This document shows, in pieces, positions 1-47,705 of a stretch of DNA of 47,705 nucleotides. Both the position numbers and the translations under genes were made by a program. Below the pieces are notes generated by a model. It saw only the letters and a list, made by a program, of their open reading frames with translations, did no database searches and was not told where the DNA came from. Numbering within the stretch: the stretch's first letter is position 1; each line of letters opens with the position of its first letter. Location: positions 46,668-94,372 of the forward strand of contig CAYWKA010000001.1 in assembly GCA_964459265.1 (NCBI GenBank), read 5' to 3'. The stretch is from an uncultured Candidatus Saccharibacteria bacterium (GTDB taxonomy: Bacteria; Patescibacteriota; Minisyncoccia; Minisyncoccales; Paceibacteraceae).

Positions 1-206
1 CCTTCCATCCGGCTTTTCCTGGCCACCGCGTCTAAAGCTGAGTAACTACGGACATGGCCAACATGGAGACCGTCCCCTGAAGGATAAGGAAACTCAATCA
101 AAATATACTTTTTGGGTTTCTTGGAAAAGTCCTCTGCCTGGTAGAAATTATTTTCCTCCCAAAGCTTTTGCCACTTGGTTTCAATTTCTTGAGGTTTGTA
201 GTTCAT
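1..206 (-). CDS. leuS: Leucyl-tRNA synthetase, N-terminal fragment (continues beyond window edge)
   Basis: Not in ORF track because no stop lies in the window. Reverse translation from the ATG at 206 gives [69 protein letters not shown]. This shows the typical LeuRS N-terminus and the class I HIGH-type motif HVGH. Confidence 0.85.
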
Positions 207-254
207 AGAGGATTTTTAATTTTAGCTTTTTTTTCGGTCTTTGTCTATTTAAAA

Positions 255-292
255 TTAATAAGGGACAGCTACTCAGTAGAATAACTGTCCCC
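255..292 (-). terminator. Putative intrinsic terminator after purC
   Basis: GGGACAG (262-268) pairs with CTGTCCC (285-291), a 7-bp stem. On the minus strand it is followed by the T-rich TTATTAATTTT, and it lies just downstream of the purC stop at 321. Confidence 0.4.
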
Positions 293-320
293 GCATAATA
301 ATATAGATATTTTGTATTTA

Positions 321-1145
321 TCAAATAAACTTTCTGGTCTGCATGGCTACCCACCGGTAGTTTTTCTCAATTGCTCCTAATGCTTCGGTGGTTGTCCTCT
401 TTAGTTCTCTATAAACCTGCTTGTCTTTCATTTCTTCCTTTCTGCCACCAGGCCAGATTCGCCACGAGTCATTATCAATCACATCAGCCACAACTACCTG
501 GTTTAGACTGGTCAAGCCGCATTCAATTTTTAGATCCACTAAGGTAACCCCCAACTTCTTCCAGGCCATCTCTAGGATTAGAAAAGTACGGCAGGTAATA
601 TCAGCTAGCTCGTTAAGTTGGTTCGCTTTAAGAAAGTAACCTGAGGAAAACTCTATATCATCGGGCAACAGATCGTTAAGATATCCTTCAGCCACAGGTT
701 TTTTAGCATCGAAGAGTTCGAAACGCTCTTTGTCTTTATTCCAAATCATCAATGGATCGTGAAGTTCGTCTTTCTTGTAGAAGGGTTCAAAAACGAGCCC
801 TTGAAATATCGTACCCTCAGTTACTTCTGGGTTTCGCTTTAAATAAGAACCTGTAGCAATTCGTCGAGCTACTAATTCAATAGGGATCATCTTAACTTTC
901 CTAGCCAAGAAAACCCTGGAAGTCAACCGAGTAATAAGATGGGTGGGGATACCATTTATTTCTAATAAAGCAAGGCAGTTACAAGTTGTTTCTGTAGAAA
1001 GAACCCCCTTATTCTTGATAACGTCTTTCTTGGCTCCATCCCCAGCGGTTATATCATCCTTGCTCTCAATCCGGACTGCTTCTGGCCAAGTGGTTAACCA
1101 AATGATTTTGGTTTTTCCCTCTGCCAATTTTCCTCTCTGTGTCAT
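321..1145 (-). CDS. purC: SAICAR synthetase (phosphoribosylaminoimidazole-succinocarboxamide synthase)
   Basis: 274 aa with GKTKIIW, DDITAGDG, VDLKIECG and DNDSWRIW family motifs. Strong SD (AGGAGGTG) upstream. Noticeably more GC-rich than the bulk of the window. Confidence 0.9.
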   Translation of the reverse strand: MTQRGKLAEGKTKIIWLTTWPEAVRIESKDDITAGDGAKKDVIKNKGVLSTETTCNCLALLEINGIPTHLITRLTSRVFLARKVKMIPIELVARRIATGSYLKRNPEVTEGTIFQGLVFEPFYKKDELHDPLMIWNKDKERFELFDAKKPVAEGYLNDLLPDDIEFSSGYFLKANQLNELADITCRTFLILEMAWKKLGVTLVDLKIECGLTSLNQVVVADVIDNDSWRIWPGGRKEEMKDKQVYRELKRTTTEALGAIEKNYRWVAMQTRKFI

Positions 1146-1146
1146 C

Positions 1147-1677
1147 TCACACCTCCTTTTTTCTGCTCTTTATATAAGCTAGCTGTGGGTCTTTCCGAGT
1201 GATGCTGTAGTAATCAACAAGGCCATCCCTCATCTCTTTTCCTCTTTCATTATCGCTAGCTGCCAGTATCTGAACAGCGAACAAAGCAGCATTCCTCAAA
1301 CCAACCTTACCCACGCCAGTGCATCCTACGGGACAACCCGCTGGCGCTCTGGTTATTGAGAGGATGGCATCTAGGGCATCAGGGAAATCATCTGACGGGA
1401 GAGGAACACCAATAACTGGTGGAATATATTTTGCAATAGCAGCTATACTACCAGGCAGACGGGCAACCATTCCAGCACCGGCAATGAAAGTCCTTACCCC
1501 GTTTTGCAAAGCTTCCTCGCAATGGCCTTTAAGTATCCCGGGGTTCCGGTCAGCTGAAATAACTGATGCTTTATAGCTAACTCCGCATCGTTTTAAAACC
1601 TCAAACATTCCTGCTTCTTCTAGCAATGAACGATCGGTTTTGCTTCCTATTATAATATCCACTATTCGCTTACCCAT
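1147..1677 (-). CDS. purE: PurE-family (AIR carboxylase / N5-CAIR mutase fold) protein with substituted catalytic histidines
   Basis: 176 aa. It has GSKTD (for GSKSD), IAGAG...LPG...VIGVP and the C-terminal NAALFAVQILA motifs of PurE. However, SAHR is SADR and AAHLPG is VARLPG. SD AAGGAGG upstream. Confidence 0.75.
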   Translation of the reverse strand: MGKRIVDIIIGSKTDRSLLEEAGMFEVLKRCGVSYKASVISADRNPGILKGHCEEALQNGVRTFIAGAGMVARLPGSIAAIAKYIPPVIGVPLPSDDFPDALDAILSITRAPAGCPVGCTGVGKVGLRNAALFAVQILAASDNERGKEMRDGLVDYYSITRKDPQLAYIKSRKKEV

Positions 1678-1702
1678 GTTACATTGCCTCCTTTCTACTA
1701 CC

Positions 1703-3013
1703 TTAAATTCCGAAGCGGGCGAAAATTTGGGGAATGTTTTTGAGATAATGATCAGATCTCAGACAGTTATCGATTTCTTCATTGGTCAACAGCGCAGTAA
1801 TTCTGGAATCTGCTTTAAGCTTTGCTGCAAAATCTTCTCTGCGCTCCCAGGTCTCCTGTGCTACCTTCTGGACAAGAAGACGAGCGTCCTCCCTGCCCAT
1901 GCCTTTTTTCGTCAAAGCAAGCATCACGTTTTCGGAGAATATCACGCCCTTTGTCAGGACAAGATTTTCCAGCATCCGCTTCGTGTTCACCTTCAATCCT
2001 GTCATTATCTGGTTGAACAGACGAAGATTATAATAAGTCAGCATCAGCGAAAGCGGAATAGTAAACCTTTCATTAGCTGATTCATCCAATGACCTCTCGT
2101 GCCACTGAAGAGCTTGGTTTTCTCCGGCGACAATGGTAAATGCCCGGACTAATCGGGCCAAAGAGCAGACCCTCTCTGACTTATTTGGATTCCTTTTGTG
2201 GGGCATAGCCGATGACCCGCCGCCTTTACTGAATGGCTCTTCTATTTCGCCAATCTCCGTCTGTTGGAGGAGACGGATATTTGTTGCAAATCTTTCCAGA
2301 GAGTTGTTAATAGAAGCCAAAGCGGTAAGGAAATTATAATGCCGGTCGCGGCTAAGGATTTGGGTTGATATCTGGGCTGACTGAATGCCAAGTTTCTTAC
2401 AAACAATTACCTCAATCTTCGGATCAATGTTTGCGTAATTACCAACCGCTCCGGAAATCTTACCTACTGCCACTGCCAGCTCTTTATCTTCCAGATTTTC
2501 AAGTCCGCGCTGCAACTCGTCATACCAGTTTAGAATCTTAAGACCGAAGGTTATGGGTTCCGCCTGGACGCCATGGGTCCGACCGATCTCTCGAGCATAC
2601 TCGTACATCTCAGCTATACTTTCCAGTGTATTAATTAAATCCAGCGCCGCCGTTTTAATCAGTAGAAACGATTTTTTAATTTGGCGAGCCCGACTTGGCT
2701 CCCAAATATCATAGGAGGTAATACCGCCATGCCAAAAGGGTCTTACTTCGTCCGGCAAGGACTTTTTAACCACAGTGGAAAAGCTGACCATCTCCTGGTC
2801 CTTGGCAGCGTCCTCTTTGTCTATCTCCCGAACTGTAAACTTGGCGCTAGCCCGGGTCTTTGCCGCAATCCCTACAGGTATTAATTTAAGTTCTTCTTTT
2901 GCTTTTAAAATCGTTACCTCAACTAAAAGCCACGAGTTGTACCTTGCTTTTTTACCCCAGATTGCTCTCATTTCGGGTAAAATATACTTTTCGAGTTCCA
3001 ACATTTTTATCAC
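1703..3013 (-). CDS. purB: Adenylosuccinate lyase
   Basis: 436 aa with the fumarate-lyase signature GGGSSAMPHKRNP and a typical PurB N-terminus and length. Confidence 0.92.
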   Translation of the reverse strand: MIKMLELEKYILPEMRAIWGKKARYNSWLLVEVTILKAKEELKLIPVGIAAKTRASAKFTVREIDKEDAAKDQEMVSFSTVVKKSLPDEVRPFWHGGITSYDIWEPSRARQIKKSFLLIKTAALDLINTLESIAEMYEYAREIGRTHGVQAEPITFGLKILNWYDELQRGLENLEDKELAVAVGKISGAVGNYANIDPKIEVIVCKKLGIQSAQISTQILSRDRHYNFLTALASINNSLERFATNIRLLQQTEIGEIEEPFSKGGGSSAMPHKRNPNKSERVCSLARLVRAFTIVAGENQALQWHERSLDESANERFTIPLSLMLTYYNLRLFNQIMTGLKVNTKRMLENLVLTKGVIFSENVMLALTKKGMGREDARLLVQKVAQETWERREDFAAKLKADSRITALLTNEEIDNCLRSDHYLKNIPQIFARFGI

Positions 3014-3143
3014 CTCTTTCTGTTATTTTTTTATTTGGAAGGAACTGATTTACTCACTAAAGAGCTATAAAAAAGAGGGTTGTTCCTCCTTTAACCCTCC
3101 TTTTTGAAAATATCAAATTTTAAAAGTTTGTCAAAGTGTTATT

Positions 3144-3989
3144 TTAAGACAATCTGAATAATTTTTGGGCATTTTCTGTGGTAATCCTCGATATTTCTTC
3201 ATAGTTTATCTTTTTAATTTTAGCAATTTTCTCGGCTGCATATTTTAGACATAGAGGCTCATTCCTCTGATTTTCAAAAGGTGGTGGAGCTAAATATGGA
3301 CAATCGGTTTCTATTAAAATTTTATCTAAAGGTGTCTGTTTGATACTTTCTTCAAAATTTATTCCTTCAATATTCTTAAAGATTATTCCATTAAACCCAA
3401 TGTAAAATCCAAAATCTAAATATTTTTGAAGCTCTTCTAAGGTTCCGACGAAACCATGAGCTACAGCTTTTTCTGGCCTTATGTCGGAATTATTAGACAA
3501 AAAACCAGTTAAATCTTGATGGGCCATGCGGCAATGAAAGATGACCGGTAAATTTAATTCCTTAGCTAACCTTAACTGTTTTGAAAGTTCTTCTTTTTGT
3601 TTCTCTTTAAACAACTCTAATTTTCTTTTGGTTTTTGGTTTCCAATAGTAATCCAGGCCAGTTTCACCAATAGCTACCACCTTCTTGCTTCTTGCTAACT
3701 CTTTATATTTTTCATAATCAAAACTTTCTTCTCTGGAATTAAAAGCAATCTCTTCTTTGTCTATTTTCATTCTCACCAATCCGGCGTTCAAATGAAGGGG
3801 ATGTAAACCAATGGCAGCGTAAACCCCTTTTTCGTACTTCTCTGCAATCTCTACGGCTTTTTTACTGGTGTCATATTGGGTGCCAACGTTAATCACCCAG
3901 ATATCATTTTCCAAAGTTCTTTTAATAACTCCGTCAGCATCTGTTTTGTACGCGTTGAAATTAATATGGGCATGAGTATCAATTAACAT
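3144..3989 (-). CDS. tatD: TatD-family metal-dependent hydrolase/DNase
   Basis: 281 aa. Starts MLIDTHAHINF, with the HxH metal motif and later HCR...H and ETDCPYL motifs of TatD. Confidence 0.85.
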   Translation of the reverse strand: MLIDTHAHINFNAYKTDADGVIKRTLENDIWVINVGTQYDTSKKAVEIAEKYEKGVYAAIGLHPLHLNAGLVRMKIDKEEIAFNSREESFDYEKYKELARSKKVVAIGETGLDYYWKPKTKRKLELFKEKQKEELSKQLRLAKELNLPVIFHCRMAHQDLTGFLSNNSDIRPEKAVAHGFVGTLEELQKYLDFGFYIGFNGIIFKNIEGINFEESIKQTPLDKILIETDCPYLAPPPFENQRNEPLCLKYAAEKIAKIKKINYEEISRITTENAQKLFRLS

Positions 3990-5440
3990 CAGACTTTTGG
4001 AAAGATTGGTTTACTTTTTTGCGTTTTTAGTTGTCTAAAAATTTTCTCAGAAGTTTCTGGTAAAAAGGGCTGCAGCATCTCGGCGATGTTGCTAATGGCA
4101 AATAATAAATTGCTGATAACTTCTTTTTGATTTTTACTCTTTTCCCAGGGTCGTTCTTTTTCAATATATTTATCGCAAAAACTAATTAATTCCCAAACTG
4201 CAATCAGAACTTCATTAAACCTAAAGTTATCCAGCGCTTTTTTGTGTTTTCTCCAAGTTTTATCTGTTTGGATTTTGAATTTTGGATTTTGTCCGCCAAC
4301 TGGCAGATTAGATTTCGGAATTTGGAATTTAAAATTTTTCGCCATAGTTATTACTCTAGCCACCAAATTTCCCAGCCCCTTAGCTAAATCACTGTTATAT
4401 CTCGCCTCAAACTTTTGATAAGTAAAATCGCCGTCATTAGTCGGGGGAATTTCCCGCAAAAGAAAATATCTAACTGGATCTGTTCCGTATTTTTCAACCA
4501 ACTCGAGGGGCTCAACTATATTGCCTAACGATTTGGACATTTTTTGACCATCAACCGTAATAAACCCGTGGATAAACATCTTTTTTGGCAAAGATAATTT
4601 TAAGGAAAGCAGCATGCCTGGCCAAATTAGACAATGGAATTTCTGGATATCTTTACCAAGACAATGAACATCTGCCGGCCAATATTTTTTAAAACTCTTC
4701 TTGTTATCGGCATAACCAATGAGTGAAATGTAATTTATCAGGGCGTCTGCCCAACAGTAGATTGTTTGGTTATTATCATCGGGTACTGCAATCCCCCACT
4801 TTAAATCTTTTCTTGGTCGGGAAAAACTAATATCTTCTAATCCTTTTTTAGCAAAGTTTAACATTTCATTTTTGCGGGTCTGAGGAATTATTCTAATCTG
4901 GTTATCTCTAATAATCTTTTCGATTTCTTTTGAATATTTTGAAAGACGAAAGAAGTAATTTTCCTCCTCAATCGCTTGCGGAACCTTTTGATGGATTTTG
5001 CATTTACCATCAATCAGGTCTTTTTTCGTAATAAACGCTTCGCAACCAACACAATATAAACCTTTATATTTCTTTTTATAAATGTCGCCGTTTGCTTTTA
5101 GCTTCAACCAGACTTTCTTTACTGCCGGCCAATGCCGGGTTTTATCGGTGGTGCGGATAAAATCATTGTTTGATATGTTTAAAATTTTTGTTAGCTTTTT
5201 AAATTTGGCTGAAATTTCGTTGCTGAACACCTCTGGCGATTTCTTATTTTCTGCAGCTGCTTCGGCAACCTTCCGGCCATGTTCGTCTGTACCGGTTAAG
5301 AAAAAAACTTCTTCATTTAAGAGACGATGATGTCTCGTTAAAACGTCTGCCTGAATTAATTCTAAAGCAAACCCTATATGGGGCGGAGCGTTGGTATAAG
5401 CGATACTGGTTGTGATATAAAATTTCTTCTTCTTTTTCAT
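3989..5440 (-). CDS. metG: Methionyl-tRNA synthetase (short form, no C-terminal tRNA-binding appendix)
   Basis: 483 aa with KFYITTSIAYTNAPPHIGFALE (HIGH region), YWPADVHCLGKDI and KMSKSLGN. Contains the repeat-derived segment FKFQIPKSNLPVGGQNPKFKIQ. Confidence 0.92.
   Translation of the reverse strand: MKKKKKFYITTSIAYTNAPPHIGFALELIQADVLTRHHRLLNEEVFFLTGTDEHGRKVAEAAAENKKSPEVFSNEISAKFKKLTKILNISNNDFIRTTDKTRHWPAVKKVWLKLKANGDIYKKKYKGLYCVGCEAFITKKDLIDGKCKIHQKVPQAIEEENYFFRLSKYSKEIEKIIRDNQIRIIPQTRKNEMLNFAKKGLEDISFSRPRKDLKWGIAVPDDNNQTIYCWADALINYISLIGYADNKKSFKKYWPADVHCLGKDIQKFHCLIWPGMLLSLKLSLPKKMFIHGFITVDGQKMSKSLGNIVEPLELVEKYGTDPVRYFLLREIPPTNDGDFTYQKFEARYNSDLAKGLGNLVARVITMAKNFKFQIPKSNLPVGGQNPKFKIQTDKTWRKHKKALDNFRFNEVLIAVWELISFCDKYIEKERPWEKSKNQKEVISNLLFAISNIAEMLQPFLPETSEKIFRQLKTQKSKPIFPKV
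4269..4334. repeat. Palindrome-cored intragenic repeat, copy 1 (degenerate core TCCGCCAACTGGCAGA at 4292-4307)
   Basis: The core differs at 2 positions from the 16-nt palindrome TCCGCCAGCTGGCGGA. It is flanked by GGATTTTG/GGAATTTG-type arms and aligns over about 48 nt with copy 3 (41710-41756). It lies in frame in metG. Confidence 0.7.
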
Positions 5441-6120
5441 TGTTTCCCGACAATAACTACGAATTCTCCTTTTATTTTTCCGCCAGCTGGCGGATTTTCT
5501 ATTTCTTTAATTGCCTCTTCAATTTTCCCCCGATAAATTGTTTCAAACTTTTTGGTTAATTCCCGGCAAACCACAACTGATAATTTATTATTCATATTAC
5601 TTAACTCAGTTAAGGTTTTTATTATCCTATAAGGAGACTCGTAGAAAATTACCGGATATTTTGAATTAATAATTTCTTCGAAAAACTTTTTTCTTTTCTT
5701 TTTTACTGGTGGAAAACCTAAAAAAATAAATTTATCCATCGGTAAACCAGAAACGCTGACTGCCGCAGTTACAGCTGAAGGACCGGGGACAGGAATAATG
5801 GTTAAATCGTTGTAGCGTTCCATTGTTAAACTAATAAGTTTATTCCCCGGATCGGAAATTCCCGGAGTACCGGCATCAGACACCAAAGCTAAGTTTTTAC
5901 CTTTTCCTAACTGTTCTAAAATATAATCTATTTTTTTTAGTTTACTATGTTGGTGATAGCTAAGAGTCGAAGTTTTTATCTGATAACGGTCTAATAACTT
6001 TTTGGTTACTCTGGTATCTTCGCACAAAATTAAATCAACCTCCGATAAGATACGGAGGGCTCTTTTGGAAATGTCTTCCAAATTTCCAATAGGGGTAGCG
6101 ACAATATAAAGAATAGGCAT
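5437..6120 (-). CDS. rsmI: 16S rRNA (cytidine1402-2'-O)-methyltransferase
   Basis: 227 aa with LYIVATPIGNLEDIS...CEDTR at the N-terminus and the SDAGTPGISDPG tetrapyrrole-methylase-fold motif. 4-nt overlap with metG. Confidence 0.9.
   Translation of the reverse strand: MPILYIVATPIGNLEDISKRALRILSEVDLILCEDTRVTKKLLDRYQIKTSTLSYHQHSKLKKIDYILEQLGKGKNLALVSDAGTPGISDPGNKLISLTMERYNDLTIIPVPGPSAVTAAVSVSGLPMDKFIFLGFPPVKKKRKKFFEEIINSKYPVIFYESPYRIIKTLTELSNMNNKLSVVVCRELTKKFETIYRGKIEEAIKEIENPPAGGKIKGEFVVIVGKQ
5479..5494. repeat. Palindrome-cored intragenic repeat, copy 2 (perfect 16-nt palindrome TCCGCCAGCTGGCGGA)
   Basis: Exact 16-mer identical to 41724-41739. It is read on the minus strand as N-P-P-A-G-G in RsmI, with a GGATTTTC arm on one side. 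Confidence 0.75.
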
Positions 6121-6121
6121 T

Positions 6122-7195
6122 TTAGAATATTATTCGTTTTTCCGGGCTCCGTCTTGGCAGAGAAGGAGAAGACGAAGAAATTTCTGCTTCTTTTTTTCTT
6201 TTCAAGAAATCTCTTAAAAACTCATAAATCACTCCAGCTAAAGGTATAGCTAAAATCGCTCCTAAGATTCCCAGAAGTTTCCCCCCGATTGCTAAGGAAA
6301 TTAAAACTAAAACCGGCGGTAAACCAACAAATCTTTTAGTCAAGACCGGAGAAATAATATTACCTTCAATTTGCTGAATTAAAATAAAGACAACTAAAAC
6401 AAGAAGGGCTTTCCACCAAGAATCCAGAGCAACAAAAACAAAAGCAATAAGCCCGGCTATAATTGGGCCCAGTACCGGAATAAAATCTAAAATTCCAGCT
6501 AAAAGAGCTAGAATGAAAGCATATTTTACACTAAACAACTTAAGGGTAATTAAAACTGTGACCCCAACAAAAAAACAAGTTAAAACTCTGGCCCCGAACC
6601 AGCCGGCAACTTTATTTTGAGACCTCTCCCAAACAGATAAGATATTAGTTTCGTATTTCTTGGGAGACAAAATTCCTAAAACCCTTTCTACTCCCCCTTC
6701 TTCCAAAGACACAAAAAGAGCAATGGCTAAAACAAAAATAGTTGAACCAATTCCGCCAAAAATAATAGCCAAAGCTGATATAATATCAGCCGAGGCCTTC
6801 TGGAGCATTTGGCCAATAGCCAAAGTGAAACTTTCCATGCTTTCAAAAGCTTCAACGCCTAATTCTCTAAGAGGAGGAGCAATTCTTTCAAAGTATTGAG
6901 GAAAAAGCTTAGAGAATTGCTGGATTTCGGAAATAAACATGGGAGCGGTAGCATAAATAAGCATGCCGATAACTCCGAATATAACCAAATAAACAAAAAT
7001 TGTCGCCAACACTCGAGGAAGACGTAAACGTTGTAAAAAATTAATAGCTGGATTGAATAAAACTGAAATGATTAAAGCAAAAGCGACCCAAACTAAAACA
7101 TCTCTTACCAAGTAAATAATGTAAAAACAAAGAAGGGCTAAGGATGTTTTCAAAATTGTGCTCCAAGAAATATCTAAAACGCGTTCACCGTTCAT
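6122..7195 (-). CDS. AI-2E family transporter (UPF0118/PerM-like membrane protein)
   Basis: 357 aa with about 8 predicted TM segments. Typical AI-2E features: a central soluble insert and the C-terminal motif QQIEGNIISP...GL. Confidence 0.8.
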   Translation of the reverse strand: MNGERVLDISWSTILKTSLALLCFYIIYLVRDVLVWVAFALIISVLFNPAINFLQRLRLPRVLATIFVYLVIFGVIGMLIYATAPMFISEIQQFSKLFPQYFERIAPPLRELGVEAFESMESFTLAIGQMLQKASADIISALAIIFGGIGSTIFVLAIALFVSLEEGGVERVLGILSPKKYETNILSVWERSQNKVAGWFGARVLTCFFVGVTVLITLKLFSVKYAFILALLAGILDFIPVLGPIIAGLIAFVFVALDSWWKALLVLVVFILIQQIEGNIISPVLTKRFVGLPPVLVLISLAIGGKLLGILGAILAIPLAGVIYEFLRDFLKRKKEAEISSSSPSLPRRSPEKRIIF

Positions 7196-8457
7196 AATTT
7201 TAATAACTTTTCAAATTTTTCTTTATCTTTAAATGGGCCAATGAGGGCTAAATTTAATTTTTGGGGCTGAAAAATATCTTTGGCTACTTTTAGAATATCA
7301 TTTATAGAAACTTTATCAATTTTCTTAAAAATTTCTTCGGAGGTTAAAATTTTATTTTCTAACAGCTCTTGGCCGGCATAAAAAGCGGCTTGAGCATCTG
7401 AGGACTCTAATTCTAAAGCGGTTTTCCCTTTTATATATTCTTTAGCTTTTTTAAGTTCTTTAGCAGGAATTCTTTTTTGAGAAATTTTTCTATATTCTCT
7501 CAAAATAACAGAGATCGCCCTTTCCACATTTTTGTTATCTACCCCAGCTTGAGTGGTTAAATGGCCAGTATCAGGGTTGGAATCAATGTTGGTTTTTATA
7601 TAATAAGCTATTCCTAGTTTTTCCCGCACTTCTATAAATAATCTTGAACTCATCATTCCCCCTAAGATTACTCCTAAAATCTCCTGGGCAAATTTTTGGG
7701 GGTGAAAAAGATTATAAGCTCTTACCCCCAAGGCCAAATGGGCTTGGTCGGTCTTTTTGGGTTGCAAAAGGATTTGAGGTTTATTTTGCTTTTCAATCAC
7801 TGAAGGTTTTGCTTTAGATTTTTTTGTACTTATCTTAGAAAAATATTTTTTTACTTTAGAGATAGCTTCTTTTTCTTTAATTTTTCCAGCCAGACAAACA
7901 ATAGTATTCGAAGCTACATATTGGTTCTTCATATAATTTAAAAGTTCTTGCTGGGTCATTTTAATTATATTTTCCTTGGTCCCAAAAAGAGGTCGGCCAG
8001 CCGGCTGATCGCCGTAGATAAGTTGATTCCATAAAATTCCGATGTAGAACATAGGATGGTCATAATACATATTAATTTCTTCAATAATCACGCCCCTTTC
8101 TTTTTTAATTTCTTTTTTAGGCAACAAGCTGTTTAAATAAATATCTGATATCCAATCCAAAGCTAACTCAGTATAAGAAACGGCAACTTTGGCAAAATAG
8201 CCAGTATATTCTTCACCGGTAAAAGCGTTGTAAATTCCGCCAATTTTATCTAAGGTTTCAACCACTGCTAAAGGAGTTGGTCTTTTTTTTGTGCCTTTAA
8301 AATACATATGTTCCAGAAAATGGGAAATACCGTTATTCTCTTTGGTTTCGTATTTTGAACCAGTCCCCACTAATATTAAAGCGGTTACTGCCTGAGTACT
8401 TTTTTGAGGAATGGTAATGATCCTTAAACCATTTTTTAGAGTTGTTTTTTTATACAT
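7192..8457 (-). CDS. M16-family (pitrilysin/insulinase-like) zinc peptidase
   Basis: 421 aa with the inverted zinc motif HFLEHMYFKGT (HxxEH) near the N-terminus, followed by the typical inactive-like second half. Confidence 0.85.
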   Translation of the reverse strand: MYKKTTLKNGLRIITIPQKSTQAVTALILVGTGSKYETKENNGISHFLEHMYFKGTKKRPTPLAVVETLDKIGGIYNAFTGEEYTGYFAKVAVSYTELALDWISDIYLNSLLPKKEIKKERGVIIEEINMYYDHPMFYIGILWNQLIYGDQPAGRPLFGTKENIIKMTQQELLNYMKNQYVASNTIVCLAGKIKEKEAISKVKKYFSKISTKKSKAKPSVIEKQNKPQILLQPKKTDQAHLALGVRAYNLFHPQKFAQEILGVILGGMMSSRLFIEVREKLGIAYYIKTNIDSNPDTGHLTTQAGVDNKNVERAISVILREYRKISQKRIPAKELKKAKEYIKGKTALELESSDAQAAFYAGQELLENKILTSEEIFKKIDKVSINDILKVAKDIFQPQKLNLALIGPFKDKEKFEKLLKL

Positions 8458-9758
8458 CCAACTAAATCTTTAATTTTTACTCTTTCTTGCGACATTGTGT
8501 CCCTGTCACGGACCGTTACATCTGCTTTCTCTAAAGTTTCAAAGTCAATGGTTAAAGCATAAGGGATGCCAATTTCATCTCCTCGGCGATAACGTCTACC
8601 AATTGAACCGACGTCATCATACTGGCAGGTAAAATGGAGCTTCAATAATTGAAAAACTTCTTTAGCTTTTTTGACTAATTCCGGTTTATTTCTAACCAAG
8701 GGTAATACTGCAACCTTGATTGGCGCTATCTTTTTGTTTAATTTTAAAATTACTTCAATTTCTTTTGTGGCTTCGGTAGTTTTTGTTCTACCGCCCTTTA
8801 CTTCAGAATAAGCATCGCAAAGAAGAGCCAAAACTGTTCTTTCCAATCCTAAGGTTGGTTCAATAACATAAGGATAGTATTTCTTTTTCTTTTCTTCATC
8901 AAAATAGCTTAAGTCTTGACCTGAGAACTGAGCGTGCTTTTTAAAATCGTAATCGGTACGGTTAGCTATTCCAGCCAATTCTGCAAAACCCCAAGGAAAT
9001 TTGTATTCAATATCTACCGTTCTTTTGGAATAATGAGCTAAAGCTTTCTTAGGATGTTCGTAGCGTCTGAGATTTTCTTTTTTCAGGCCTAAATCTAAAA
9101 AGAATTTTTCCCAGCTATCTAACCAAAAGTTGAATTGTTTTTCGTCTTTTCCCGGTTCAACAAAATATTCAATTTCGGCAATATCAAACTCTCGGGAGCG
9201 AAAAGTAAAGTTGCCAGTGGTAATTTCATTTCTAAAACAACGGCCTGTTTGAGCAATGCCAAAAGGCACTTTTAATCTCATGGACTCCTGGACCAGTTTG
9301 AAATCGGTAAATATTGACTGAGCGGTTTCTGGCCGTAAATAAGTAATGTGAGCTTCGTCTTCTACCGGTCCTAAAAAGGTTTTAAACATTAAATTAAATT
9401 GCCGGGGAGGAGTGAAATCTTTACCGCCACACTGAGGACATTCTTTTTTAGTTAATTGATCCTCTCTGAAACGAGCATGACATTTCTTGCATTCAATTAA
9501 AGGATCGGTGAAACTTTCCAAATGGCCCGAGGCCTCCCAAATTTTAGGATGCATTAAGACCGTACCATCAAGTAAAACCGTATCTTCCCTCTCCTGGACA
9601 AATTTTTTCAGCCATTCTTTTCTAATATTATTTTTCAAGAGAGCCCCTAAAGGCCCGTAGTCCCACAAGGCCTCTACTCCCCCATAAATTTCTGAGGACT
9701 GGAAAATAAAACCTCTTCTTTTTGCTAGAGATATAATTTTTTTCATTAAATCAGACAT
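8436..9758 (-). CDS. glyQS: Glycyl-tRNA synthetase (alpha2 dimeric type)
   Basis: 440 aa with RRGFIFQSSEIYGG, FRNEITTGNFTFRSREF (class II motif 2), a Cys-rich CKKCHARF...CPQCG insert and a C-terminal anticodon-binding domain. Confidence 0.92.
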   Translation of the reverse strand: MSDLMKKIISLAKRRGFIFQSSEIYGGVEALWDYGPLGALLKNNIRKEWLKKFVQEREDTVLLDGTVLMHPKIWEASGHLESFTDPLIECKKCHARFREDQLTKKECPQCGGKDFTPPRQFNLMFKTFLGPVEDEAHITYLRPETAQSIFTDFKLVQESMRLKVPFGIAQTGRCFRNEITTGNFTFRSREFDIAEIEYFVEPGKDEKQFNFWLDSWEKFFLDLGLKKENLRRYEHPKKALAHYSKRTVDIEYKFPWGFAELAGIANRTDYDFKKHAQFSGQDLSYFDEEKKKKYYPYVIEPTLGLERTVLALLCDAYSEVKGGRTKTTEATKEIEVILKLNKKIAPIKVAVLPLVRNKPELVKKAKEVFQLLKLHFTCQYDDVGSIGRRYRRGDEIGIPYALTIDFETLEKADVTVRDRDTMSQERVKIKDLVGCIKKQL

Positions 9759-9763
9759 AATTT

Positions 9764-11431
9764 TTACTGAACTACCCCCATATCAGAGTTGATTGTTGAG
9801 TCGTCTGGTAAAGTAGTATTAATGGCAGAAACGCTCATCTCAACAATTTCTTTGGTCCATTGGTCTTGGCCAGTAATTTTAGCTTGACTGATAATTTCCG
9901 GGGTCTGACCTTTCTGGCTTTCAGTTGGGGTGAATTTCACCTGGAAAGAGATATTAGGAGCTGGTGTTATTACGCCCTGACCGATTTCCATGTCACCAAT
10001 CTCCCAAACAATTTCTCGAGAATAAGAATCAAAAGCAAATTTATCGGCAGCCTCTTCCGGGAAAATTTTACCGGTTAATTGAACTTGTTTTGGTAGGGTA
10101 GCTTTAACTTTTACATTTTTTATTTCGTTATAATAATTCTTAACTTGCCACATTATAGTATAGGTGGTGTCGGCTCCAACAGTTGGTGGCAAAGAACCTG
10201 AATTTCCAAAGATTTCATCTTGGAAATACCCTTTTTGGCTTAAAACTAAATTTGAATTAATCTTGGTAGTAAATTCTTCTTTGACCTGACTGAGGAAAAC
10301 TTTATTTATTAAGACGGGATTCTTTAAAACTCCGAAGTCCTCTTTCAGATTAACCCAAAACTCTACCTTGGCTTCTTCCATGGGGGGGAGGTATTGAAGA
10401 TTGCGTATTTTTCGCCAGTCAAAAATAATAGAGTTATCTCCCGGCTCATAATCTCCCAGGTCAGATTTTATGGTTTGAAAATCAAAGGCCTCTCCTTCCA
10501 ATCTACTCACCAATAATAAATTAGTGAGGTCTTCTTCTCCCACGTTTTTAAAAAAGATTTCATAGTGCAGCCAGTCGCCGGGAGATGCCACATATTGAGG
10601 GTTACCATTGATCTGCTGCCAAATATAAAGAGAAGGTTTAATAATTTCAATTCCTTTAATGGCCTCTTTAAACAAGATGAATTCTCCGTCTTCCCAGCTG
10701 CCAAATTTCGCCCGAAAAAGCTTTTCTTCTCCGATCTCTCCAAAAAGTTTACCTGTTACCTCTACTCTTCCACCGCTAGCTTTATTCAAAAGTCCAATAT
10801 CCCACTCATTTTTCTCTAAGGCCTGGGGAGTAGAACTAATAAATTCAAAGTTTGAAGGATATTCAGCTATAACTCTTAGATTAGAGAGAGGGTAATCAAC
10901 ATTGGAAAAATAGTTTAATCTAAACTTAAATTCTTTTCCCGACTCGGCTCGAGAAGGTAAATCAAATTCAAAAGTTAGAGGAACCGATTTTATCTGGGTA
11001 GTAAAAGTAGTAGCTGATTCATAACGAGCTTTTAGATTTTTAGGCCGGTAACTTAACCAGGCCTTGGCTACCCTGACTTCTCCCTCCTTACCCAATAATC
11101 TTACTTTAAATTGAAAGGTCTTTTCCTCTCCAGGATAAATTGCTCCTCCTAAATCTGCCGAGCTTTTAGTAATCCTCTGGGAGGTCTCGCCAATGGGCAG
11201 GGAGTATTTTGGATATTCAAAAATGAGCTCGGGCTCTTCTAATCTGACATTGCCGTTATTTTTGTACTTTACGACATACTCAAACTCCTCAGCTAAATCC
11301 GATTCTTCTTGACCTAAAATTTCTAATTTAAGAATCTCTTTGGAATAGATATTTTCTTGCCAGCGCCAAAAACCAACTAAGCCGGCAATGACAGCTACAA
11401 TAATTAAACATGTGATAAATTTTCTTCGCAT
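9764..11431 (-). CDS. Hypothetical membrane-anchored extracytoplasmic protein (beta-rich repeats)
   Basis: 555 aa with a single N-terminal TM (ITCLIIVAVIAGLVGFW). The remainder is beta-strand-rich with recurring Y/W-x-V-x-N-x-G motifs that suggest Ig-like/DUF11-like modules. No catalytic motif recognised. Confidence 0.6.
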   Translation of the reverse strand: MRRKFITCLIIVAVIAGLVGFWRWQENIYSKEILKLEILGQEESDLAEEFEYVVKYKNNGNVRLEEPELIFEYPKYSLPIGETSQRITKSSADLGGAIYPGEEKTFQFKVRLLGKEGEVRVAKAWLSYRPKNLKARYESATTFTTQIKSVPLTFEFDLPSRAESGKEFKFRLNYFSNVDYPLSNLRVIAEYPSNFEFISSTPQALEKNEWDIGLLNKASGGRVEVTGKLFGEIGEEKLFRAKFGSWEDGEFILFKEAIKGIEIIKPSLYIWQQINGNPQYVASPGDWLHYEIFFKNVGEEDLTNLLLVSRLEGEAFDFQTIKSDLGDYEPGDNSIIFDWRKIRNLQYLPPMEEAKVEFWVNLKEDFGVLKNPVLINKVFLSQVKEEFTTKINSNLVLSQKGYFQDEIFGNSGSLPPTVGADTTYTIMWQVKNYYNEIKNVKVKATLPKQVQLTGKIFPEEAADKFAFDSYSREIVWEIGDMEIGQGVITPAPNISFQVKFTPTESQKGQTPEIISQAKITGQDQWTKEIVEMSVSAINTTLPDDSTINSDMGVVQ

Positions 11432-11452
11432 ACTTATTTTAGTATATCAAAT

Positions 11453-12175
11453 TTACTTAACTTCTTCTAAAATCTGGGAAAGGTATTTTTCAGAAATTGA
11501 TTTTAATGATTTTAGGTAATTTGGCTCAATTTTTAATTTTGATAAGGTCGGCCACCTTTTTTCAAGCATTACTCTCAATATCTTGATTGTTTCTGGCTCA
11601 ATGTCTTCGCCAGATTTTATTTCCCGAAAACAATTCTGGCAAATTATTCCTCCTTCCTTAAAATAAAGTTTTTCAGGCAACAGTTTTTTCTGGCATAAAG
11701 AACAGTAATAGAGTTCTGGCTTGTATCCTAAAATAGATAATAGATTCCAGAGAAAATAGTAGTAAATTAATGACCAATGGTGAATGGTTAATGATAAACT
11801 ATTTAAATTATTAAAGGTTTCGTTAAGTAAATGCCAGATTTTTTCATCCGGTTCCTGTCCTTTCACTAAAACATCTAAAGCTCCGGTAACTTGACAGGCA
11901 ATTCTTAGCTTTTTTAAGTCCTTTCTTAAGTTGAGGAAATTCTCAATCAAGATAGCATCGGTGAGGGTTTTGTGAGTTTTTCCTTGAATAAATTCAATGT
12001 CGGATAAATAAAAAAGTTCTAGGCCTCCACGTAATTTAGACTTAATCTTTCTCTCTGCTTTTGCTAACAGACCTAACTTGCCAAAATCTTTGGTAAAAAC
12101 AGTAAAAATTCGGTCAGCTTCCCCTCTGTCTACTTTCTTCAAAATAAACCCCTCGGTCCGGTAGTGAGTAAACAT
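11453..12175 (-). CDS. recO: DNA repair protein RecO
   Basis: 240 aa. N-terminal OB-fold pattern TEGFILKKVDRGEADRIFTVFTKDFGKL and a C-terminal zinc motif CSLCQKK...CQNC. Confidence 0.85.
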   Translation of the reverse strand: MFTHYRTEGFILKKVDRGEADRIFTVFTKDFGKLGLLAKAERKIKSKLRGGLELFYLSDIEFIQGKTHKTLTDAILIENFLNLRKDLKKLRIACQVTGALDVLVKGQEPDEKIWHLLNETFNNLNSLSLTIHHWSLIYYYFLWNLLSILGYKPELYYCSLCQKKLLPEKLYFKEGGIICQNCFREIKSGEDIEPETIKILRVMLEKRWPTLSKLKIEPNYLKSLKSISEKYLSQILEEVK

Positions 12176-12177
12176 TT

Positions 12178-12477
12178 TTAATAAGGCTTAACTCCAGTAG
12201 TTCCTTTTAGAAACTTAATTTTTCTGTCAATTTTTAATCTTTCTTCTCTGCCTTTAGTTTTATATCGCTCCATTCTTAGCTCTCTCAGCTTCCTCTTAAC
12301 TTCTATCTCTGAAATGTGGCTTTGAAATCTTTTCTGAGGAAAAAGTTCTTTTTCCATCTTCATTCTTTCTTGTCGGGAATAAATTTTACCGCTACCAGGA
12401 ACACGAGGAGGAGCCTTCCTTAACGTTTCTCTAAACTCCAGCCTAGAGAATTGCTTTTTTTTATTAAAAATAGACAC
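12178..12477 (-). CDS. Small, highly basic hypothetical protein
   Basis: 99 aa, K/R-rich with a predicted helical character, 2 nt from recO. No recognisable family. Confidence 0.45.
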   Translation of the reverse strand: MSIFNKKKQFSRLEFRETLRKAPPRVPGSGKIYSRQERMKMEKELFPQKRFQSHISEIEVKRKLRELRMERYKTKGREERLKIDRKIKFLKGTTGVKPY

Positions 12478-12508
12478 TTTTTTGATTATTAATTATTATA
12501 TTCGGCCT

Positions 12509-13510
12509 TTAAAAAAGATTGCAAAGCTTAACAATAAATAAAACGTAAAGTAAAAGATACATAGCTCCTTCCCAAATATGGATTCTCCGAGAAATGCCAG
12601 AAAATATAAAAAGCAAGGTAGCGGTCACTAAGAAAGGAAGCCCAATCCCGAAGGTAAGTTCATCTACGGTTAACGGCTTGATTAAAGCCGGGATTCCAGC
12701 AATAATCAAAACATTAAAAACGTTGGAACCGAAAACATTCCCTAAAGCAATCTCGTATTTTTTCTTTAAAGCAGCTCGGACTGAGACCACTAATTCGGGC
12801 AAAGAAGTACCAATAGCAACGGCTGTAATTGCAATTAAAGAGGTGCTGATTTTAAAAAACTCAGAAATCTTTATTACCGATTCAATAGTATAATTAGCAC
12901 CGATGGCCAGACCGACCATTCCTAAAATTAAAAACGTAAATACTTTTAAATTAAGTTTGGAAGGCGTTTCCTTTAGACGCGCCATTTTCTCCACCTTCTT
13001 TTTTCTTCTTTCAATTCTTGAGGGTAATACCTCAACTATTTCTGGCGTTTCTTCCTCGTTTCTTTTTTGGAAAATTGTATATAAAAGATAAATCAAAAAA
13101 GCCAAAATTAATAAAATTCCTTCTCCCAAAACTATCTTTTTATCCCACATTACAAAAACAAAAAAGAAGGTAGCTGCACCCAAAAGAGGAGCATCTAAAT
13201 CAATTAGGCTTCTTTTGACAACGAGACGGCCGGCAGCTACTGCCGAAATCCCGACAATCAAAAGAATGTTAGCGATATTGGAACCCAAAGCATTAGCCAC
13301 AACGATTTCGGTTGCTCCTTTAAAAACGGCGGCCAGCGAAGAAGCTAATTCCGGAAAAGAAGTACCGACAGCAACAATTGTTACTCCGATAATAAAAGGG
13401 GAAATTTTAAAGGCCAGACCGATTTTTTCGGCTGACTCCACAAACCAATCAGCTGATTTCACCAACAGGGCTAAGCTGAAAATAAAAATTAAAATCCAAA
13501 GTATGGGCAT
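12509..13510 (-). CDS. Ca2+/cation antiporter (CaCA, YrbG-like sodium/calcium exchanger)
   Basis: 333 aa with two alpha-repeat signatures, GTSFPELASS and GTSLPELVVS, separated by a charged loop, and about 10 TM segments. Confidence 0.85.
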   Translation of the reverse strand: MPILWILIFIFSLALLVKSADWFVESAEKIGLAFKISPFIIGVTIVAVGTSFPELASSLAAVFKGATEIVVANALGSNIANILLIVGISAVAAGRLVVKRSLIDLDAPLLGAATFFFVFVMWDKKIVLGEGILLILAFLIYLLYTIFQKRNEEETPEIVEVLPSRIERRKKKVEKMARLKETPSKLNLKVFTFLILGMVGLAIGANYTIESVIKISEFFKISTSLIAITAVAIGTSLPELVVSVRAALKKKYEIALGNVFGSNVFNVLIIAGIPALIKPLTVDELTFGIGLPFLVTATLLFIFSGISRRIHIWEGAMYLLLYVLFIVKLCNLF

Positions 13511-13514
13511 AGGT

Positions 13515-16500
13515 TTAAATTCTTCTAAGTCCTATCCATAATTTTTGTTGCTCAACTTTTAATTCTCTCTCAATATTAAATACCTGTTTTGGCTTTTCTC
13601 CCAAACGAAAATCCTCGGCTTTAATTTCTTTTAAAATGGAATTTTTATTTTTGGTTAGGATCTTATTTAGTTCGTTGGTCCCCGACCCCCTCACTAAAAT
13701 TCTGTGGTGAGGTTTTAATTGGGCCTTCTTCCTCATTTCTTGAACTTGCCGAATCACTTCTCTAACAATTCCTTCTTCTTTTAGCTCTGGAGTGATTTTA
13801 GTGTCTAATTTTAAAGCTTTACCAAAAGTAATTTTCTTGACGTTAACTTCCTCTTTAATTAACTCTAACAACTCCTTTTCTTTTCTCAAGCCATAATTTG
13901 TAATTCTTAATTCATTTAAGGGTTGACGTACTTTTATTCCGACCCTTGCCCGTTCGGCCAGCGCTGTGGCAACAGTTCTTCTTACCTCTTCCATCTTTTT
14001 CTCTAATTTATCATCTTTATTTTTTTTATTGGCTGCCGGCCAATCCTCTAAATGGCAGCTTCTTTTCTTCCCCAACCCTTGATAGACTTCTTCACTTAAG
14101 AATGGAATAAAAGGAGCAGTTAGTTTACTTAGAGTTAAAAGGACAAAGCTTAAAGTCTCTGAAGCCTCTTTTAATTCTTTTTTACTGGCAGGTTTTTGAA
14201 ATCTCTTTCTGGAACGCCGGATATACCATAAAGAAAGATCTTCAACTACAAAATTTTCAAGTGCTCTAGCTGCGCCAGTTACGTCAAACCTATTCAATCT
14301 TTGAGTGACTTCCCGAATAAGATTGCCTAACTTGGAAATAACCCATTTATCAAGGATGTGTTTGGATTTTGGTTCGCCAACTGACGAATTGATTTTGAAT
14401 TTCTCAGCATATGTTTTTAAAAAAACAACGCTGTTCCAGAAAGTTAAGATGAATTTTTTCAGAGCTTGATCTACCTCTTTTTCAGAAAAAAGTTTAACGT
14501 CTCCTGGTTGATTAACAGTATAAAAATACCAGCGAGTAGCGTCAGCACCGTATTTTTCGACAATCTTCCAGGGGTCAACCACGTTTCCTTTTGATTTGGA
14601 CATTTTCTCTCCTTTTTCATCTAAAACATGACCTACCGAAATAACATTTTTATAAGCCGACCCCTTCTTTAATAAAGTAGAGATGGCCAAAAGAGTATAA
14701 AACCACCCCCGGGTTTGATCAACGGCTTCAGAAATATAATCTGCCGGGAACTGTTCTTTTTGTAATTTTCGATTCTCAAAAGGATAATGATATTGAGCAA
14801 AAGGCATGGAACCAGAGTCAAACCAACAATCAATCACTTCGGGAGTTCTCTCTATTAGTTCGTCACATTTTGGACAATAAAATTTAACTTTATCAATGTA
14901 AGGACGGTGGAAATCCAAATCAAATTTTTCATTATAGGGAAGATTTTTAAGGTCTATTTTTCTTAGCTCCCCAGTTTCTATCTCTTGTTTTTTAATAATA
15001 AGGTCAACAAATTTATTCAAATCATAGCCATAAACTATTTTCTCAAGTAAAGTTAAGGGCCGCTGATGGCTAACAATTAAAATATTTTCCCTTTGGTATT
15101 TTTTATCTATTTCTTTTATAAATTCGTACATTCTTTTTTCTATATCAGTATAATTTTCTCCTTTTGGGGGAGCGATTTGAAATTTTCTCAAATAATATTC
15201 TGAAGGTGAAAGCCTTCTTTCTTTATCCCAAAATCTTCCAACTTCCTTTACGGGTTTTCCATTTAAAATACCGACATTAACTTCTCTTAGCCTTTTGTCA
15301 AGTTTTGGTTTCAATTTTAATTCTCTTCCGACAATTTTGGCAGTTTGTTTGGTTCTCAATAAATCGGAAGAGAAAATTAAACTAATTTTTTCCTTTTTTA
15401 ATTTTTCAGCTACTCCTTTAATCTGTTTTTTTCCTCTTTCTGTTAGGGGTAAATTAATTTTTTCTGGCCAACAGGAAGCAATGTCTTTGATATTTCTTAT
15501 AGAGTGACCGTGCCTTAAAACAAAGTATCTATTTTTGCTGAATTTTTGATTGATTAAATCTCCTCTTGAGCCAATAACTTCTCTCTTCCCACATTTTTTG
15601 CATTGCCAAATAGGTAAAGGGGTCCCCCAGTATCTTTCTCTGGAGAAAGCCCAATCTTTTATTTCTTTCAACCATTCTCCAAATCTTCCCTTTTTTAAAT
15701 AAGCGGGTAGCCAATTTATTTTTTGATTGTTAGCAATTAAATCTTTTTTAACCTTCTGCATTCTTATAAACCAGCTTTGCTTGGCGTAGTAAAGCAAAGG
15801 AGATGAGCACCGCCAACAAAAAGGATAGTCGTGTTCGTGGAATTCTTCTTTAAAAAGGAGATTGCGTTTTTCCAAATCTTTAACGATTAAAGGGTCGGCC
15901 TCTTTTACCAACATCCCTGCCCAATTTTTTACTTCCTTTTTGAACTTTCCTTCTTCATTAACATTCAACAGAACTGGCAAATCGTTTTCTTTTCCTACTG
16001 TCATATCTTCCTCGCCAAAAGCCGGAGCAATATGGACTAGACCAGTTCCCTCTTCTAAGGAAACGAAGTCGCCTGAGATAATATACCAGGCCTTTTTGTC
16101 CGGTTTAATGAATTTGTATAGGGGTTCGTATTCCAAACCTAATAAATTTTTTCCCTTGAACTCCTGAATGATTTCACCTTTAGCTCCTAAGGTCTCCATT
16201 CTCTCTTTAGCTAAAACCAAATATTCCTTATCAACTTTTATTTTTACGTAACTAACATTTGGATTAATAGCCACGGCCACATTGCCCGGCAATGTCCAAG
16301 GAGTAGTAGTCCAAACCAATAAATAAGTTTTAGATTTTGAGCTTGGGATTTTGAGCTTAACATATATTGCTGGTTCTTTAATCTTTTTGTACCCTAAGGC
16401 AACTTCGTGGCTAGATAAACTGGTTCCGCATCTAGGACAATAAGGAACTACCTTGTAATCTTGGTATAAAAGTTCTTTCTTATATAACTCTTTGATTATC

Positions 16501-16964
16501 CACCAAATTGTCTCAATGTAATCCGATTGGTAAGTAATGTAAGGATTTTTTAGGTTCAACCAAAATCCAATTCTTTCGGTCAGCTTTTCCCAGTCTTTTT
16601 GATATTGCCAAACAGATTTCTTACATCTTTTATTGAACTTAGCTATACCGTATTTTTCAATATCTTTTTTGCTCTTTAGCCCCAATTTTTTCTCAATTTC
16701 CAATTCCACTGGCAAACCGTGAGTGTCCCACCCCGCCTTTCTTAAAACCTTGAATCCCTGCATGGTTTTATAACGACAAATAATATCTTTATAAATCCGG
16801 CTTAGAACATGGTGAATCCCTGGTTTAGCATTTGCGGTTGGCGGCCCTTCGTAGAAAACGAAAGTTGGCGCTTTTTTTCGCTGTTCAATACTTTTTTCAA
16901 AAGCCCGGATTTGTCGCCAAAACTTTAATATTTTCTTTTCTTTTTGAGAAAAATCTAAATTCAT
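13515..16964 (-). CDS. ileS: Isoleucyl-tRNA synthetase carrying a nested histidine-phosphatase domain
   Basis: 1149 aa with the PPTANAKPGIHHV (HIGH) region, the WTTTPWTLPGN editing domain, KMSKSKGN and a C-terminal anticodon-binding region. About 200 extra residues lie between PIWQCKKCGK and FYCPKCDE. Confidence 0.93.
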   Translation of the reverse strand: MNLDFSQKEKKILKFWRQIRAFEKSIEQRKKAPTFVFYEGPPTANAKPGIHHVLSRIYKDIICRYKTMQGFKVLRKAGWDTHGLPVELEIEKKLGLKSKKDIEKYGIAKFNKRCKKSVWQYQKDWEKLTERIGFWLNLKNPYITYQSDYIETIWWIIKELYKKELLYQDYKVVPYCPRCGTSLSSHEVALGYKKIKEPAIYVKLKIPSSKSKTYLLVWTTTPWTLPGNVAVAINPNVSYVKIKVDKEYLVLAKERMETLGAKGEIIQEFKGKNLLGLEYEPLYKFIKPDKKAWYIISGDFVSLEEGTGLVHIAPAFGEEDMTVGKENDLPVLLNVNEEGKFKKEVKNWAGMLVKEADPLIVKDLEKRNLLFKEEFHEHDYPFCWRCSSPLLYYAKQSWFIRMQKVKKDLIANNQKINWLPAYLKKGRFGEWLKEIKDWAFSRERYWGTPLPIWQCKKCGKREVIGSRGDLINQKFSKNRYFVLRHGHSIRNIKDIASCWPEKINLPLTERGKKQIKGVAEKLKKEKISLIFSSDLLRTKQTAKIVGRELKLKPKLDKRLREVNVGILNGKPVKEVGRFWDKERRLSPSEYYLRKFQIAPPKGENYTDIEKRMYEFIKEIDKKYQRENILIVSHQRPLTLLEKIVYGYDLNKFVDLIIKKQEIETGELRKIDLKNLPYNEKFDLDFHRPYIDKVKFYCPKCDELIERTPEVIDCWFDSGSMPFAQYHYPFENRKLQKEQFPADYISEAVDQTRGWFYTLLAISTLLKKGSAYKNVISVGHVLDEKGEKMSKSKGNVVDPWKIVEKYGADATRWYFYTVNQPGDVKLFSEKEVDQALKKFILTFWNSVVFLKTYAEKFKINSSVGEPKSKHILDKWVISKLGNLIREVTQRLNRFDVTGAARALENFVVEDLSLWYIRRSRKRFQKPASKKELKEASETLSFVLLTLSKLTAPFIPFLSEEVYQGLGKKRSCHLEDWPAANKKNKDDKLEKKMEEVRRTVATALAERARVGIKVRQPLNELRITNYGLRKEKELLELIKEEVNVKKITFGKALKLDTKITPELKEEGIVREVIRQVQEMRKKAQLKPHHRILVRGSGTNELNKILTKNKNSILKEIKAEDFRLGEKPKQVFNIERELKVEQQKLWIGLRRI
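14361..14403. repeat. Palindrome-cored intragenic repeat, copy 4 (degenerate core TTCGCCAACTGACGAA at 14373-14388)
   Basis: TTTGGATTTTGG + core + TTGATTTTGAATTT aligns with copies 1 and 3. It is read as KFKINSSVGEPKSK inside IleRS. Confidence 0.55.
14925..15536 (-). other. Histidine phosphatase (phosphoglycerate-mutase superfamily) domain inserted in IleRS (about residues 477-680)
   Basis: RYFVLRHGHSIRN (RHG nucleophile motif), LTERG, SSDLLRTKQTA, LREVNVGILNG and ILIVSHQRPL occur in the canonical order for this superfamily. Confidence 0.75.
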
Positions 16965-16965
16965 C

Positions 16966-18510
16966 TTACATCTTTTCTGGAACAGTTATTCCCATTAAAT
17001 CTAAAGTGTTTTTAAATACTGTTTTAGTGGCTAAAACTAAAGCTAAACGCGCTCCAGCCAAATCTTTATTTCCCGAAATCACCCGGCAATCTCGATAAAA
17101 TTGATGGAAAATAGTAGCTAAATCTGTAGCGTATTGAGGTAATCTTTGTGCCTGATAATCTTTAGCTGTGTCTTCTACTACCTCTGGCAACTTAATCAAC
17201 TGCTTAATCAGTTTTAGTTCTGAAGGATGTTTTAATAATTTAAGCTGCTGGGGATCGACTTTAATGGACTGAGCCTTTTTTAGGATGCTGCAAATCCGAG
17301 CGTGGGCATACTGTATATAATACACCGGATTTTTCTCTGACTGCTGTTTAGCCAAAGTTATGTCAATCTCCATATGAGTATCCAGAGATTTCTGTAAATA
17401 AAAAAATCTGGTTGCATCTAATCCAATCTCATTTACCAAATCTTCCAAGGTAATAATTTTACCTTTTCTTTTAGAAAGTTTTTCTTTACCCCTTAAGGAT
17501 ACTAATTGCAATATTAAAATATCTAAATCGCCCCGGAAATCCAGCATTTTGGCAGCTGCTTTTATTTTGGAAACGTGAGCCTGATGATCTGCTCCCCAAA
17601 TGTCAATTACTTTATTGAAGCCTCTGTCAAATTTATCTTTGTGATAAGCGATATCTGACAACAGATAAGTTGGCTCGCCGGTCTCCCGGACTATAACCCA
17701 ATCTCTTTCTGCTCCGTATTCTGAAGTTTTTAACCACCAGGCCCCGTCTTTTTCATAAACTAAACTTTTCTTTTTTAACCATCCAAAAATTTTTTTTACC
17801 CCGTTCTTCCGGTAAATATCGTTCTCTTCTGAAACCCATCTATCAAATTTTATTTTCAGTTTATTTTCTAGAAAATGTTTTATATCTTTTTGTATTTCCT
17901 GAGCTAACCAATAGCCAGCTTCTTCCTCTTTATTAAATTTTTTGAGTTCTTTCTCTTTGGCTTTTAATTTTCCCCTCAAATAAGGAGTCAGATAAGTCGT
18001 ACCTTTACCTAAAGCCGTTTTACCCAGTTCTTTTATTTGACCGCTGTTTTTGGCATCGTTAATAAAATATTCCCGAGTAACTTGATAACCAGCTTTTTCT
18101 AAAATATTAGCTATAACGTCTCCGACAAAAGTGTTACGGCCATTGCCGATATGAAGAGGCCCGGTAGGATTGGCGGAAATCGACTCAATGTTTATTTTCT
18201 GTGCCTTCTCCGTTCTTAACTGACCGTATTTCTCTTTCCATTTTAAAATTTCTTTAACCTGTTTTTGTAAAAAATCATCTGATAGAAAAAAATTAATAAA
18301 CCCTGGCTTTTTGACTTCAATTTTCTCCAATAGATCAGATTTTAATTTCTTAGCTATCCCGGCTGGATTTTTCTTAAGCTGAAGGGCAATATTGGTTGAG
18401 TAATCGCCATGGGAGGCGTCTTCCGGATGTTCAACTTTAATCTTTTCTGGCTTTTCTCCGGTTGCCTTTTGAATTAATTTTATTATCTCCTGCCTGACCA
18501 TATTCTTCAT
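16966..18510 (-). CDS. argS: Arginyl-tRNA synthetase
   Basis: 514 aa with SANPTGPLHIGNGRN (HIGH region), the Arg-tRNA-synthetase N-domain, and a C-terminal DALR anticodon-binding end finishing in ...GITVPEKM. Confidence 0.92.
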   Translation of the reverse strand: MKNMVRQEIIKLIQKATGEKPEKIKVEHPEDASHGDYSTNIALQLKKNPAGIAKKLKSDLLEKIEVKKPGFINFFLSDDFLQKQVKEILKWKEKYGQLRTEKAQKINIESISANPTGPLHIGNGRNTFVGDVIANILEKAGYQVTREYFINDAKNSGQIKELGKTALGKGTTYLTPYLRGKLKAKEKELKKFNKEEEAGYWLAQEIQKDIKHFLENKLKIKFDRWVSEENDIYRKNGVKKIFGWLKKKSLVYEKDGAWWLKTSEYGAERDWVIVRETGEPTYLLSDIAYHKDKFDRGFNKVIDIWGADHQAHVSKIKAAAKMLDFRGDLDILILQLVSLRGKEKLSKRKGKIITLEDLVNEIGLDATRFFYLQKSLDTHMEIDITLAKQQSEKNPVYYIQYAHARICSILKKAQSIKVDPQQLKLLKHPSELKLIKQLIKLPEVVEDTAKDYQAQRLPQYATDLATIFHQFYRDCRVISGNKDLAGARLALVLATKTVFKNTLDLMGITVPEKM

Positions 18511-18560
18511 TCTACCTTGTTTTGCTTAAGATTTGAAGGATTTATGCTAAACTAAGGTTA

Positions 18561-19007
18561 GTGAGGATATTGGCTGAAAATAAAAAAGCTTATTATAACT
18601 ATGAAATCCTGGAGAAGTTTGAGGCAGGGATTTCTTTGATTGGTCAGGAGGTAAAATCAATTAAATCAGGTAAAGTGAGCTTGGCTGGTTCTTATGTAGT
18701 GTTAAAAGAAGAAGAGGCGTACTTAATTGGCGCCACTATTCCTCCTTATCAACCCAAAAATGCTCCAGCTGATTATAACCCTGAGCGTTCTCGAAAACTT
18801 CTTTTAAAAAAAACTGAAATTAAAAGTTTAATCGGTAAAGCAAAACAAAAAGGCTTGACTTTAGTACCCTTAAAATTATATACTAAAAACGGCAAAATCA
18901 AACTGGAATTCGCCGTAGTCAAAGGAAAAAGAGAAATTGATAAAAGAGAGCAGATTAAAAAAAGAGAGTTTGAGCGCCAAAAAGAAAGATTGCTTAAACA
19001 ATATTAA
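18561..19007 (+). CDS. smpB: SsrA-binding protein
   Basis: 148 aa with a GTG start preceded by AAGG. Motifs: AENKKAYYNYEILEKFEAGISLIGQEVKSIK and a basic C-terminal tail. It ends 2 nt before the tmRNA. Confidence 0.9.
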   Translation: MRILAENKKAYYNYEILEKFEAGISLIGQEVKSIKSGKVSLAGSYVVLKEEEAYLIGATIPPYQPKNAPADYNPERSRKLLLKKTEIKSLIGKAKQKGLTLVPLKLYTKNGKIKLEFAVVKGKREIDKREQIKKREFERQKERLLKQY

Positions 19008-19008
19008 T

Positions 19009-19357
19009 GGGGATGGAAGGCCTTGATGAGGAGTCGACTGAAACGGGCAAGCGAAGTTTGTTGGTTCTTCTTAAAAACTAGCAAAAAGAATAAGCGCCAA
19101 CTTATTTCAAAAACAACCTGCTTTAGCATACGCTTAAGCAGCATCTTCTTCACTAACTCTCGATAGGTGAAGCAGGTGCCATAACATCGAGATAGATAGC
19201 TCTTTTAAGCCTGAAAGAGTTATTAAATCTTTTGTAGGCTAAAAGCAGAGAGATTTTCGCCTAATTTCTACTTTCTGCTTTTAAATAAATTGGGCTAAGC
19301 TTGTAGAACTACTTTGGAAAAACTCCCCAGATCCGAGTTCAACTCTCGGCATCTCCA
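19009..19357 (+). ncRNA. ssrA: tmRNA (ssrA)
   Basis: The 5' GGGGATG pairs with the 3' CATCTCC, including the G3:U wobble (Ala identity), followed by discriminator A. T-arm CCGAG-TTCAACT-CTCGG. An internal tag frame (GCA at 19081 or GCC at 19096) ends ...QKQPALAYA-TAA at 19135-19137. The terminal CCA is not fully encoded (A-CAA). Confidence 0.85.
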
Positions 19358-19377
19358 CAAAAATAATTATTAAACTT

Positions 19378-19887
19378 TTGATTAAAAAACCTCTTATAAA
19401 CAATCAAATAAGGGCTCCGCAGGTTAGAGTAGTAGATGAAAACGGGAAGCAATTGGGTGTTATGAGTTCACAAGAGGCGCTCCAATTGGCTCGGGAGCGC
19501 AATTTAGATTTAATTCAAGTAACCGAGAAAGTAGAACCGCCAGTTTGTAAGCTGGGAGATTATGGAAAATATCAATATCTGCAGGAAAAAAAAGAAAAAG
19601 CCGCCCGCAAACACAAAGGCGGGGAGCTTAAGGGAATCAGATTAACTTTTAATATCTCTCAGCATGATTTGGAAACTAAAGTCCGTCAAGCCGAAAAGTT
19701 CTTAAAAAAGGGAGATAGGATAAGAGTGGAATTACCGTTAAGAGGAAGAGAGAAAGCTCTGGGAAACTTTGCTAAAGAAAAAATGAATAAATTCTTAGAA
19801 ATTTTACAAAGTACGGTTCCGGTTAAAATTGAAAGGGAATTAAAAAGAGAGATGAGAGGATTGACAATGATTATCTCTAAGGCCTAA
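19378..19887 (+). CDS. infC: Translation initiation factor IF-3
   Basis: 169 aa with INNQIRAPQVRVVDENGKQLGV and the C-domain KGIRLTFNISQHDLETK. There is no ATG; the start is TTG (19378) or the adjacent ATT (19381). Confidence 0.9.
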   Translation: MIKKPLINNQIRAPQVRVVDENGKQLGVMSSQEALQLARERNLDLIQVTEKVEPPVCKLGDYGKYQYLQEKKEKAARKHKGGELKGIRLTFNISQHDLETKVRQAEKFLKKGDRIRVELPLRGREKALGNFAKEKMNKFLEILQSTVPVKIERELKREMRGLTMIISKA

Positions 19888-19907
19888 TATATTTAACGAG
19901 AAAAAGT

Positions 19908-20099
19908 ATGAAAACTCGCAAATCGCTCACTAAACGTTTTAAGATTACCAGGTCCGGTAAGGTTTTAAGAAGACCAACAGGACAAGACCATCTTCGGGCT
20001 AAAAAATCTGGCAAAAAAATAAGACAAAGCCGAAAATGGGTTGAAGTTTCCAAACCCGAAGCTAAAAAAATCAAGAAATTACTACCTAAGAGTCGATGA
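19908..20099 (+). CDS. rpmI: 50S ribosomal protein L35
   Basis: 63 aa, MKTRKSLTKRFKITRSGKVLRR..., lying between infC and rplT. Confidence 0.9.
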   Translation: MKTRKSLTKRFKITRSGKVLRRPTGQDHLRAKKSGKKIRQSRKWVEVSKPEAKKIKKLLPKSR

Positions 20100-20145
20100 A
20101 TCTAAAGATTCATCTCCATCTGCGCCCACTATGTGGGCTTGATAT

Positions 20146-20493
20146 ATGAGTAGAGTAAAACGAGGAAAAATTGCCCACAAAAGAAGGAAGCGTTTATTAA
20201 AACAGACTAAAGGTTTCCGTTGGGGAAGAAAAGCAAAATATAGATTAGCTAAAGATGCTTTGTATCATGCCTGGGAATACGCTTACCGAGACAGAAGAAC
20301 AAAAAAAAGAGAGTTCAGAAAACTCTGGCAAACCCAGATTTCGGCTGCCTGCCGCCAGGCCGGGATTTCTTACAGCCGATTTATTGCTGGTCTCAAGAAA
20401 AACAAAATTGAGCTGGATAGAAAAATCTTATCTGCTTTGGCCCGGAACCATCCTGAAATTCTTAAAAAAATCATTGAAAAAGCAAAAGAGTAG
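20146..20493 (+). CDS. rplT: 50S ribosomal protein L20
   Basis: 115 aa, MSRVKRGKIAHKRRKRLLKQTKGFRWGRK..., the last gene of the infC-rpmI-rplT operon. Confidence 0.92.
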   Translation: MSRVKRGKIAHKRRKRLLKQTKGFRWGRKAKYRLAKDALYHAWEYAYRDRRTKKREFRKLWQTQISAACRQAGISYSRFIAGLKKNKIELDRKILSALARNHPEILKKIIEKAKE

Positions 20494-20533
20494 TTTTTGT
20501 TACCTCTTATTTTAAAATACTAAACTAATAAAG

Positions 20534-20558
20534 AACTGCGCCCGAAGGTGCAGTTTTT
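20534..20558. terminator. Bidirectional intrinsic terminator between rplT and purF
   Basis: AACTGCGCC-cgaa-GGTGCAGTT is a 9-bp stem (one G:T) with a tetraloop. TTTTT follows on the plus strand and CTTTATT on the minus strand. Confidence 0.6.
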
Positions 20559-21954
20559 AGTTAAGAAATCCTGGAGGTGGCTCAATTGGATATCCCTCAG
20601 CGCCAATGAAACAACCTAAACAGAGTTTTTCTCTCGGCAAACCACTAGCTTCAATCATCCCTTCGAAGCTGAGGTATCCTAAAGAGTCGGCTCGGACAAC
20701 TTTTCTCCCTATTTCTTCTTCTTTCAGGCCAGCAGCAATCAGCTCTACTCGAGTAGCTAAATCAATCCCCAAAAAACAAGGCCAACGGAGAGGAGCTGAA
20801 CCAACTAACTCGTGAACCTCAACTGCTCCAGATTCTCTTAACATTGCTACTACTTCTGGCGAAGTATCACCTCGGACAATAGAATCTTCTGTAATTACCA
20901 CTCTCTTGTCATGGACAACTTCTCTTAGAATATAAAGTTTTCTTCTCACTAACGCTCTTCTATCGATTTCTCGAGCTGCCATAAAAGCCCTGGTGGTGAA
21001 GTAGCGGCTCCGAAGAATGCCTTTCCGTACTGGAATCTTCAAAGCTTGGGCAACGCTATAGTTATAAATCTCTCCAGAGTCAGGCACCGAACAAACCATA
21101 TCTGCCTCGACTGGATGCTCAGTAGCTACTTTCCAACCAGCGTTTTCTCGATAAGAGTTAACTCGCTGACCGGCAAGTCGACTATCCGGCCGGGCAAAAT
21201 AGATAAACTCAAATATACAAATTCGAAGTTGAGGATTTTCTGCCCAAATAAATGAGTTTTCTATTCCATTTTTACCTAAAACTATTAATTCGCCGGGCTG
21301 AACCTCTTTAACCAAGCTCGCTTTCAAGGTGTTAAGGGAAGACTCCTCTGAGGCTAAAATTAAACTCGTAGCATCTCGGCCAAGGCAAAGCGGTCTAATA
21401 CCGTATCCGTCTCGAACGCCAATGACCTTATCTTCAAATAAAATAGTCAAGGCAAAAGCTCCTTTAAGCCGCGGTAGAACTTTTTGTAAGGCCTCTAAAA
21501 AATCTTTTTCAGGAGAGGTTTCTAATAAAGCTATAATTACTTCGGTGTCAGAAACTTCTGACCGAAATTTATATCCCTTTTCTTCGGCTTCTCTCCTCAG
21601 TCTATCGAGTTCTATTAAGTTACCGTTGTGGCTAAGAGCGAAAGGTTGCCCATGAAACTTCCCAATTAAAGGCTGAAAAGTCCTTGGCTGTTTTTCCCCT
21701 CCTGTTTTCCCAACTGTTGAATAAAGAGTATGGCCGATACCGAAAGTTCCTGAAAGCTTCTCAAAAAGTCCCTTTCTATTTTCTTCGTTAAATACTTCTG
21801 TAACTAAACCTCTTTCTTTGTGTTCATGGAGCTCAAGACCGTCGGAAACAGCTATCCCCATGCCCTGTTCTCCTCGATGTTGAAGGCCATGAAGGCCAAT
21901 AGGAATTTTAGGAGCTACATTTTCATTGCTAACTATCCCGAAAATACCGCACAT
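20557..21954 (-). CDS. purF: Amidophosphoribosyltransferase (glutamine PRPP amidotransferase)
   Basis: 465 aa. MCGIFGIV Ntn-nucleophile start, PRTase motif VVITEDSIVRGDTS and a C-terminal Cys cluster (CLGCF). GC about 48 percent in sampled lines. SD AAGGAGGA. Confidence 0.92.
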   Translation of the reverse strand: MCGIFGIVSNENVAPKIPIGLHGLQHRGEQGMGIAVSDGLELHEHKERGLVTEVFNEENRKGLFEKLSGTFGIGHTLYSTVGKTGGEKQPRTFQPLIGKFHGQPFALSHNGNLIELDRLRREAEEKGYKFRSEVSDTEVIIALLETSPEKDFLEALQKVLPRLKGAFALTILFEDKVIGVRDGYGIRPLCLGRDATSLILASEESSLNTLKASLVKEVQPGELIVLGKNGIENSFIWAENPQLRICIFEFIYFARPDSRLAGQRVNSYRENAGWKVATEHPVEADMVCSVPDSGEIYNYSVAQALKIPVRKGILRSRYFTTRAFMAAREIDRRALVRRKLYILREVVHDKRVVITEDSIVRGDTSPEVVAMLRESGAVEVHELVGSAPLRWPCFLGIDLATRVELIAAGLKEEEIGRKVVRADSLGYLSFEGMIEASGLPREKLCLGCFIGAEGYPIEPPPGFLN

Positions 21955-22040
21955 TGTTTTTTTATCCTCCTTTCCTGTAGAATTTCGATATTCAAATGGA
22001 AAAGAGCTAATTAATTAGCCCTCCTTTTATATTTTACAGT

Positions 22041-23537
22041 TTATTCTCTTTCTGGTAAAGGCCTGATGTCGGCTTCTTCTTGTAATTGTTTAATGTTTTT
22101 AAATCCTTGTTTTTGTAAACTTTGCTTAACCCCAATGATTAGTTTGGGAATAAAATCATAACCTGAACCCCGATAAGGCACCTTAGTCACTATACCCTCG
22201 GCAATCCTGGTTTTAACTTTATCTACCGCATATCTTACTGCCCCCCTTCTTTCCATCGCTTCCAAAGACCCCATGCCCCGATATTTTTTAACCATCATAT
22301 TCTCTTCATAATCAAATTCTTTTTCACCGGGTGATTCATCTAAACCGGCCAATAAGCTTCCCATCATCACTGTTTGAGCGCCTAAAGCTAAAGCTTTAGT
22401 AATATCGCCAGGTTTGGTTACATCCTGATCTATCACATCAAGAGTTTTTATCCCGCCATCAGCAATGATAGGAAGAAAACCATATTGAGGTTCTAACTTC
22501 TTTATGGTCTGGGTACAATCCCAAACTGCCGAAGCCTGAGCCCGGCCGGTGCCTAATTCTTGTTGAGTAATACAGACCGCACCCGGCCCTATTCCTACTC
22601 GAAGAGCGTCGCAATATTGCGAAGCCTCTTTAATTATTTTTTCTACCATTTGGGCTGAATCTACATTTCCTAAAACTACTTCCAATTCTGGGAAATTTTC
22701 TTTACAAAATTTAGCAATTTCTAATTGTTCTTTAAAAACTACACTGGCGTCAACCACGATACCATCAACTCCGACAGCTGCTCCTTTATTAATTCTTTCT
22801 TTGGCTAAAGCTAATCTTGATTCAACAGCAATGAAAGTTTTTAATTGTTTGTTTTCGTCTTTGGTAGCCAAAGGAAACTGTTCATTTTTTCTAATATCTG
22901 AGTCCGTCACTAAAGCAGCTATTTTATCTGTTTTATCTACAATAATTAAAGTGTCCAGGTTGTTTTCTCTTATGATTTTGTTGGCGGCGTTAAGGTAGTT
23001 TTTATCAACTATTTCTGATTTTTTACCTATAATTAACTTTTCTCTAGGAGTCATTACATCTTTTAATTTAGTTTCCATATCATTCCGGTATCTGACATCT
23101 CGATGAGTAACAATCCCTAATAATTTTGAATTTAAAGTTCCGTCTTCAGTAATGGGAGTACTGAAAAAGCCGTATTTCTCTGCAATATTATAAACGTCTT
23201 TAATGATATTTTGGGGAGACAAAACAACCGGATTAAAAACGAATCCGGCTTCAAATTTTTTAACTTTCTCTATCTCTCTGATTTGTTCATCAATAGTTGA
23301 AAAATTATAATGAATAACTCCTATTCCGCCCATTAAAGCCATCGAAATCGCCATTTCAGCCTCAGTAACCGTGTCCATGGGCGAAGAAACAAAAGGAGCT
23401 TTCAGTAATATTCGTTTAGTAAAGTGGCTAATCAAATCAACCTCATCTCTTTCAAAATCAGGTAATCTGTTTGGAATTAAAGTAATATCTTTGTACCAGA
23501 ATTCTTTATTTTGTAAGTCGGGATGTAATTTTGCCAT
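22041..23537 (-). CDS. guaB: IMP dehydrogenase (with CBS pair)
   Basis: 498 aa with SSPMDTVTE, a CBS-pair insert, the catalytic loop GIGPGAVCITQQ and GGIKT...GD near the C-terminus. Confidence 0.88.
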   Translation of the reverse strand: MAKLHPDLQNKEFWYKDITLIPNRLPDFERDEVDLISHFTKRILLKAPFVSSPMDTVTEAEMAISMALMGGIGVIHYNFSTIDEQIREIEKVKKFEAGFVFNPVVLSPQNIIKDVYNIAEKYGFFSTPITEDGTLNSKLLGIVTHRDVRYRNDMETKLKDVMTPREKLIIGKKSEIVDKNYLNAANKIIRENNLDTLIIVDKTDKIAALVTDSDIRKNEQFPLATKDENKQLKTFIAVESRLALAKERINKGAAVGVDGIVVDASVVFKEQLEIAKFCKENFPELEVVLGNVDSAQMVEKIIKEASQYCDALRVGIGPGAVCITQQELGTGRAQASAVWDCTQTIKKLEPQYGFLPIIADGGIKTLDVIDQDVTKPGDITKALALGAQTVMMGSLLAGLDESPGEKEFDYEENMMVKKYRGMGSLEAMERRGAVRYAVDKVKTRIAEGIVTKVPYRGSGYDFIPKLIIGVKQSLQKQGFKNIKQLQEEADIRPLPERE

Positions 23538-23588
23538 TGGAATCTATTATTATACACCCAAACCGCAGCGAAGGGTGGAAAAAAGGAT

Positions 23589-23858
23589 TTATCCTCTTTG
23601 GCCTTCCTTTTTTAATAGAGTAATTTTCTTTGTTGTTCCTTTGTTGTAGCCGCCGACTTTTCCATCTGTTCTAACTACTCGGTGGCAAGGAATTTTGGGG
23701 TCTTGATTTTTATTTAAAATATTGCCTACTGCCCGCCAAGCTTTGGACCGACCTGCTCTTTCAGCTACGTCCTTATAAGTCAGGACTCTCCCTTCAGGAA
23801 TTTCTCTAACTACCTTAAAAACCTTTTCTTTAAAAGAAGCCATGGCGATGAACTTCAT
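23589..23858 (-). CDS. MGMT-family (O6-alkylguanine-DNA alkyltransferase C-domain only) protein
   Basis: 89 aa with the active-site motif IPCHRVV retained and a helix-turn-helix region YKDVAERAG. The true start may be the Met at 23843. Confidence 0.75.
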   Translation of the reverse strand: MKFIAMASFKEKVFKVVREIPEGRVLTYKDVAERAGRSKAWRAVGNILNKNQDPKIPCHRVVRTDGKVGGYNKGTTKKITLLKKEGQRG

Positions 23859-23885
23859 TCATCTTTGCCCTTCGCTGGCGCTCGG

Positions 23886-25136
23886 TCATCTGATTAATCT
23901 TTGATAAAGCTTCAAATGGTCTCTTAAAAGCCGGGGGGTTAAAAATTTTTCTCTAACAGTTTCTTTGGCTTCCCTTCCCAATTCTTCTGACATTTCCGGA
24001 TTTTCAATTAACTGGACCATTCTTTTAGCTGCCGCTTTAGGGCTAGAAACTAAAAATCCATTTCTACCATCCCGAATTTGCAGTTTTATTCCTCCGACAT
24101 TTCCACCAATCACAGGTTTCTCTTTCCACATCGCCTCAGCTACAGTTAAACCAAAACCTTCTCTAATTGATTTTTGTAAAACTACTGTAGCAGCCGTCTG
24201 AAAAGCATTAACAAACGAATCTATTCTCAAGCTCCCTAATTGTCCGGGGTCGGAAAAAAGAAAGACATCCGGGTCATTTTTTACTTTTTTTTGAACTTTT
24301 TTAAAAACTTTTGCTCCTTCAGGGTCGTCTCTGGCTAAAAATAATCCTAATAAAGCTAATTGTAAATTAGGAATTTTCTTTTTGGCTATTTGATAAGCTT
24401 CTACTGTACCTAAATGGTCTTTCCAAGGGTCAAAACGGCCAACTTGAACAGCTAAAGGTTTACTGGGATTTACTCCTAAGATTTCTACAATATTCTTAGC
24501 TACATTTAGGCTTAAATGTCTATTTTTCAAAGTTAAAGGGTTAATGGCTGGAGAAAAGACGGTAACCTTGCTCTTGGGCAGCGAAGGACCAATAAATTCT
24601 TTGGAGGTAAAAACTATTTTATCATACATCAGCATAAAAGGGTGAATAAATTCCCAGGCCTCTCTGTTGGGGTGAAAGCTGTCTATGTGGACTCGCCAAA
24701 TTGCCGGATGAAAGTTAGGCAGAAAAGCTGCTACTCCCACTGGCTGGGGGTCGTGAATAACCCAGAGGTCGGGCTTCATATCCTGCATTAACCTGGCGGT
24801 TTTCTCCATATGGCGAATATATAACTTTCTAGCTGAAAAAGGAAATTTAAATTCTTCTCCTTGAAAAGCATTATGGATTTGTTTAGTTAAGGTAAAAAAC
24901 TTCTCTCCAGGAGGATTATTATGCCAGGCAGCTTTTAGTCCCACTCCCTTCATCAAAGGCACCAAACTGCTTATCAGCTCAGCCACTCCTCCACCCCGGG
25001 GAGTAGCATTAATATGGACTACCTTTAAACCCTTAAGGTCTTTGGCTATTTTTTTTATTTCATTAAAAAGTTGGTTAGAAATAATGCCTTTATATTTCTC
25101 TAATCTTTTAGTTGGCGTTTTAACTTTGGGGAGCAT
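23886..25136 (-). CDS. GT4 glycosyltransferase, trehalose-synthase (TreT)-like
   Basis: 416 aa with N-terminal VVHINATPRGGGVAELISSLVPLMKGVG and a C-terminal GT-B motif, EGFGLTVAEAMWKEKPVIGGNVGGI. Confidence 0.7.
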   Translation of the reverse strand: MLPKVKTPTKRLEKYKGIISNQLFNEIKKIAKDLKGLKVVHINATPRGGGVAELISSLVPLMKGVGLKAAWHNNPPGEKFFTLTKQIHNAFQGEEFKFPFSARKLYIRHMEKTARLMQDMKPDLWVIHDPQPVGVAAFLPNFHPAIWRVHIDSFHPNREAWEFIHPFMLMYDKIVFTSKEFIGPSLPKSKVTVFSPAINPLTLKNRHLSLNVAKNIVEILGVNPSKPLAVQVGRFDPWKDHLGTVEAYQIAKKKIPNLQLALLGLFLARDDPEGAKVFKKVQKKVKNDPDVFLFSDPGQLGSLRIDSFVNAFQTAATVVLQKSIREGFGLTVAEAMWKEKPVIGGNVGGIKLQIRDGRNGFLVSSPKAAAKRMVQLIENPEMSEELGREAKETVREKFLTPRLLRDHLKLYQRLIR

Positions 25137-25569
25137 TTTGGTTTAAGAAATTATTTGCCTTTTTAAGAATTTCTTTAGCGTTTTTAAAAGACAGCCATTT
25201 GAGAGCTTTTTCATAGGGTAGCCATTTGAATCCCATGTGTTCATAAGAAATTTTAACGGTCTTGGTTTTAGTCTCGGTCAAAAAGAAAATCACTATTTTA
25301 AAAACAGTTTTACCCTGGACTTTGAAAAAGTACTTAATTGCTTGTTTGAAGCCTTTTATAAACTTAATATCTTTTAAGCCCGTTTCTTCAAGTACTTCTC
25401 GCCTAACTGTTTTTAATATATTTTCTCCTTTTTTAATATGACCTTTAGGAAAGTCCCAATAGTTTCTCTTGGCTCGATGAGAAATAGAAGGATAATGTAA
25501 AAGGAGGTAATAAATCTCATTATCCTCCTTTCTAAACACTACTGCTCCGACTGATTTTTCTACTGGCAT
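25120..25569 (-). CDS. NUDIX hydrolase
   Basis: 149 aa with the Nudix box GHIKKGENILKTVRREVLEETGL. Confidence 0.85.
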   Translation of the reverse strand: MPVEKSVGAVVFRKEDNEIYYLLLHYPSISHRAKRNYWDFPKGHIKKGENILKTVRREVLEETGLKDIKFIKGFKQAIKYFFKVQGKTVFKIVIFFLTETKTKTVKISYEHMGFKWLPYEKALKWLSFKNAKEILKKANNFLNQNAPQS

Positions 25570-25572
25570 AAA

Positions 25573-27285
25573 TTACTTGAAGTATTTTAGCAGGTTTTCT
25601 AAAGATTGGCTATTAATTATATCTTTTTTTTCTGCCCAGCCACGACGGGCTTGAGCGATGCCTAATTCAATAAAACGTAGCTGGTCTTTATGATGAGAAT
25701 CGGTATTAATTACCATTTTTACCCCGGCTTCTTTCGCTCTTCTGATGTTTTGGTCATTTAAGTCCAATCTTTCAGGAAAAGAGTTTATTTCTAAAATCAC
25801 CTTATATTCTTTGGCTGCTCTTAAAATTTTATCAAAATCAATTTGATATTCGTCTCTTCTTTTTAAGATTCTCCCTGTAGGATGAGCAATAATATTAATA
25901 TGGGGATTTTTCATGGCCCGAATTATCCTTTCTGTCATTTTATCTTTTTCCATTTTAAAATTGGAATGGATTCCGGCAATAGCGTAATCTAATTTTTTTA
26001 GAGCTTCGTCTTTTATATCAATTGAACCATCATTCAAAATATTAGTCTCAGCTCCTTGCAAAATTTTAAAATTCTTAAGTTTGAAATTCAGTTTGTCAAT
26101 TTCTTTTCTTTGCTGGGCTAATTTCTTCTCATCTAAACCGTGCTCAATTCTCAAAAATTTGGTATGGTCGGTAATCCCTAAATATTGATATTGCATTTTT
26201 CTGGCTACTTCGGCAATCTCTTTAATAGAATTAGCTCCACCGTTCCATTTAGAATGACAATGAAGATCTCCTTTTATGCCATTGTAATCAATAATTGTAG
26301 GAATTTCCCCTTCTAAAGCTGCTTCTACTTCTCCTTGATTCTCTCTCATTTCGGATGGCATCCACTGCATGCCTAATTTTTTATAGATTTCTTCTTCGGT
26401 TTCTCCGGCAATCATTTTTTTCCCTCTAAATAGGCCGTATTCTGAAAGTTTTAACCCTTTATTCATGGCAATCCGCCGAGTAGCAATATTGTGTTCTTTA
26501 GAACCAGTGAAATACTGAAGAGCAGAACCATAACTTTTTTTAGGTACTACCCGAATATCCATATCAAATCCTTCTTTTGTTCTCACTGAGGCCTTAGTAG
26601 TCCCCTTTCCCCAAATTTTTATTACTTCGGGCTGAGAAATAAAAAAATCCATTACCTTTTCTGGATTTTTAGAAATTACCAGAAAATCTACATCACCAAT
26701 GGTTTCTTTCATTCTTCTGACAGAACCAGCTGCATCAACCGTTTCCACCTCTTTTAAACTTTTTAGTTTTTTGTAAATTTCTTTTACTTTAGGCAAAATT
26801 TCTCCCAAAAGAAATCTTCCCTTGCTTCTCTTAAGAAACTTAATTCCTTCTAAGATATTCTTTTCAGTTTTTTCATCAAACCCAAACAAAAGGGCGATTT
26901 TATGAGCCTTGGCTGCTTTTTCTAAATCCTTTAAGTTCCTGATGCCTAATTTTTGATACAGAACTTTAACTCTTTTTGGCCCTAAACCCTCTACGGCAGT
27001 TAATTCTTCCATCTGGACCGGTGTTTTTTTCTTTAAGTCTTCGTGATGCTTTATCTTCCCGGTTTTTAGATATTCTTCAATTTTCTCTGCTATATTCTTT
27101 CCTACTCCAGGAATCTCCTCTAAGGCTTTTCTTCCTCCTTTTTTGTAAATACCCTCAACATTTTCCTCTAAAGTTTCCAGGGCAGTGGCTGCCTTTTTAT
27201 AGGCATAGGGTTTAAATTGTATCCCTTCCATCTCTAAAAAATCAGCAATCTCATAAAATATCTGTGCTATCTCTTGGTTTTTCAT
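25573..27285 (-). CDS. polX: Family X DNA polymerase with C-terminal PHP domain
   Basis: 570 aa with N-terminal 8-kDa/HhH motifs (IADFLEMEG, IPGVGKNIAEKI), the nucleotidyltransferase motif GSVRRMKETIGDVDFLV and a PHP domain (GDLHCHS...TDSHH). Confidence 0.9.
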   Translation of the reverse strand: MKNQEIAQIFYEIADFLEMEGIQFKPYAYKKAATALETLEENVEGIYKKGGRKALEEIPGVGKNIAEKIEEYLKTGKIKHHEDLKKKTPVQMEELTAVEGLGPKRVKVLYQKLGIRNLKDLEKAAKAHKIALLFGFDEKTEKNILEGIKFLKRSKGRFLLGEILPKVKEIYKKLKSLKEVETVDAAGSVRRMKETIGDVDFLVISKNPEKVMDFFISQPEVIKIWGKGTTKASVRTKEGFDMDIRVVPKKSYGSALQYFTGSKEHNIATRRIAMNKGLKLSEYGLFRGKKMIAGETEEEIYKKLGMQWMPSEMRENQGEVEAALEGEIPTIIDYNGIKGDLHCHSKWNGGANSIKEIAEVARKMQYQYLGITDHTKFLRIEHGLDEKKLAQQRKEIDKLNFKLKNFKILQGAETNILNDGSIDIKDEALKKLDYAIAGIHSNFKMEKDKMTERIIRAMKNPHINIIAHPTGRILKRRDEYQIDFDKILRAAKEYKVILEINSFPERLDLNDQNIRRAKEAGVKMVINTDSHHKDQLRFIELGIAQARRGWAEKKDIINSQSLENLLKYFK

Positions 27286-27287
27286 GA

Positions 27288-27935
27288 TTATCCTTTAGGT
27301 AAGTGGGGTTCTTGAAGAGCTTTGGCTCCCGGCACCCGGGAAACAGCATGATCTCTTGGAAAAACATCTTTATAAATTAAAAATGGTAAAAAGGCACTAG
27401 CCAGAGCGAAAACTCCTACCCCAACAAATAAAATATTAAAGCCGAATTGAGTGGCAATTATTCCACCTAAAGCTCCGGAAGCGCCAGCTCCAATCCCAAT
27501 AAAAGTACTTCGAGTAGACCACTCAAAGGCCTCCTTTCCTTTGTCAATGTGGCGAGTAAAGATAGCTGACCACCCGGGGATGTTCATTGCCATTCCTAAA
27601 GAATAAACTCCCTGAAAGAAATAAATATGCCAAGGTAAAGAACTAAAAATAAAACCAAACACGGCTACCGCTGCTAAAATATTGCCAATCACTACAAACC
27701 ACAAATCATCTTTTTCTCCCTTAACTCTATCTAAATAATTTCCGAAGGGGATCTGCAAAATTGATTTTACTATCCAGTAGATAGCGGCAGCAAAACCTAC
27801 TACCTGAGCGTTCCCACCCTGAATTTGGTCAGTAATAAAAATAGCAAAAATTGGAGAAACAAATCCGAACCCGGTCAAAAGTAAAACATCTGAGAAGGTC
27901 AGAACTTTAATAATTTTGTTAATAGATTTAAGCAT
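27288..27935 (-). CDS. MFS-transporter N-terminal half (6 TM only)
   Basis: 215 aa with six hydrophobic segments and MFS motif A (GNYLDRVKGEKD) between TM2 and TM3. No C-terminal six-helix bundle follows; polX starts 3 nt downstream. Confidence 0.6.
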   Translation of the reverse strand: MLKSINKIIKVLTFSDVLLLTGFGFVSPIFAIFITDQIQGGNAQVVGFAAAIYWIVKSILQIPFGNYLDRVKGEKDDLWFVVIGNILAAVAVFGFIFSSLPWHIYFFQGVYSLGMAMNIPGWSAIFTRHIDKGKEAFEWSTRSTFIGIGAGASGALGGIIATQFGFNILFVGVGVFALASAFLPFLIYKDVFPRDHAVSRVPGAKALQEPHLPKG

Positions 27936-28332
27936 GAACTACTTTAACTATTACTTCTCTTTCTCTGGCTCTATTATCAAAATCAATTAGAACAATCTGC
28001 TGCCAGGTCCCTAAAACTAATTCCCCATTCTCAACCGGTATAGCTAAACCTGGCTTCATTAAAGCTGCTCTGACGTGAGCGTAGCCGTTACAATCTCCCC
28101 ATTTTTTGCAATGCTCGTAGTTTTCGTTCATGGGGGCAACAATTTCTAAGGCTCTTTTTAAATCTTTAATCAACCCTTCTTCGTATTCAATTGTAGTTAT
28201 AGCGCAAGTTGAATGAGGAACAAAAACTAAACAAATACCTTCTTTTATTTTAGAATCTTTTACTGCTTTAGAAACTTGAGAAGTAATATCTATAATATCG
28301 TTAAAACCTTTGGTTTGAAGGTTAAACTTCAT
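27928..28332 (-). CDS. YjbQ/UPF0047 family protein (secondary thiamine-phosphate synthase-like)
   Basis: 134 aa with the pattern FNDIIDITSQV...HSTCAITTIEYEEG...GYAHVRAAL, typical of UPF0047. Confidence 0.8.
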   Translation of the reverse strand: MKFNLQTKGFNDIIDITSQVSKAVKDSKIKEGICLVFVPHSTCAITTIEYEEGLIKDLKRALEIVAPMNENYEHCKKWGDCNGYAHVRAALMKPGLAIPVENGELVLGTWQQIVLIDFDNRAREREVIVKVVHA

Positions 28333-28333
28333 T

Positions 28334-29341
28334 TTAGTTATTAGTTAAGCTGTCTTTTTTAAATAAAGTGTTTTTAAATATGCTTATCCCTAATCTGAAG
28401 AAAATTATTATTCCAGCTAAGGCAAGAATTAGCTCGGCCCCTCGAATAAGCATAGTAAAAGCGGTAGCCATAGAAGCTTCCAGCCCTAAAGCACTAAAAG
28501 CAAAAATTTGAATTGCTTCGTGACTGCCCAAAGCAGCAGGAATGGGTATCATCATAGCTAGAAAAGTAAAGCCGAGAATAGATAAAGCAGGCAGGAAAGA
28601 AATTTCTTTCCCTAAAAATAGAATCAGAAGCCAAGCTCTAAGATAAGCAGCTCCCGTTCTTAAAAAAGAAAAGGCAAAAGCTCTCCATAAAAATTTCTTT
28701 TTGTATTTAAAAAAATGGAAAATTTCATTTTCGGTTTTTATAACAGCGCTGTCTCCTCCTAATTTTTTAATCCCTAACATTTTTAGAACAAGCTCAACCA
28801 TACTTTCTCTTCTAAAGACCTTAAGGTAAAAGTAAGATATTCCTATAGCAAATAGTAAAAAAATGCTGCCAAAAATTACTGCCAATTTAGCGGGAGGAAG
28901 CCCAATCATAAAGAAAAAAATTAAGACACCCAGAAGAATAACTACCAAGTTAGCAGTCCATTCTATAATGCGGTCAATAATGATTGAGGACATGCTTTTG
29001 GTCCAAGGAATGAAATTTTTATTTTTTAAAACATACCCCCGAAAAATCTCTCCTCCCCAAAATAGAATGGGAGCTAAAAACATAACAGAAAAGCCAGCTA
29101 AATAAGAACGGAATAGGCCTTTAAAAGATATTTCTACTCCCTCCCCTCTTAGAATTTCCAGCCATTTCCAATTACTAAAAGACATTACCAACAAAGTGGT
29201 AAGAAAAATTACTATTCCTTGCCAGCCAGTAAAAGCCAAAAAGGCATTCTTAATTTCCTGCCAACCGACTGTCTTCCCAATCCAGATAAATAATACTACT
29301 CCAATCAAAAGAGAAAATAAAAAAAGCAAAATTTTCTTCAT
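28334..29341 (-). CDS. UPF0104 / lysylphosphatidylglycerol-synthase-TM-like flippase-type membrane protein
   Basis: 335 aa with about 8 TM segments. Overall pattern and size resemble the LPG_synthase_TM family. Confidence 0.6.
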   Translation of the reverse strand: MKKILLFLFSLLIGVVLFIWIGKTVGWQEIKNAFLAFTGWQGIVIFLTTLLVMSFSNWKWLEILRGEGVEISFKGLFRSYLAGFSVMFLAPILFWGGEIFRGYVLKNKNFIPWTKSMSSIIIDRIIEWTANLVVILLGVLIFFFMIGLPPAKLAVIFGSIFLLFAIGISYFYLKVFRRESMVELVLKMLGIKKLGGDSAVIKTENEIFHFFKYKKKFLWRAFAFSFLRTGAAYLRAWLLILFLGKEISFLPALSILGFTFLAMMIPIPAALGSHEAIQIFAFSALGLEASMATAFTMLIRGAELILALAGIIIFFRLGISIFKNTLFKKDSLTNN

Positions 29342-29494
29342 ACGAGTTCTTTTAACATTTTAGCATTTGCGGTTTTGAAATGTTTGGAAAAATATTTCAG
29401 TTTATCTTTAGAAGGCAAATCTTCTGGATGAAAATCTTATCCCCGTGAGGGTAAACCTGACCGGAAGTCCCAATGTAAAACTCTTTGGGTATGG

Positions 29495-30235
29495 TTAATG
29501 GATTTTATTTCTCAGAAAGGTTACAATTTGAGGTCCGACTTCGGGTGAAGACCAGCCATATTCATGTCCTGGCACTTGAAAGGCCTGGGCAAAAGGAAGA
29601 TTTTGACCATTAATTTTTGAAAAAATCCACCTGAAGGGAGTTTTTATTAAAGCAAGAAGTAAACCTTTTACTTCTCCTGCCGACAAACTGTCTTTTCCTT
29701 TGTTGGTTAGTTGAAGCGTATTTTCTGGCTGGGAGCTCTTGTGCCAAAAGGGAGGCCCTACGGAAATCACAAAAATTGAATCTTTAGTATCGTCAGAAAC
29801 TCTTTCTATGGTTTTTCTAACAAAAGCTCCGCCATTAGAAAGACCGGCCATGATAATTTTTTTATCGGGCAATTTTCTGATTATTGATTCTAAATCTTCA
29901 GCTAAAACTTCTGAAGAAAAATCAAAGAAGTTTAGAAAATCTTTAGCTCCAGATATTTTCCCTGTTGCCCGACGATAAGGAATAACTATTGAGCTATAAC
30001 CCCAGTTATTAAGAGTGTCCTGAATTTCCTTTACGATTGGAGAAAAATCTTCTGCTTCCTCTAAAGGTGTATCTCCCCAGCCACCAGAATTAAAAATAAT
30101 AATAATATCATTTTGAGTAACCGAATCTAAAATCTCCTGAACCTGAAGGTGTTCGGGTACAACCTCTAAGCCAAAAAGAAAAAATAGGCCACCAAAAACA
30201 ACAAAGATTAGAGTAAGAAGCTTTATTTTTTTCAT
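29495..30235 (-). CDS. Membrane-anchored alpha/beta-hydrolase-like protein
   Basis: 246 aa with an N-terminal TM anchor and a nucleophile elbow GLSNGG (GxSxG). Confidence 0.5.
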   Translation of the reverse strand: MKKIKLLTLIFVVFGGLFFLFGLEVVPEHLQVQEILDSVTQNDIIIIFNSGGWGDTPLEEAEDFSPIVKEIQDTLNNWGYSSIVIPYRRATGKISGAKDFLNFFDFSSEVLAEDLESIIRKLPDKKIIMAGLSNGGAFVRKTIERVSDDTKDSIFVISVGPPFWHKSSQPENTLQLTNKGKDSLSAGEVKGLLLALIKTPFRWIFSKINGQNLPFAQAFQVPGHEYGWSSPEVGPQIVTFLRNKIH

Positions 30236-30855
30236 TTTTTATGAAACTCTTCATCTAAAAGTTCCATAAATTCCAACATAAGAGGGTCATCAAAGAATTC
30301 TCTAGCCCAGAGCCACCAAGGACAAAGGGGTGGTTTTTTATACTTTTTCCAATATTCCAAAGCTTGTAAAAAATTTTCCATTTTGTCAGCTTGCTGAAAA
30401 AATCTTCCTTCGGGAGTTAAACCTTTTTTATAATCTAACCAGAGATTTCTTATTTCTTTTTTAAGATGAGAAGGTAATTTAGAAGTCAGTTTTTCCAGAG
30501 CCTTTGTTTCTTTTCTGTATTTTTCCTGAAACTTTTTTTTCTTTTCTTTATCGGTAAATCTTGGCCAGGTTTTCATTAAGACCCGAAGCGCTTTTTTATT
30601 TTTCGGTAAAACCGAATCGTAGGGAGTAGTATCTCCGGCATACACTTCGCATAAATCATGAACCAAAGCTATTTTCAAAATTTTTTCTTTATTCATTCCT
30701 CTTTTCTCCTCTCCTAAAATCCATCCCATCAGAGCTGAACGAAAAATGTGCTCAGCAATACTTTCTGGGTTTTTAATTTGGTTTATTACCCATCCCCGGC
30801 GGGGCATTTTTTTTAATTTTCCAACCTCAATAAAAAATTTAAGAAGTTCCTTCAT
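30232..30855 (-). CDS. HD-domain phosphohydrolase (YfbR-like 5'-nucleotidase type)
   Basis: 207 aa with ESIAEHIFRSA...ALVHDLCEVYAGD (H...HD...D metal ligands). Confidence 0.75.
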   Translation of the reverse strand: MKELLKFFIEVGKLKKMPRRGWVINQIKNPESIAEHIFRSALMGWILGEEKRGMNKEKILKIALVHDLCEVYAGDTTPYDSVLPKNKKALRVLMKTWPRFTDKEKKKKFQEKYRKETKALEKLTSKLPSHLKKEIRNLWLDYKKGLTPEGRFFQQADKMENFLQALEYWKKYKKPPLCPWWLWAREFFDDPLMLEFMELLDEEFHKK

Positions 30856-30882
30856 ATAATTAACTTTAACATAATCTTTATC

Positions 30883-30913
30883 AAAAAAAAAGAGGAGGAG
30901 GCCTCCTCTTTTT
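30883..30913 (-). terminator. Intrinsic terminator after greA
   Basis: AGAGGAGGAGG/CCTCCTCTT forms a GC-rich hairpin. It is flanked by A8 (plus strand), which is a T-run on the minus strand immediately after the hairpin, 20 nt past the greA stop. Confidence 0.65.
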
Positions 30914-30933
30914 AACTTAAAATTTAAATATTC

Positions 30934-31413
30934 TTAAATATTTTTATATTTTATCTTCCTAATTTTGTAAATTGTTTTGATCGGGGAAGATACCATAACT
31001 TCTTCTCCTGCCCGATGACCTAAAAGCGCTCTACCTACTGGAGACTCATTAGATATTCTTCCTAAGGATGGATTAGCTTCTAAACTTCCGACAATAACGA
31101 ATTCGTCAGTTTGGCCTTCCACTTGTACTAAAACCTTGGCTCCCAAATTAACTATGCTTTGTTTTTCCTTGGAAGGTAGTTTAATTAATTCAGCATTTTT
31201 CATAATGTTTTCTAGTTCAGTTATTCTCGTTTCTATAAAGCTGAGGTCTTCTTGAAAAGAAAGATATTCAGGATTTAAATCTTCGGAATGCCAAATCTTG
31301 GGGATTTCTCCCGAAGTTTTAGAAAGTTTAAGAGCTCTCAAATCCTCGTACTCTTTTTTTATCTTTTCTACTCCTTCTTTAGTTAGATAAAACTTTTTTT
31401 CTTCTTCCATCAA
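30934..31413 (-). CDS. greA: Transcription elongation factor GreA
   Basis: 159 aa with an N-terminal coiled coil (LTKEGVEKIKKEYEDL) and a C-terminal FKBP-like domain (ISNESPVGRALLGHRAGEEV). Confidence 0.85.
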   Translation of the reverse strand: MMEEEKKFYLTKEGVEKIKKEYEDLRALKLSKTSGEIPKIWHSEDLNPEYLSFQEDLSFIETRITELENIMKNAELIKLPSKEKQSIVNLGAKVLVQVEGQTDEFVIVGSLEANPSLGRISNESPVGRALLGHRAGEEVMVSSPIKTIYKIRKIKYKNI

Positions 31414-31490
31414 AGTAAATAATCAATTATTTATGAGATGAGAGATGAATTTTAATTCATCGAACATCGAAATGAATCTGATTTTTTAAA

Positions 31491-31549
31491 AATCCCCTTT
31501 GGTGAGGGGATTGGTTTTCAAAATGGATAATTTCCTCAATCCCTTCACC
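31491..31549. promoter_or_regulatory. Mutually exclusive helices in the greA-rtcA intergenic region
   Basis: A = AATCCCCT (31491-98), B = GGTGAGGGGATTG (31501-13), C = CAATCCCTTCACC (31537-49). A:B is an 8-bp hairpin. B:C is a 13-bp helix, perfect with one G:U on the plus strand but with an A-C mismatch on the minus strand. Confidence 0.35.
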
Positions 31550-31805
31550 TTGTTAGTTTTCCATAAGTTAAAACTGAAATAAAGGTGGCCCATCTAGGGT
31601 GGGTGTTTTTTTTGGAACAATTAATTATCTCGTCTAATGTTTCTATCATTATCTTGTTTGGTCCTTATTTCTCTTTTACATCTTTATTATAGTCCTTCAA
31701 ACAACCTTGTCAATAGTAACGATCTACTTACGTATAATAAGTTAAGTATGGCACAATTTTTGATTTTAAGTGACTTCTGCCTTAGAATAAATTATACATA
31801 TATAT

Positions 31806-32831
31806 ATGGATGTACTAAATATTGATGGTTCCTATTTAGAAGGCGGCGGTCAGATCCTTCGGACAGCCACTGCTTTGTCGGTAGTGACTAAAAAACCTTG
31901 CCGGGTTTTTAATATCCGGCAAGGAAGACCTAAACCAGGCTTGGCTGCTCAGCATCTTTTGGGAGTTCAAGCTTTAGCTCAATTATGTAGCGGTAAAATA
32001 GAAGGAGATTTTTTGGGTTCAGAAGAAATTAAATTTTTTCCTGGAGAAATCCAAGCTAAAGACCTTTCTGTAAAAATTGAAACTGCCGGCAGTATCACTT
32101 TAGTTTTACAAACATTAATTCCGCCTGCTTTATTAGCTTCCCAACCTATTAAAATTACTTTTGCAGGCGGTGCTACTGATACTTTTTTTTCTCCAACCAT
32201 TGATTATTTCTGTTATGTGTTTTTAAAAATTTTAGAAAAAATGGGGGCAAAAACAGAAGTTAGTATTATTAAAAAGGGTTATTATCCTGAAGGCGGGGCT
32301 AAAGTAGAAGCAAGAATTTTTCCTTCAAAACTAAAACCTCTAAATCTAACCGAAAGAGGAAAAATAAAGAAAATTACCATAATTTCTGGGGCTTCGACGT
32401 CCTTAAATAACAAAAAAGTGGTAGAAAGACAGATAGCTGGGACAAGAGAGGTTTTGGGAAGATTAAACTTGCCCGTTGAGGAAAAAGCAGAATATTATCA
32501 AACTCAATGCCCAGGCAGTCAGATTTGTTTAATGGCTGAATTTGAAAATACCATAATTGGCACAGATAACTTAGGGAAGCTCGGTAAGCGGGCTGAAGAT
32601 GTTGGGAAAGAAGCCGCTTTGGAATTATTAAAAGAACAAAAATCCGGAGCCTGTTTAGATAAGCATTTGACCGACCAGATTTTACCGTATTTAGCTTTGG
32701 CTCCTGGTAAATCTCAAATTAGCGTCTCTGAAGTTACAAAGCACTGTAAAACTAATATTTGGGTAATTGAACAGTTTATAGAAGGAAAATTTGAAATAAA
32801 AAACCAGCAAATTAGCTGGTTTCCAAAATAA
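31806..32831 (+). CDS. rtcA: RNA 3'-terminal phosphate cyclase
   Basis: 341 aa with IDGSYLEGGGQILRTATALSVV...RPKPGLAAQHL, matching the RtcA N-terminus including the AMP-accepting His region. Confidence 0.9.
   Translation: MDVLNIDGSYLEGGGQILRTATALSVVTKKPCRVFNIRQGRPKPGLAAQHLLGVQALAQLCSGKIEGDFLGSEEIKFFPGEIQAKDLSVKIETAGSITLVLQTLIPPALLASQPIKITFAGGATDTFFSPTIDYFCYVFLKILEKMGAKTEVSIIKKGYYPEGGAKVEARIFPSKLKPLNLTERGKIKKITIISGASTSLNNKKVVERQIAGTREVLGRLNLPVEEKAEYYQTQCPGSQICLMAEFENTIIGTDNLGKLGKRAEDVGKEAALELLKEQKSGACLDKHLTDQILPYLALAPGKSQISVSEVTKHCKTNIWVIEQFIEGKFEIKNQQISWFPK
32794..32821 (-). terminator. Intrinsic terminator of the long minus-strand array, embedded in the 3' end of rtcA
   Basis: AACCAGC (32802-08) / GCTGGTT (32815-21) is a 7-bp stem with a 6-nt loop. 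On the minus strand TTTTTTATTT follows. It lies 34 nt past the stop at 32855. Confidence 0.55.
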
Positions 32832-32854
32832 ACAATTTTTATTTAAAGCTATTT

Positions 32855-33850
32855 TTATAAAGTCGTTATTGGTCGGGATTGTAAAATATAGAATTTATTT
32901 TTAGTCAAGGCCCATTCGATATCTTGAGGGCTTTTATAATGATTTTCAATTTTCTGACAAAGCTTAGCTAATTTAATAATTTGTTTATTAGAAAGTTTTT
33001 GTAGGCTTTTCTTAGACTTTGGAACTGACACTTCTTTGGTGCCTTTTTTATTTTTAATAATCATTTTTTCTTGGATGCCAATGTTTATATCTAACATTGA
33101 CCAATCTTTTTTAGAGACAACGTAGGTATCAGGAGTAATCTTGCCTCCAACAATTGATTCTCCCAAACCCCAACCTGCCTCAATCACCATCTGTTTAAGA
33201 TTTTGAGTTACCGGATGAGCAGTAAAACAAATTCCAGCAATTTTAGGATCAACCATTTTTTGAACAACAACCGCTACTCCTACCGGATAACATTCAGCAA
33301 AGTATTTACAGGTTTTAGCTCTGATTTTCTTTTGAGAATTGACCGTTGTGAATTTTTTTTCAAAGGCATAAAAGAGAGCTCTAGAAGTAAATAGAGACGA
33401 CCAACAATTTTTAATATTTCTTAATAAATTTTCCCTTGTTGTCCCTAAATAAGTTTCTAATTCTCCTGCCCAAGAAGCAATTGAAGAATCTTCAGCAGTG
33501 GCAGACGATCTTACTGAAACATATTTTGTTTTTAACTTTTTAAATCCTAAAAAGAATTCTCTCTCTAGATCTTTTGGCATCTTACCATCTCTAATTAAAT
33601 CTCTTGTCTCTCCAGAGGCTCGATCAACTGATTTAATGTCTTTATAATTAATCCTTTTTAATACAGTAGCAATATCAACTAAAAGATCAGTTTCTTCTAA
33701 AAATTTATCAAAAGCCGAAATCAAAATCACAAAACCTGGCGGCACGGGTATTTTAGCGTGCATCATTTCCCCAAGTGAAGCTCCCTTACCACCAGCAATT
33801 TTTATATCTTTAATAGAAATCTGAGGAAAGAATCTAATAAATTTAAACAT
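32855..33850 (-). CDS. Stand-alone PEP-synthase/PPDK N-terminal ATP-grasp (nucleotide-binding) domain protein
   Basis: 331 aa with IAGGKGASLGEMMHAKIPVPPGFVI, VSVRSSATAEDS, VAVVVQKMVD and the terminal IEWAL...FYILQSRPITTL. No swivel or PEP/pyruvate-binding domain. Confidence 0.85.
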   Translation of the reverse strand: MFKFIRFFPQISIKDIKIAGGKGASLGEMMHAKIPVPPGFVILISAFDKFLEETDLLVDIATVLKRINYKDIKSVDRASGETRDLIRDGKMPKDLEREFFLGFKKLKTKYVSVRSSATAEDSSIASWAGELETYLGTTRENLLRNIKNCWSSLFTSRALFYAFEKKFTTVNSQKKIRAKTCKYFAECYPVGVAVVVQKMVDPKIAGICFTAHPVTQNLKQMVIEAGWGLGESIVGGKITPDTYVVSKKDWSMLDINIGIQEKMIIKNKKGTKEVSVPKSKKSLQKLSNKQIIKLAKLCQKIENHYKSPQDIEWALTKNKFYILQSRPITTL

Positions 33851-33852
33851 AA

Positions 33853-35406
33853 TTATAAATTAACTTTTTCGATTTTTCCGTGATTAAGTCTTAGAATAAT
33901 CCGGTCGCCATTTTTAAATACTTTTGTTGCTTTTTTGGTGCCAACGATGCAAGGAATATTCAACTCTCGGCTAATAATAGCGGCATGGCAGGTCATCCCG
34001 CCTTCATCGGTAATTATTCCTCTGGCTTTCTTTAGTAAAGGCAGAAACTCGGGTCTGGTCATTGTTGTAACTAAAATTTCTCCTGGCCGAAAAGGGTCTT
34101 TGAAGGGGTTAATTACAACCCTTACTCTCCCTCCAGTATAATTTCTTTCTCCTCTGGAAACCGTAATGCCTTCTATCATTTTAACCTTTACTTGTTCTTC
34201 CTTAAATAAAATTTTCCATAGATTTTCTGCTTTTATACCAGCATAAATTTGCCATTTTGTTTTGTATTGATAGACAAAAATAAATTTCTTTTTTCTTTGG
34301 CTTAAAATCTTAAACCACTTTTTTTTACCCTCCGAAATAATTTTTGGCATTTCTTCAGGTAAAGCACAGTCCAAGGTAAGATAACTGATTTTAACTCGAT
34401 CTGCCAATTCTTTTAAAAGTTCGGCCGCATAATGGCTTCCCCTTAAAGCCATCTCCTTTCTTTCGTCAAAACAATAACTAAAAAAAGATATTGCTTCTAG
34501 TTCTTTTTTTAATCTCTGAGAAATTTTAATTTCCCTTAAAATATCTCTTTTTCTTTTCAAAATGTTTTTGCTGTAGTTTTTTAAATCTCGATATTCTTTA
34601 TTAATTTCTTTTTTAGTTTTGTTTTTTATTTCTTCTTTTAAAAATAAAAAGAATTTAAAAATAGTTATTGGCTCCGTTTTAAAATAGTTAGTTCTAACCC
34701 AATAAAATTTTTTCTGGTGCTCCAAAAGTTGCTTATAAAAAGGTGGGTCAAGGTCTTTAATTTTTGAAATTTTTATTTTTTTCTTTAAGAACTTTAAGAT
34801 TTTTTTATTTCTAAAAATTATTAAACAAATTTTAAGAAAATCTAAACGTTCCTTACCGATAAAAGAAAGCTTTTCTGGTTGAGTTAAAATAGTAAAGTAT
34901 TCACTTATAGTTTTATTATCTAAAGTATTTAATTCTTTTTTAAATTTTGGGAGAAGACTTTTTTCAGTATAAACAGCTGTTCCCTCCATAACTAAAGGGA
35001 TTGTCCACTCGTTAGTAAAGTTCTCCACAAAATTTAGATACTCAGAAACTAATTCCTTATTAGATAACTCTTTCAAGTTGATTTTATTTAAGTGCTGAAA
35101 ATTTTTTATTAATTTTTTTTGAAATTTCTGCCAAACTTTAAACGGTTTGAAAATTGTTTTTTTAATAAACATCTCAACGATTCTTTTTGTGATTAAGTAG
35201 TTTTCATCTTCGTCAATAAACTGCCAAAGATAATTGTTTTTTAGAGTTAAGATAACAATTTTAAATCCAAAACCTAAGTATTTTCTCATATCAATAAAAC
35301 CAATCCAAGGATAACAATTCTGAAACAAGACCGGAGCCGAAGCAATCCAAAATTTTCTTCCTTGAATTTCTTTAATTAAATTTTGTAAATCTGTTTTGTT
35401 TTTCAT
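33853..35406 (-). CDS. Swivel-domain paralog 1: about 400-aa helical N-domain plus C-terminal PEP-utilizer phosphohistidine domain
   Basis: 517 aa. C-terminus: GEILVTTMTRPEFLPLLKKARGIITDEGGMTCHAAIISRELNIPCIVG, with the His codon at 33985-33987. The N-domain shares motifs with paralogs 2 and 3: L-S-x3-L-x3-Y, KKFYW, DERK...Y. Confidence 0.8.
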   Translation of the reverse strand: MKNKTDLQNLIKEIQGRKFWIASAPVLFQNCYPWIGFIDMRKYLGFGFKIVILTLKNNYLWQFIDEDENYLITKRIVEMFIKKTIFKPFKVWQKFQKKLIKNFQHLNKINLKELSNKELVSEYLNFVENFTNEWTIPLVMEGTAVYTEKSLLPKFKKELNTLDNKTISEYFTILTQPEKLSFIGKERLDFLKICLIIFRNKKILKFLKKKIKISKIKDLDPPFYKQLLEHQKKFYWVRTNYFKTEPITIFKFFLFLKEEIKNKTKKEINKEYRDLKNYSKNILKRKRDILREIKISQRLKKELEAISFFSYCFDERKEMALRGSHYAAELLKELADRVKISYLTLDCALPEEMPKIISEGKKKWFKILSQRKKKFIFVYQYKTKWQIYAGIKAENLWKILFKEEQVKVKMIEGITVSRGERNYTGGRVRVVINPFKDPFRPGEILVTTMTRPEFLPLLKKARGIITDEGGMTCHAAIISRELNIPCIVGTKKATKVFKNGDRIILRLNHGKIEKVNL

Positions 35407-35996
35407 ACTTTATATTCTTTTTTCCTTTCATTCAGCATTTGGCGGGCCATTTTTCGAACCTCTAAAGTAAAAAGGTTGGGAATACTTTTTTCTAAATATT
35501 TACACGTTTCTTCGGGAGACCATTTAAATATCCTCATAATTGCCCGGAATCTAGCCAAAGAGAATCTATCTAAAGTGTCTAGATCATTAAATATTTTTTT
35601 GTTTTCGGTATTAAATAATTTTTTATCTTCTATATCGTGGGTACTAATTATCTCGACAATTTCTTTAATTTTTTTTGACGGATAGTGAATTTTTTGTAAT
35701 AAATCTTTAGCAATTTTGGCACCGGTCAACATATGAACCAACTTAGAGTCGGGCAATTTATTGGGGCCAGAAACTCTATCAAAGTGCTCGGGCAAAATAA
35801 CGGCATGCCCAATATCATGAAAAATAGCCACCGGAACAAGAATATCCGGATCCCCCCTATGATATTTTTTAATAAAGTCTGCCACCAATTCGGCAGCTTG
35901 CTTGCAATGAATTAAATCATCCGGTCGACACTTCTTTAAAATCGGTTCGGCCAACTGCCAAATTTTCTGATATTTTTGGGAAATATTAATTCTCAC
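35403..35996 (-). CDS. HD-domain metal-dependent phosphohydrolase
   Basis: 197 aa with H(30)...VAIFHDIGH...D. Its stop overlaps the paralog 1 start (ATGA at 35403-35406). Confidence 0.8.
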   Translation of the reverse strand: MRINISQKYQKIWQLAEPILKKCRPDDLIHCKQAAELVADFIKKYHRGDPDILVPVAIFHDIGHAVILPEHFDRVSGPNKLPDSKLVHMLTGAKIAKDLLQKIHYPSKKIKEIVEIISTHDIEDKKLFNTENKKIFNDLDTLDRFSLARFRAIMRIFKWSPEETCKYLEKSIPNLFTLEVRKMARQMLNERKKEYKV

Positions 35997-36012
35997 AGTT
36001 TAAATAATAAAT

Positions 36013-37449
36013 TTATTTAATAATTTTTACTATGCCCTTATTGGCATTTACTTCTACTTTCATTCCGTCTTTTAATATTTTGGTAGCAACCTGGGTTCCG
36101 ATGATGCAGGGGATATTTAATTCTCTGGAAATAATGGCAGCATGACAAGTAATGCCTCCTTCGTCGGTAATAATAGCGCTGGCCAGTTTTAAAATCGGCA
36201 CGAATTCAGGTCTGGTCATCTGAGTAACAAGTACATCTCCTTTTTTCATTTTTTTAAAATCGTTCTCGGTTATAATAATTTTTATTCGCCCCTTCACTTC
36301 CCCCAGACTTGCCGAATTTCCTTTAATAATTTCTTTTTGCTTTATTAGAAAACTTTTCTCAAAGTATTGATGAGTTCTCCTCGCTTCTTTTCCATAAAAA
36401 CATTTATATTTTTTGAGACCGAGACCGACAACAAGAATCATTTCTTTCATTTCCCATTTTTTAACTAAAGCAGGAGAAATTTTAAAACTTTCCCAATCGT
36501 AAGGGAAGCTGTATTTTAAAATGGAGTAATTAATCTTAGTTCTCCGGCTGAATTCTTTTAAAAATTTATCGGCCATGGCAACCTCCATCAAAATCTGTTT
36601 TTTTCTTTCGTCTCTCCATCCTCCCATTCTGCGAAAAAAATAAAAGAAATTCCGAAGGGGCTGGGATATTTTGCGTTTTTGGATAATCTCTCGCTGTTTT
36701 CTTTTAAGAAATTGCAAATGTCGGAGATTGTTCTTTATTTCTTTTTCTAAAGCAGCCCTATTGGTTTTTTTTATTCTTTGACGCCAATATTCTTCATCTA
36801 AATTTTTTGCAAAAGCCCAGTTGTTTTGAAGCCAATGATATTTTTTAGAGTATAATTCTAATTTCGATGGAAAATTTTTATCTTTTCTTTGATAAATTTT
36901 AAAAAGTTTCAGAAGCTCCTGCTGAGCCAAGGCGAAAAAACCTGGAGTAGTAGATGAACTTAAAATTTGTATTTCTTGACGCGGTAAGTTCATAGAAAAC
37001 CGGGTAAAAACTTTATTAAGGAAATGCTCGTCCCAGGCATTGAATAATTCCAAAATATATGGCCGAGAAGAACCCCATATTTTTTCTCGTAATAAAGTAA
37101 ATTGACGGTATAATTTTAGTAAATCTTGATCGCTTAATTTTTGAAAATCGGAGAATTGAAAATTTTCAATAAATTGCTCTTCTCCAATTTTATCTTTTTG
37201 CCACTGCTTAAATTCTTTATCAATAGCGAAGGGGGTTTTAAGGGTCTTGTTAACCAAGGCGGAGGCGGCCTGATACTGGACTCTTTTATTATAATAAGAA
37301 TAAGCGACAAAATTACGAGAATAAAAAGCTCCGGCATTTACTCTCTTAAAGTAGAAGCAATAAGCTAAACTAATATAAAAAGGAGCCATCGCTCCACCCT
37401 CCTGATACCATTCGGTTTGAATAATTTTTCGACAATCAATTTTAGGCAT
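36013..37449 (-). CDS. Swivel-domain paralog 2
   Basis: 478 aa. C-terminus: GDVLVTQMTRPEFVPILKLASAIITDEGGITCHAAIISRELNIPCIIG, with the His codon at 36142-36144. N-domain motifs LSDQDLLKLYRQF, KKYHW and RDERKKQ. Confidence 0.8.
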   Translation of the reverse strand: MPKIDCRKIIQTEWYQEGGAMAPFYISLAYCFYFKRVNAGAFYSRNFVAYSYYNKRVQYQAASALVNKTLKTPFAIDKEFKQWQKDKIGEEQFIENFQFSDFQKLSDQDLLKLYRQFTLLREKIWGSSRPYILELFNAWDEHFLNKVFTRFSMNLPRQEIQILSSSTTPGFFALAQQELLKLFKIYQRKDKNFPSKLELYSKKYHWLQNNWAFAKNLDEEYWRQRIKKTNRAALEKEIKNNLRHLQFLKRKQREIIQKRKISQPLRNFFYFFRRMGGWRDERKKQILMEVAMADKFLKEFSRRTKINYSILKYSFPYDWESFKISPALVKKWEMKEMILVVGLGLKKYKCFYGKEARRTHQYFEKSFLIKQKEIIKGNSASLGEVKGRIKIIITENDFKKMKKGDVLVTQMTRPEFVPILKLASAIITDEGGITCHAAIISRELNIPCIIGTQVATKILKDGMKVEVNANKGIVKIIK

Positions 37450-37464
37450 TAAATTTATAAATTT

Positions 37465-39018
37465 TTAGCTTAATATTTTAACCGTTCCCCTGACAGCATC
37501 TACCTCTATCTTCATTCCGTCTTTTAAAACCTTGGTGGCGATTTTTGTTCCAACAATGCAGGGTTTTTTCATTTCTCTGGAAACAATGGCAGCATGGCAA
37601 ATTATGCCGCCTTCATCGGTCACAAAAGCGGAGGCTTTTTTCATGGCAGAAATTAAATCGGGATTGGTAGCTGGTGATACCAAAATGTCTCCTTCTCTCA
37701 TTTTTTCTACATCAGCTTTTACGGCAATAATTTTTGCTATACCCCTTACTTTACCCGAATAAGCTATCATGCCTTTTAATTCTTTCATTCCGGTGGTGAA
37801 TTCTTTTGTAGCAGTAAGACTCTCTCTAAGATATTTTTTGTGTCTTTTTGCTTTTTGGCCTTCGTAAACTGCTGTTTTCCCTTCCGAAATCATAGCAATA
37901 CAATACTGGAGACGCTGTTTGGCTTTTTTTTGATCAATTTTCCTTTGGATTAAGGCCCGGCGCAGCTCGTCTGAGGTCAAATATTTTACTTCGGATATGC
38001 TGAGATTGAGACGCCTTCCAATTTCTTCTATTACTGGGTCCATTAGTACATAAGATTGTTGGTATATTCCTTTTCTATAGTCTTTAAACCACATGAAAAA
38101 TTTAGAAACTTCTAATAGATACTGTAGCTCCTGAGGCAACTTTAGTTTTTTGATTAGCTTTTCTCTTTGATGGGGTAATTTTCTAAAGTGTTCTCTATTT
38201 TTTTTCATCTGTCCCCGAATAGACAATTTAGTTTCTAAACTTTCCTTCATCATTTGTAGCACATCTTCTATGCTCATTACTGGACCAATATAATAATAGG
38301 GTAGCCATTCATATTTCTTTCTGTGTTTTTTTAGTTTCTGATAAATTAGGGGGAAATCATGCTGGATTTTGATAATAGCTTTTCTGATGGGCAATTTTTT
38401 AATAATCTTAATAACCGCTCTGTTAGAATGCTCTATATTTAAAATTAATTTTAATCTATCCACCTCTTCTTTTCGAACCTCGCTTAATTGATCAGGCGAA
38501 CTTAATAAACTATAGTACTCGCCTGTTTTTTCTTCTAAGTTTTTTTTGACTAAAAATCGTCTTAGGTTTTCTACAACATAATCCGATAAAAAACTGGTGC
38601 CGAGACCATCTATTACAACCGGCACCCACCCCCAAATTCTTAGTTTTCTCATAAGGATTTGATATTCCAAATAAAGATTTAATAAGCTCTGGCTGGGTAG
38701 TCCGGGGAGTTCTTTGGATTTAATATTTTTGCAGAAAGAGATTAATTTCTTTGAATATTTATAAATATTTTTTCCGACTAATTTATAAAACTTTTTATCT
38801 TTTTTAATTTTATTGAAAAGAAGCTTGCCTAATTCATCTAATTCCTGAGCAATACCATAATAATAAACATGACCCTTTTTAAATTCTAAAATGATTTTAC
38901 TAGTTTTTTTGCCGTAGGCGGGTTCAATATCTTTGGTCAAGCATTCATCGGCAAAATACCAGGGATAAAGATAAAATCTATCTCTGTCAAAATATATTTT
39001 AAATTTTTTTCTTTTCAT
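37465..39018 (-). CDS. Swivel-domain paralog 3
   Basis: 517 aa. C-terminus: GDILVSPATNPDLISAMKKASAFVTDEGGIICHAAIVSREMKKPCIVG, with the His codon at 37594-37596. N-domain motifs LPSQSLLNLYLEY, KKYEW and KDYRKG...VKYLTSDEL. Confidence 0.8.
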   Translation of the reverse strand: MKRKKFKIYFDRDRFYLYPWYFADECLTKDIEPAYGKKTSKIILEFKKGHVYYYGIAQELDELGKLLFNKIKKDKKFYKLVGKNIYKYSKKLISFCKNIKSKELPGLPSQSLLNLYLEYQILMRKLRIWGWVPVVIDGLGTSFLSDYVVENLRRFLVKKNLEEKTGEYYSLLSSPDQLSEVRKEEVDRLKLILNIEHSNRAVIKIIKKLPIRKAIIKIQHDFPLIYQKLKKHRKKYEWLPYYYIGPVMSIEDVLQMMKESLETKLSIRGQMKKNREHFRKLPHQREKLIKKLKLPQELQYLLEVSKFFMWFKDYRKGIYQQSYVLMDPVIEEIGRRLNLSISEVKYLTSDELRRALIQRKIDQKKAKQRLQYCIAMISEGKTAVYEGQKAKRHKKYLRESLTATKEFTTGMKELKGMIAYSGKVRGIAKIIAVKADVEKMREGDILVSPATNPDLISAMKKASAFVTDEGGIICHAAIVSREMKKPCIVGTKIATKVLKDGMKIEVDAVRGTVKILS

Positions 39019-39045
39019 TTTATTTTAATAATTCTTTTTTGGTTT

Positions 39046-39411
39046 TTAATAAACCAAGTGGAAAAGGCCAATGACTTTATTTTGTTTTCCTTCTTCTTCT
39101 TCTGATTCTTGGCAAATTATATTAAAGGTTTTGGTTGCTTCTTCTGTTTTGTCAATGATTAGTTTAATGCCCTTTTCCAAAATAAAATTTTGAGCTTCTT
39201 CAGTCATCTTAGCCAAACCTCCTTCACCAGTCCCAACAACGATAGTATCTGGATTTTCTTTTACCGCTCTTTTAAAATCCTCTACGTCGAAAACGTGGCT
39301 TTGAGCTCGCCACCAAGATAAAACTTCATCCGTCCAACGAACCTCCACGTCCTCATTATAAGTTTTACCACCAATGGTAATCGCTCCAAATTTATATTCG
39401 TCTATCATCAT
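39046..39411 (-). CDS. Mth938-like (DUF498/NDUFAF3-like) domain protein
   Basis: 121 aa with FGAITIGGKTYNEDVEV...W...H...D...VVGTGEGG...GIKL...T..A..TFN, the pattern of the Mth938 domain. Confidence 0.6.
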   Translation of the reverse strand: MMIDEYKFGAITIGGKTYNEDVEVRWTDEVLSWWRAQSHVFDVEDFKRAVKENPDTIVVGTGEGGLAKMTEEAQNFILEKGIKLIIDKTEEATKTFNIICQESEEEEGKQNKVIGLFHLVY

Positions 39412-39421
39412 TAAAAATAGT

Positions 39422-40384
39422 TTAAACAGTGTTTACGTTTAAGTTTGACCATTTACCGCACCTATCCCCCCAGCGCGCCACTACTTTCCCTTCGATTCTG
39501 GCCTCGATTACTTCACAACGATTTGGACATCCTTTGCATTGAAAAGAAGTGCATTTTATATCCTGGTCTGATATTTCAAAACCCCTAAAACGGGCAGCGG
39601 AAGGATTGTAATCTTTTACTAAAAGCGCTGCTCCAAAAGCTCCAATCACCGTATTATACGGCGGGACAATTATTTTCTGGTTTAGAGCTTTCTCAAAAGC
39701 TTTTCTTATTCCTAAGTTCTCCGAAACTCCTCCCTGAAAGACAATGGGAGGTTTGATGTTTTTTCCTTTCGCCACATTGTTCAAAAAGTTCCTTACCAAG
39801 CCCTGGCAGAGTCCAGCCACGATATCTTCGGTAGAATGACCGATTTGTTGTTTATGAATCATATCTGACTCGGCAAACACTGTGCATCTTGAACCAATAG
39901 TGGTTGGGTTTTTTGATTTTAAGGCTATTTCTCCAAAACTCTCAACTGGTAATTTTAAACGAAAGGCCTGAGCATCAAGAAAAGCGCCAGTACCGGCAGC
40001 ACATATAAGATTCATGGCAAAGTCAACGGCTACGCCATTTTCTAAAATAATAATCTTGGAATCTTGGCCGCCAATTTCAATCACCGTTCTAACCTCTGGA
40101 ACAAAAAAAGAAGCGCCCTTGGCGTGAGCTGTAATTTCGTTTTTAACTAAATCTGCTCCGGTAATTACTCCGGCTAATTGACGAGCCGATCCCGTAGTCC
40201 CCACTCCAGCGATTTCTACCTTTTTAGGTATTTGTTTTTTTAATTCTTTTAACCCTCGCTGGATTGCCCCAATAGGATTTCCTTCGGTCCTAATATAAAG
40301 AGAAGACAAAACCTGATTTTTCTCGCCAATCAGAACCAAATTGGTAGAGATTGAACCCACATCAATGCCTAAATAGGTTTTCAT
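39422..40384 (-). CDS. BcrAD/BadFG-type ATPase (HgdC-like activase of 2-hydroxyacyl-CoA-dehydratase/benzoyl-CoA-reductase family) with Cys-rich C-terminal extension
   Basis: 320 aa with LGIDVGSISTN, EIGGQDSKII, LICAAGTGAFLD and GSRCTVFAESD (ASKHA fold plus the two bridging-cluster Cys). An extra C-terminal motif CTSFQCKGCPNRC...DRCGKW is present. Confidence 0.88.
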   Translation of the reverse strand: MKTYLGIDVGSISTNLVLIGEKNQVLSSLYIRTEGNPIGAIQRGLKELKKQIPKKVEIAGVGTTGSARQLAGVITGADLVKNEITAHAKGASFFVPEVRTVIEIGGQDSKIIILENGVAVDFAMNLICAAGTGAFLDAQAFRLKLPVESFGEIALKSKNPTTIGSRCTVFAESDMIHKQQIGHSTEDIVAGLCQGLVRNFLNNVAKGKNIKPPIVFQGGVSENLGIRKAFEKALNQKIIVPPYNTVIGAFGAALLVKDYNPSAARFRGFEISDQDIKCTSFQCKGCPNRCEVIEARIEGKVVARWGDRCGKWSNLNVNTV

Positions 40385-41457
40385 GATTGTTTTTTGTTAT
40401 GATAGTGATTTCTTACCACATCCACGAAGGCCTCCAATCGGGTATTGATTCCAGCCTCAGCCACTTGTTCGTCTAAAGATAAGGACAAAAAGGGAATACC
40501 TGATTCCAGATGAATCTTCTCTAAAATCGGCCTGACTGTTACCTCCGGCATACAGCCGAAGGGTAATAAGTGAATTATACCGTCAAAATCTTCTTTTACA
40601 TAATGCAACATTTCATAAATGGCATCACGGCCGTGACCACCGACAGTGGATTTTAAATAAGGATTTATTTTTCTTTGAATTATCCAATCTTTCCAGGGAA
40701 AAATCAATTTCTTGACATGATAAGTAAGGTCCATTTCCCGGTAAACTTCAATCCCCTCTTTGCCCAATTTACTCTCTAAATCAAAATTGATATCCGGGTC
40801 GCAAACGGTATAAATTTCTCCTATCAAAGCCACTCTGGGAGGTTTTTTATCTTTTTCAATTTCAATTTCAGAAAGACTTTTTAAAATTTCTTTTCTCAGT
40901 TTTGGAAAATCTTTTTCCTCTTTTAACTCCTCAATTTTAAGAAAACTCTCCTGTAGTATCTTATCTGTAGCTCCTCTTTTAATTTCTCTGGGTCGATAAA
41001 ATTGGGCCCTCTTTTCAATTTTTTCGATTAATCTTAACTTTCTAAGAGAAAAACGAAATGCCCTTAAAATCTGCCAGAAGGAAGCTCCAGTAACTTCTTT
41101 TATTTTTTTATAAATATCTTTGGGAGTAGCTCTGAAATCTAAAAAATTAATATTATGGCCAGCTTCTTTCAAAACTTTTTCTTGAACTACGCCGTAATAT
41201 CTTTGGCGGCAAGAACCGCCAACATTTTGAACCATAAAAACGGTATCGGCTCCCTTTTTTAAACTGGGAATTATATTGCCTAAAGTTACCTTTAAGGGAA
41301 AGCAATACATTTCTGGAGAAATTTTAACACCTTCAGCGATTGTTTCTGAGGTGGTTTTTTCCGGAGGAATAACCTCCAAGCCCAACTGCTCAAAAAGGGT
41401 CTTAAAGGCAATGGTATAATTCCCCCATCTGGCAAAAGTAATAATTGGCTTTTTCAT
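40381..41457 (-). CDS. Activase-related DUF2229-like protein B (dehydratase-component-like)
   Basis: The ORF-track start (41529) would overlap the upstream gene by 68 nt. I place the start at the ATG at 41457 (MKKPIITFARWGNY...). The C-terminal motif LSLSLDEQVAEAGINTRLEAFVDVV matches that of the neighbouring protein. Conserved Cys in YCFPLK and FGCMPE. Confidence 0.7.
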   Translation of the reverse strand: MKKPIITFARWGNYTIAFKTLFEQLGLEVIPPEKTTSETIAEGVKISPEMYCFPLKVTLGNIIPSLKKGADTVFMVQNVGGSCRQRYYGVVQEKVLKEAGHNINFLDFRATPKDIYKKIKEVTGASFWQILRAFRFSLRKLRLIEKIEKRAQFYRPREIKRGATDKILQESFLKIEELKEEKDFPKLRKEILKSLSEIEIEKDKKPPRVALIGEIYTVCDPDINFDLESKLGKEGIEVYREMDLTYHVKKLIFPWKDWIIQRKINPYLKSTVGGHGRDAIYEMLHYVKEDFDGIIHLLPFGCMPEVTVRPILEKIHLESGIPFLSLSLDEQVAEAGINTRLEAFVDVVRNHYHNKKQS

Positions 41458-41461
41458 AGCT

Positions 41462-42373
41462 TTAGTGCAAAGTATCGATAAAGGCCTCCAGTCGAGTCTG
41501 TAGACCCGCCTCTCCGGTATGTTCATCAATTAATAAATAAAGGAATGGAATTTTATTTTGTTTAAATTCTCTCTCAACAAATTCTTTTAATACGGCGTCG
41601 CAACCACACTGAAAAGAAGAAATCTCAATTGCGCCGGCGAGATCATAATTCAGAATACCTTGAATTTTCTCCATTATTTCTTTCCCGAACTCCCAATGAA
41701 ACTTTGGCCAATTTTGGATTTGGTCCGCCAGCTGGCGGATTGGATTTTGGATTTCTGACGTGGGGACTTCCTCTATAAAAATCGGCTCTGCTTCTAATTT
41801 TTCTAATTTCTCTTTTATCTTTAAATTAATGTAGTCGTCGTATAGATTATATTGGTGAGAAATTAATACTATTTTCTTTTTTTTAGATTGGACTTTCTTA
41901 AAAAAATCTTTTTCTTCTTTCTTTTTAGCTTGCTCTTCTCTTAGAAAAGTTCTTTCCAAAGCTTTTTCAACTTCTTTTTTTTCTTTCCCTAGTTTTTTAC
42001 CTAATTTTCCAAGAGTTTTTTTAAATGGTTCTTTTCGATAATCAAAAGTTTCGGTTAAAATTGGTGTTTTTACTAAAATCTTAGACAGGTCAGGAAGGCC
42101 GAAAAACTTAGGACAATATTCAAGCTTTTCTGAATTAGTTTTTAACCGAGGGACAAAAATCCAATCGCACTTCCCGTCTAACCATAGAAGGTGGCCAAAA
42201 AAAACTTTAGTTGAAAAACAATTTTCAGGGTCGGAGGATTTTACTCCAGCTTCAACGATTTCTTTATTAGTTAAAGGAGAAAGTAAAACTTTAAAATTGA
42301 GCTCTCTAAAAAAAGTTTCCCAAAATAGGGGCTGTTTCCAATAGATTAGAGCTTTGGGTATGCCTATAGTCAT
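41462..42373 (-). CDS. Activase-related DUF2229-like protein A
   Basis: 303 aa with IGIPKALIYWKQPLFWETFFRELNFKVLLSP...CFSTKVFFGH...IFVPRL, SSFQCGCDAV and the C-terminal LYLLIDEHTGEAGLQTRLEAFIDTL. Confidence 0.7.
   Translation of the reverse strand: MTIGIPKALIYWKQPLFWETFFRELNFKVLLSPLTNKEIVEAGVKSSDPENCFSTKVFFGHLLWLDGKCDWIFVPRLKTNSEKLEYCPKFFGLPDLSKILVKTPILTETFDYRKEPFKKTLGKLGKKLGKEKKEVEKALERTFLREEQAKKKEEKDFFKKVQSKKKKIVLISHQYNLYDDYINLKIKEKLEKLEAEPIFIEEVPTSEIQNPIRQLADQIQNWPKFHWEFGKEIMEKIQGILNYDLAGAIEISSFQCGCDAVLKEFVEREFKQNKIPFLYLLIDEHTGEAGLQTRLEAFIDTLH
41710..41756. repeat. Palindrome-cored intragenic repeat, copy 3 (perfect core TCCGCCAGCTGGCGGA at 41724-41739)
   Basis: AATTTTGGATTTGG + core + TTGGATTTTGGATTT. 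It is read as IQNPIRQLADQIQNW, a reading frame shifted by one nucleotide relative to copies 1, 2 and 4. Confidence 0.75.
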
Positions 42374-42374
42374 T

Positions 42375-43622
42375 TTAAAAAAGAGTTTTCTGCCGCGAAG
42401 GAGTTTTTGGTTCTTCTTTAGAGAAAATTCTTATTTTCCCATAAACTCCGTCGTAACCTGGCTCAATATTTACTTGCCCCTCCCTTACTCGTTTAATTCC
42501 CTCAGCAATTTCTGGCAAGGTAGCTGTCTCCAACTCAGAAAAAGGAACATTAAGTAAAATTTTAAATTCGTTATCAAATTTTTTTATCAAATTTTTATAT
42601 TCCTCGTCAACTTGTTTGGTTCCCTCTGTTACCCCTAAGGAATCGGCAATTATTTCCGTTAAAGGGATTGAACTCTTGTAGGGAATAGCATTTTCTGGTT
42701 GAAAACCTTCTTCTTTATCTGCTAAAAAATCAACTCTGTTTAAGACGCCGATAGTTAAAGGCCTTCCGCAATTGGGACAGATATTGTTATATTTTTTTGA
42801 TTCCTGGGGCGATAAACAAATCTCGCATACTCTGTGGCCGTCGTAATGATATTTTCCTTCCTCGGGGAAAAATTCAACCGTATATAAAAACTTCTGAGAA
42901 TCTCTTGATTTTATAGCTTCGACGATGGCAGGGTAACTAATTTCTGTATCAAAAACATTAGCTTCCCGACCGATATGAGCTGGGCTGTGAGCATCTGAAT
43001 TGCTGATTAAAGTAACTCTCCGGCCGTCTGGAATCCGCCAGAGCATTTTAGGATCGGCTGACAACCCTGTTTCTATTGCGTAAATATACCTTGAATAATC
43101 TTCAAAGCATTCTTCGATTGAATCAAAGCCGGATTTAGAGCCGAATATACCAAACCAGGGAGTCATAGCGTGGGCCGGGACAATTAAACAATCCTGGGAA
43201 ATGCTTAAAATAGTTTTGGCTAATTCTTTAGCGTCCAATCCTAAAATTGGTCTTCCATCGGCTTTTAAATTGCCTTGCCATCCTAAATGAGCGTTTATTT
43301 TATCAACAATTTCCAAAGAGGGAGCAAAAACTACAATGTGAATTTTTCTGACCTTCCCTTTTTTAGAATAAATGCAGCTAATTTCAGTGGTTAAGATAAA
43401 CCGAGTTTCACTATCGGAGGTTTTTAATCTATAAAGGCCCAGTTCGGCCGGTGCCAATTTTTCCTTTAAGGTTCTGAACCATTCGGGGTGAGTAAAATCG
43501 GCTGTTCCCAAAACTTTAATCCCTTTAATTCTTGCCCACTTATCCAGATTTTCCAAGTCCATGTTCCGGGAAGTGGCTCTAGAATATTTACTATGGAGAT
43601 GAAAATCAGCTATAAATTGCAT
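42375..43622 (-). CDS. Endonuclease Q-like PHP-domain nuclease (TIGR00375-type)
   Basis: 415 aa with N-terminal PHP motif ADFHLHSKYSRATS, VPAHAMTPW, NSDAHSP, the zinc ribbon CEIC...CPNCGRPLTIGVLNRV and the C-terminal GYDGVYGKIRIF. Confidence 0.75.
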   Translation of the reverse strand: MQFIADFHLHSKYSRATSRNMDLENLDKWARIKGIKVLGTADFTHPEWFRTLKEKLAPAELGLYRLKTSDSETRFILTTEISCIYSKKGKVRKIHIVVFAPSLEIVDKINAHLGWQGNLKADGRPILGLDAKELAKTILSISQDCLIVPAHAMTPWFGIFGSKSGFDSIEECFEDYSRYIYAIETGLSADPKMLWRIPDGRRVTLISNSDAHSPAHIGREANVFDTEISYPAIVEAIKSRDSQKFLYTVEFFPEEGKYHYDGHRVCEICLSPQESKKYNNICPNCGRPLTIGVLNRVDFLADKEEGFQPENAIPYKSSIPLTEIIADSLGVTEGTKQVDEEYKNLIKKFDNEFKILLNVPFSELETATLPEIAEGIKRVREGQVNIEPGYDGVYGKIRIFSKEEPKTPSRQKTLF

Positions 43623-44758
43623 GATTTTAAAAATGCTTGAGAAATTGCTCCCAAAATCAGGATGAGCATTAAGAAGTATAACAAAATTGAGGGAATTTTC
43701 AAACTGTATTCTGGCTTTCTGTTTCCTTTTGTCTTAGCTTTCTTAAAAATTAAAATTATCGCTATTCCCTCAATTACCCCGACAATTGTCCCAACAAATC
43801 CAATAGTCTCAATAAAGCTTCTAAAACCTATCAAGAATAAAATTAAAGGGAAACCGCAAGTTATCATTGTAGATGTTATTTTTGGAAACTTTAAGTCGAG
43901 AATAAAGGTATTTCTTAGGTAAAGGCCCAAAGCTAAAAAAGAATCAGCCAGAGTTATTACTGCAGCTAAAGCTATAAAAAATATAATTTGAGGGCCCAAA
44001 AATGGTATCAATCCTGAAAGAGTATCTTGGCTCACATTTTCCCCGGCTACTCCAATCACGGCTAAAGCAAATAAAAGATAAAGGGTAATGACGATAATTG
44101 AAGATAAAACTATTATTTTCTTAAGATTTCTCTTGGCTCCCGGATTCTTCAGAAAATTACAAATCTCGGGAATAGCTGACCAGCCGATTAAAGAAAACAA
44201 AAGTACTCCAAAAGGAAGAAAAATGCTGGGCAAGTTAAAAACGCTAATATTTGTTAAATCAAACTTAGGAAGACAAAATCCCAAAATAATAATAATAATA
44301 AAAAAGAAAAGGGAATTTGTAAAAAATTCGGCTGGAGCTATTAATTTAATACCCCGAAAAATAAAATAAGATAACACTAACCAAAAAATAAAAGTAAATT
44401 CGGAACTAGATAAATTTAAAAGGGGTGATAGTAAAATTTTCAGGAATTCCCCGCCAAGAATTAAAAAAGCTAAAAGGGCGCCGGTTATCCCAACAATAAC
44501 TGAAACTGTAATTAGTCTTCTTCCCCAATTCCCTAAATATTTTTGACTAAGCCCTACTAATCTACAATTTTCTTCTGTTCTTAAAATTATTTCTCCAAAA
44601 AATAAATGGATTAAAAGAACTACTCCGCCCAAAACGAGGAAATAAAAAAAACCGGGGATTATCCCGCTTTTTTCAATTACGTAAGGAATTCCAAAAATTC
44701 CTGCTCCGACTATTGTCCCAATTAAAATAGATAGAGCGAAAAGGAAACTTTTTTTCAT
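43610..44758 (-). CDS. Amino-acid permease-like membrane transporter
   Basis: 382 aa with about 11 TM segments and the N-terminal motif ILIGTIVGAGIFGIPYV, typical of Aa_trans/aromatic amino-acid permease-type carriers. Confidence 0.65.
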   Translation of the reverse strand: MKKSFLFALSILIGTIVGAGIFGIPYVIEKSGIIPGFFYFLVLGGVVLLIHLFFGEIILRTEENCRLVGLSQKYLGNWGRRLITVSVIVGITGALLAFLILGGEFLKILLSPLLNLSSSEFTFIFWLVLSYFIFRGIKLIAPAEFFTNSLFFFIIIIILGFCLPKFDLTNISVFNLPSIFLPFGVLLFSLIGWSAIPEICNFLKNPGAKRNLKKIIVLSSIIVITLYLLFALAVIGVAGENVSQDTLSGLIPFLGPQIIFFIALAAVITLADSFLALGLYLRNTFILDLKFPKITSTMITCGFPLILFLIGFRSFIETIGFVGTIVGVIEGIAIILIFKKAKTKGNRKPEYSLKIPSILLYFLMLILILGAISQAFLKSCNL

Positions 44759-44763
44759 TTATT

Positions 44764-45213
44764 TTATTTGTTTTCTTTAAAAAATTTTTCCTCTAATAGA
44801 CCGAAACCTGCCAAAATTAAAAGACTAAGTAAAGTAACCAAAGTAGCCAAAAAATAGAACTTAGTTCCCACTGCTATTCCAATAGCAGCAGTTGTCCACA
44901 AACCGGCGGCTGTAGTCAAACCAAGAATTCCGGAAGATTGACGAAAAATTACTCCTGCTCCGATAAAACCAATCCCAATTGCTATCGCCTGAATTATCCT
45001 TGAAGGATCGAAACTTATTCCTGTTTTTATAAAAAAAGAGTTAAACAACTCAAAAGAAATGATAGTAAAAAGACAAGAGCCTAAAGCAACTAAACTATAA
45101 GTCTGAAGTCCGGCTTCTTTTCCTTTGTATTCTCTTTCTAAACCAATAAGGGCACCTAAAAAAGTAGCCAAAAGAAGCTGGCAAATAATCTCAATCTCCA
45201 TAGGTAAGTTCAA
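44764..45213 (-). CDS. MgtC/SapB family membrane protein
   Basis: 149 aa with the family signature LLATFLGALIGLEREYKGKEAGLQTYSLVALGSCLF. Confidence 0.85.
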   Translation of the reverse strand: MNLPMEIEIICQLLLATFLGALIGLEREYKGKEAGLQTYSLVALGSCLFTIISFELFNSFFIKTGISFDPSRIIQAIAIGIGFIGAGVIFRQSSGILGLTTAAGLWTTAAIGIAVGTKFYFLATLVTLLSLLILAGFGLLEEKFFKENK

Positions 45214-45216
45214 GGT

Positions 45217-45489
45217 TTATAGTTTGTAAGTTTTATACCCTTCTCTAACTTTTTGAGCCACCTTTAGCCCAACCGACTCTCCTTTTTTGGCGACTTCCAC
45301 TTTTTGATGCTCTACTTCCATTGATTCAACACCCTGAGTAAAATCAGTTTCCCCGCCAACTATTCTAATGGTATCCCCTACTTTTAGAGAATCTTGAAGT
45401 TCAATAACTGCCACCCCAATATTACCAAAGTAGTGGGTGACCTGTCCTATTAATTTTCCTTCTTCAGGAAGAGGTTCTTCATTTGCCAT
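45217..45489 (-). CDS. Small EF-Tu-domain-2-like beta-barrel protein
   Basis: 90 aa. The pattern G.V.HYF..IGVAVIEL...LKVGD.I.I.G...DF...V.SM.....V..A..G..VGLKV recalls small translation-elongation-factor-like proteins. Confidence 0.5.
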   Translation of the reverse strand: MANEEPLPEEGKLIGQVTHYFGNIGVAVIELQDSLKVGDTIRIVGGETDFTQGVESMEVEHQKVEVAKKGESVGLKVAQKVREGYKTYKL

Positions 45490-45521
45490 ATTTTTATTTT
45501 AGGGGTCTTCTTATAATTATT

Positions 45522-46073
45522 TTATCGACCTTTCTCTTTTTTAATTAATTGAATTAATTTTTTGACCAATCTTTTAGGTTCTTTCTCGTAGACAATTTTT
45601 TTGACTCCCCGATAGGGCCCGGTGGCAATTGTTTTAATTTTATCTGCCGTGCCTCCCGACCCTACTAAAACGCCGATTGGTTTTTGGACTTCAAAAGCGG
45701 TAGCAAATTCATGTAAGGTCCCCATTCTGCCACAAATAATAATTACTCCGTCAGCCGACTTGGTCATCATTACATTTCTTCCAGCATAATCTGCACCAGT
45801 ATAAACTATGACATCGAAGGCCTCTACTGGAAGTTTGTATTTTTTCAAATGGGCGGCCTCTGAAGAAGCTGGAGAAAATCCGATACTAAAGCCACCGACC
45901 TCTTTACATCCTTGAGCGGCAAAATAAGGGATGCCGGTTGTAGCTCCGGTGATTAAATTGCAATTTTGGCGAGCAATTTCTCGGCCAATCTCTTCAGATA
46001 ATTCCCGGACCCCCTTACGGCAATGGCTAATTTGAGCTGCTCCAGAAACAGCAATCTCAAGTTTGTCTTTCAT
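45522..46073 (-). CDS. LOG/TIGR00725-like Rossmann-fold nucleotide-binding protein
   Basis: 183 aa with IAVSGAA...LITGATTGIPY...ADGVIIICGRMGTLHEF (a GGxGTxxE-like motif). Confidence 0.65.
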   Translation of the reverse strand: MKDKLEIAVSGAAQISHCRKGVRELSEEIGREIARQNCNLITGATTGIPYFAAQGCKEVGGFSIGFSPASSEAAHLKKYKLPVEAFDVIVYTGADYAGRNVMMTKSADGVIIICGRMGTLHEFATAFEVQKPIGVLVGSGGTADKIKTIATGPYRGVKKIVYEKEPKRLVKKLIQLIKKEKGR

Positions 46074-46092
46074 AAATCTATTTTAGCAAACT

Positions 46093-46118
46093 AAAAACGG
46101 GAAGTAAATTCTTCCCGG
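46093..46118 (-). terminator. Intrinsic terminator (expression platform or sRNA 3' end)
   Basis: The minus strand reads CGGGAAG-aatTTa-CTTCCCG followed by TTTTT. It lies 20 nt upstream of the ATG at 46073. Confidence 0.65.
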
Positions 46119-46126
46119 TTTTAGTG

Positions 46127-46253
46127 AGGGGGAAAAGCCTTAACACGCTTGGCCGATGCTCAAGCCTAGTTGGACTTCGACCAGGGACGTCCGATTTAGC
46201 CTCCTGCATTAAGAACTTTTAGTCCTTAGAGAATTTCATCTCGCACCCCCTCA
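46127..46253 (-). ncRNA. Unclassified structured RNA (riboswitch-like leader or sRNA)
   Basis: About 50 percent GC in a roughly 33 percent GC context. 5' GAGGGGG (46247-53) pairs with 3' CCCCCTC (46127-33) as a closing helix. Internal hairpins: GAGA/UCUC, UAAGGAC/GUUCUUA, CCUGGU/ACUAGG, GCUUG/CAAGC. The predicted TSS coincides with the 5' strand of the closing helix. Confidence 0.4.
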
Positions 46254-46259
46254 GGTTTA

Positions 46260-46287
46260 ATGATATTTAATCGTGACTGCTTGTCAA
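46260..46287 (-). promoter_or_regulatory. Sigma70-like promoter
   Basis: On the minus strand, TTGACA (46282-87), a 16-nt spacer and TATCAT (46260-65). This predicts a start near 46251-46254. Confidence 0.45.
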
Positions 46288-46299
46288 GCAAGTATTTTG

Positions 46300-46371
46300 T
46301 GTCCCCAGAAGGAATCGAACCTTCATTTCAGCCTCCGGAGGGCTGCGCTTTGTCCATTAAGCTACGGGGAC
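46300..46371 (-). tRNA. tRNA-Arg (anticodon CCG)
   Basis: 72-nt cloverleaf: acceptor GTCCCCG/TGGGGAC, D arm GCTT-AATGGACA-AAGC, anticodon arm CAGCC-CTCCGGA-GGCTG, 4-nt variable loop, T arm GAAGG-TTCGATT-CCTTC, discriminator A. CCA is not encoded. Confidence 0.9.
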
Positions 46372-46374
46372 TTT

Positions 46375-47067
46375 TTATTTCTCGGCAATCAAATAAATGT
46401 TTTGCCGATTGCCTCTTTTGTTTTTAATAATCCCATTCTTTTTAATTTTAAATTCCGCCCTCTTAACCAAACCGGCCAGCTCTTTTTTAGAAAAACAATG
46501 ATAGTACCTTTTTATTTTTTTACCCCAGGGCTCCAGAACATCCTTGAAATCAAGATTTGATTTTCCTATCAATTTTAAAATGGTATATTTAAACAGAAGG
46601 GGAAGCTCCTTTTTTTCGTGAAATTTCCAGGTTGTTAAAATTAAAATTCCTCCGGGCCTCAAAACCCTCTTGGCTTCTTTCAAGGACTTTAATCTCAACT
46701 CCTCTGAGGGAATATGGTGTAAAACAGCGATACTATAAATTTTATCAAAGTAGTTGTTTGAAAAAGGTAATTTTAAAATATCAGCGGTTTGAAATTTTGC
46801 CTGAGGGTAGTTTCTTTTGGCAATTTTAATTAACCTTTTAGAGAAATCAACCCCAATATAATCAATTTTTTTCTTTTGAAACAGTTTGAACCATCTGCCG
46901 TTCCCGCAGCCTAAATCTAAAACTTTTTCGTCTTCAGTTAAATAATCCTCAAAAAGAAAGGTCAGTTCTGGCCAAATTTCTTGACGCGTTGCTGAAAACT
47001 CATCAGCAATTAAATCATAATCTTGACGAGTTTTTTCTAATAAATATTTTGCATACTCTGGGTCCAT
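46375..47067 (-). CDS. Class I SAM-dependent methyltransferase, Trm9-like (candidate tRNA cm5U methyl esterase-forming enzyme)
   Basis: 230 aa with QDYDLIADEFSATRQEIWPEL, VLDLGCGNGRW (SAM motif I) and SIAVLHHIPSEELRLKSLKEAKRVLRPGGILILTTW. This parallels the Trm9/ALKBH8-MTase pattern VYxxIAxxFSxTRxxxWP ... D.GCGNGKY ... IAVIHH...RR...RPGG. Confidence 0.6.
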   Translation of the reverse strand: MDPEYAKYLLEKTRQDYDLIADEFSATRQEIWPELTFLFEDYLTEDEKVLDLGCGNGRWFKLFQKKKIDYIGVDFSKRLIKIAKRNYPQAKFQTADILKLPFSNNYFDKIYSIAVLHHIPSEELRLKSLKEAKRVLRPGGILILTTWKFHEKKELPLLFKYTILKLIGKSNLDFKDVLEPWGKKIKRYYHCFSKKELAGLVKRAEFKIKKNGIIKNKRGNRQNIYLIAEK

Positions 47068-47705
47068 GAGTATTTTAGAAACAACAATTAAAAAACTAAT
47101 TCAGGATGAAGTTAAAACTTTTGAGGATTTGGCACGAACAAAAAGAGAAATGGCCAAAAAGTATAAAACGCCTTGTCCGAGCAATATCGAACTATTAAAA
47201 GTTTATCACGAACTGGTTGAAAATAAAAGGATTAAAAAATTAAAAAAGATTGAGGAGCTGCTCAGGACAAGGCCAATTCGTTCTCTTTCGGGAATAGTTA
47301 ACATCTCTGTTTTAACCAAACCTTATCCTTGTCCGGGAAAATGCATTTATTGTCCCACTGAAAGCGGTATTCCTAAAAGTTATGTATCTGGCGAACCGGC
47401 AGTAGAAAGAGCTAAAAGATTAAATTACGATCCTTATTTACAAACGAAATCAAGAATTGAAATGTTAGAATTGGAGGGCCACCCCACTGACAAAATTGAG
47501 TTGAGAACAGTGGGTGGGACTTGGAGTTATTATCCGCAATCGTATCAAAATTGGTTTATTAAAAAATGCTTCAACGCCTGTAATAATTACACCTTGGGGA
47601 ATTCTTTATTAAAAGCTCAGAAGTTAAATGAAAAAGCTAAACACAGAATTGTTGGTTTGTCTGTGGAAACCAGACCTGACTTTATTAATCCTAAAGAAAT
47701 TAAAC
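47066..47705 (+). CDS. elp3: Elp3-family radical-SAM/GNAT tRNA modification enzyme, N-terminal part (continues beyond window)
   Basis: Not in ORF track because no stop lies in the window. Translation: MSILETTIKKLIQDEVKTFEDLARTKREMAKKYKTPCPSNIELL...RTRPIRSLSGIVNISVLTKPYPCPGKCIYCP...GHPTDKIELRTVGGTW...VGLSVETRPD. This matches the Elp3 N-terminus and radical-SAM Cys cluster region. Confidence 0.8.
   Translation, partial: MSILETTIKKLIQDEVKTFEDLARTKREMAKKYKTPCPSNIELLKVYHELVENKRIKKLKKIEELLRTRPIRSLSGIVNISVLTKPYPCPGKCIYCPTESGIPKSYVSGEPAVERAKRLNYDPYLQTKSRIEMLELEGHPTDKIELRTVGGTWSYYPQSYQNWFIKKCFNACNNYTLGNSLLKAQKLNEKAKHRIVGLSVETRPDFINPKEIK

Follow-up and report, generated by a model that had tools for sequence, protein, structure and literature searches.

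A conserved histidine phosphatase domain nested in the zinc knuckle of a Parcubacteria-type isoleucyl-tRNA synthetase

Results

The ileS gene encodes a complete synthetase that carries an insert

The window, i.e. the whole stretch of 47,705 nucleotides that we analysed, comes from a Parcubacteria-type (candidate phyla radiation) genome. Its minus strand carries the ileS gene (positions 13515 to 16964), whose open reading frame of 1149 amino acids encodes a complete type-2 isoleucyl-tRNA synthetase (IleRS) with a phosphatase domain nested inside it. The start of ileS adjoins argS (positions 16966 to 18510, minus strand), assigned by Pfam and by synteny with the related loci L001 to L004. In relatives that have the phosphatase as a free gene, this gene is housed in the slot between argS and ileS; in the window the slot is empty, and no second His_Phos copy was found anywhere in the window.

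Looking at the host protein, we obtained 919.6 bits with the NCBIfam ileS model TIGR00392 (cut-off 621.4), and Pfam recognised tRNA-synt_1 (residues 11 to 478), His_Phos_1 (481 to 658), Anticodon_1 and the C-terminal DUF5915 domains typical of type 2. The Thermus thermophilus enzyme (1ILE) aligned on both sides of the insert, in two stretches, with an E-value of 1.4e-263. The N-terminal part (residues 1 to 475, positions 15540 to 16964, minus strand) aligns with Thermus residues 9 to 476 and contains the first Rossmann half, the CP core, the CP1 editing domain, CP2 and the start of CP3. The C-terminal part (residues 686 to 1149, positions 13515 to 14909, minus strand) aligns with Thermus residues 485 to 821 and contains the second Rossmann half, the KMSKS motif (residues 787 to 791), the anticodon-binding domain (Anticodon_1) and the type-2 C-terminal domains (DUF5915). 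The motif K787-M-S-K-S791, the editing-domain motif W218-T-T-T-P-W-T224, H311 and D320 were invariant in 77 homologues, and H51 and H52 of the HIGH region were conserved in at least 90% of them. The scores with the mupirocin-resistance models MupA and MupB (860 and 844 bits) stayed below the NCBIfam exception cut-off of 1900.

The insert occupies the hairpin loop of the CP3 zinc knuckle

The insert is located in the peripheral CP3 subdomain, in the hairpin loop of the zinc knuckle, between its two CxxC halves. The first half (C455 and C458, positions 15591 to 15602, minus strand) aligns with Thermus C461/C464, and the second (C697 and C700) lies at positions 14865 to 14876 of the same strand; all four cysteines were invariant across 77 insert-bearing sequences. 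The alignment with the Thermus enzyme stops at residue 476 and restarts at residue 485, between C461/C464 and C502/C504. An earlier note on this DNA had claimed an insertion of about 200 residues between the CxxC halves, where ordinary IleRS would have a short linker, and both statements hold: the loop from EVIGS to HRP counts 20 residues in Thermus and 13 to 22 residues in 28 insert-free IleRS, as compared with 211 to 221 residues in 44 insert-bearing ones. The position that it gave (14925 to 15536) was essentially exact, the homology-based limits being 14946 to 15539, and the motifs that it quoted are all present in the ORF translation: PIWQCKKCGK (450 to 459), VLRHGHS (482 to 488), LTERG (507 to 511), SSDLLRTKQTA (532 to 542), LREVNVGILNG (559 to 569), VSHQ (631 to 634), HRPYID (686 to 691) and FYCPKCDE (695 to 702).

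On its C-terminal side the insert is joined to the synthetase by a linker, NLPYNEKFDLDF (residues 674 to 685, positions 14910 to 14945, minus strand), which is specific to the nested form: it is kept among nested sequences and missing from Thermus IleRS and from the IleRS of free-gene lineages. The full-length AF2 model covers the insert, linkers included, with a pLDDT of 90 to 97.

The insert is a branch-1 histidine phosphatase

The inserted domain (residues 476 to 673, positions 14946 to 15539, minus strand; about 198 residues) was delimited by Pfam and by homology to free proteins. The search with His_Phos_1 (PF00300) that had been suggested in the earlier note gave a strong match over residues 481 to 658 (E-value 8.5e-35, 120.6 bits, gathering threshold 21.7). 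The domain corresponds to the entire free protein of about 198 residues, from about its third residue through its last, and is 76% identical over 196 residues to one such protein (P0002). Its AF2 model (pLDDT 96.9) has the alpha/beta phosphoglycerate-mutase-like fold, and Foldseek matched it with a probability of 1.00 and TM-scores of 0.76 to 0.81 to 4IJ6, 1H2E, 1EBB, 4QIH and 6S2Q. The nearest relatives by sequence and structure were all small-molecule phosphatases, namely PspA, PhoE, GpgP, CobC and a riboflavin-pathway phosphatase. Pfam match, PhoE alignment, AF2 model and Foldseek bear out the proposed phosphoglycerate-mutase-type assignment and place the inserted domain among the PhoE/PspA-like histidine phosphatases of branch 1.

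We rejected an identity as glycolytic dPGM, CobC or PspA because every NCBIfam equivalog cut-off was missed: 88.5 against 225 for dPGM_arch, 62.3 against 261 for GpmB, 45.1 against 320 for PRK01112, 91.2 against 162.9 for TIGR03162, 66.6 against 250 for PRK15004 and 77.5 against 350 for PspA. The dPGM pattern is also mismatched by the residues that follow the acid Glu and the second His. A link to an anti-phage defence system was set aside too, since the PADLOC models gave no match for either the window IleRS or the free homologue P0002.

The residues R484, H485, R537, E561 and H633 align with the catalytic residues of PhoE. R484 and H485 form the RHG motif (positions 15510 to 15515, minus strand), i.e. 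the phosphate-binding Arg and the nucleophilic His, and align with the RHG of PhoE 1EBB. The second phosphate-binding Arg is R537 (positions 15354 to 15356, minus strand), the proton donor is E561 (positions 15282 to 15284, minus strand), aligned with the Glu of LREIHLG in PhoE, and the second catalytic His is H633 (positions 15066 to 15068, minus strand). We followed these residues through 240 homologues, 123 nested and 117 free, with identities down to about 40%. R484 and H485 were kept throughout the 123 nested sequences and the 114 free ones with coverage at that column; all 240 had R537 and H633, and either E or D at position 561. The retention of the catalytic residues asserted earlier thus extends to both forms of the family, which also has its own conserved WPE(K) motif after the RHG.

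We considered whether the insert might be no real feature at all, being instead an assembly chimera, an intein or other mobile insertion, or a decayed relic. The insert is indeed poorer in GC than its flanks (0.300 versus 0.36, with a GC3 of 0.227 versus 0.31 to 0.36). However, over 120 protein clusters and 44 species-representative genomes, drawn from many studies, share this in-frame architecture, with invariant catalytic residues, and we give this explanation virtually no credence. An assembly artefact is ruled out by the recurrence in independent assemblies. An intein or mobile element was rejected as well: Pfam matched the window IleRS to no family of the Hint, intein or homing-endonuclease type, and the His-Asn of a splice junction is absent at the insert's C-terminal end, where the sequence reads ...RKIDLK followed by NLPY. 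Exchange of the domain as a cassette accounts better for the GC dip than an artefact does. From the sequence comparisons, the nested domain is almost certainly real, conserved and predicted to be catalytically competent.

The phosphatase is linked to ileS in nested and free forms

The insert was present in 120 of the 120 closest IleRS clusters (PF00300), which come from independent assemblies. We then looked at a wider set: a pattern scan matched 272 species-representative genomes, and 80 loci from Parcubacteria/Paceibacteria were examined. The phosphatase was nested in 44 of them, which answers the survey of related IleRS that had been proposed; it abutted ileS as a free gene in 21 loci and lay upstream as a free gene, separated by a gap, in 13, the 2 remaining loci being of another kind. 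The nested architecture is common in Parcubacteria and not peculiar to the window genome. The free form is a separate gene of about 198 codons upstream of ileS in 34 of the 36 non-nested loci, and nested and free copies are mutually exclusive locally. Where the free gene directly abuts ileS (22 cases among loci L001 to L084), the spacing had a median of 1 nucleotide and ranged from -10 to +38, with 7 of the 22 pairs overlapping. In the 13 loci with a gap, the intervening ORFs are an apparently unrelated accessory mix without any obvious functional clue.

More distant relatives carry the phosphatase family at three further internal sites of IleRS (1b, 2 and 3), as independent insertions, and some of them are doubly nested, with two phosphatase copies. 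Adjacent genes would most easily become fused through the loss of a stop codon, yet no end-to-end IleRS-phosphatase fusion was seen among about 209 multi-domain proteins.

The insertion sites flank KMSKS on both sides, and all fall in the C-terminal half of the IleRS catalytic domain. This arrangement would suit a self-protecting protein phosphatase, one that would rid IleRS itself of inhibitory phosphorylation (on the KMSKS loop, for instance), and action in cis would tolerate several attachment points. HipA/HipT-type kinases phosphorylate GltX and TrpS, and the superfamily does include protein phosphatases (PGAM5, Sts-1 and SixA). However, no kinase partner was found in the neighbourhoods of the window and related loci, IleRS is to our knowledge not a known target of such kinases, and the fold neighbours of the domain are not protein phosphatases; we hold this explanation to be highly improbable.

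Another explanation is that of a passenger, an unrelated housekeeping neighbour of ileS that became fused into permissive surface loops and is not coupled to the synthetase. The argS-ileS-recO region is syntenic overall across nested and free lineages, and adjacency is for this reason weak evidence of coupling; co-expression in a streamlined genome perhaps helped the fusion. CP3 is in addition a peripheral and structurally variable subdomain (PMC7191050), and the domain, whose evolution is more rapid than that of the IleRS core, appears as a cassette swapped between lineages. Against this, an in-frame internal insertion is mechanistically demanding and yet was found at no fewer than four sites while the easy end-to-end fusion was not seen, the free gene is spaced as tightly from ileS as the genes of co-translated complex subunits, and the linkage is kept across IleRS lineages that are just 40-50% identical. 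A mere passenger is in our view quite unlikely, and it is probable that the phosphatase is functionally coupled to IleRS.

Evolution and charge of the domain

In a neighbour-joining (NJ) tree of IleRS rooted on Thermus, the lineages with a free gene branched off basally and the nested forms made up a single clade, with bootstrap support of just 65-68%. The nested form L065 clustered with the free forms L016 and L017 with a bootstrap of 100%, and the domain tree was incongruent with that of the host IleRS. Owing to the low bootstrap, the placement of L065 and this incongruence, we discarded a clean evolutionary polarity. Under NJ, the divergent IleRS of the free lineages may have been drawn to the outgroup by long-branch attraction. 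As judged from these trees, the free-to-nested direction is the more likely one, and more than one transition, or an exchange of cassettes between lineages, took place.

The domain has a net charge of +17 in the nested form and +23 in the free form, with a pI of about 9.9, and its charge per residue is twice that of the IleRS host core. Only L20, SmpB and one other of the 42 window proteins are more basic, and its pI about equals that of the RNA-binding proteins of the window.

Discussion

Our best explanation as a whole, to which we lend somewhat more belief than doubt, is that the phosphatase, inserted or free, works with IleRS, most likely on a phosphorylated RNA end. The phosphatase would be an active phosphomonoesterase physically partnered with IleRS, covalently in the window IleRS and probably within a co-translated complex where it is a free protein. 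Before charging, it would free tRNA(Ile) of a phosphate or pyrophosphate that blocks the 3' (or 2') position, so that an end-healing step for tRNA(Ile) would be built into the synthetase. An RNA end is in our view the likeliest substrate, given that RNA-binding proteins of this genome are of about the same basicity as the domain; high pI is nevertheless common in low-GC, Lys-rich proteomes, which weakens the charge argument. Among the roles suggested in the earlier note, action on a phosphorylated tRNA end would draw some indirect backing from the strong positive charge.

That the substrate is specifically a tRNA end is our leading guess, and a tentative one. The toxSAS toxins pyrophosphorylate tRNA 3'-CCA ends and block aminoacylation, sometimes in a tRNA-specific manner (PMC11559606, 10.1101/2021.04.30.441581). 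We are doubtful about a dedicated pre-charging repair, in which blocking 3'-(pyro)phosphates left by toxSAS-type toxins or by ribonucleases would be removed on the synthetase. Two points count against the tRNA-end reading: the closest relatives by sequence and structure all act on small molecules, and end healing leaves unexplained why the need should exist in IleRS alone, and not in all synthetases or in the CCA-adding enzyme.

The first of these points leads to a small-molecule phosphatase coupled to IleRS, acting on a diffusible phosphomonoester (the AMP product, PPi or a nucleotide) or serving as a metabolite-sensing insert that tunes IleRS. Every nearest relative in sequence or structure being a small-molecule phosphatase, this is what kinship suggests; PhoE-type enzymes are broad in substrate according to the account of Rigden 2008 given in PMC2737285, and several tether sites with multiple copies fit an effect of local concentration over precise geometry. 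However, AMP and PPi are made by every synthetase and the domain is found on IleRS only, in our sample, its strongly basic charge would be superfluous for such substrates, and it reached the NCBIfam equivalog threshold of no named small-molecule phosphatase. We regard such an activity as possible, although unlikely, and retain the phosphorylated RNA end as the preferred reading.

Few enzymes have been studied as thoroughly as the aminoacyl-tRNA synthetases, whose known nested catalytic modules serve amino-acid proofreading. Over a class-level radiation of ultrasmall bacteria, a chemically unrelated second enzyme is here kept beside IleRS, a pattern that points to an unrecognised step in the handling of tRNA(Ile), of IleRS or of its nucleotides. 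If the removal of 3'-(pyro)phosphates proved true, it would define a new class of synthetase-embedded quality control or immunity, separate from amino-acid editing; as a natural experiment, the pairs of nested and free forms also bear on how domains are inserted and split off. The earlier note knew of no described fusion of this kind, and we found no published IleRS-phosphatase fusion among open-access papers and bioRxiv; a survey of about 96,000 IleRS domain architectures leaves a phosphatase insert unmentioned (10.64898/2026.02.03.703510). The partnership between IleRS and the phosphatase is conserved and, as far as we could find, new to the literature.

Comparison with known systems

PhoE/YhfR, PspA, GpgP and CobC, all of branch 1, share with the insert the fold, a length of about 200 residues and the RHG, Arg, Glu and His residues, with TM-scores of about 0.8 and 22-26% identity. 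The IleRS-linked family differs from PhoE, PspA, GpgP and CobC in that it falls below their equivalog cut-offs and has its own WPE(K) motif, a pI near 10 and an obligatory linkage to ileS.

Another curated IleRS with an extra enzymatic domain, of a different type, is NF040702 (ileS_w_GNAT), which carries an N-acetyltransferase domain; the window IleRS scored 323 bits with this model (cut-off 1999), and no literature on IleRS-GNAT proteins was found among open-access papers and bioRxiv. Histidine phosphatases fused to another enzyme are also known from NF005567 (RNase H/CobC-like acid phosphatase of the Rv2228c type; 81.7 for the window IleRS, cut-off 326) and from PFK-2/FBPase-2. The RNase H partner in NF005567 acts on nucleic acid. 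Both are end-to-end fusions and not insertions, and neither has a link to aminoacylation.

Hydrolases of tRNA ends resemble the insert by the proposed mechanism alone, as they are HD-domain enzymes whereas the insert is a histidine phosphatase. In the E. coli CCA-adding enzyme, an HD domain with phosphatase and cyclic-phosphodiesterase activity is fused to a tRNA-handling enzyme. Small alarmone hydrolases reverse the pyrophosphorylation of CCA ends by toxSAS and restore charging (PMC11559606, PMC11782079).

The CP1 editing domain of IleRS, ValRS and LeuRS is likewise a hydrolytic domain nested in the class Ia Rossmann fold. Its target is the tRNA substrate of the very synthetase that houses it, an indication that nested catalytic modules can be functionally coupled to their host (PMC13114784). 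CP1 is nonetheless universal and ancient, with another fold, another site and a known substrate, mischarged tRNA, whereas the phosphatase insert is lineage-specific, sits in CP3 and has a counterpart encoded by a free gene.

Position and integrity of the inserted phosphatase domain

The ileS gene (13515..16964, minus strand) encodes a protein of 1149 aa that NCBIfam assigned to IleRS (919.6 bits; cut-off 621.4) and that fell below the cut-offs of the MupA/MupB and GNAT-bearing IleRS models. In Pfam, a tRNA-synt_1 match (residues 11-478) was followed by His_Phos_1 (PF00300, residues 481-658, E 8.5e-35) and then by the remaining tRNA-synt_1, Anticodon_1 and DUF5915. The alignment with T. thermophilus IleRS halts at Thermus residue 476 and picks up at residue 485; the insertion thus lies within the loop that joins the two halves of the Cys461/464...Cys502/504 zinc motif, which belongs to the peripheral and topologically variable CP3 subdomain (PMC7191050). 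The earlier note had placed a histidine phosphatase at 14925-15536 within this knuckle. Its coordinates proved correct, as the segment matching free-standing homologues from end to end (residues 476-673) covers 14946..15539 on the minus strand, and all the motifs it quoted are present in the translation. In nested forms the knuckle loop measures 211-221 aa; insert-free IleRS have 13-22 aa there.

The catalytic positions of PhoE (1EBB/1H2E) and PspA (4IJ5) were matched in alignments by R484-H485, R537, E561 and H633. Across 123 nested and 117 free homologues, R484, H485, R537 and H633 are invariant and position 561 is E or D, while overall identity drops to about 40%. An AF2 model of the isolated domain reached a pLDDT of 96.9, with small branch-1 phosphatases as the closest PDB folds (TM about 0.8); in the full-length model (mean pLDDT 80.9, pTM 0.69) the insert and its linkers scored 90-97. 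Identity as dPGM, GpmB, CobC or PspA was rejected, every NCBIfam equivalog score being under its cut-off. As for the host, the four knuckle cysteines, KMSKS and the Thr-rich editing-domain motif are invariant in 77 insert-bearing homologues, at least 90% of which keep the HIGH-region histidines; judged by this conservation, the IleRS also looks functional.

Distribution and alternative architectures

PF00300 was present in all 120 best IleRS clusters from NCBI, JGI, ENA and Logan (62-78% identical, 1116-1220 aa). Scanning the GTDB species representatives with a sequence pattern gave 272 genomes with a relative. Where a lineage is named, it is Nealson-, Staskawicz-, Wildermuth- or Azambacteria, Paceibacter normanii, Minisyncoccales or Parcubacteria; the titles of many other genomes are a generic 'uncultured Candidatus Saccharibacteria'. 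When 80 loci from these genomes were taken for examination, 44 were nested at exactly the window's site with homologous linkers. The same architecture in the 120 clusters and these 44 loci rules out an assembly artefact; the nested form is not unique to the window genome.

An exhaustive profile search yielded 254 representative proteins (50%-identity clusters, E <= 1e-30), and we classified the architecture of about 209 domain-bearing proteins of at least 230 aa. A single CP3 insertion was found in 189. Alternative sites lie just past the second knuckle half (about window residues 695-709), after the HYPFEN motif (about 727-740; loci L082/L083, proteins P0275 and P0339, the last with this insertion only) and before the anticodon-binding domain (about 854-868; P0258, P0345, P0358). 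Several classified proteins carry two phosphatase domains, and tandem pairs of about 410 aa also occur as free proteins. End-to-end fusion is the simplest route to joining adjacent genes; none, N- or C-terminal, was seen among the roughly 209 proteins.

Other internal sites were used by more distant IleRS (P0258, P0345, P0358, P0339, P0301, P0284, P0295 and P0275), in which some phosphatase copies have RHA in place of RHG; P0339, P0345 and P0358 have no domain at the CP3 site. The 1361-aa IleRS of two Ca. Paceibacterota MAGs (L082:2166-6251 and L083) has one domain in the CP3 knuckle (residues 491-680) and one after HYPFEN (748-940), a pair that shares 39% identity, each member retaining RHG and the other catalytic motifs. 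P0313 (1030 aa), IleRS-like, is without the HIGH and GWDTHG motifs and the entire CP1 editing domain, and RAG replaces RHG in its nested phosphatase; possibly it is a paralogue with neither enzyme active. In P0241 (1161 aa, probably truncated), three or four His_Phos repeats come after an N-terminus that resembles a divergent class I synthetase and shares 22% identity with the window IleRS. P0270, P0327, P0377, P0383 and P0352 (~360-415 aa) are free proteins that each consist of a tandem pair of IleRS-linked phosphatase domains.

Free phosphatase genes and genomic context

Among the closest relatives of the insert are stand-alone proteins of ~198 aa (identity up to 76%), whose genes sit between argS and ileS. 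In the window argS directly abuts ileS, and no second phosphatase copy was found in its 47.7 kb. The free gene abuts ileS in 21 of the 36 non-nested loci; in 13 it lies upstream on the same strand, separated by 128-1906 nt of apparently unrelated accessory genes, and two were uninformative. For directly abutting cases among L001-L084 the spacing has a median of 1 nt (range -10 to +38) with overlap in 7 of 22, a signature of co-translated partners. Directly upstream of the free gene, the region L004:1313-5853 encodes a 1015-aa protein preceded by a reverse transcriptase (RVT_1) and a bAvd accessory gene, an arrangement that resembles a diversity-generating retroelement.

Between ileS and recO the window encodes a Na+/Ca2+ exchanger (12509-13510) and a 99-aa product without any family match (12178-12477), where L001 and L004 have one unrelated small ORF (127-142 aa). 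The product of 9764-11431, 555 aa long with DUF11 and DUF7619 repeats, has conserved counterparts (42-83% identical) on the downstream side of recO in most related loci, and a class II synthetase gene comes after it. SmpB (18561-19007), tmRNA (19009-19358, tag ANLFQKQPALAYA), IF3 (19378-19887) and L20 (20146-20493), all on the plus strand, form a conserved translation-related cluster syntenic with L001.

Evolution of the insertion

In a Thermus-rooted NJ tree of IleRS cores, free-form lineages were basal and 43 of the 44 nested forms fell in one clade, with modest bootstrap (65-68%); nested L065 clustered with free L016/L017 (bootstrap 100%). The IleRS of free-form relatives (e.g. L001:5308-8151, L004:6603-9494) is 42-51% identical to that of the window, their ArgS and RecO 60-67% and their phosphatase 76-78%. 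IleRS of free-form lineages is unusually divergent, some having lost the first CxxC of the knuckle (ECPNGH in L001). Judged by ArgS (81% identity) and IleRS (79%), Ca. Paceibacter normanii (L019) is the window's closest relative, yet the phosphatase domains of the two share just 58%. With the free domain of L001 the window domain shares 78% identity; ArgS and IleRS of L001 reach 62% and 48%. The GC content of the insert is 0.300 against about 0.36 in the flanks (GC3 0.227 against 0.31-0.36). The closer match to L001 than to L019, together with the low GC3, suggests from sequence that the window's cassette was replaced by recombination. The ancestral state was probably a free gene, and the CP3 insertion probably occurred early, within one large clade; we conclude that the cassette has probably been swapped since then among lineages as well as architectures.

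Probable functional coupling and candidate substrate

Taken together, these results show two intact enzymes that selection keeps associated in several physical arrangements. We infer that phosphatase and IleRS cooperate, since the domain has repeatedly entered IleRS internally but was never seen fused end to end, the free gene is closely spaced to ileS, nested and free copies exclude each other locally and the catalytic residues are invariant. A passenger fusion, ranked third among the readings considered, seems improbable.

The domain carries a strong positive charge (net +17 nested, +23 free, pI about 9.9), per residue twice that of its tRNA-binding host; among 42 window proteins just three surpass it in basicity, L20, SmpB and one other. 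Such charge favours a polyanionic partner. Toxins phosphorylate tRNA 3' ends and block charging, tRNA-specifically in one case (PMC11559606; 10.1101/2021.04.30.441581), and the ends of nucleic acids are among the substrates that histidine phosphatases can dephosphorylate (PMC2737285). On these grounds we rank first, with low confidence, a role in which the domain would heal tRNA(Ile) ends. A small-molecule role comes second and is rather unlikely, and self-dephosphorylation of IleRS comes fourth and is very doubtful. 

Comparison with described synthetases

We found no description of an IleRS-phosphatase fusion in the open literature, and a 2026 preprint annotating about 96,000 IleRS domain architectures mentions neither the phosphatase nor these phyla (10.64898/2026.02.03.703510). 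The sequences are already public, yet their annotation goes no further than IleRS or 'class I tRNA ligase family protein'. For synthetases, a 2026 survey of domain insertions covers editing domains only (PMC13114784); the insert described here is a lineage-specific catalytic insertion in a class Ia synthetase.

What the first reader, a model, noticed from the sequence alone, without database searches (positions are those of the whole stretch)
32855..39018. Split dikinase cassette: one ATP-grasp subunit, three divergent acceptor-plus-phosphohistidine-swivel paralogs, one HD hydrolase
Five contiguous, translationally tight genes. (i) A 331-aa protein is only the PpsA/PPDK N-terminal ATP-grasp domain (GGKGASLGEM ... 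ILQSRPITTL). (ii-iv) Three proteins of 478-517 aa end in an unmistakable PEP-utilizer mobile domain, with the phospho-carrier His in TDEGG(M/I)(T/I)CHAAI(I/V)SRE...PC(I)(V/I)G (His codons at 33985, 36142 and 37594). Their swivel-coding DNA is visibly similar across the three genes. The roughly 400-aa helical N-domains are strongly diverged but keep shared landmarks: L(S/P)xxxLxxxYxx(F/Y), KK(F/Y)xW, (D/Y)(E)RK...Y(L)(T). (v) An HD phosphohydrolase is wedged between paralogs 1 and 2 with an ATGA overlap. No PEP/pyruvate-binding TIM-barrel domain exists anywhere in the window, so this is not PEP synthase or PPDK. There are two precedents for the chemistry. Rifampin phosphotransferase is a single chain of ATP-grasp, large helical substrate domain and His swivel. 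Phenylphosphate synthase of Thauera has its ATP-grasp and His-domain on separate subunits. A single ATP-grasp serving three different acceptor modules, plus a dedicated HD enzyme, is not an arrangement I know to be described. Hypothesis: a modular ATP (beta-phosphate) to His to small-molecule phosphorylation system with three substrate specificities. It could serve xenobiotic or antibiotic inactivation or metabolite activation, with the HD protein recycling or removing phosphate.
Basis: partly seen in the sequence, partly recalled or inferred. Interest (0 to 1): 0.8.

Follow-up and report, generated by a model that had tools for sequence, protein, structure and literature searches.

The report
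Split dikinase with three acceptor subunits
A tiny-genome (candidate phyla radiation) bacterium encodes one ATP-binding kinase subunit next to three divergent phosphate-carrying acceptor subunits and a phosphatase, a small example of large, undescribed arrays in ultra-small bacteria and archaea that are usually mislabelled as PEP synthase.

Summary
Five tightly packed minus-strand genes encode the following:
- a stand-alone PPDK_N ATP-grasp protein (331 aa);
- three paralogs (517, 478 and 517 aa; 28-31% identical) that each end in a PEP-utilizers phosphohistidine swivel domain;
- an HD hydrolase (197 aa).

The window has no PEP/pyruvate TIM barrel. A high-confidence AlphaFold model of one paralog (P3) matches only rifampin phosphotransferase (RIF-binding domain plus swivel). 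The RPH catalytic R666-E667-x-x-K670 stretch aligns to a conserved D-x-R-K motif.

The cassette is therefore a split, RPH-type small-molecule dikinase. It has the same kind of architecture as the known two-component enzymes PpsAB, CreHI and HpeHI.

The new element is the 1:many layout, and it is not a local oddity. In CPR and DPANN genomes I found arrays of up to 13 modules, never more than one ATP-grasp per locus, and natural polyproteins (one ATP-grasp plus eight modules, 3761 aa). The HD family is small and specifically linked to orthologs of P3.

Substrates remain unknown. Links to phosphatases, flavin genes, PTA and regulators favour metabolite phosphorylation.

Verdict: new variant of a known kind, of real interest for the biology and annotation of episymbionts. 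The function is inferred, not shown.

The parts
32855..33850 (-). Stand-alone ATP-grasp (nucleotide-binding) subunit, 331 aa, the HpeI/PpsB-like component. It carries K22 in GGKGASLGEM.
   Evidence: Pfam PPDK_N, E 2.6e-91, profile positions 2-311 of 328. PDB sequence hits: PEP synthase 8a8e 3e-62, RPH ATP-grasp 5hv6 1.2e-51, HpeI 9GOJ 1.6e-45 over residues 2-329 (the identity of 9GOJ comes). The top 120 homologs are all stand-alone proteins of 310-382 aa, 58-73% identical, named Patescibacteria where a name exists.
33853..35406 (-). Acceptor subunit P1, 517 aa: RIF-binding-domain-like helical N-domain (about 1-400) plus C-terminal phosphohistidine swivel. The swivel is coded at 33883-34092, His474 at 33985-33987, and the DERK motif lies at residues 314-317.
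   Evidence: Pfam PEP-utilizers 6.6e-26. NCBIfam RPH-like PRK06241 models align residues 80-513 to positions 449-888 of 898. The closest relative is P0181, 69% identical.
35403..35996 (-). HD-domain metal-dependent phosphohydrolase, 197 aa. Its stop overlaps the P1 start (ATGA).
   Evidence: Pfam HD 2.3e-6, above the gathering score. In 49 homologs H30, H60, D61, H64, H71, H88, H120, D121 and D140 are invariant. AF2 pLDDT is 96.5. The nearest folds are small stand-alone HD hydrolases (3djb, YpgQ 5ihy, YedJ 3gw7, 3dto), TM 0.54-0.64 but E >= 8.5e-3. The family has only 59 members, and 19 of them share a contig length with P3 orthologs.
36013..37449 (-). Acceptor subunit P2, 478 aa: helical N-domain plus swivel. 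The swivel is coded at 36034-36246, His436 at 36142-36144, and the DERK motif lies at residues 280-283.
   Evidence: Pfam PEP-utilizers 1.6e-23. It is 30-31% identical to P1 and P3. Outside its own 50% cluster, the one other candidate relative I compared directly is only 29% identical, and that protein looks more like P1.
37465..39018 (-). Acceptor subunit P3, 517 aa, the conserved core paralog. The swivel is coded at 37486-37698, His475 at 37594-37596, and the KDYRK motif lies at residues 312-316.
   Evidence: Pfam PEP-utilizers 1.2e-23. More than 100 near-full-length relatives of 29-56% identity, mostly CPR. AF2 model pLDDT 94.2, pTM 0.91. Foldseek top hits are RPH-Lm. K312-D313-Y314-R315-K316 aligns with RPH-Lm R666-E667-Y668-P669-K670.

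Best explanation
The five genes encode a split, multi-acceptor small-molecule dikinase of the rifampin-phosphotransferase / HpeHI type.

Proposed mechanism:
1. The 331-aa ATP-grasp protein binds ATP.
2. The C-terminal swivel domain of each of the three roughly 500-aa subunits docks on it in trans. Its histidine (H474, H436 or H475) takes the beta-phosphate, and AMP and Pi are released.
3. The swivel domain swings back onto its own helical domain, which resembles the RIF-binding domain.
4. There a conserved D-x-R-K/E/R cluster positions the phosphoryl group for transfer to a hydroxyl group of a bound small molecule.

Outside that cluster the helical domains are only 21-26% identical, so each subunit probably handles a different substrate. 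One slowly evolving ATP-grasp hub would then serve an expandable set of specificity modules.

The HD protein is a metal-dependent phosphohydrolase genetically tied to the P3-type module. It most likely acts on the P3 product or substrate, as a kinase/phosphatase pair.

Status of each step:
- Shown here: domain homology, fold, conservation of the catalytic residues, synteny, natural fusions, and a ratio of at most one grasp per locus to many modules.
- Inferred: phosphotransfer in trans to all three paralogs, the dikinase stoichiometry, small-molecule acceptors, distinct specificities, and the role of the HD protein.

The biological role I consider most likely is phosphorylation (activation, trapping or salvage) of metabolites that the symbiont takes from its surroundings or host. 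I rank a dedicated antibiotic-resistance role lower.
For: Domains and homology:
- Domain assignments.
- The ATP-grasp is homologous over its full length to the free-standing HpeI component (9GOJ, 1.6e-45) and to the RPH and PEPS ATP-grasp domains.
- The P3 model (pLDDT 94.2) matches RPH-Lm RIF-binding domain plus swivel and nothing else over its full length.
- RPH residues R666/E667, essential for the second phosphotransfer, and K670 (PMC4844700) align to KDYRK in P3. D-[EY]-R-K is invariant in P1-P3.

Conservation across 112 single modules from other loci:
- The His is 100% conserved.
- The few conserved N-domain positions are D313, R315, K316, E332, R336, E351 and R369.
- The mean top-residue frequency is 0.25 in the N-domain against 0.63 in the swivel. 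This means constant chemistry and a variable pocket.

One hub, many modules:
- Of 66 loci, 39 have two or more modules, 27 have three or more, 9 have eight or more, and the maximum is 13. No locus has more than one ATP-grasp.
- Loci fetched by the ATP-grasp gene carry 4-5, 5 and 1 modules.
- Fusion proteins: L026, 3761 aa, one grasp plus eight modules; L044, one grasp plus four; L006, grasp plus module plus P3-ortholog module, followed by the HD gene.
- Stand-alone grasp orthologs are 58-73% identical, against 29-56% for P3 orthologs, as expected for a shared hub.

HD protein:
- An HD gene lies next to, or one gene from, the P3 ortholog in L001/L002 (one organism), L003, L005, L006, L039 and the window.
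- 19 of 58 HD homologs share a contig with P3 orthologs.

Other context:
- A relative has a module-HAD phosphatase fusion (P0218).
- HAD, His_Phos_1 and LMWPc genes sit in or beside arrays.

Precedent for the chemistry: in two-component HpeHI the His mutant is inactive, AMP is the product, and no stable complex forms (PMC12167813).
Against: - No biochemical or interaction data exist for any member of this CPR/DPANN family. AlphaFold-multimer was not available.
- Substrates are unknown, and no neighbouring gene is universally conserved.
- 43 of 66 loci show no ATP-grasp within +/-10 kb, so some modules may use a distant or fused grasp, or another donor.
- In P1 the position equivalent to RPH R666 is Phe, although the neighbouring invariant Arg may substitute.
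- The only other candidate relative of P2 that I compared directly is 29% identical and looks more like P1. P2 could therefore be fast-evolving or decaying.
- HpeH alone catalyses ATP-independent phosphoryl exchange, so ATP-driven kinase activity need not be the only reaction.
- The loci were chosen by similarity to P3 or to the swivel, and the taxonomic labels of the MAGs were not verified.
Confidence: 0.7

Rival explanations
1. The chemistry is the same, but the biological role is a battery of xenobiotic- or antibiotic-inactivating phosphotransferases. Each module would neutralise a different toxic small molecule made by hosts or neighbours, as RPH does for rifamycins.
For: - The only solved structure that matches over the full length is the resistance enzyme RPH.
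- N-domains diverge quickly and P1 and P2 have few orthologs, a pattern typical of arms-race families.
- ABC transporter genes flank some arrays.
- A resistome survey already counts rph-like genes in CPR (PMC8651080).
Against: - Scores against the curated RPH models are far below their cut-offs (64.7-73 bits against 999).
- PADLOC gives no convincing match to any defence-system model; its two hits are marginal, E about 0.005.
- Arrays are interleaved with flavin genes (flavokinase, RibE, RibH) in three genomes and with PTA in five DPANN loci.
- Arrays are accompanied by, or fused to, phosphatases, which would undo an inactivating phosphorylation.
- The same arrays occur in DPANN archaea, where I would expect most antibacterial drug targets to be absent (my own knowledge, not tested here).
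- The P3 clade is conserved across several CPR phyla, which suggests a housekeeping substrate.
Confidence: 0.15
2. Only the module translationally coupled to the ATP-grasp gene (P1) is its partner. P2 and P3 would work without it, for example as ATP-independent phosphoryl-exchange enzymes between phosphorylated and unphosphorylated metabolites through the His. Alternatively they would be charged by a different donor.
For: - HpeH alone transfers phosphate from 4-phosphoacetophenone to acetovanillone (PMC12167813).
- 43 of 66 loci have modules but no ATP-grasp within 10 kb.
- PTA genes, which make acetyl phosphate, are embedded in five DPANN arrays.
Against: - Polyproteins with one grasp and up to eight modules argue that all modules use the grasp.
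- No locus has more than one grasp, whatever the number of modules.
- The swivel domains of all three paralogs keep the PEPS-like docking and His motif.
- The strong conservation of the grasp fits many partners.
Confidence: 0.1
3. Some or all modules are not enzymes. They would be ligand-sensing or DNA-binding regulators derived from a dikinase, like the PPS-like repressor PspR of Haloferax.
For: - PspR is an RPH-like protein reported to act as a repressor without RIF-kinase activity (PMC10948481).
- Relatives P0223 and P0238 carry an N-terminal MerR/HTH_17 domain fused to a module.
- TrmB-like regulator genes neighbour arrays in nine loci.
Against: - P1-P3 have no DNA-binding domain.
- The His and the D-x-R-K/E/R phosphotransfer cluster are conserved in P1-P3 and across 112 modules, which points to selection for catalysis.
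- Thirteen regulators of one type in a genome I assume to be about 1 Mb, as is typical of CPR (genome size was not measured here), is implausible.
Confidence: 0.04
4. The cassette is a fragmented or split PEP synthase or pyruvate phosphate dikinase, as public annotations say.
For: - Sources name homologs 'phosphoenolpyruvate synthase', 'pyruvate, water dikinase' or 'PEP-utilizing enzyme'.
- The ATP-grasp and swivel domains score best against PEP synthase models.
Against: - No PEP/pyruvate TIM-barrel domain is present in the window.
- The swivel is C-terminal, not central.
- The domain preceding it is RIF-binding-domain-like by fold.
- All scores are far below the PEPS and PPDK equivalog cut-offs (for example 297.6 against 598 bits).
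Confidence: 0.01

Closest known systems
Two-component small-molecule dikinases: phenylphosphate synthase PpsAB (Thauera/Aromatoleum), CreHI (Corynebacterium), HpeHI (Rhodococcus)
   Same: - The ATP-grasp sits on its own polypeptide of about 35-40 kDa, and the substrate domain plus C-terminal His swivel sits on another, encoded side by side.
- The window ATP-grasp matches the HpeI crystal structure sequence (9GOJ) at 1.6e-45 over its full length.
- The acceptor subunit has an RPH-like fold, as reported for HpeH.
- The expected mechanism is the same.
   Different: - Those systems are 1:1 pairs with an acceptor subunit of about 70 kDa. They act on phenolic compounds in aromatic catabolism in free-living bacteria.
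- Here one grasp is paired with three acceptors of about 55-60 kDa (up to 13 elsewhere), plus an HD enzyme, in CPR/DPANN genomes and with no aromatic-catabolism genes nearby.
- The NCBIfam PRK08296 models, which end in the same swivel, match only the swivel of P1-P3. I did not establish whether these models represent the PpsA/HpeH clade.
- Direct sequence comparison with HpeH, CreH or PpsA could not be run.
Rifampin phosphotransferase (RPH-Lm; PDB 5FBS/5FBT/5FBU, 5HV1)
   Same: - It is the only solved structure that matches the acceptor subunit over the substrate domain plus swivel (E 5e-14, TMq 0.62).
- The catalytic R666-E667-x-x-K670 region aligns to a conserved motif.
- The ATP-grasp is homologous (1e-51).
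   Different: - RPH is a single chain of about 865 aa and a resistance enzyme.
- Identity is only 14-17%.
- Curated RPH model scores are far below cut-off.
- Nothing indicates rifamycin as a substrate.
PEP synthase / pyruvate phosphate dikinase
   Same: The ATP-grasp and swivel domains are homologous and, by sequence, are the closest relatives. Most modules keep the PEPS-like GGxT[CS]H motif.
   Different: There is no PEP/pyruvate TIM barrel. The domain order differs, and the substrate domain is unrelated.
Bacterial PEP:sugar phosphotransferase system (a functional analogy only)
   Same: The logic is one general phosphoryl-donor enzyme with a swivel-type phospho-His feeding many substrate-specific modules. 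The swivel domain is homologous to that of Enzyme I.
   Different: The donor is expected to be ATP, not PEP. The window's five proteins match no Pfam or NCBIfam HPr or EII model, no membrane permease lies inside the cassette, and the phospho-His sits on each specificity module rather than on the general enzyme.
PspR, the PPS-like/RPH-like repressor of Haloferax mediterranei
   Same: It is an RPH-like protein family member in a non-resistance, non-PEPS role. Some relatives of the modules carry HTH domains.
   Different: PspR is a single chain with an ATP-binding domain and is reported to bind DNA. P1-P3 have no HTH domain and keep the catalytic residues.

Membership tests
RPH-type small-molecule dikinase superfamily (ATP-grasp + RIF-binding-like domain + C-terminal His swivel) | PPDK_N-type ATP-grasp nucleotide-binding domain | tested here: met
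   PF01326, E 2.6e-91, nearly full profile, but on a separate polypeptide. Homologous to the RPH ATP-grasp 5hv6 at 1.2e-51.
RPH-type small-molecule dikinase superfamily (ATP-grasp + RIF-binding-like domain + C-terminal His swivel) | C-terminal (not central) PEP-utilizers swivel domain with the catalytic His in a T/SxxGGxxxH motif | tested here: met
   PF00391 lies at residues 439-508, 402-472 and 441-511 of 517, 478 and 517. The motif TDEGG(M/I)(T/I)CH gives His474, His436 and His475.
RPH-type small-molecule dikinase superfamily (ATP-grasp + RIF-binding-like domain + C-terminal His swivel) | Helical substrate domain with the fold of the RPH RIF-binding domain | tested here: met
   AF2 model of P3 has pLDDT 94.2. 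Foldseek hits: 5fbu E 4.9e-14, TMq 0.62; 5fbt, 5hv1 and 5fbs follow; the next hits cover only the swivel. The profile aligns positions 217-505 to RPH 566-866. This was tested structurally for P3 only. For P1, NCBIfam RPH-like models extend to residue 80. P2 rests on its homology to P1 and P3.
RPH-type small-molecule dikinase superfamily (ATP-grasp + RIF-binding-like domain + C-terminal His swivel) | Residues for the second phosphotransfer (RPH-Lm R666, E667, K670) | tested here: inconclusive
   E667 aligns to D313 and K670 to K316. R666 aligns to K in P3, R in P2 and F in P1. An invariant Arg (R315) sits at the P669 position. Across 112 modules D is conserved at 71%, R at 86% and K at 76%. The pattern is compatible, but the equivalence is not exact.
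RPH-type small-molecule dikinase superfamily (ATP-grasp + RIF-binding-like domain + C-terminal His swivel) | Dikinase stoichiometry: ATP + X-OH + H2O -> AMP + Pi + X-O-P through beta-phospho-His | not testable with these tools
   This needs enzymology.
Two-component small-molecule dikinases (PpsAB / CreHI / HpeHI) | ATP-grasp component and acceptor/swivel component are separate proteins encoded together | tested here: met
   Gene order and 2-nt spacing. Stand-alone grasp genes accompany modules in at least 12 other loci.
Two-component small-molecule dikinases (PpsAB / CreHI / HpeHI) | One acceptor component per ATP-grasp component | tested here: not met
   Three acceptors per grasp here, and up to 10 per stand-alone grasp and 8 per fused grasp elsewhere.
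Two-component small-molecule dikinases (PpsAB / CreHI / HpeHI) | Membership of the HpeH/CreH/PpsA sequence clade (about 45% mutual identity; phenolic substrates) | not tested
   Sequences of HpeH, CreH and PpsA were not available to the tools. Indirectly, the grasp is closer to PEPS (3e-62) and RPH (1e-51) than to HpeI (1.6e-45), which suggests a separate lineage.
Two-component small-molecule dikinases (PpsAB / CreHI / HpeHI) | Both components are required for ATP-dependent phosphorylation of the substrate | not testable with these tools
   This needs reconstitution.
PEP synthase / pyruvate phosphate dikinase | C-terminal PEP/pyruvate-binding TIM-barrel domain (PEP-utilizers_C) | tested here: not met
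   No Pfam hit in the five proteins. phmmer with five PEPS C-terminal domains against all window ORFs gave no hit at E<=10, while the positive control gave 18 hits.
PEP synthase / pyruvate phosphate dikinase | Score above the curated equivalog cut-off | tested here: not met
   Best scores are 297.6 bits against a cut-off of 598 for the grasp and 108-134 bits for the paralogs.
Rifamycin-inactivating phosphotransferase proper (NF041857 / NF000283) | Score above the curated cut-off | tested here: not met
   246.7 bits (grasp) and 64.7-73 bits (paralogs) against a cut-off of 999.
HD-domain metal-dependent phosphohydrolases | HD domain with conserved H...HD...H...HD...D metal ligands | tested here: met
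   PF01966, 28.3 bits against a cut-off of 22. H30, H60, D61, H88, H120, D121 and D140 are invariant in 49 sequences. The fold is that of small HD hydrolases, TM about 0.6. Substrate and activity were not testable.

The most novel reading that the evidence does not exclude
Ultra-small episymbionts of both domains (CPR bacteria and DPANN archaea) share a previously unrecognised hub-and-spoke phosphorylation system. One highly conserved ATP-grasp enzyme charges the swivel histidines of an expandable, fast-diversifying repertoire of 3 to more than 13 specificity modules, which are sometimes strung into polyproteins of more than 3700 aa. The system would work as an ATP-driven, cytoplasmic counterpart of the PTS that captures, activates or neutralises many different host-derived small molecules. 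It would be a lifestyle-defining trait that occupies roughly 1-2% of these genomes, if they are about 1 Mb as is typical of such organisms (genome size was not measured here), and that is currently hidden under 'PEP synthase' or 'phenylphosphate synthase' annotations.
Probability: 0.3. Interest if true: 0.85.

Novelty: new variant of a known kind. Interest (0 to 1): 0.68.

Why it matters
**Annotation.** Public sources name these genes PEP synthase, pyruvate-water dikinase or PEP-utilizing enzyme. One DPANN study read genes of this kind as phenylphosphate synthase (phenol degradation). Its dataset includes a MAG whose locus L020 holds nine modules plus one grasp. Such labels distort metabolic reconstructions of CPR/DPANN, for example on gluconeogenesis or aromatic catabolism.

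**Biology.** Organisms with very small genomes that devote up to about 20 kb to one paralog array must gain something important from it. The array is a concrete, clonable entry point to the question of what CPR/DPANN cells take from their hosts or surroundings.

**Enzymology.** A single ATP-grasp that serves many acceptor subunits, with natural polyproteins of one grasp plus eight modules, would be a new organisational principle for swivel-domain dikinases. It would also be a source of new small-molecule kinases for biocatalysis.

**Testability.** The proteins are soluble and of moderate size, and the HpeHI work already provides assays.

Tried and rejected
- **PADLOC defence models:** no meaningful hit for any of the six proteins, so this is not a known defence system.
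- **Promoter and terminator scan, 32-46.5 kb:** counts are no higher than in shuffles (45 against 40.9, and 16 against 13.3). Operon boundaries therefore could not be set.
- **Sequence search of the HD protein against PDB:** nothing below E 0.7. Foldseek gives only family-level resemblance, so no substrate call is possible.
- **Clustering of about 1800 neighbouring ORFs from 60 loci:** no universal partner. The best families are ABC ATPases and TrmB-like regulators, each in 9 loci. One apparent 6-locus cluster proved to be a single-linkage artefact that contained a methyltransferase.
- **DUF498 gene directly upstream of P3:** not found in any other locus, so it is not part of the conserved system.
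- **Split PEP synthase idea:** rejected, because there is no TIM barrel.
- **Viral contigs:** 134 relatives, and the 80 best listed all match only the swivel (no match starts before residue 358), none the N-domain. The module family was therefore not detected on viral contigs.
- **Literature searches** combining swivel/PEP-utilizing/dikinase with CPR/DPANN/Patescibacteria, and PF00391/PF01326: no description of these arrays.
- **ATP regeneration from phosphorylated metabolites** (a reverse dikinase reaction, prompted by the PTA neighbours): set aside on thermodynamic grounds for ordinary phosphate esters and acetyl phosphate. This is my own estimate, not a tool result.
- **AlphaFold-multimer of the grasp with each paralog:** could not be run with the tools offered.

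Full report
**1. What is in the sequence**

- ATP-grasp, 32855-33850 (331 aa)
- P1, 33853-35406 (517 aa)
- HD, 35403-35996 (197 aa, GTG start)
- P2, 36013-37449 (478 aa)
- P3, 37465-39018 (517 aa)

The junctions are tight: 2 nt, an ATGA overlap, 16 nt and 15 nt (coordinates, junction sequences).

Pfam assigns the following:
- PPDK_N to the 331-aa protein (E 2.6e-91, nearly the whole profile);
- a C-terminal PEP-utilizers mobile domain to each of P1-P3 (E 1e-23 to 7e-26);
- HD to the 197-aa protein (above the gathering score).

The paralogs are 28-31% identical over about 430 residues. Their N-domains are 21-26% identical and their swivels 40-55%.

No ORF in the window resembles the PEP/pyruvate TIM barrel of PEP synthase (with a positive control). 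The same gene order appears on 22 independently assembled contigs.

The window is ordinary chromosomal DNA of a small-genome bacterium. It carries aminoacyl-tRNA synthetases, SmpB and tmRNA, IF3, RecO and purine genes. The best-named homologs of all five proteins come from Patescibacteria/CPR.

**2. What the parts are**

An AlphaFold2 model of P3, built on 48 homologs, is of high confidence (pLDDT 94.2, pTM 0.91). It shows a small N-terminal sheet, a long helical domain and the swivel.

Against the PDB, the only structures that match over the whole length are Listeria rifampin phosphotransferase entries: 5fbu E 4.9e-14 and TMq 0.62, followed by 5fbt, 5hv1 and 5fbs. PPDK, Enzyme I and pyruvate kinase match the swivel only.

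A profile of the P3 family aligns positions 217-505 to RPH-Lm residues 566-866. This places P3 K312-D313-Y314-R315-K316 on RPH R666-E667-Y668-P669-K670. In RPH, R666 and E667 are essential for the second phosphotransfer and K670 belongs to the same hydrogen-bond network (PMC4844700). The D-[E/Y]-R-K core is invariant in P1, P2 and P3.

The ATP-grasp protein is homologous over its full length to several solved chains:
- PEP synthase (8a8e, 3e-62);
- the RPH ATP-grasp (5hv6, 1.2e-51);
- HpeI, the free-standing ATP-grasp component of a characterised two-component dikinase (9GOJ, 1.6e-45; identity of the entry).

The cassette is therefore a split RPH-type small-molecule dikinase. It is not a PEP synthase or PPDK. 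All curated equivalog scores are far below their cut-offs.

**3. What is already known**

Split versions of this enzyme type are described. Phenylphosphate synthase PpsAB, CreHI and HpeHI each pair a 40-kDa ATP-grasp protein with a 70-kDa protein that combines an RPH-like substrate domain and the swivel His. For HpeHI:
- the His mutant is dead;
- AMP is the product;
- the components do not form a stable complex;
- the acceptor subunit alone can shuttle phosphate between substrates (PMC12167813).

What no searchable paper describes is one ATP-grasp with several acceptor subunits, or any such system in CPR/DPANN.

**4. The wider picture**

P3 has more than 100 near-full-length relatives of 29-56% identity. 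Nearly all come from CPR lineages, and where they carry a name it is 'PEP-utilizing enzyme' or similar.

A profile of the three N-domains finds 2985 representatives (50%-identity clusters) among 1.84 billion proteins. Most are about 500 aa, and some are multi-module giants of up to 2309 aa.

I fetched 79 loci from GTDB species genomes and several more by exact protein look-up. I then scored all ORFs with HMMs for the N-domain, swivel, ATP-grasp and HD.

Among 66 loci with non-PEPS modules:
- 39 have two or more modules, 27 have three or more, and 9 have eight or more. The maximum is 13 (a Nealsonbacteria contig, confirmed).
- No locus has more than one ATP-grasp. 23 loci have exactly one, stand-alone or fused.

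Three loci fetched by the ATP-grasp gene instead of by P3 carry 4-5, 5 and 1 modules next to it.

Twelve loci encode proteins with several swivels. The clearest cases are:
- a 3761-aa Woesearchaeota ORF with one N-terminal ATP-grasp followed by eight modules;
- a 1994-aa CPR protein with a grasp plus four modules;
- a 1311-aa Moraniibacteriota protein with a grasp, a module and a P3-ortholog module, followed by the HD gene.

These fusions are the strongest computational evidence that one ATP-grasp works with many modules.

Consistent with a shared hub, stand-alone grasp orthologs are 58-73% identical. This is much more conserved than any module.

Across 112 single modules:
- the His is invariant;
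- the swivel is well conserved (mean top-residue frequency 0.63);
- the N-domain is very variable (0.25), except at D313, R315, K316, E332, R336, E351, R369 and two tryptophans.

The phosphotransfer core is therefore held constant while the rest, presumably the substrate pocket, diversifies.

The loci are predominantly CPR (Nealson-, Moran-, Kerfeld-, Falkow-, Buchanan-, Uhr- and Woesebacteria, and others) and DPANN (Woese-, Nano-, Micr-, Pace- and Iainarchaeota). A few MAGs carry other labels, which I did not verify.

**5. The three paralogs are not equivalent**

- P3 is the conserved core type, with clear orthologs in other phyla (246-362 bits on the N-domain alone).
- P1 has a 69%-identical relative. 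Otherwise its relatives among the fetched loci, which were chosen by similarity to P3 or to the swivel, are weak.
- Apart from its own 50% cluster, the one other candidate relative of P2 that I compared directly is only 29% identical, and that protein looks more like P1.

**6. The HD protein**

Its family is small: 59 proteins, all about 200 aa. The metal-ligand set is invariant: H30, H60-D61, H64, H71, H88, H120-D121 and D140.

The model is confident (pLDDT 96.5). It resembles small stand-alone HD hydrolases such as 3djb, YpgQ, YedJ and 3dto, but only at family level (TM 0.54-0.64, E >= 8.5e-3).

Genetically it is tied to the P3 type:
- The HD gene lies directly next to the P3 ortholog in L001/L002 (one organism), L003, L005, L006 and L039, and one gene away in the window.
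- 19 of 58 HD homologs have the same longest-contig length as one of the top P3 orthologs.

'Dedicated HD enzyme' is therefore supported as a P3-HD pair. What the HD protein hydrolyses is unknown.

**7. Clues to the role**

No neighbour is universal, but several themes recur.
- **Phosphatases of four superfamilies** occur in or beside arrays (HD, HAD, His_Phos_1, LMWPc). One relative is a module-HAD fusion (P0218).
- **Flavin genes** sit inside or next to arrays. Flavokinase, riboflavin synthase and lumazine synthase occur together in three CPR genomes, and flavokinase alone in two more.
- **Phosphotransacetylase genes** lie inside five DPANN arrays.
- **Regulators:** TrmB-like regulator genes appear in nine loci, and MerR/HTH-module fusions exist. 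This fits a small-molecule-binding domain.

PADLOC gives no convincing match to any defence-system model, and the module family was not detected on viral contigs.

Taken together, I favour phosphorylation of cellular or scavenged metabolites (activation, trapping or salvage) over a pure antibiotic-resistance battery. The latter is not excluded.

**8. Mechanism and confidence**

Proposed sequence of events:
1. ATP binds the grasp subunit.
2. The swivel His of a module attacks the beta-phosphate in trans, giving pyrophospho-His and then phospho-His, with release of AMP and Pi.
3. The swivel returns to its own helical domain.
4. The D-x-R-K/E/R cluster positions the phosphoryl group for transfer to a hydroxyl group of the bound substrate.

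Homology, fold, residue conservation, synteny and fusions are shown here. Phosphotransfer, stoichiometry, small-molecule acceptors and distinct specificities are inferred from RPH and HpeHI.

I put 0.7 on this explanation. The main rivals are:
- a resistance role with the same chemistry (0.15);
- ATP-independent or otherwise-charged modules (0.10);
- regulators (0.04);
- a split PEP synthase (0.01).

**9. Novelty and verdict**

By fold and domain content the cassette belongs to the RPH-type dikinase superfamily. It works like the two-component dikinases, but it fails their 1:1 feature and appears to be a separate CPR/DPANN lineage.

I rate it a new variant of a known kind.

Noticed in passing
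window 13515-16964 (-): A 1149-aa class-I aminoacyl-tRNA synthetase (tRNA-synt_1, IleRS-like) carries a histidine-phosphatase (His_Phos_1) domain inserted at residues 481-658, between the two halves of the catalytic domain. This is an unusual architecture.
   Followed up: no
window 39046-44758 (-): Directly upstream of P3, on the same strand and tightly packed, lie DUF498/Mth938-like (121 aa), a BcrAD_BadFG ATPase, two DUF2229/HGD-D 'CoA enzyme activase'-type proteins, an MJ0043_C/PHP_C-like 415-aa protein and a Trp/Tyr-type permease. They are probably co-transcribed with the dikinase genes. DUF498 is not found in any other array locus.
   Followed up: partly
window 31806-32831 (+) and 30232-30855 (-): An RNA 3'-phosphate cyclase (RtcA) gene converges on the ATP-grasp gene, with only 23 nt between the stop codons. 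A second HD protein, of the YfbR-like/HD_3 type, lies 2 kb further on.
   Followed up: no
L026 788-12073; L033 1-8814; L044 6944-12928; L006 384-4319: These are giant multi-swivel polyproteins. L026 (Woesearchaeota) is 3761 aa, with one ATP-grasp plus eight modules. L033 is at least 2937 aa with eight full and one truncated swivel and is cut by the contig end. L044 is 1994 aa, with a grasp plus four modules. L006 is 1311 aa, with a grasp plus two modules followed by an HD gene.
   Followed up: partly
L001 13066-14613; L088 487-1857; L089 5512-7528; also L017 4090-4449 and L035 7550-8842: Flavin genes (flavokinase, riboflavin synthase RibE, lumazine synthase RibH) sit inside or immediately beside module arrays in three CPR genomes. 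Flavokinase alone does so in two more. This is a possible lead to substrates. The link is absent from this window.
   Followed up: partly
L011 1917-2891; L015 14092-15084; L020 16925-17899; L028 10268-11272; L046 3-650: Phosphate acetyltransferase (PTA_PTB, E 1.9e-89 for the L011 gene) genes are embedded in the module arrays of five loci; four carry DPANN labels and L046 is labelled Aminicenantes. In three of them a hexapeptide-repeat transferase is also nearby.
   Followed up: partly
proteins P0218, P0223, P0238 (relatives found): These are domain fusions of the module. P0218 (721 aa) has a C-terminal HAD phosphatase. P0223 and P0238 (about 582 aa) have an N-terminal MerR/HTH_17 DNA-binding domain.
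   Followed up: no
L020 (Woesearchaeota isolate DPANNHV_H2.bin.75): This MAG carries the same DPANN-HV isolate prefix as the MAGs of the study that reported 'phenylphosphate synthase' genes in DPANN and noted that phenylphosphate carboxylase was missing (PMC8091004). The locus holds nine modules plus one ATP-grasp. If these are the genes that study counted, the phenol-degradation reading is probably a mis-annotation.
   Followed up: partly
swivel motif, position -2 from the His (P1 T472, P2 T434, P3 I473): 88% of 112 modules, including P1 and P2, keep the Thr that is the regulatory phosphorylation site in PEP synthase and PPDK (GGxT[CS]H). The P3 clade has Ile or another residue there (the motif is described in PMC12167813). 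I did not look for a PSRP/DUF299-type regulator.
   Followed up: no
window 19009-19360 (+) and 18561-19007 (+): A tmRNA gene (tag peptide ANLFQKQPALAYA) lies immediately downstream of smpB. This is ordinary, but it confirms a bacterial chromosome.
   Followed up: no
window 1-3013: The higher-GC stretch (0.43-0.46 against about 0.35 elsewhere) corresponds to the purine-biosynthesis genes purC, purE and purB. A PurF-like amidotransferase and IMPDH lie at 20557-23537. This organism therefore retains at least part of purine synthesis.
   Followed up: no
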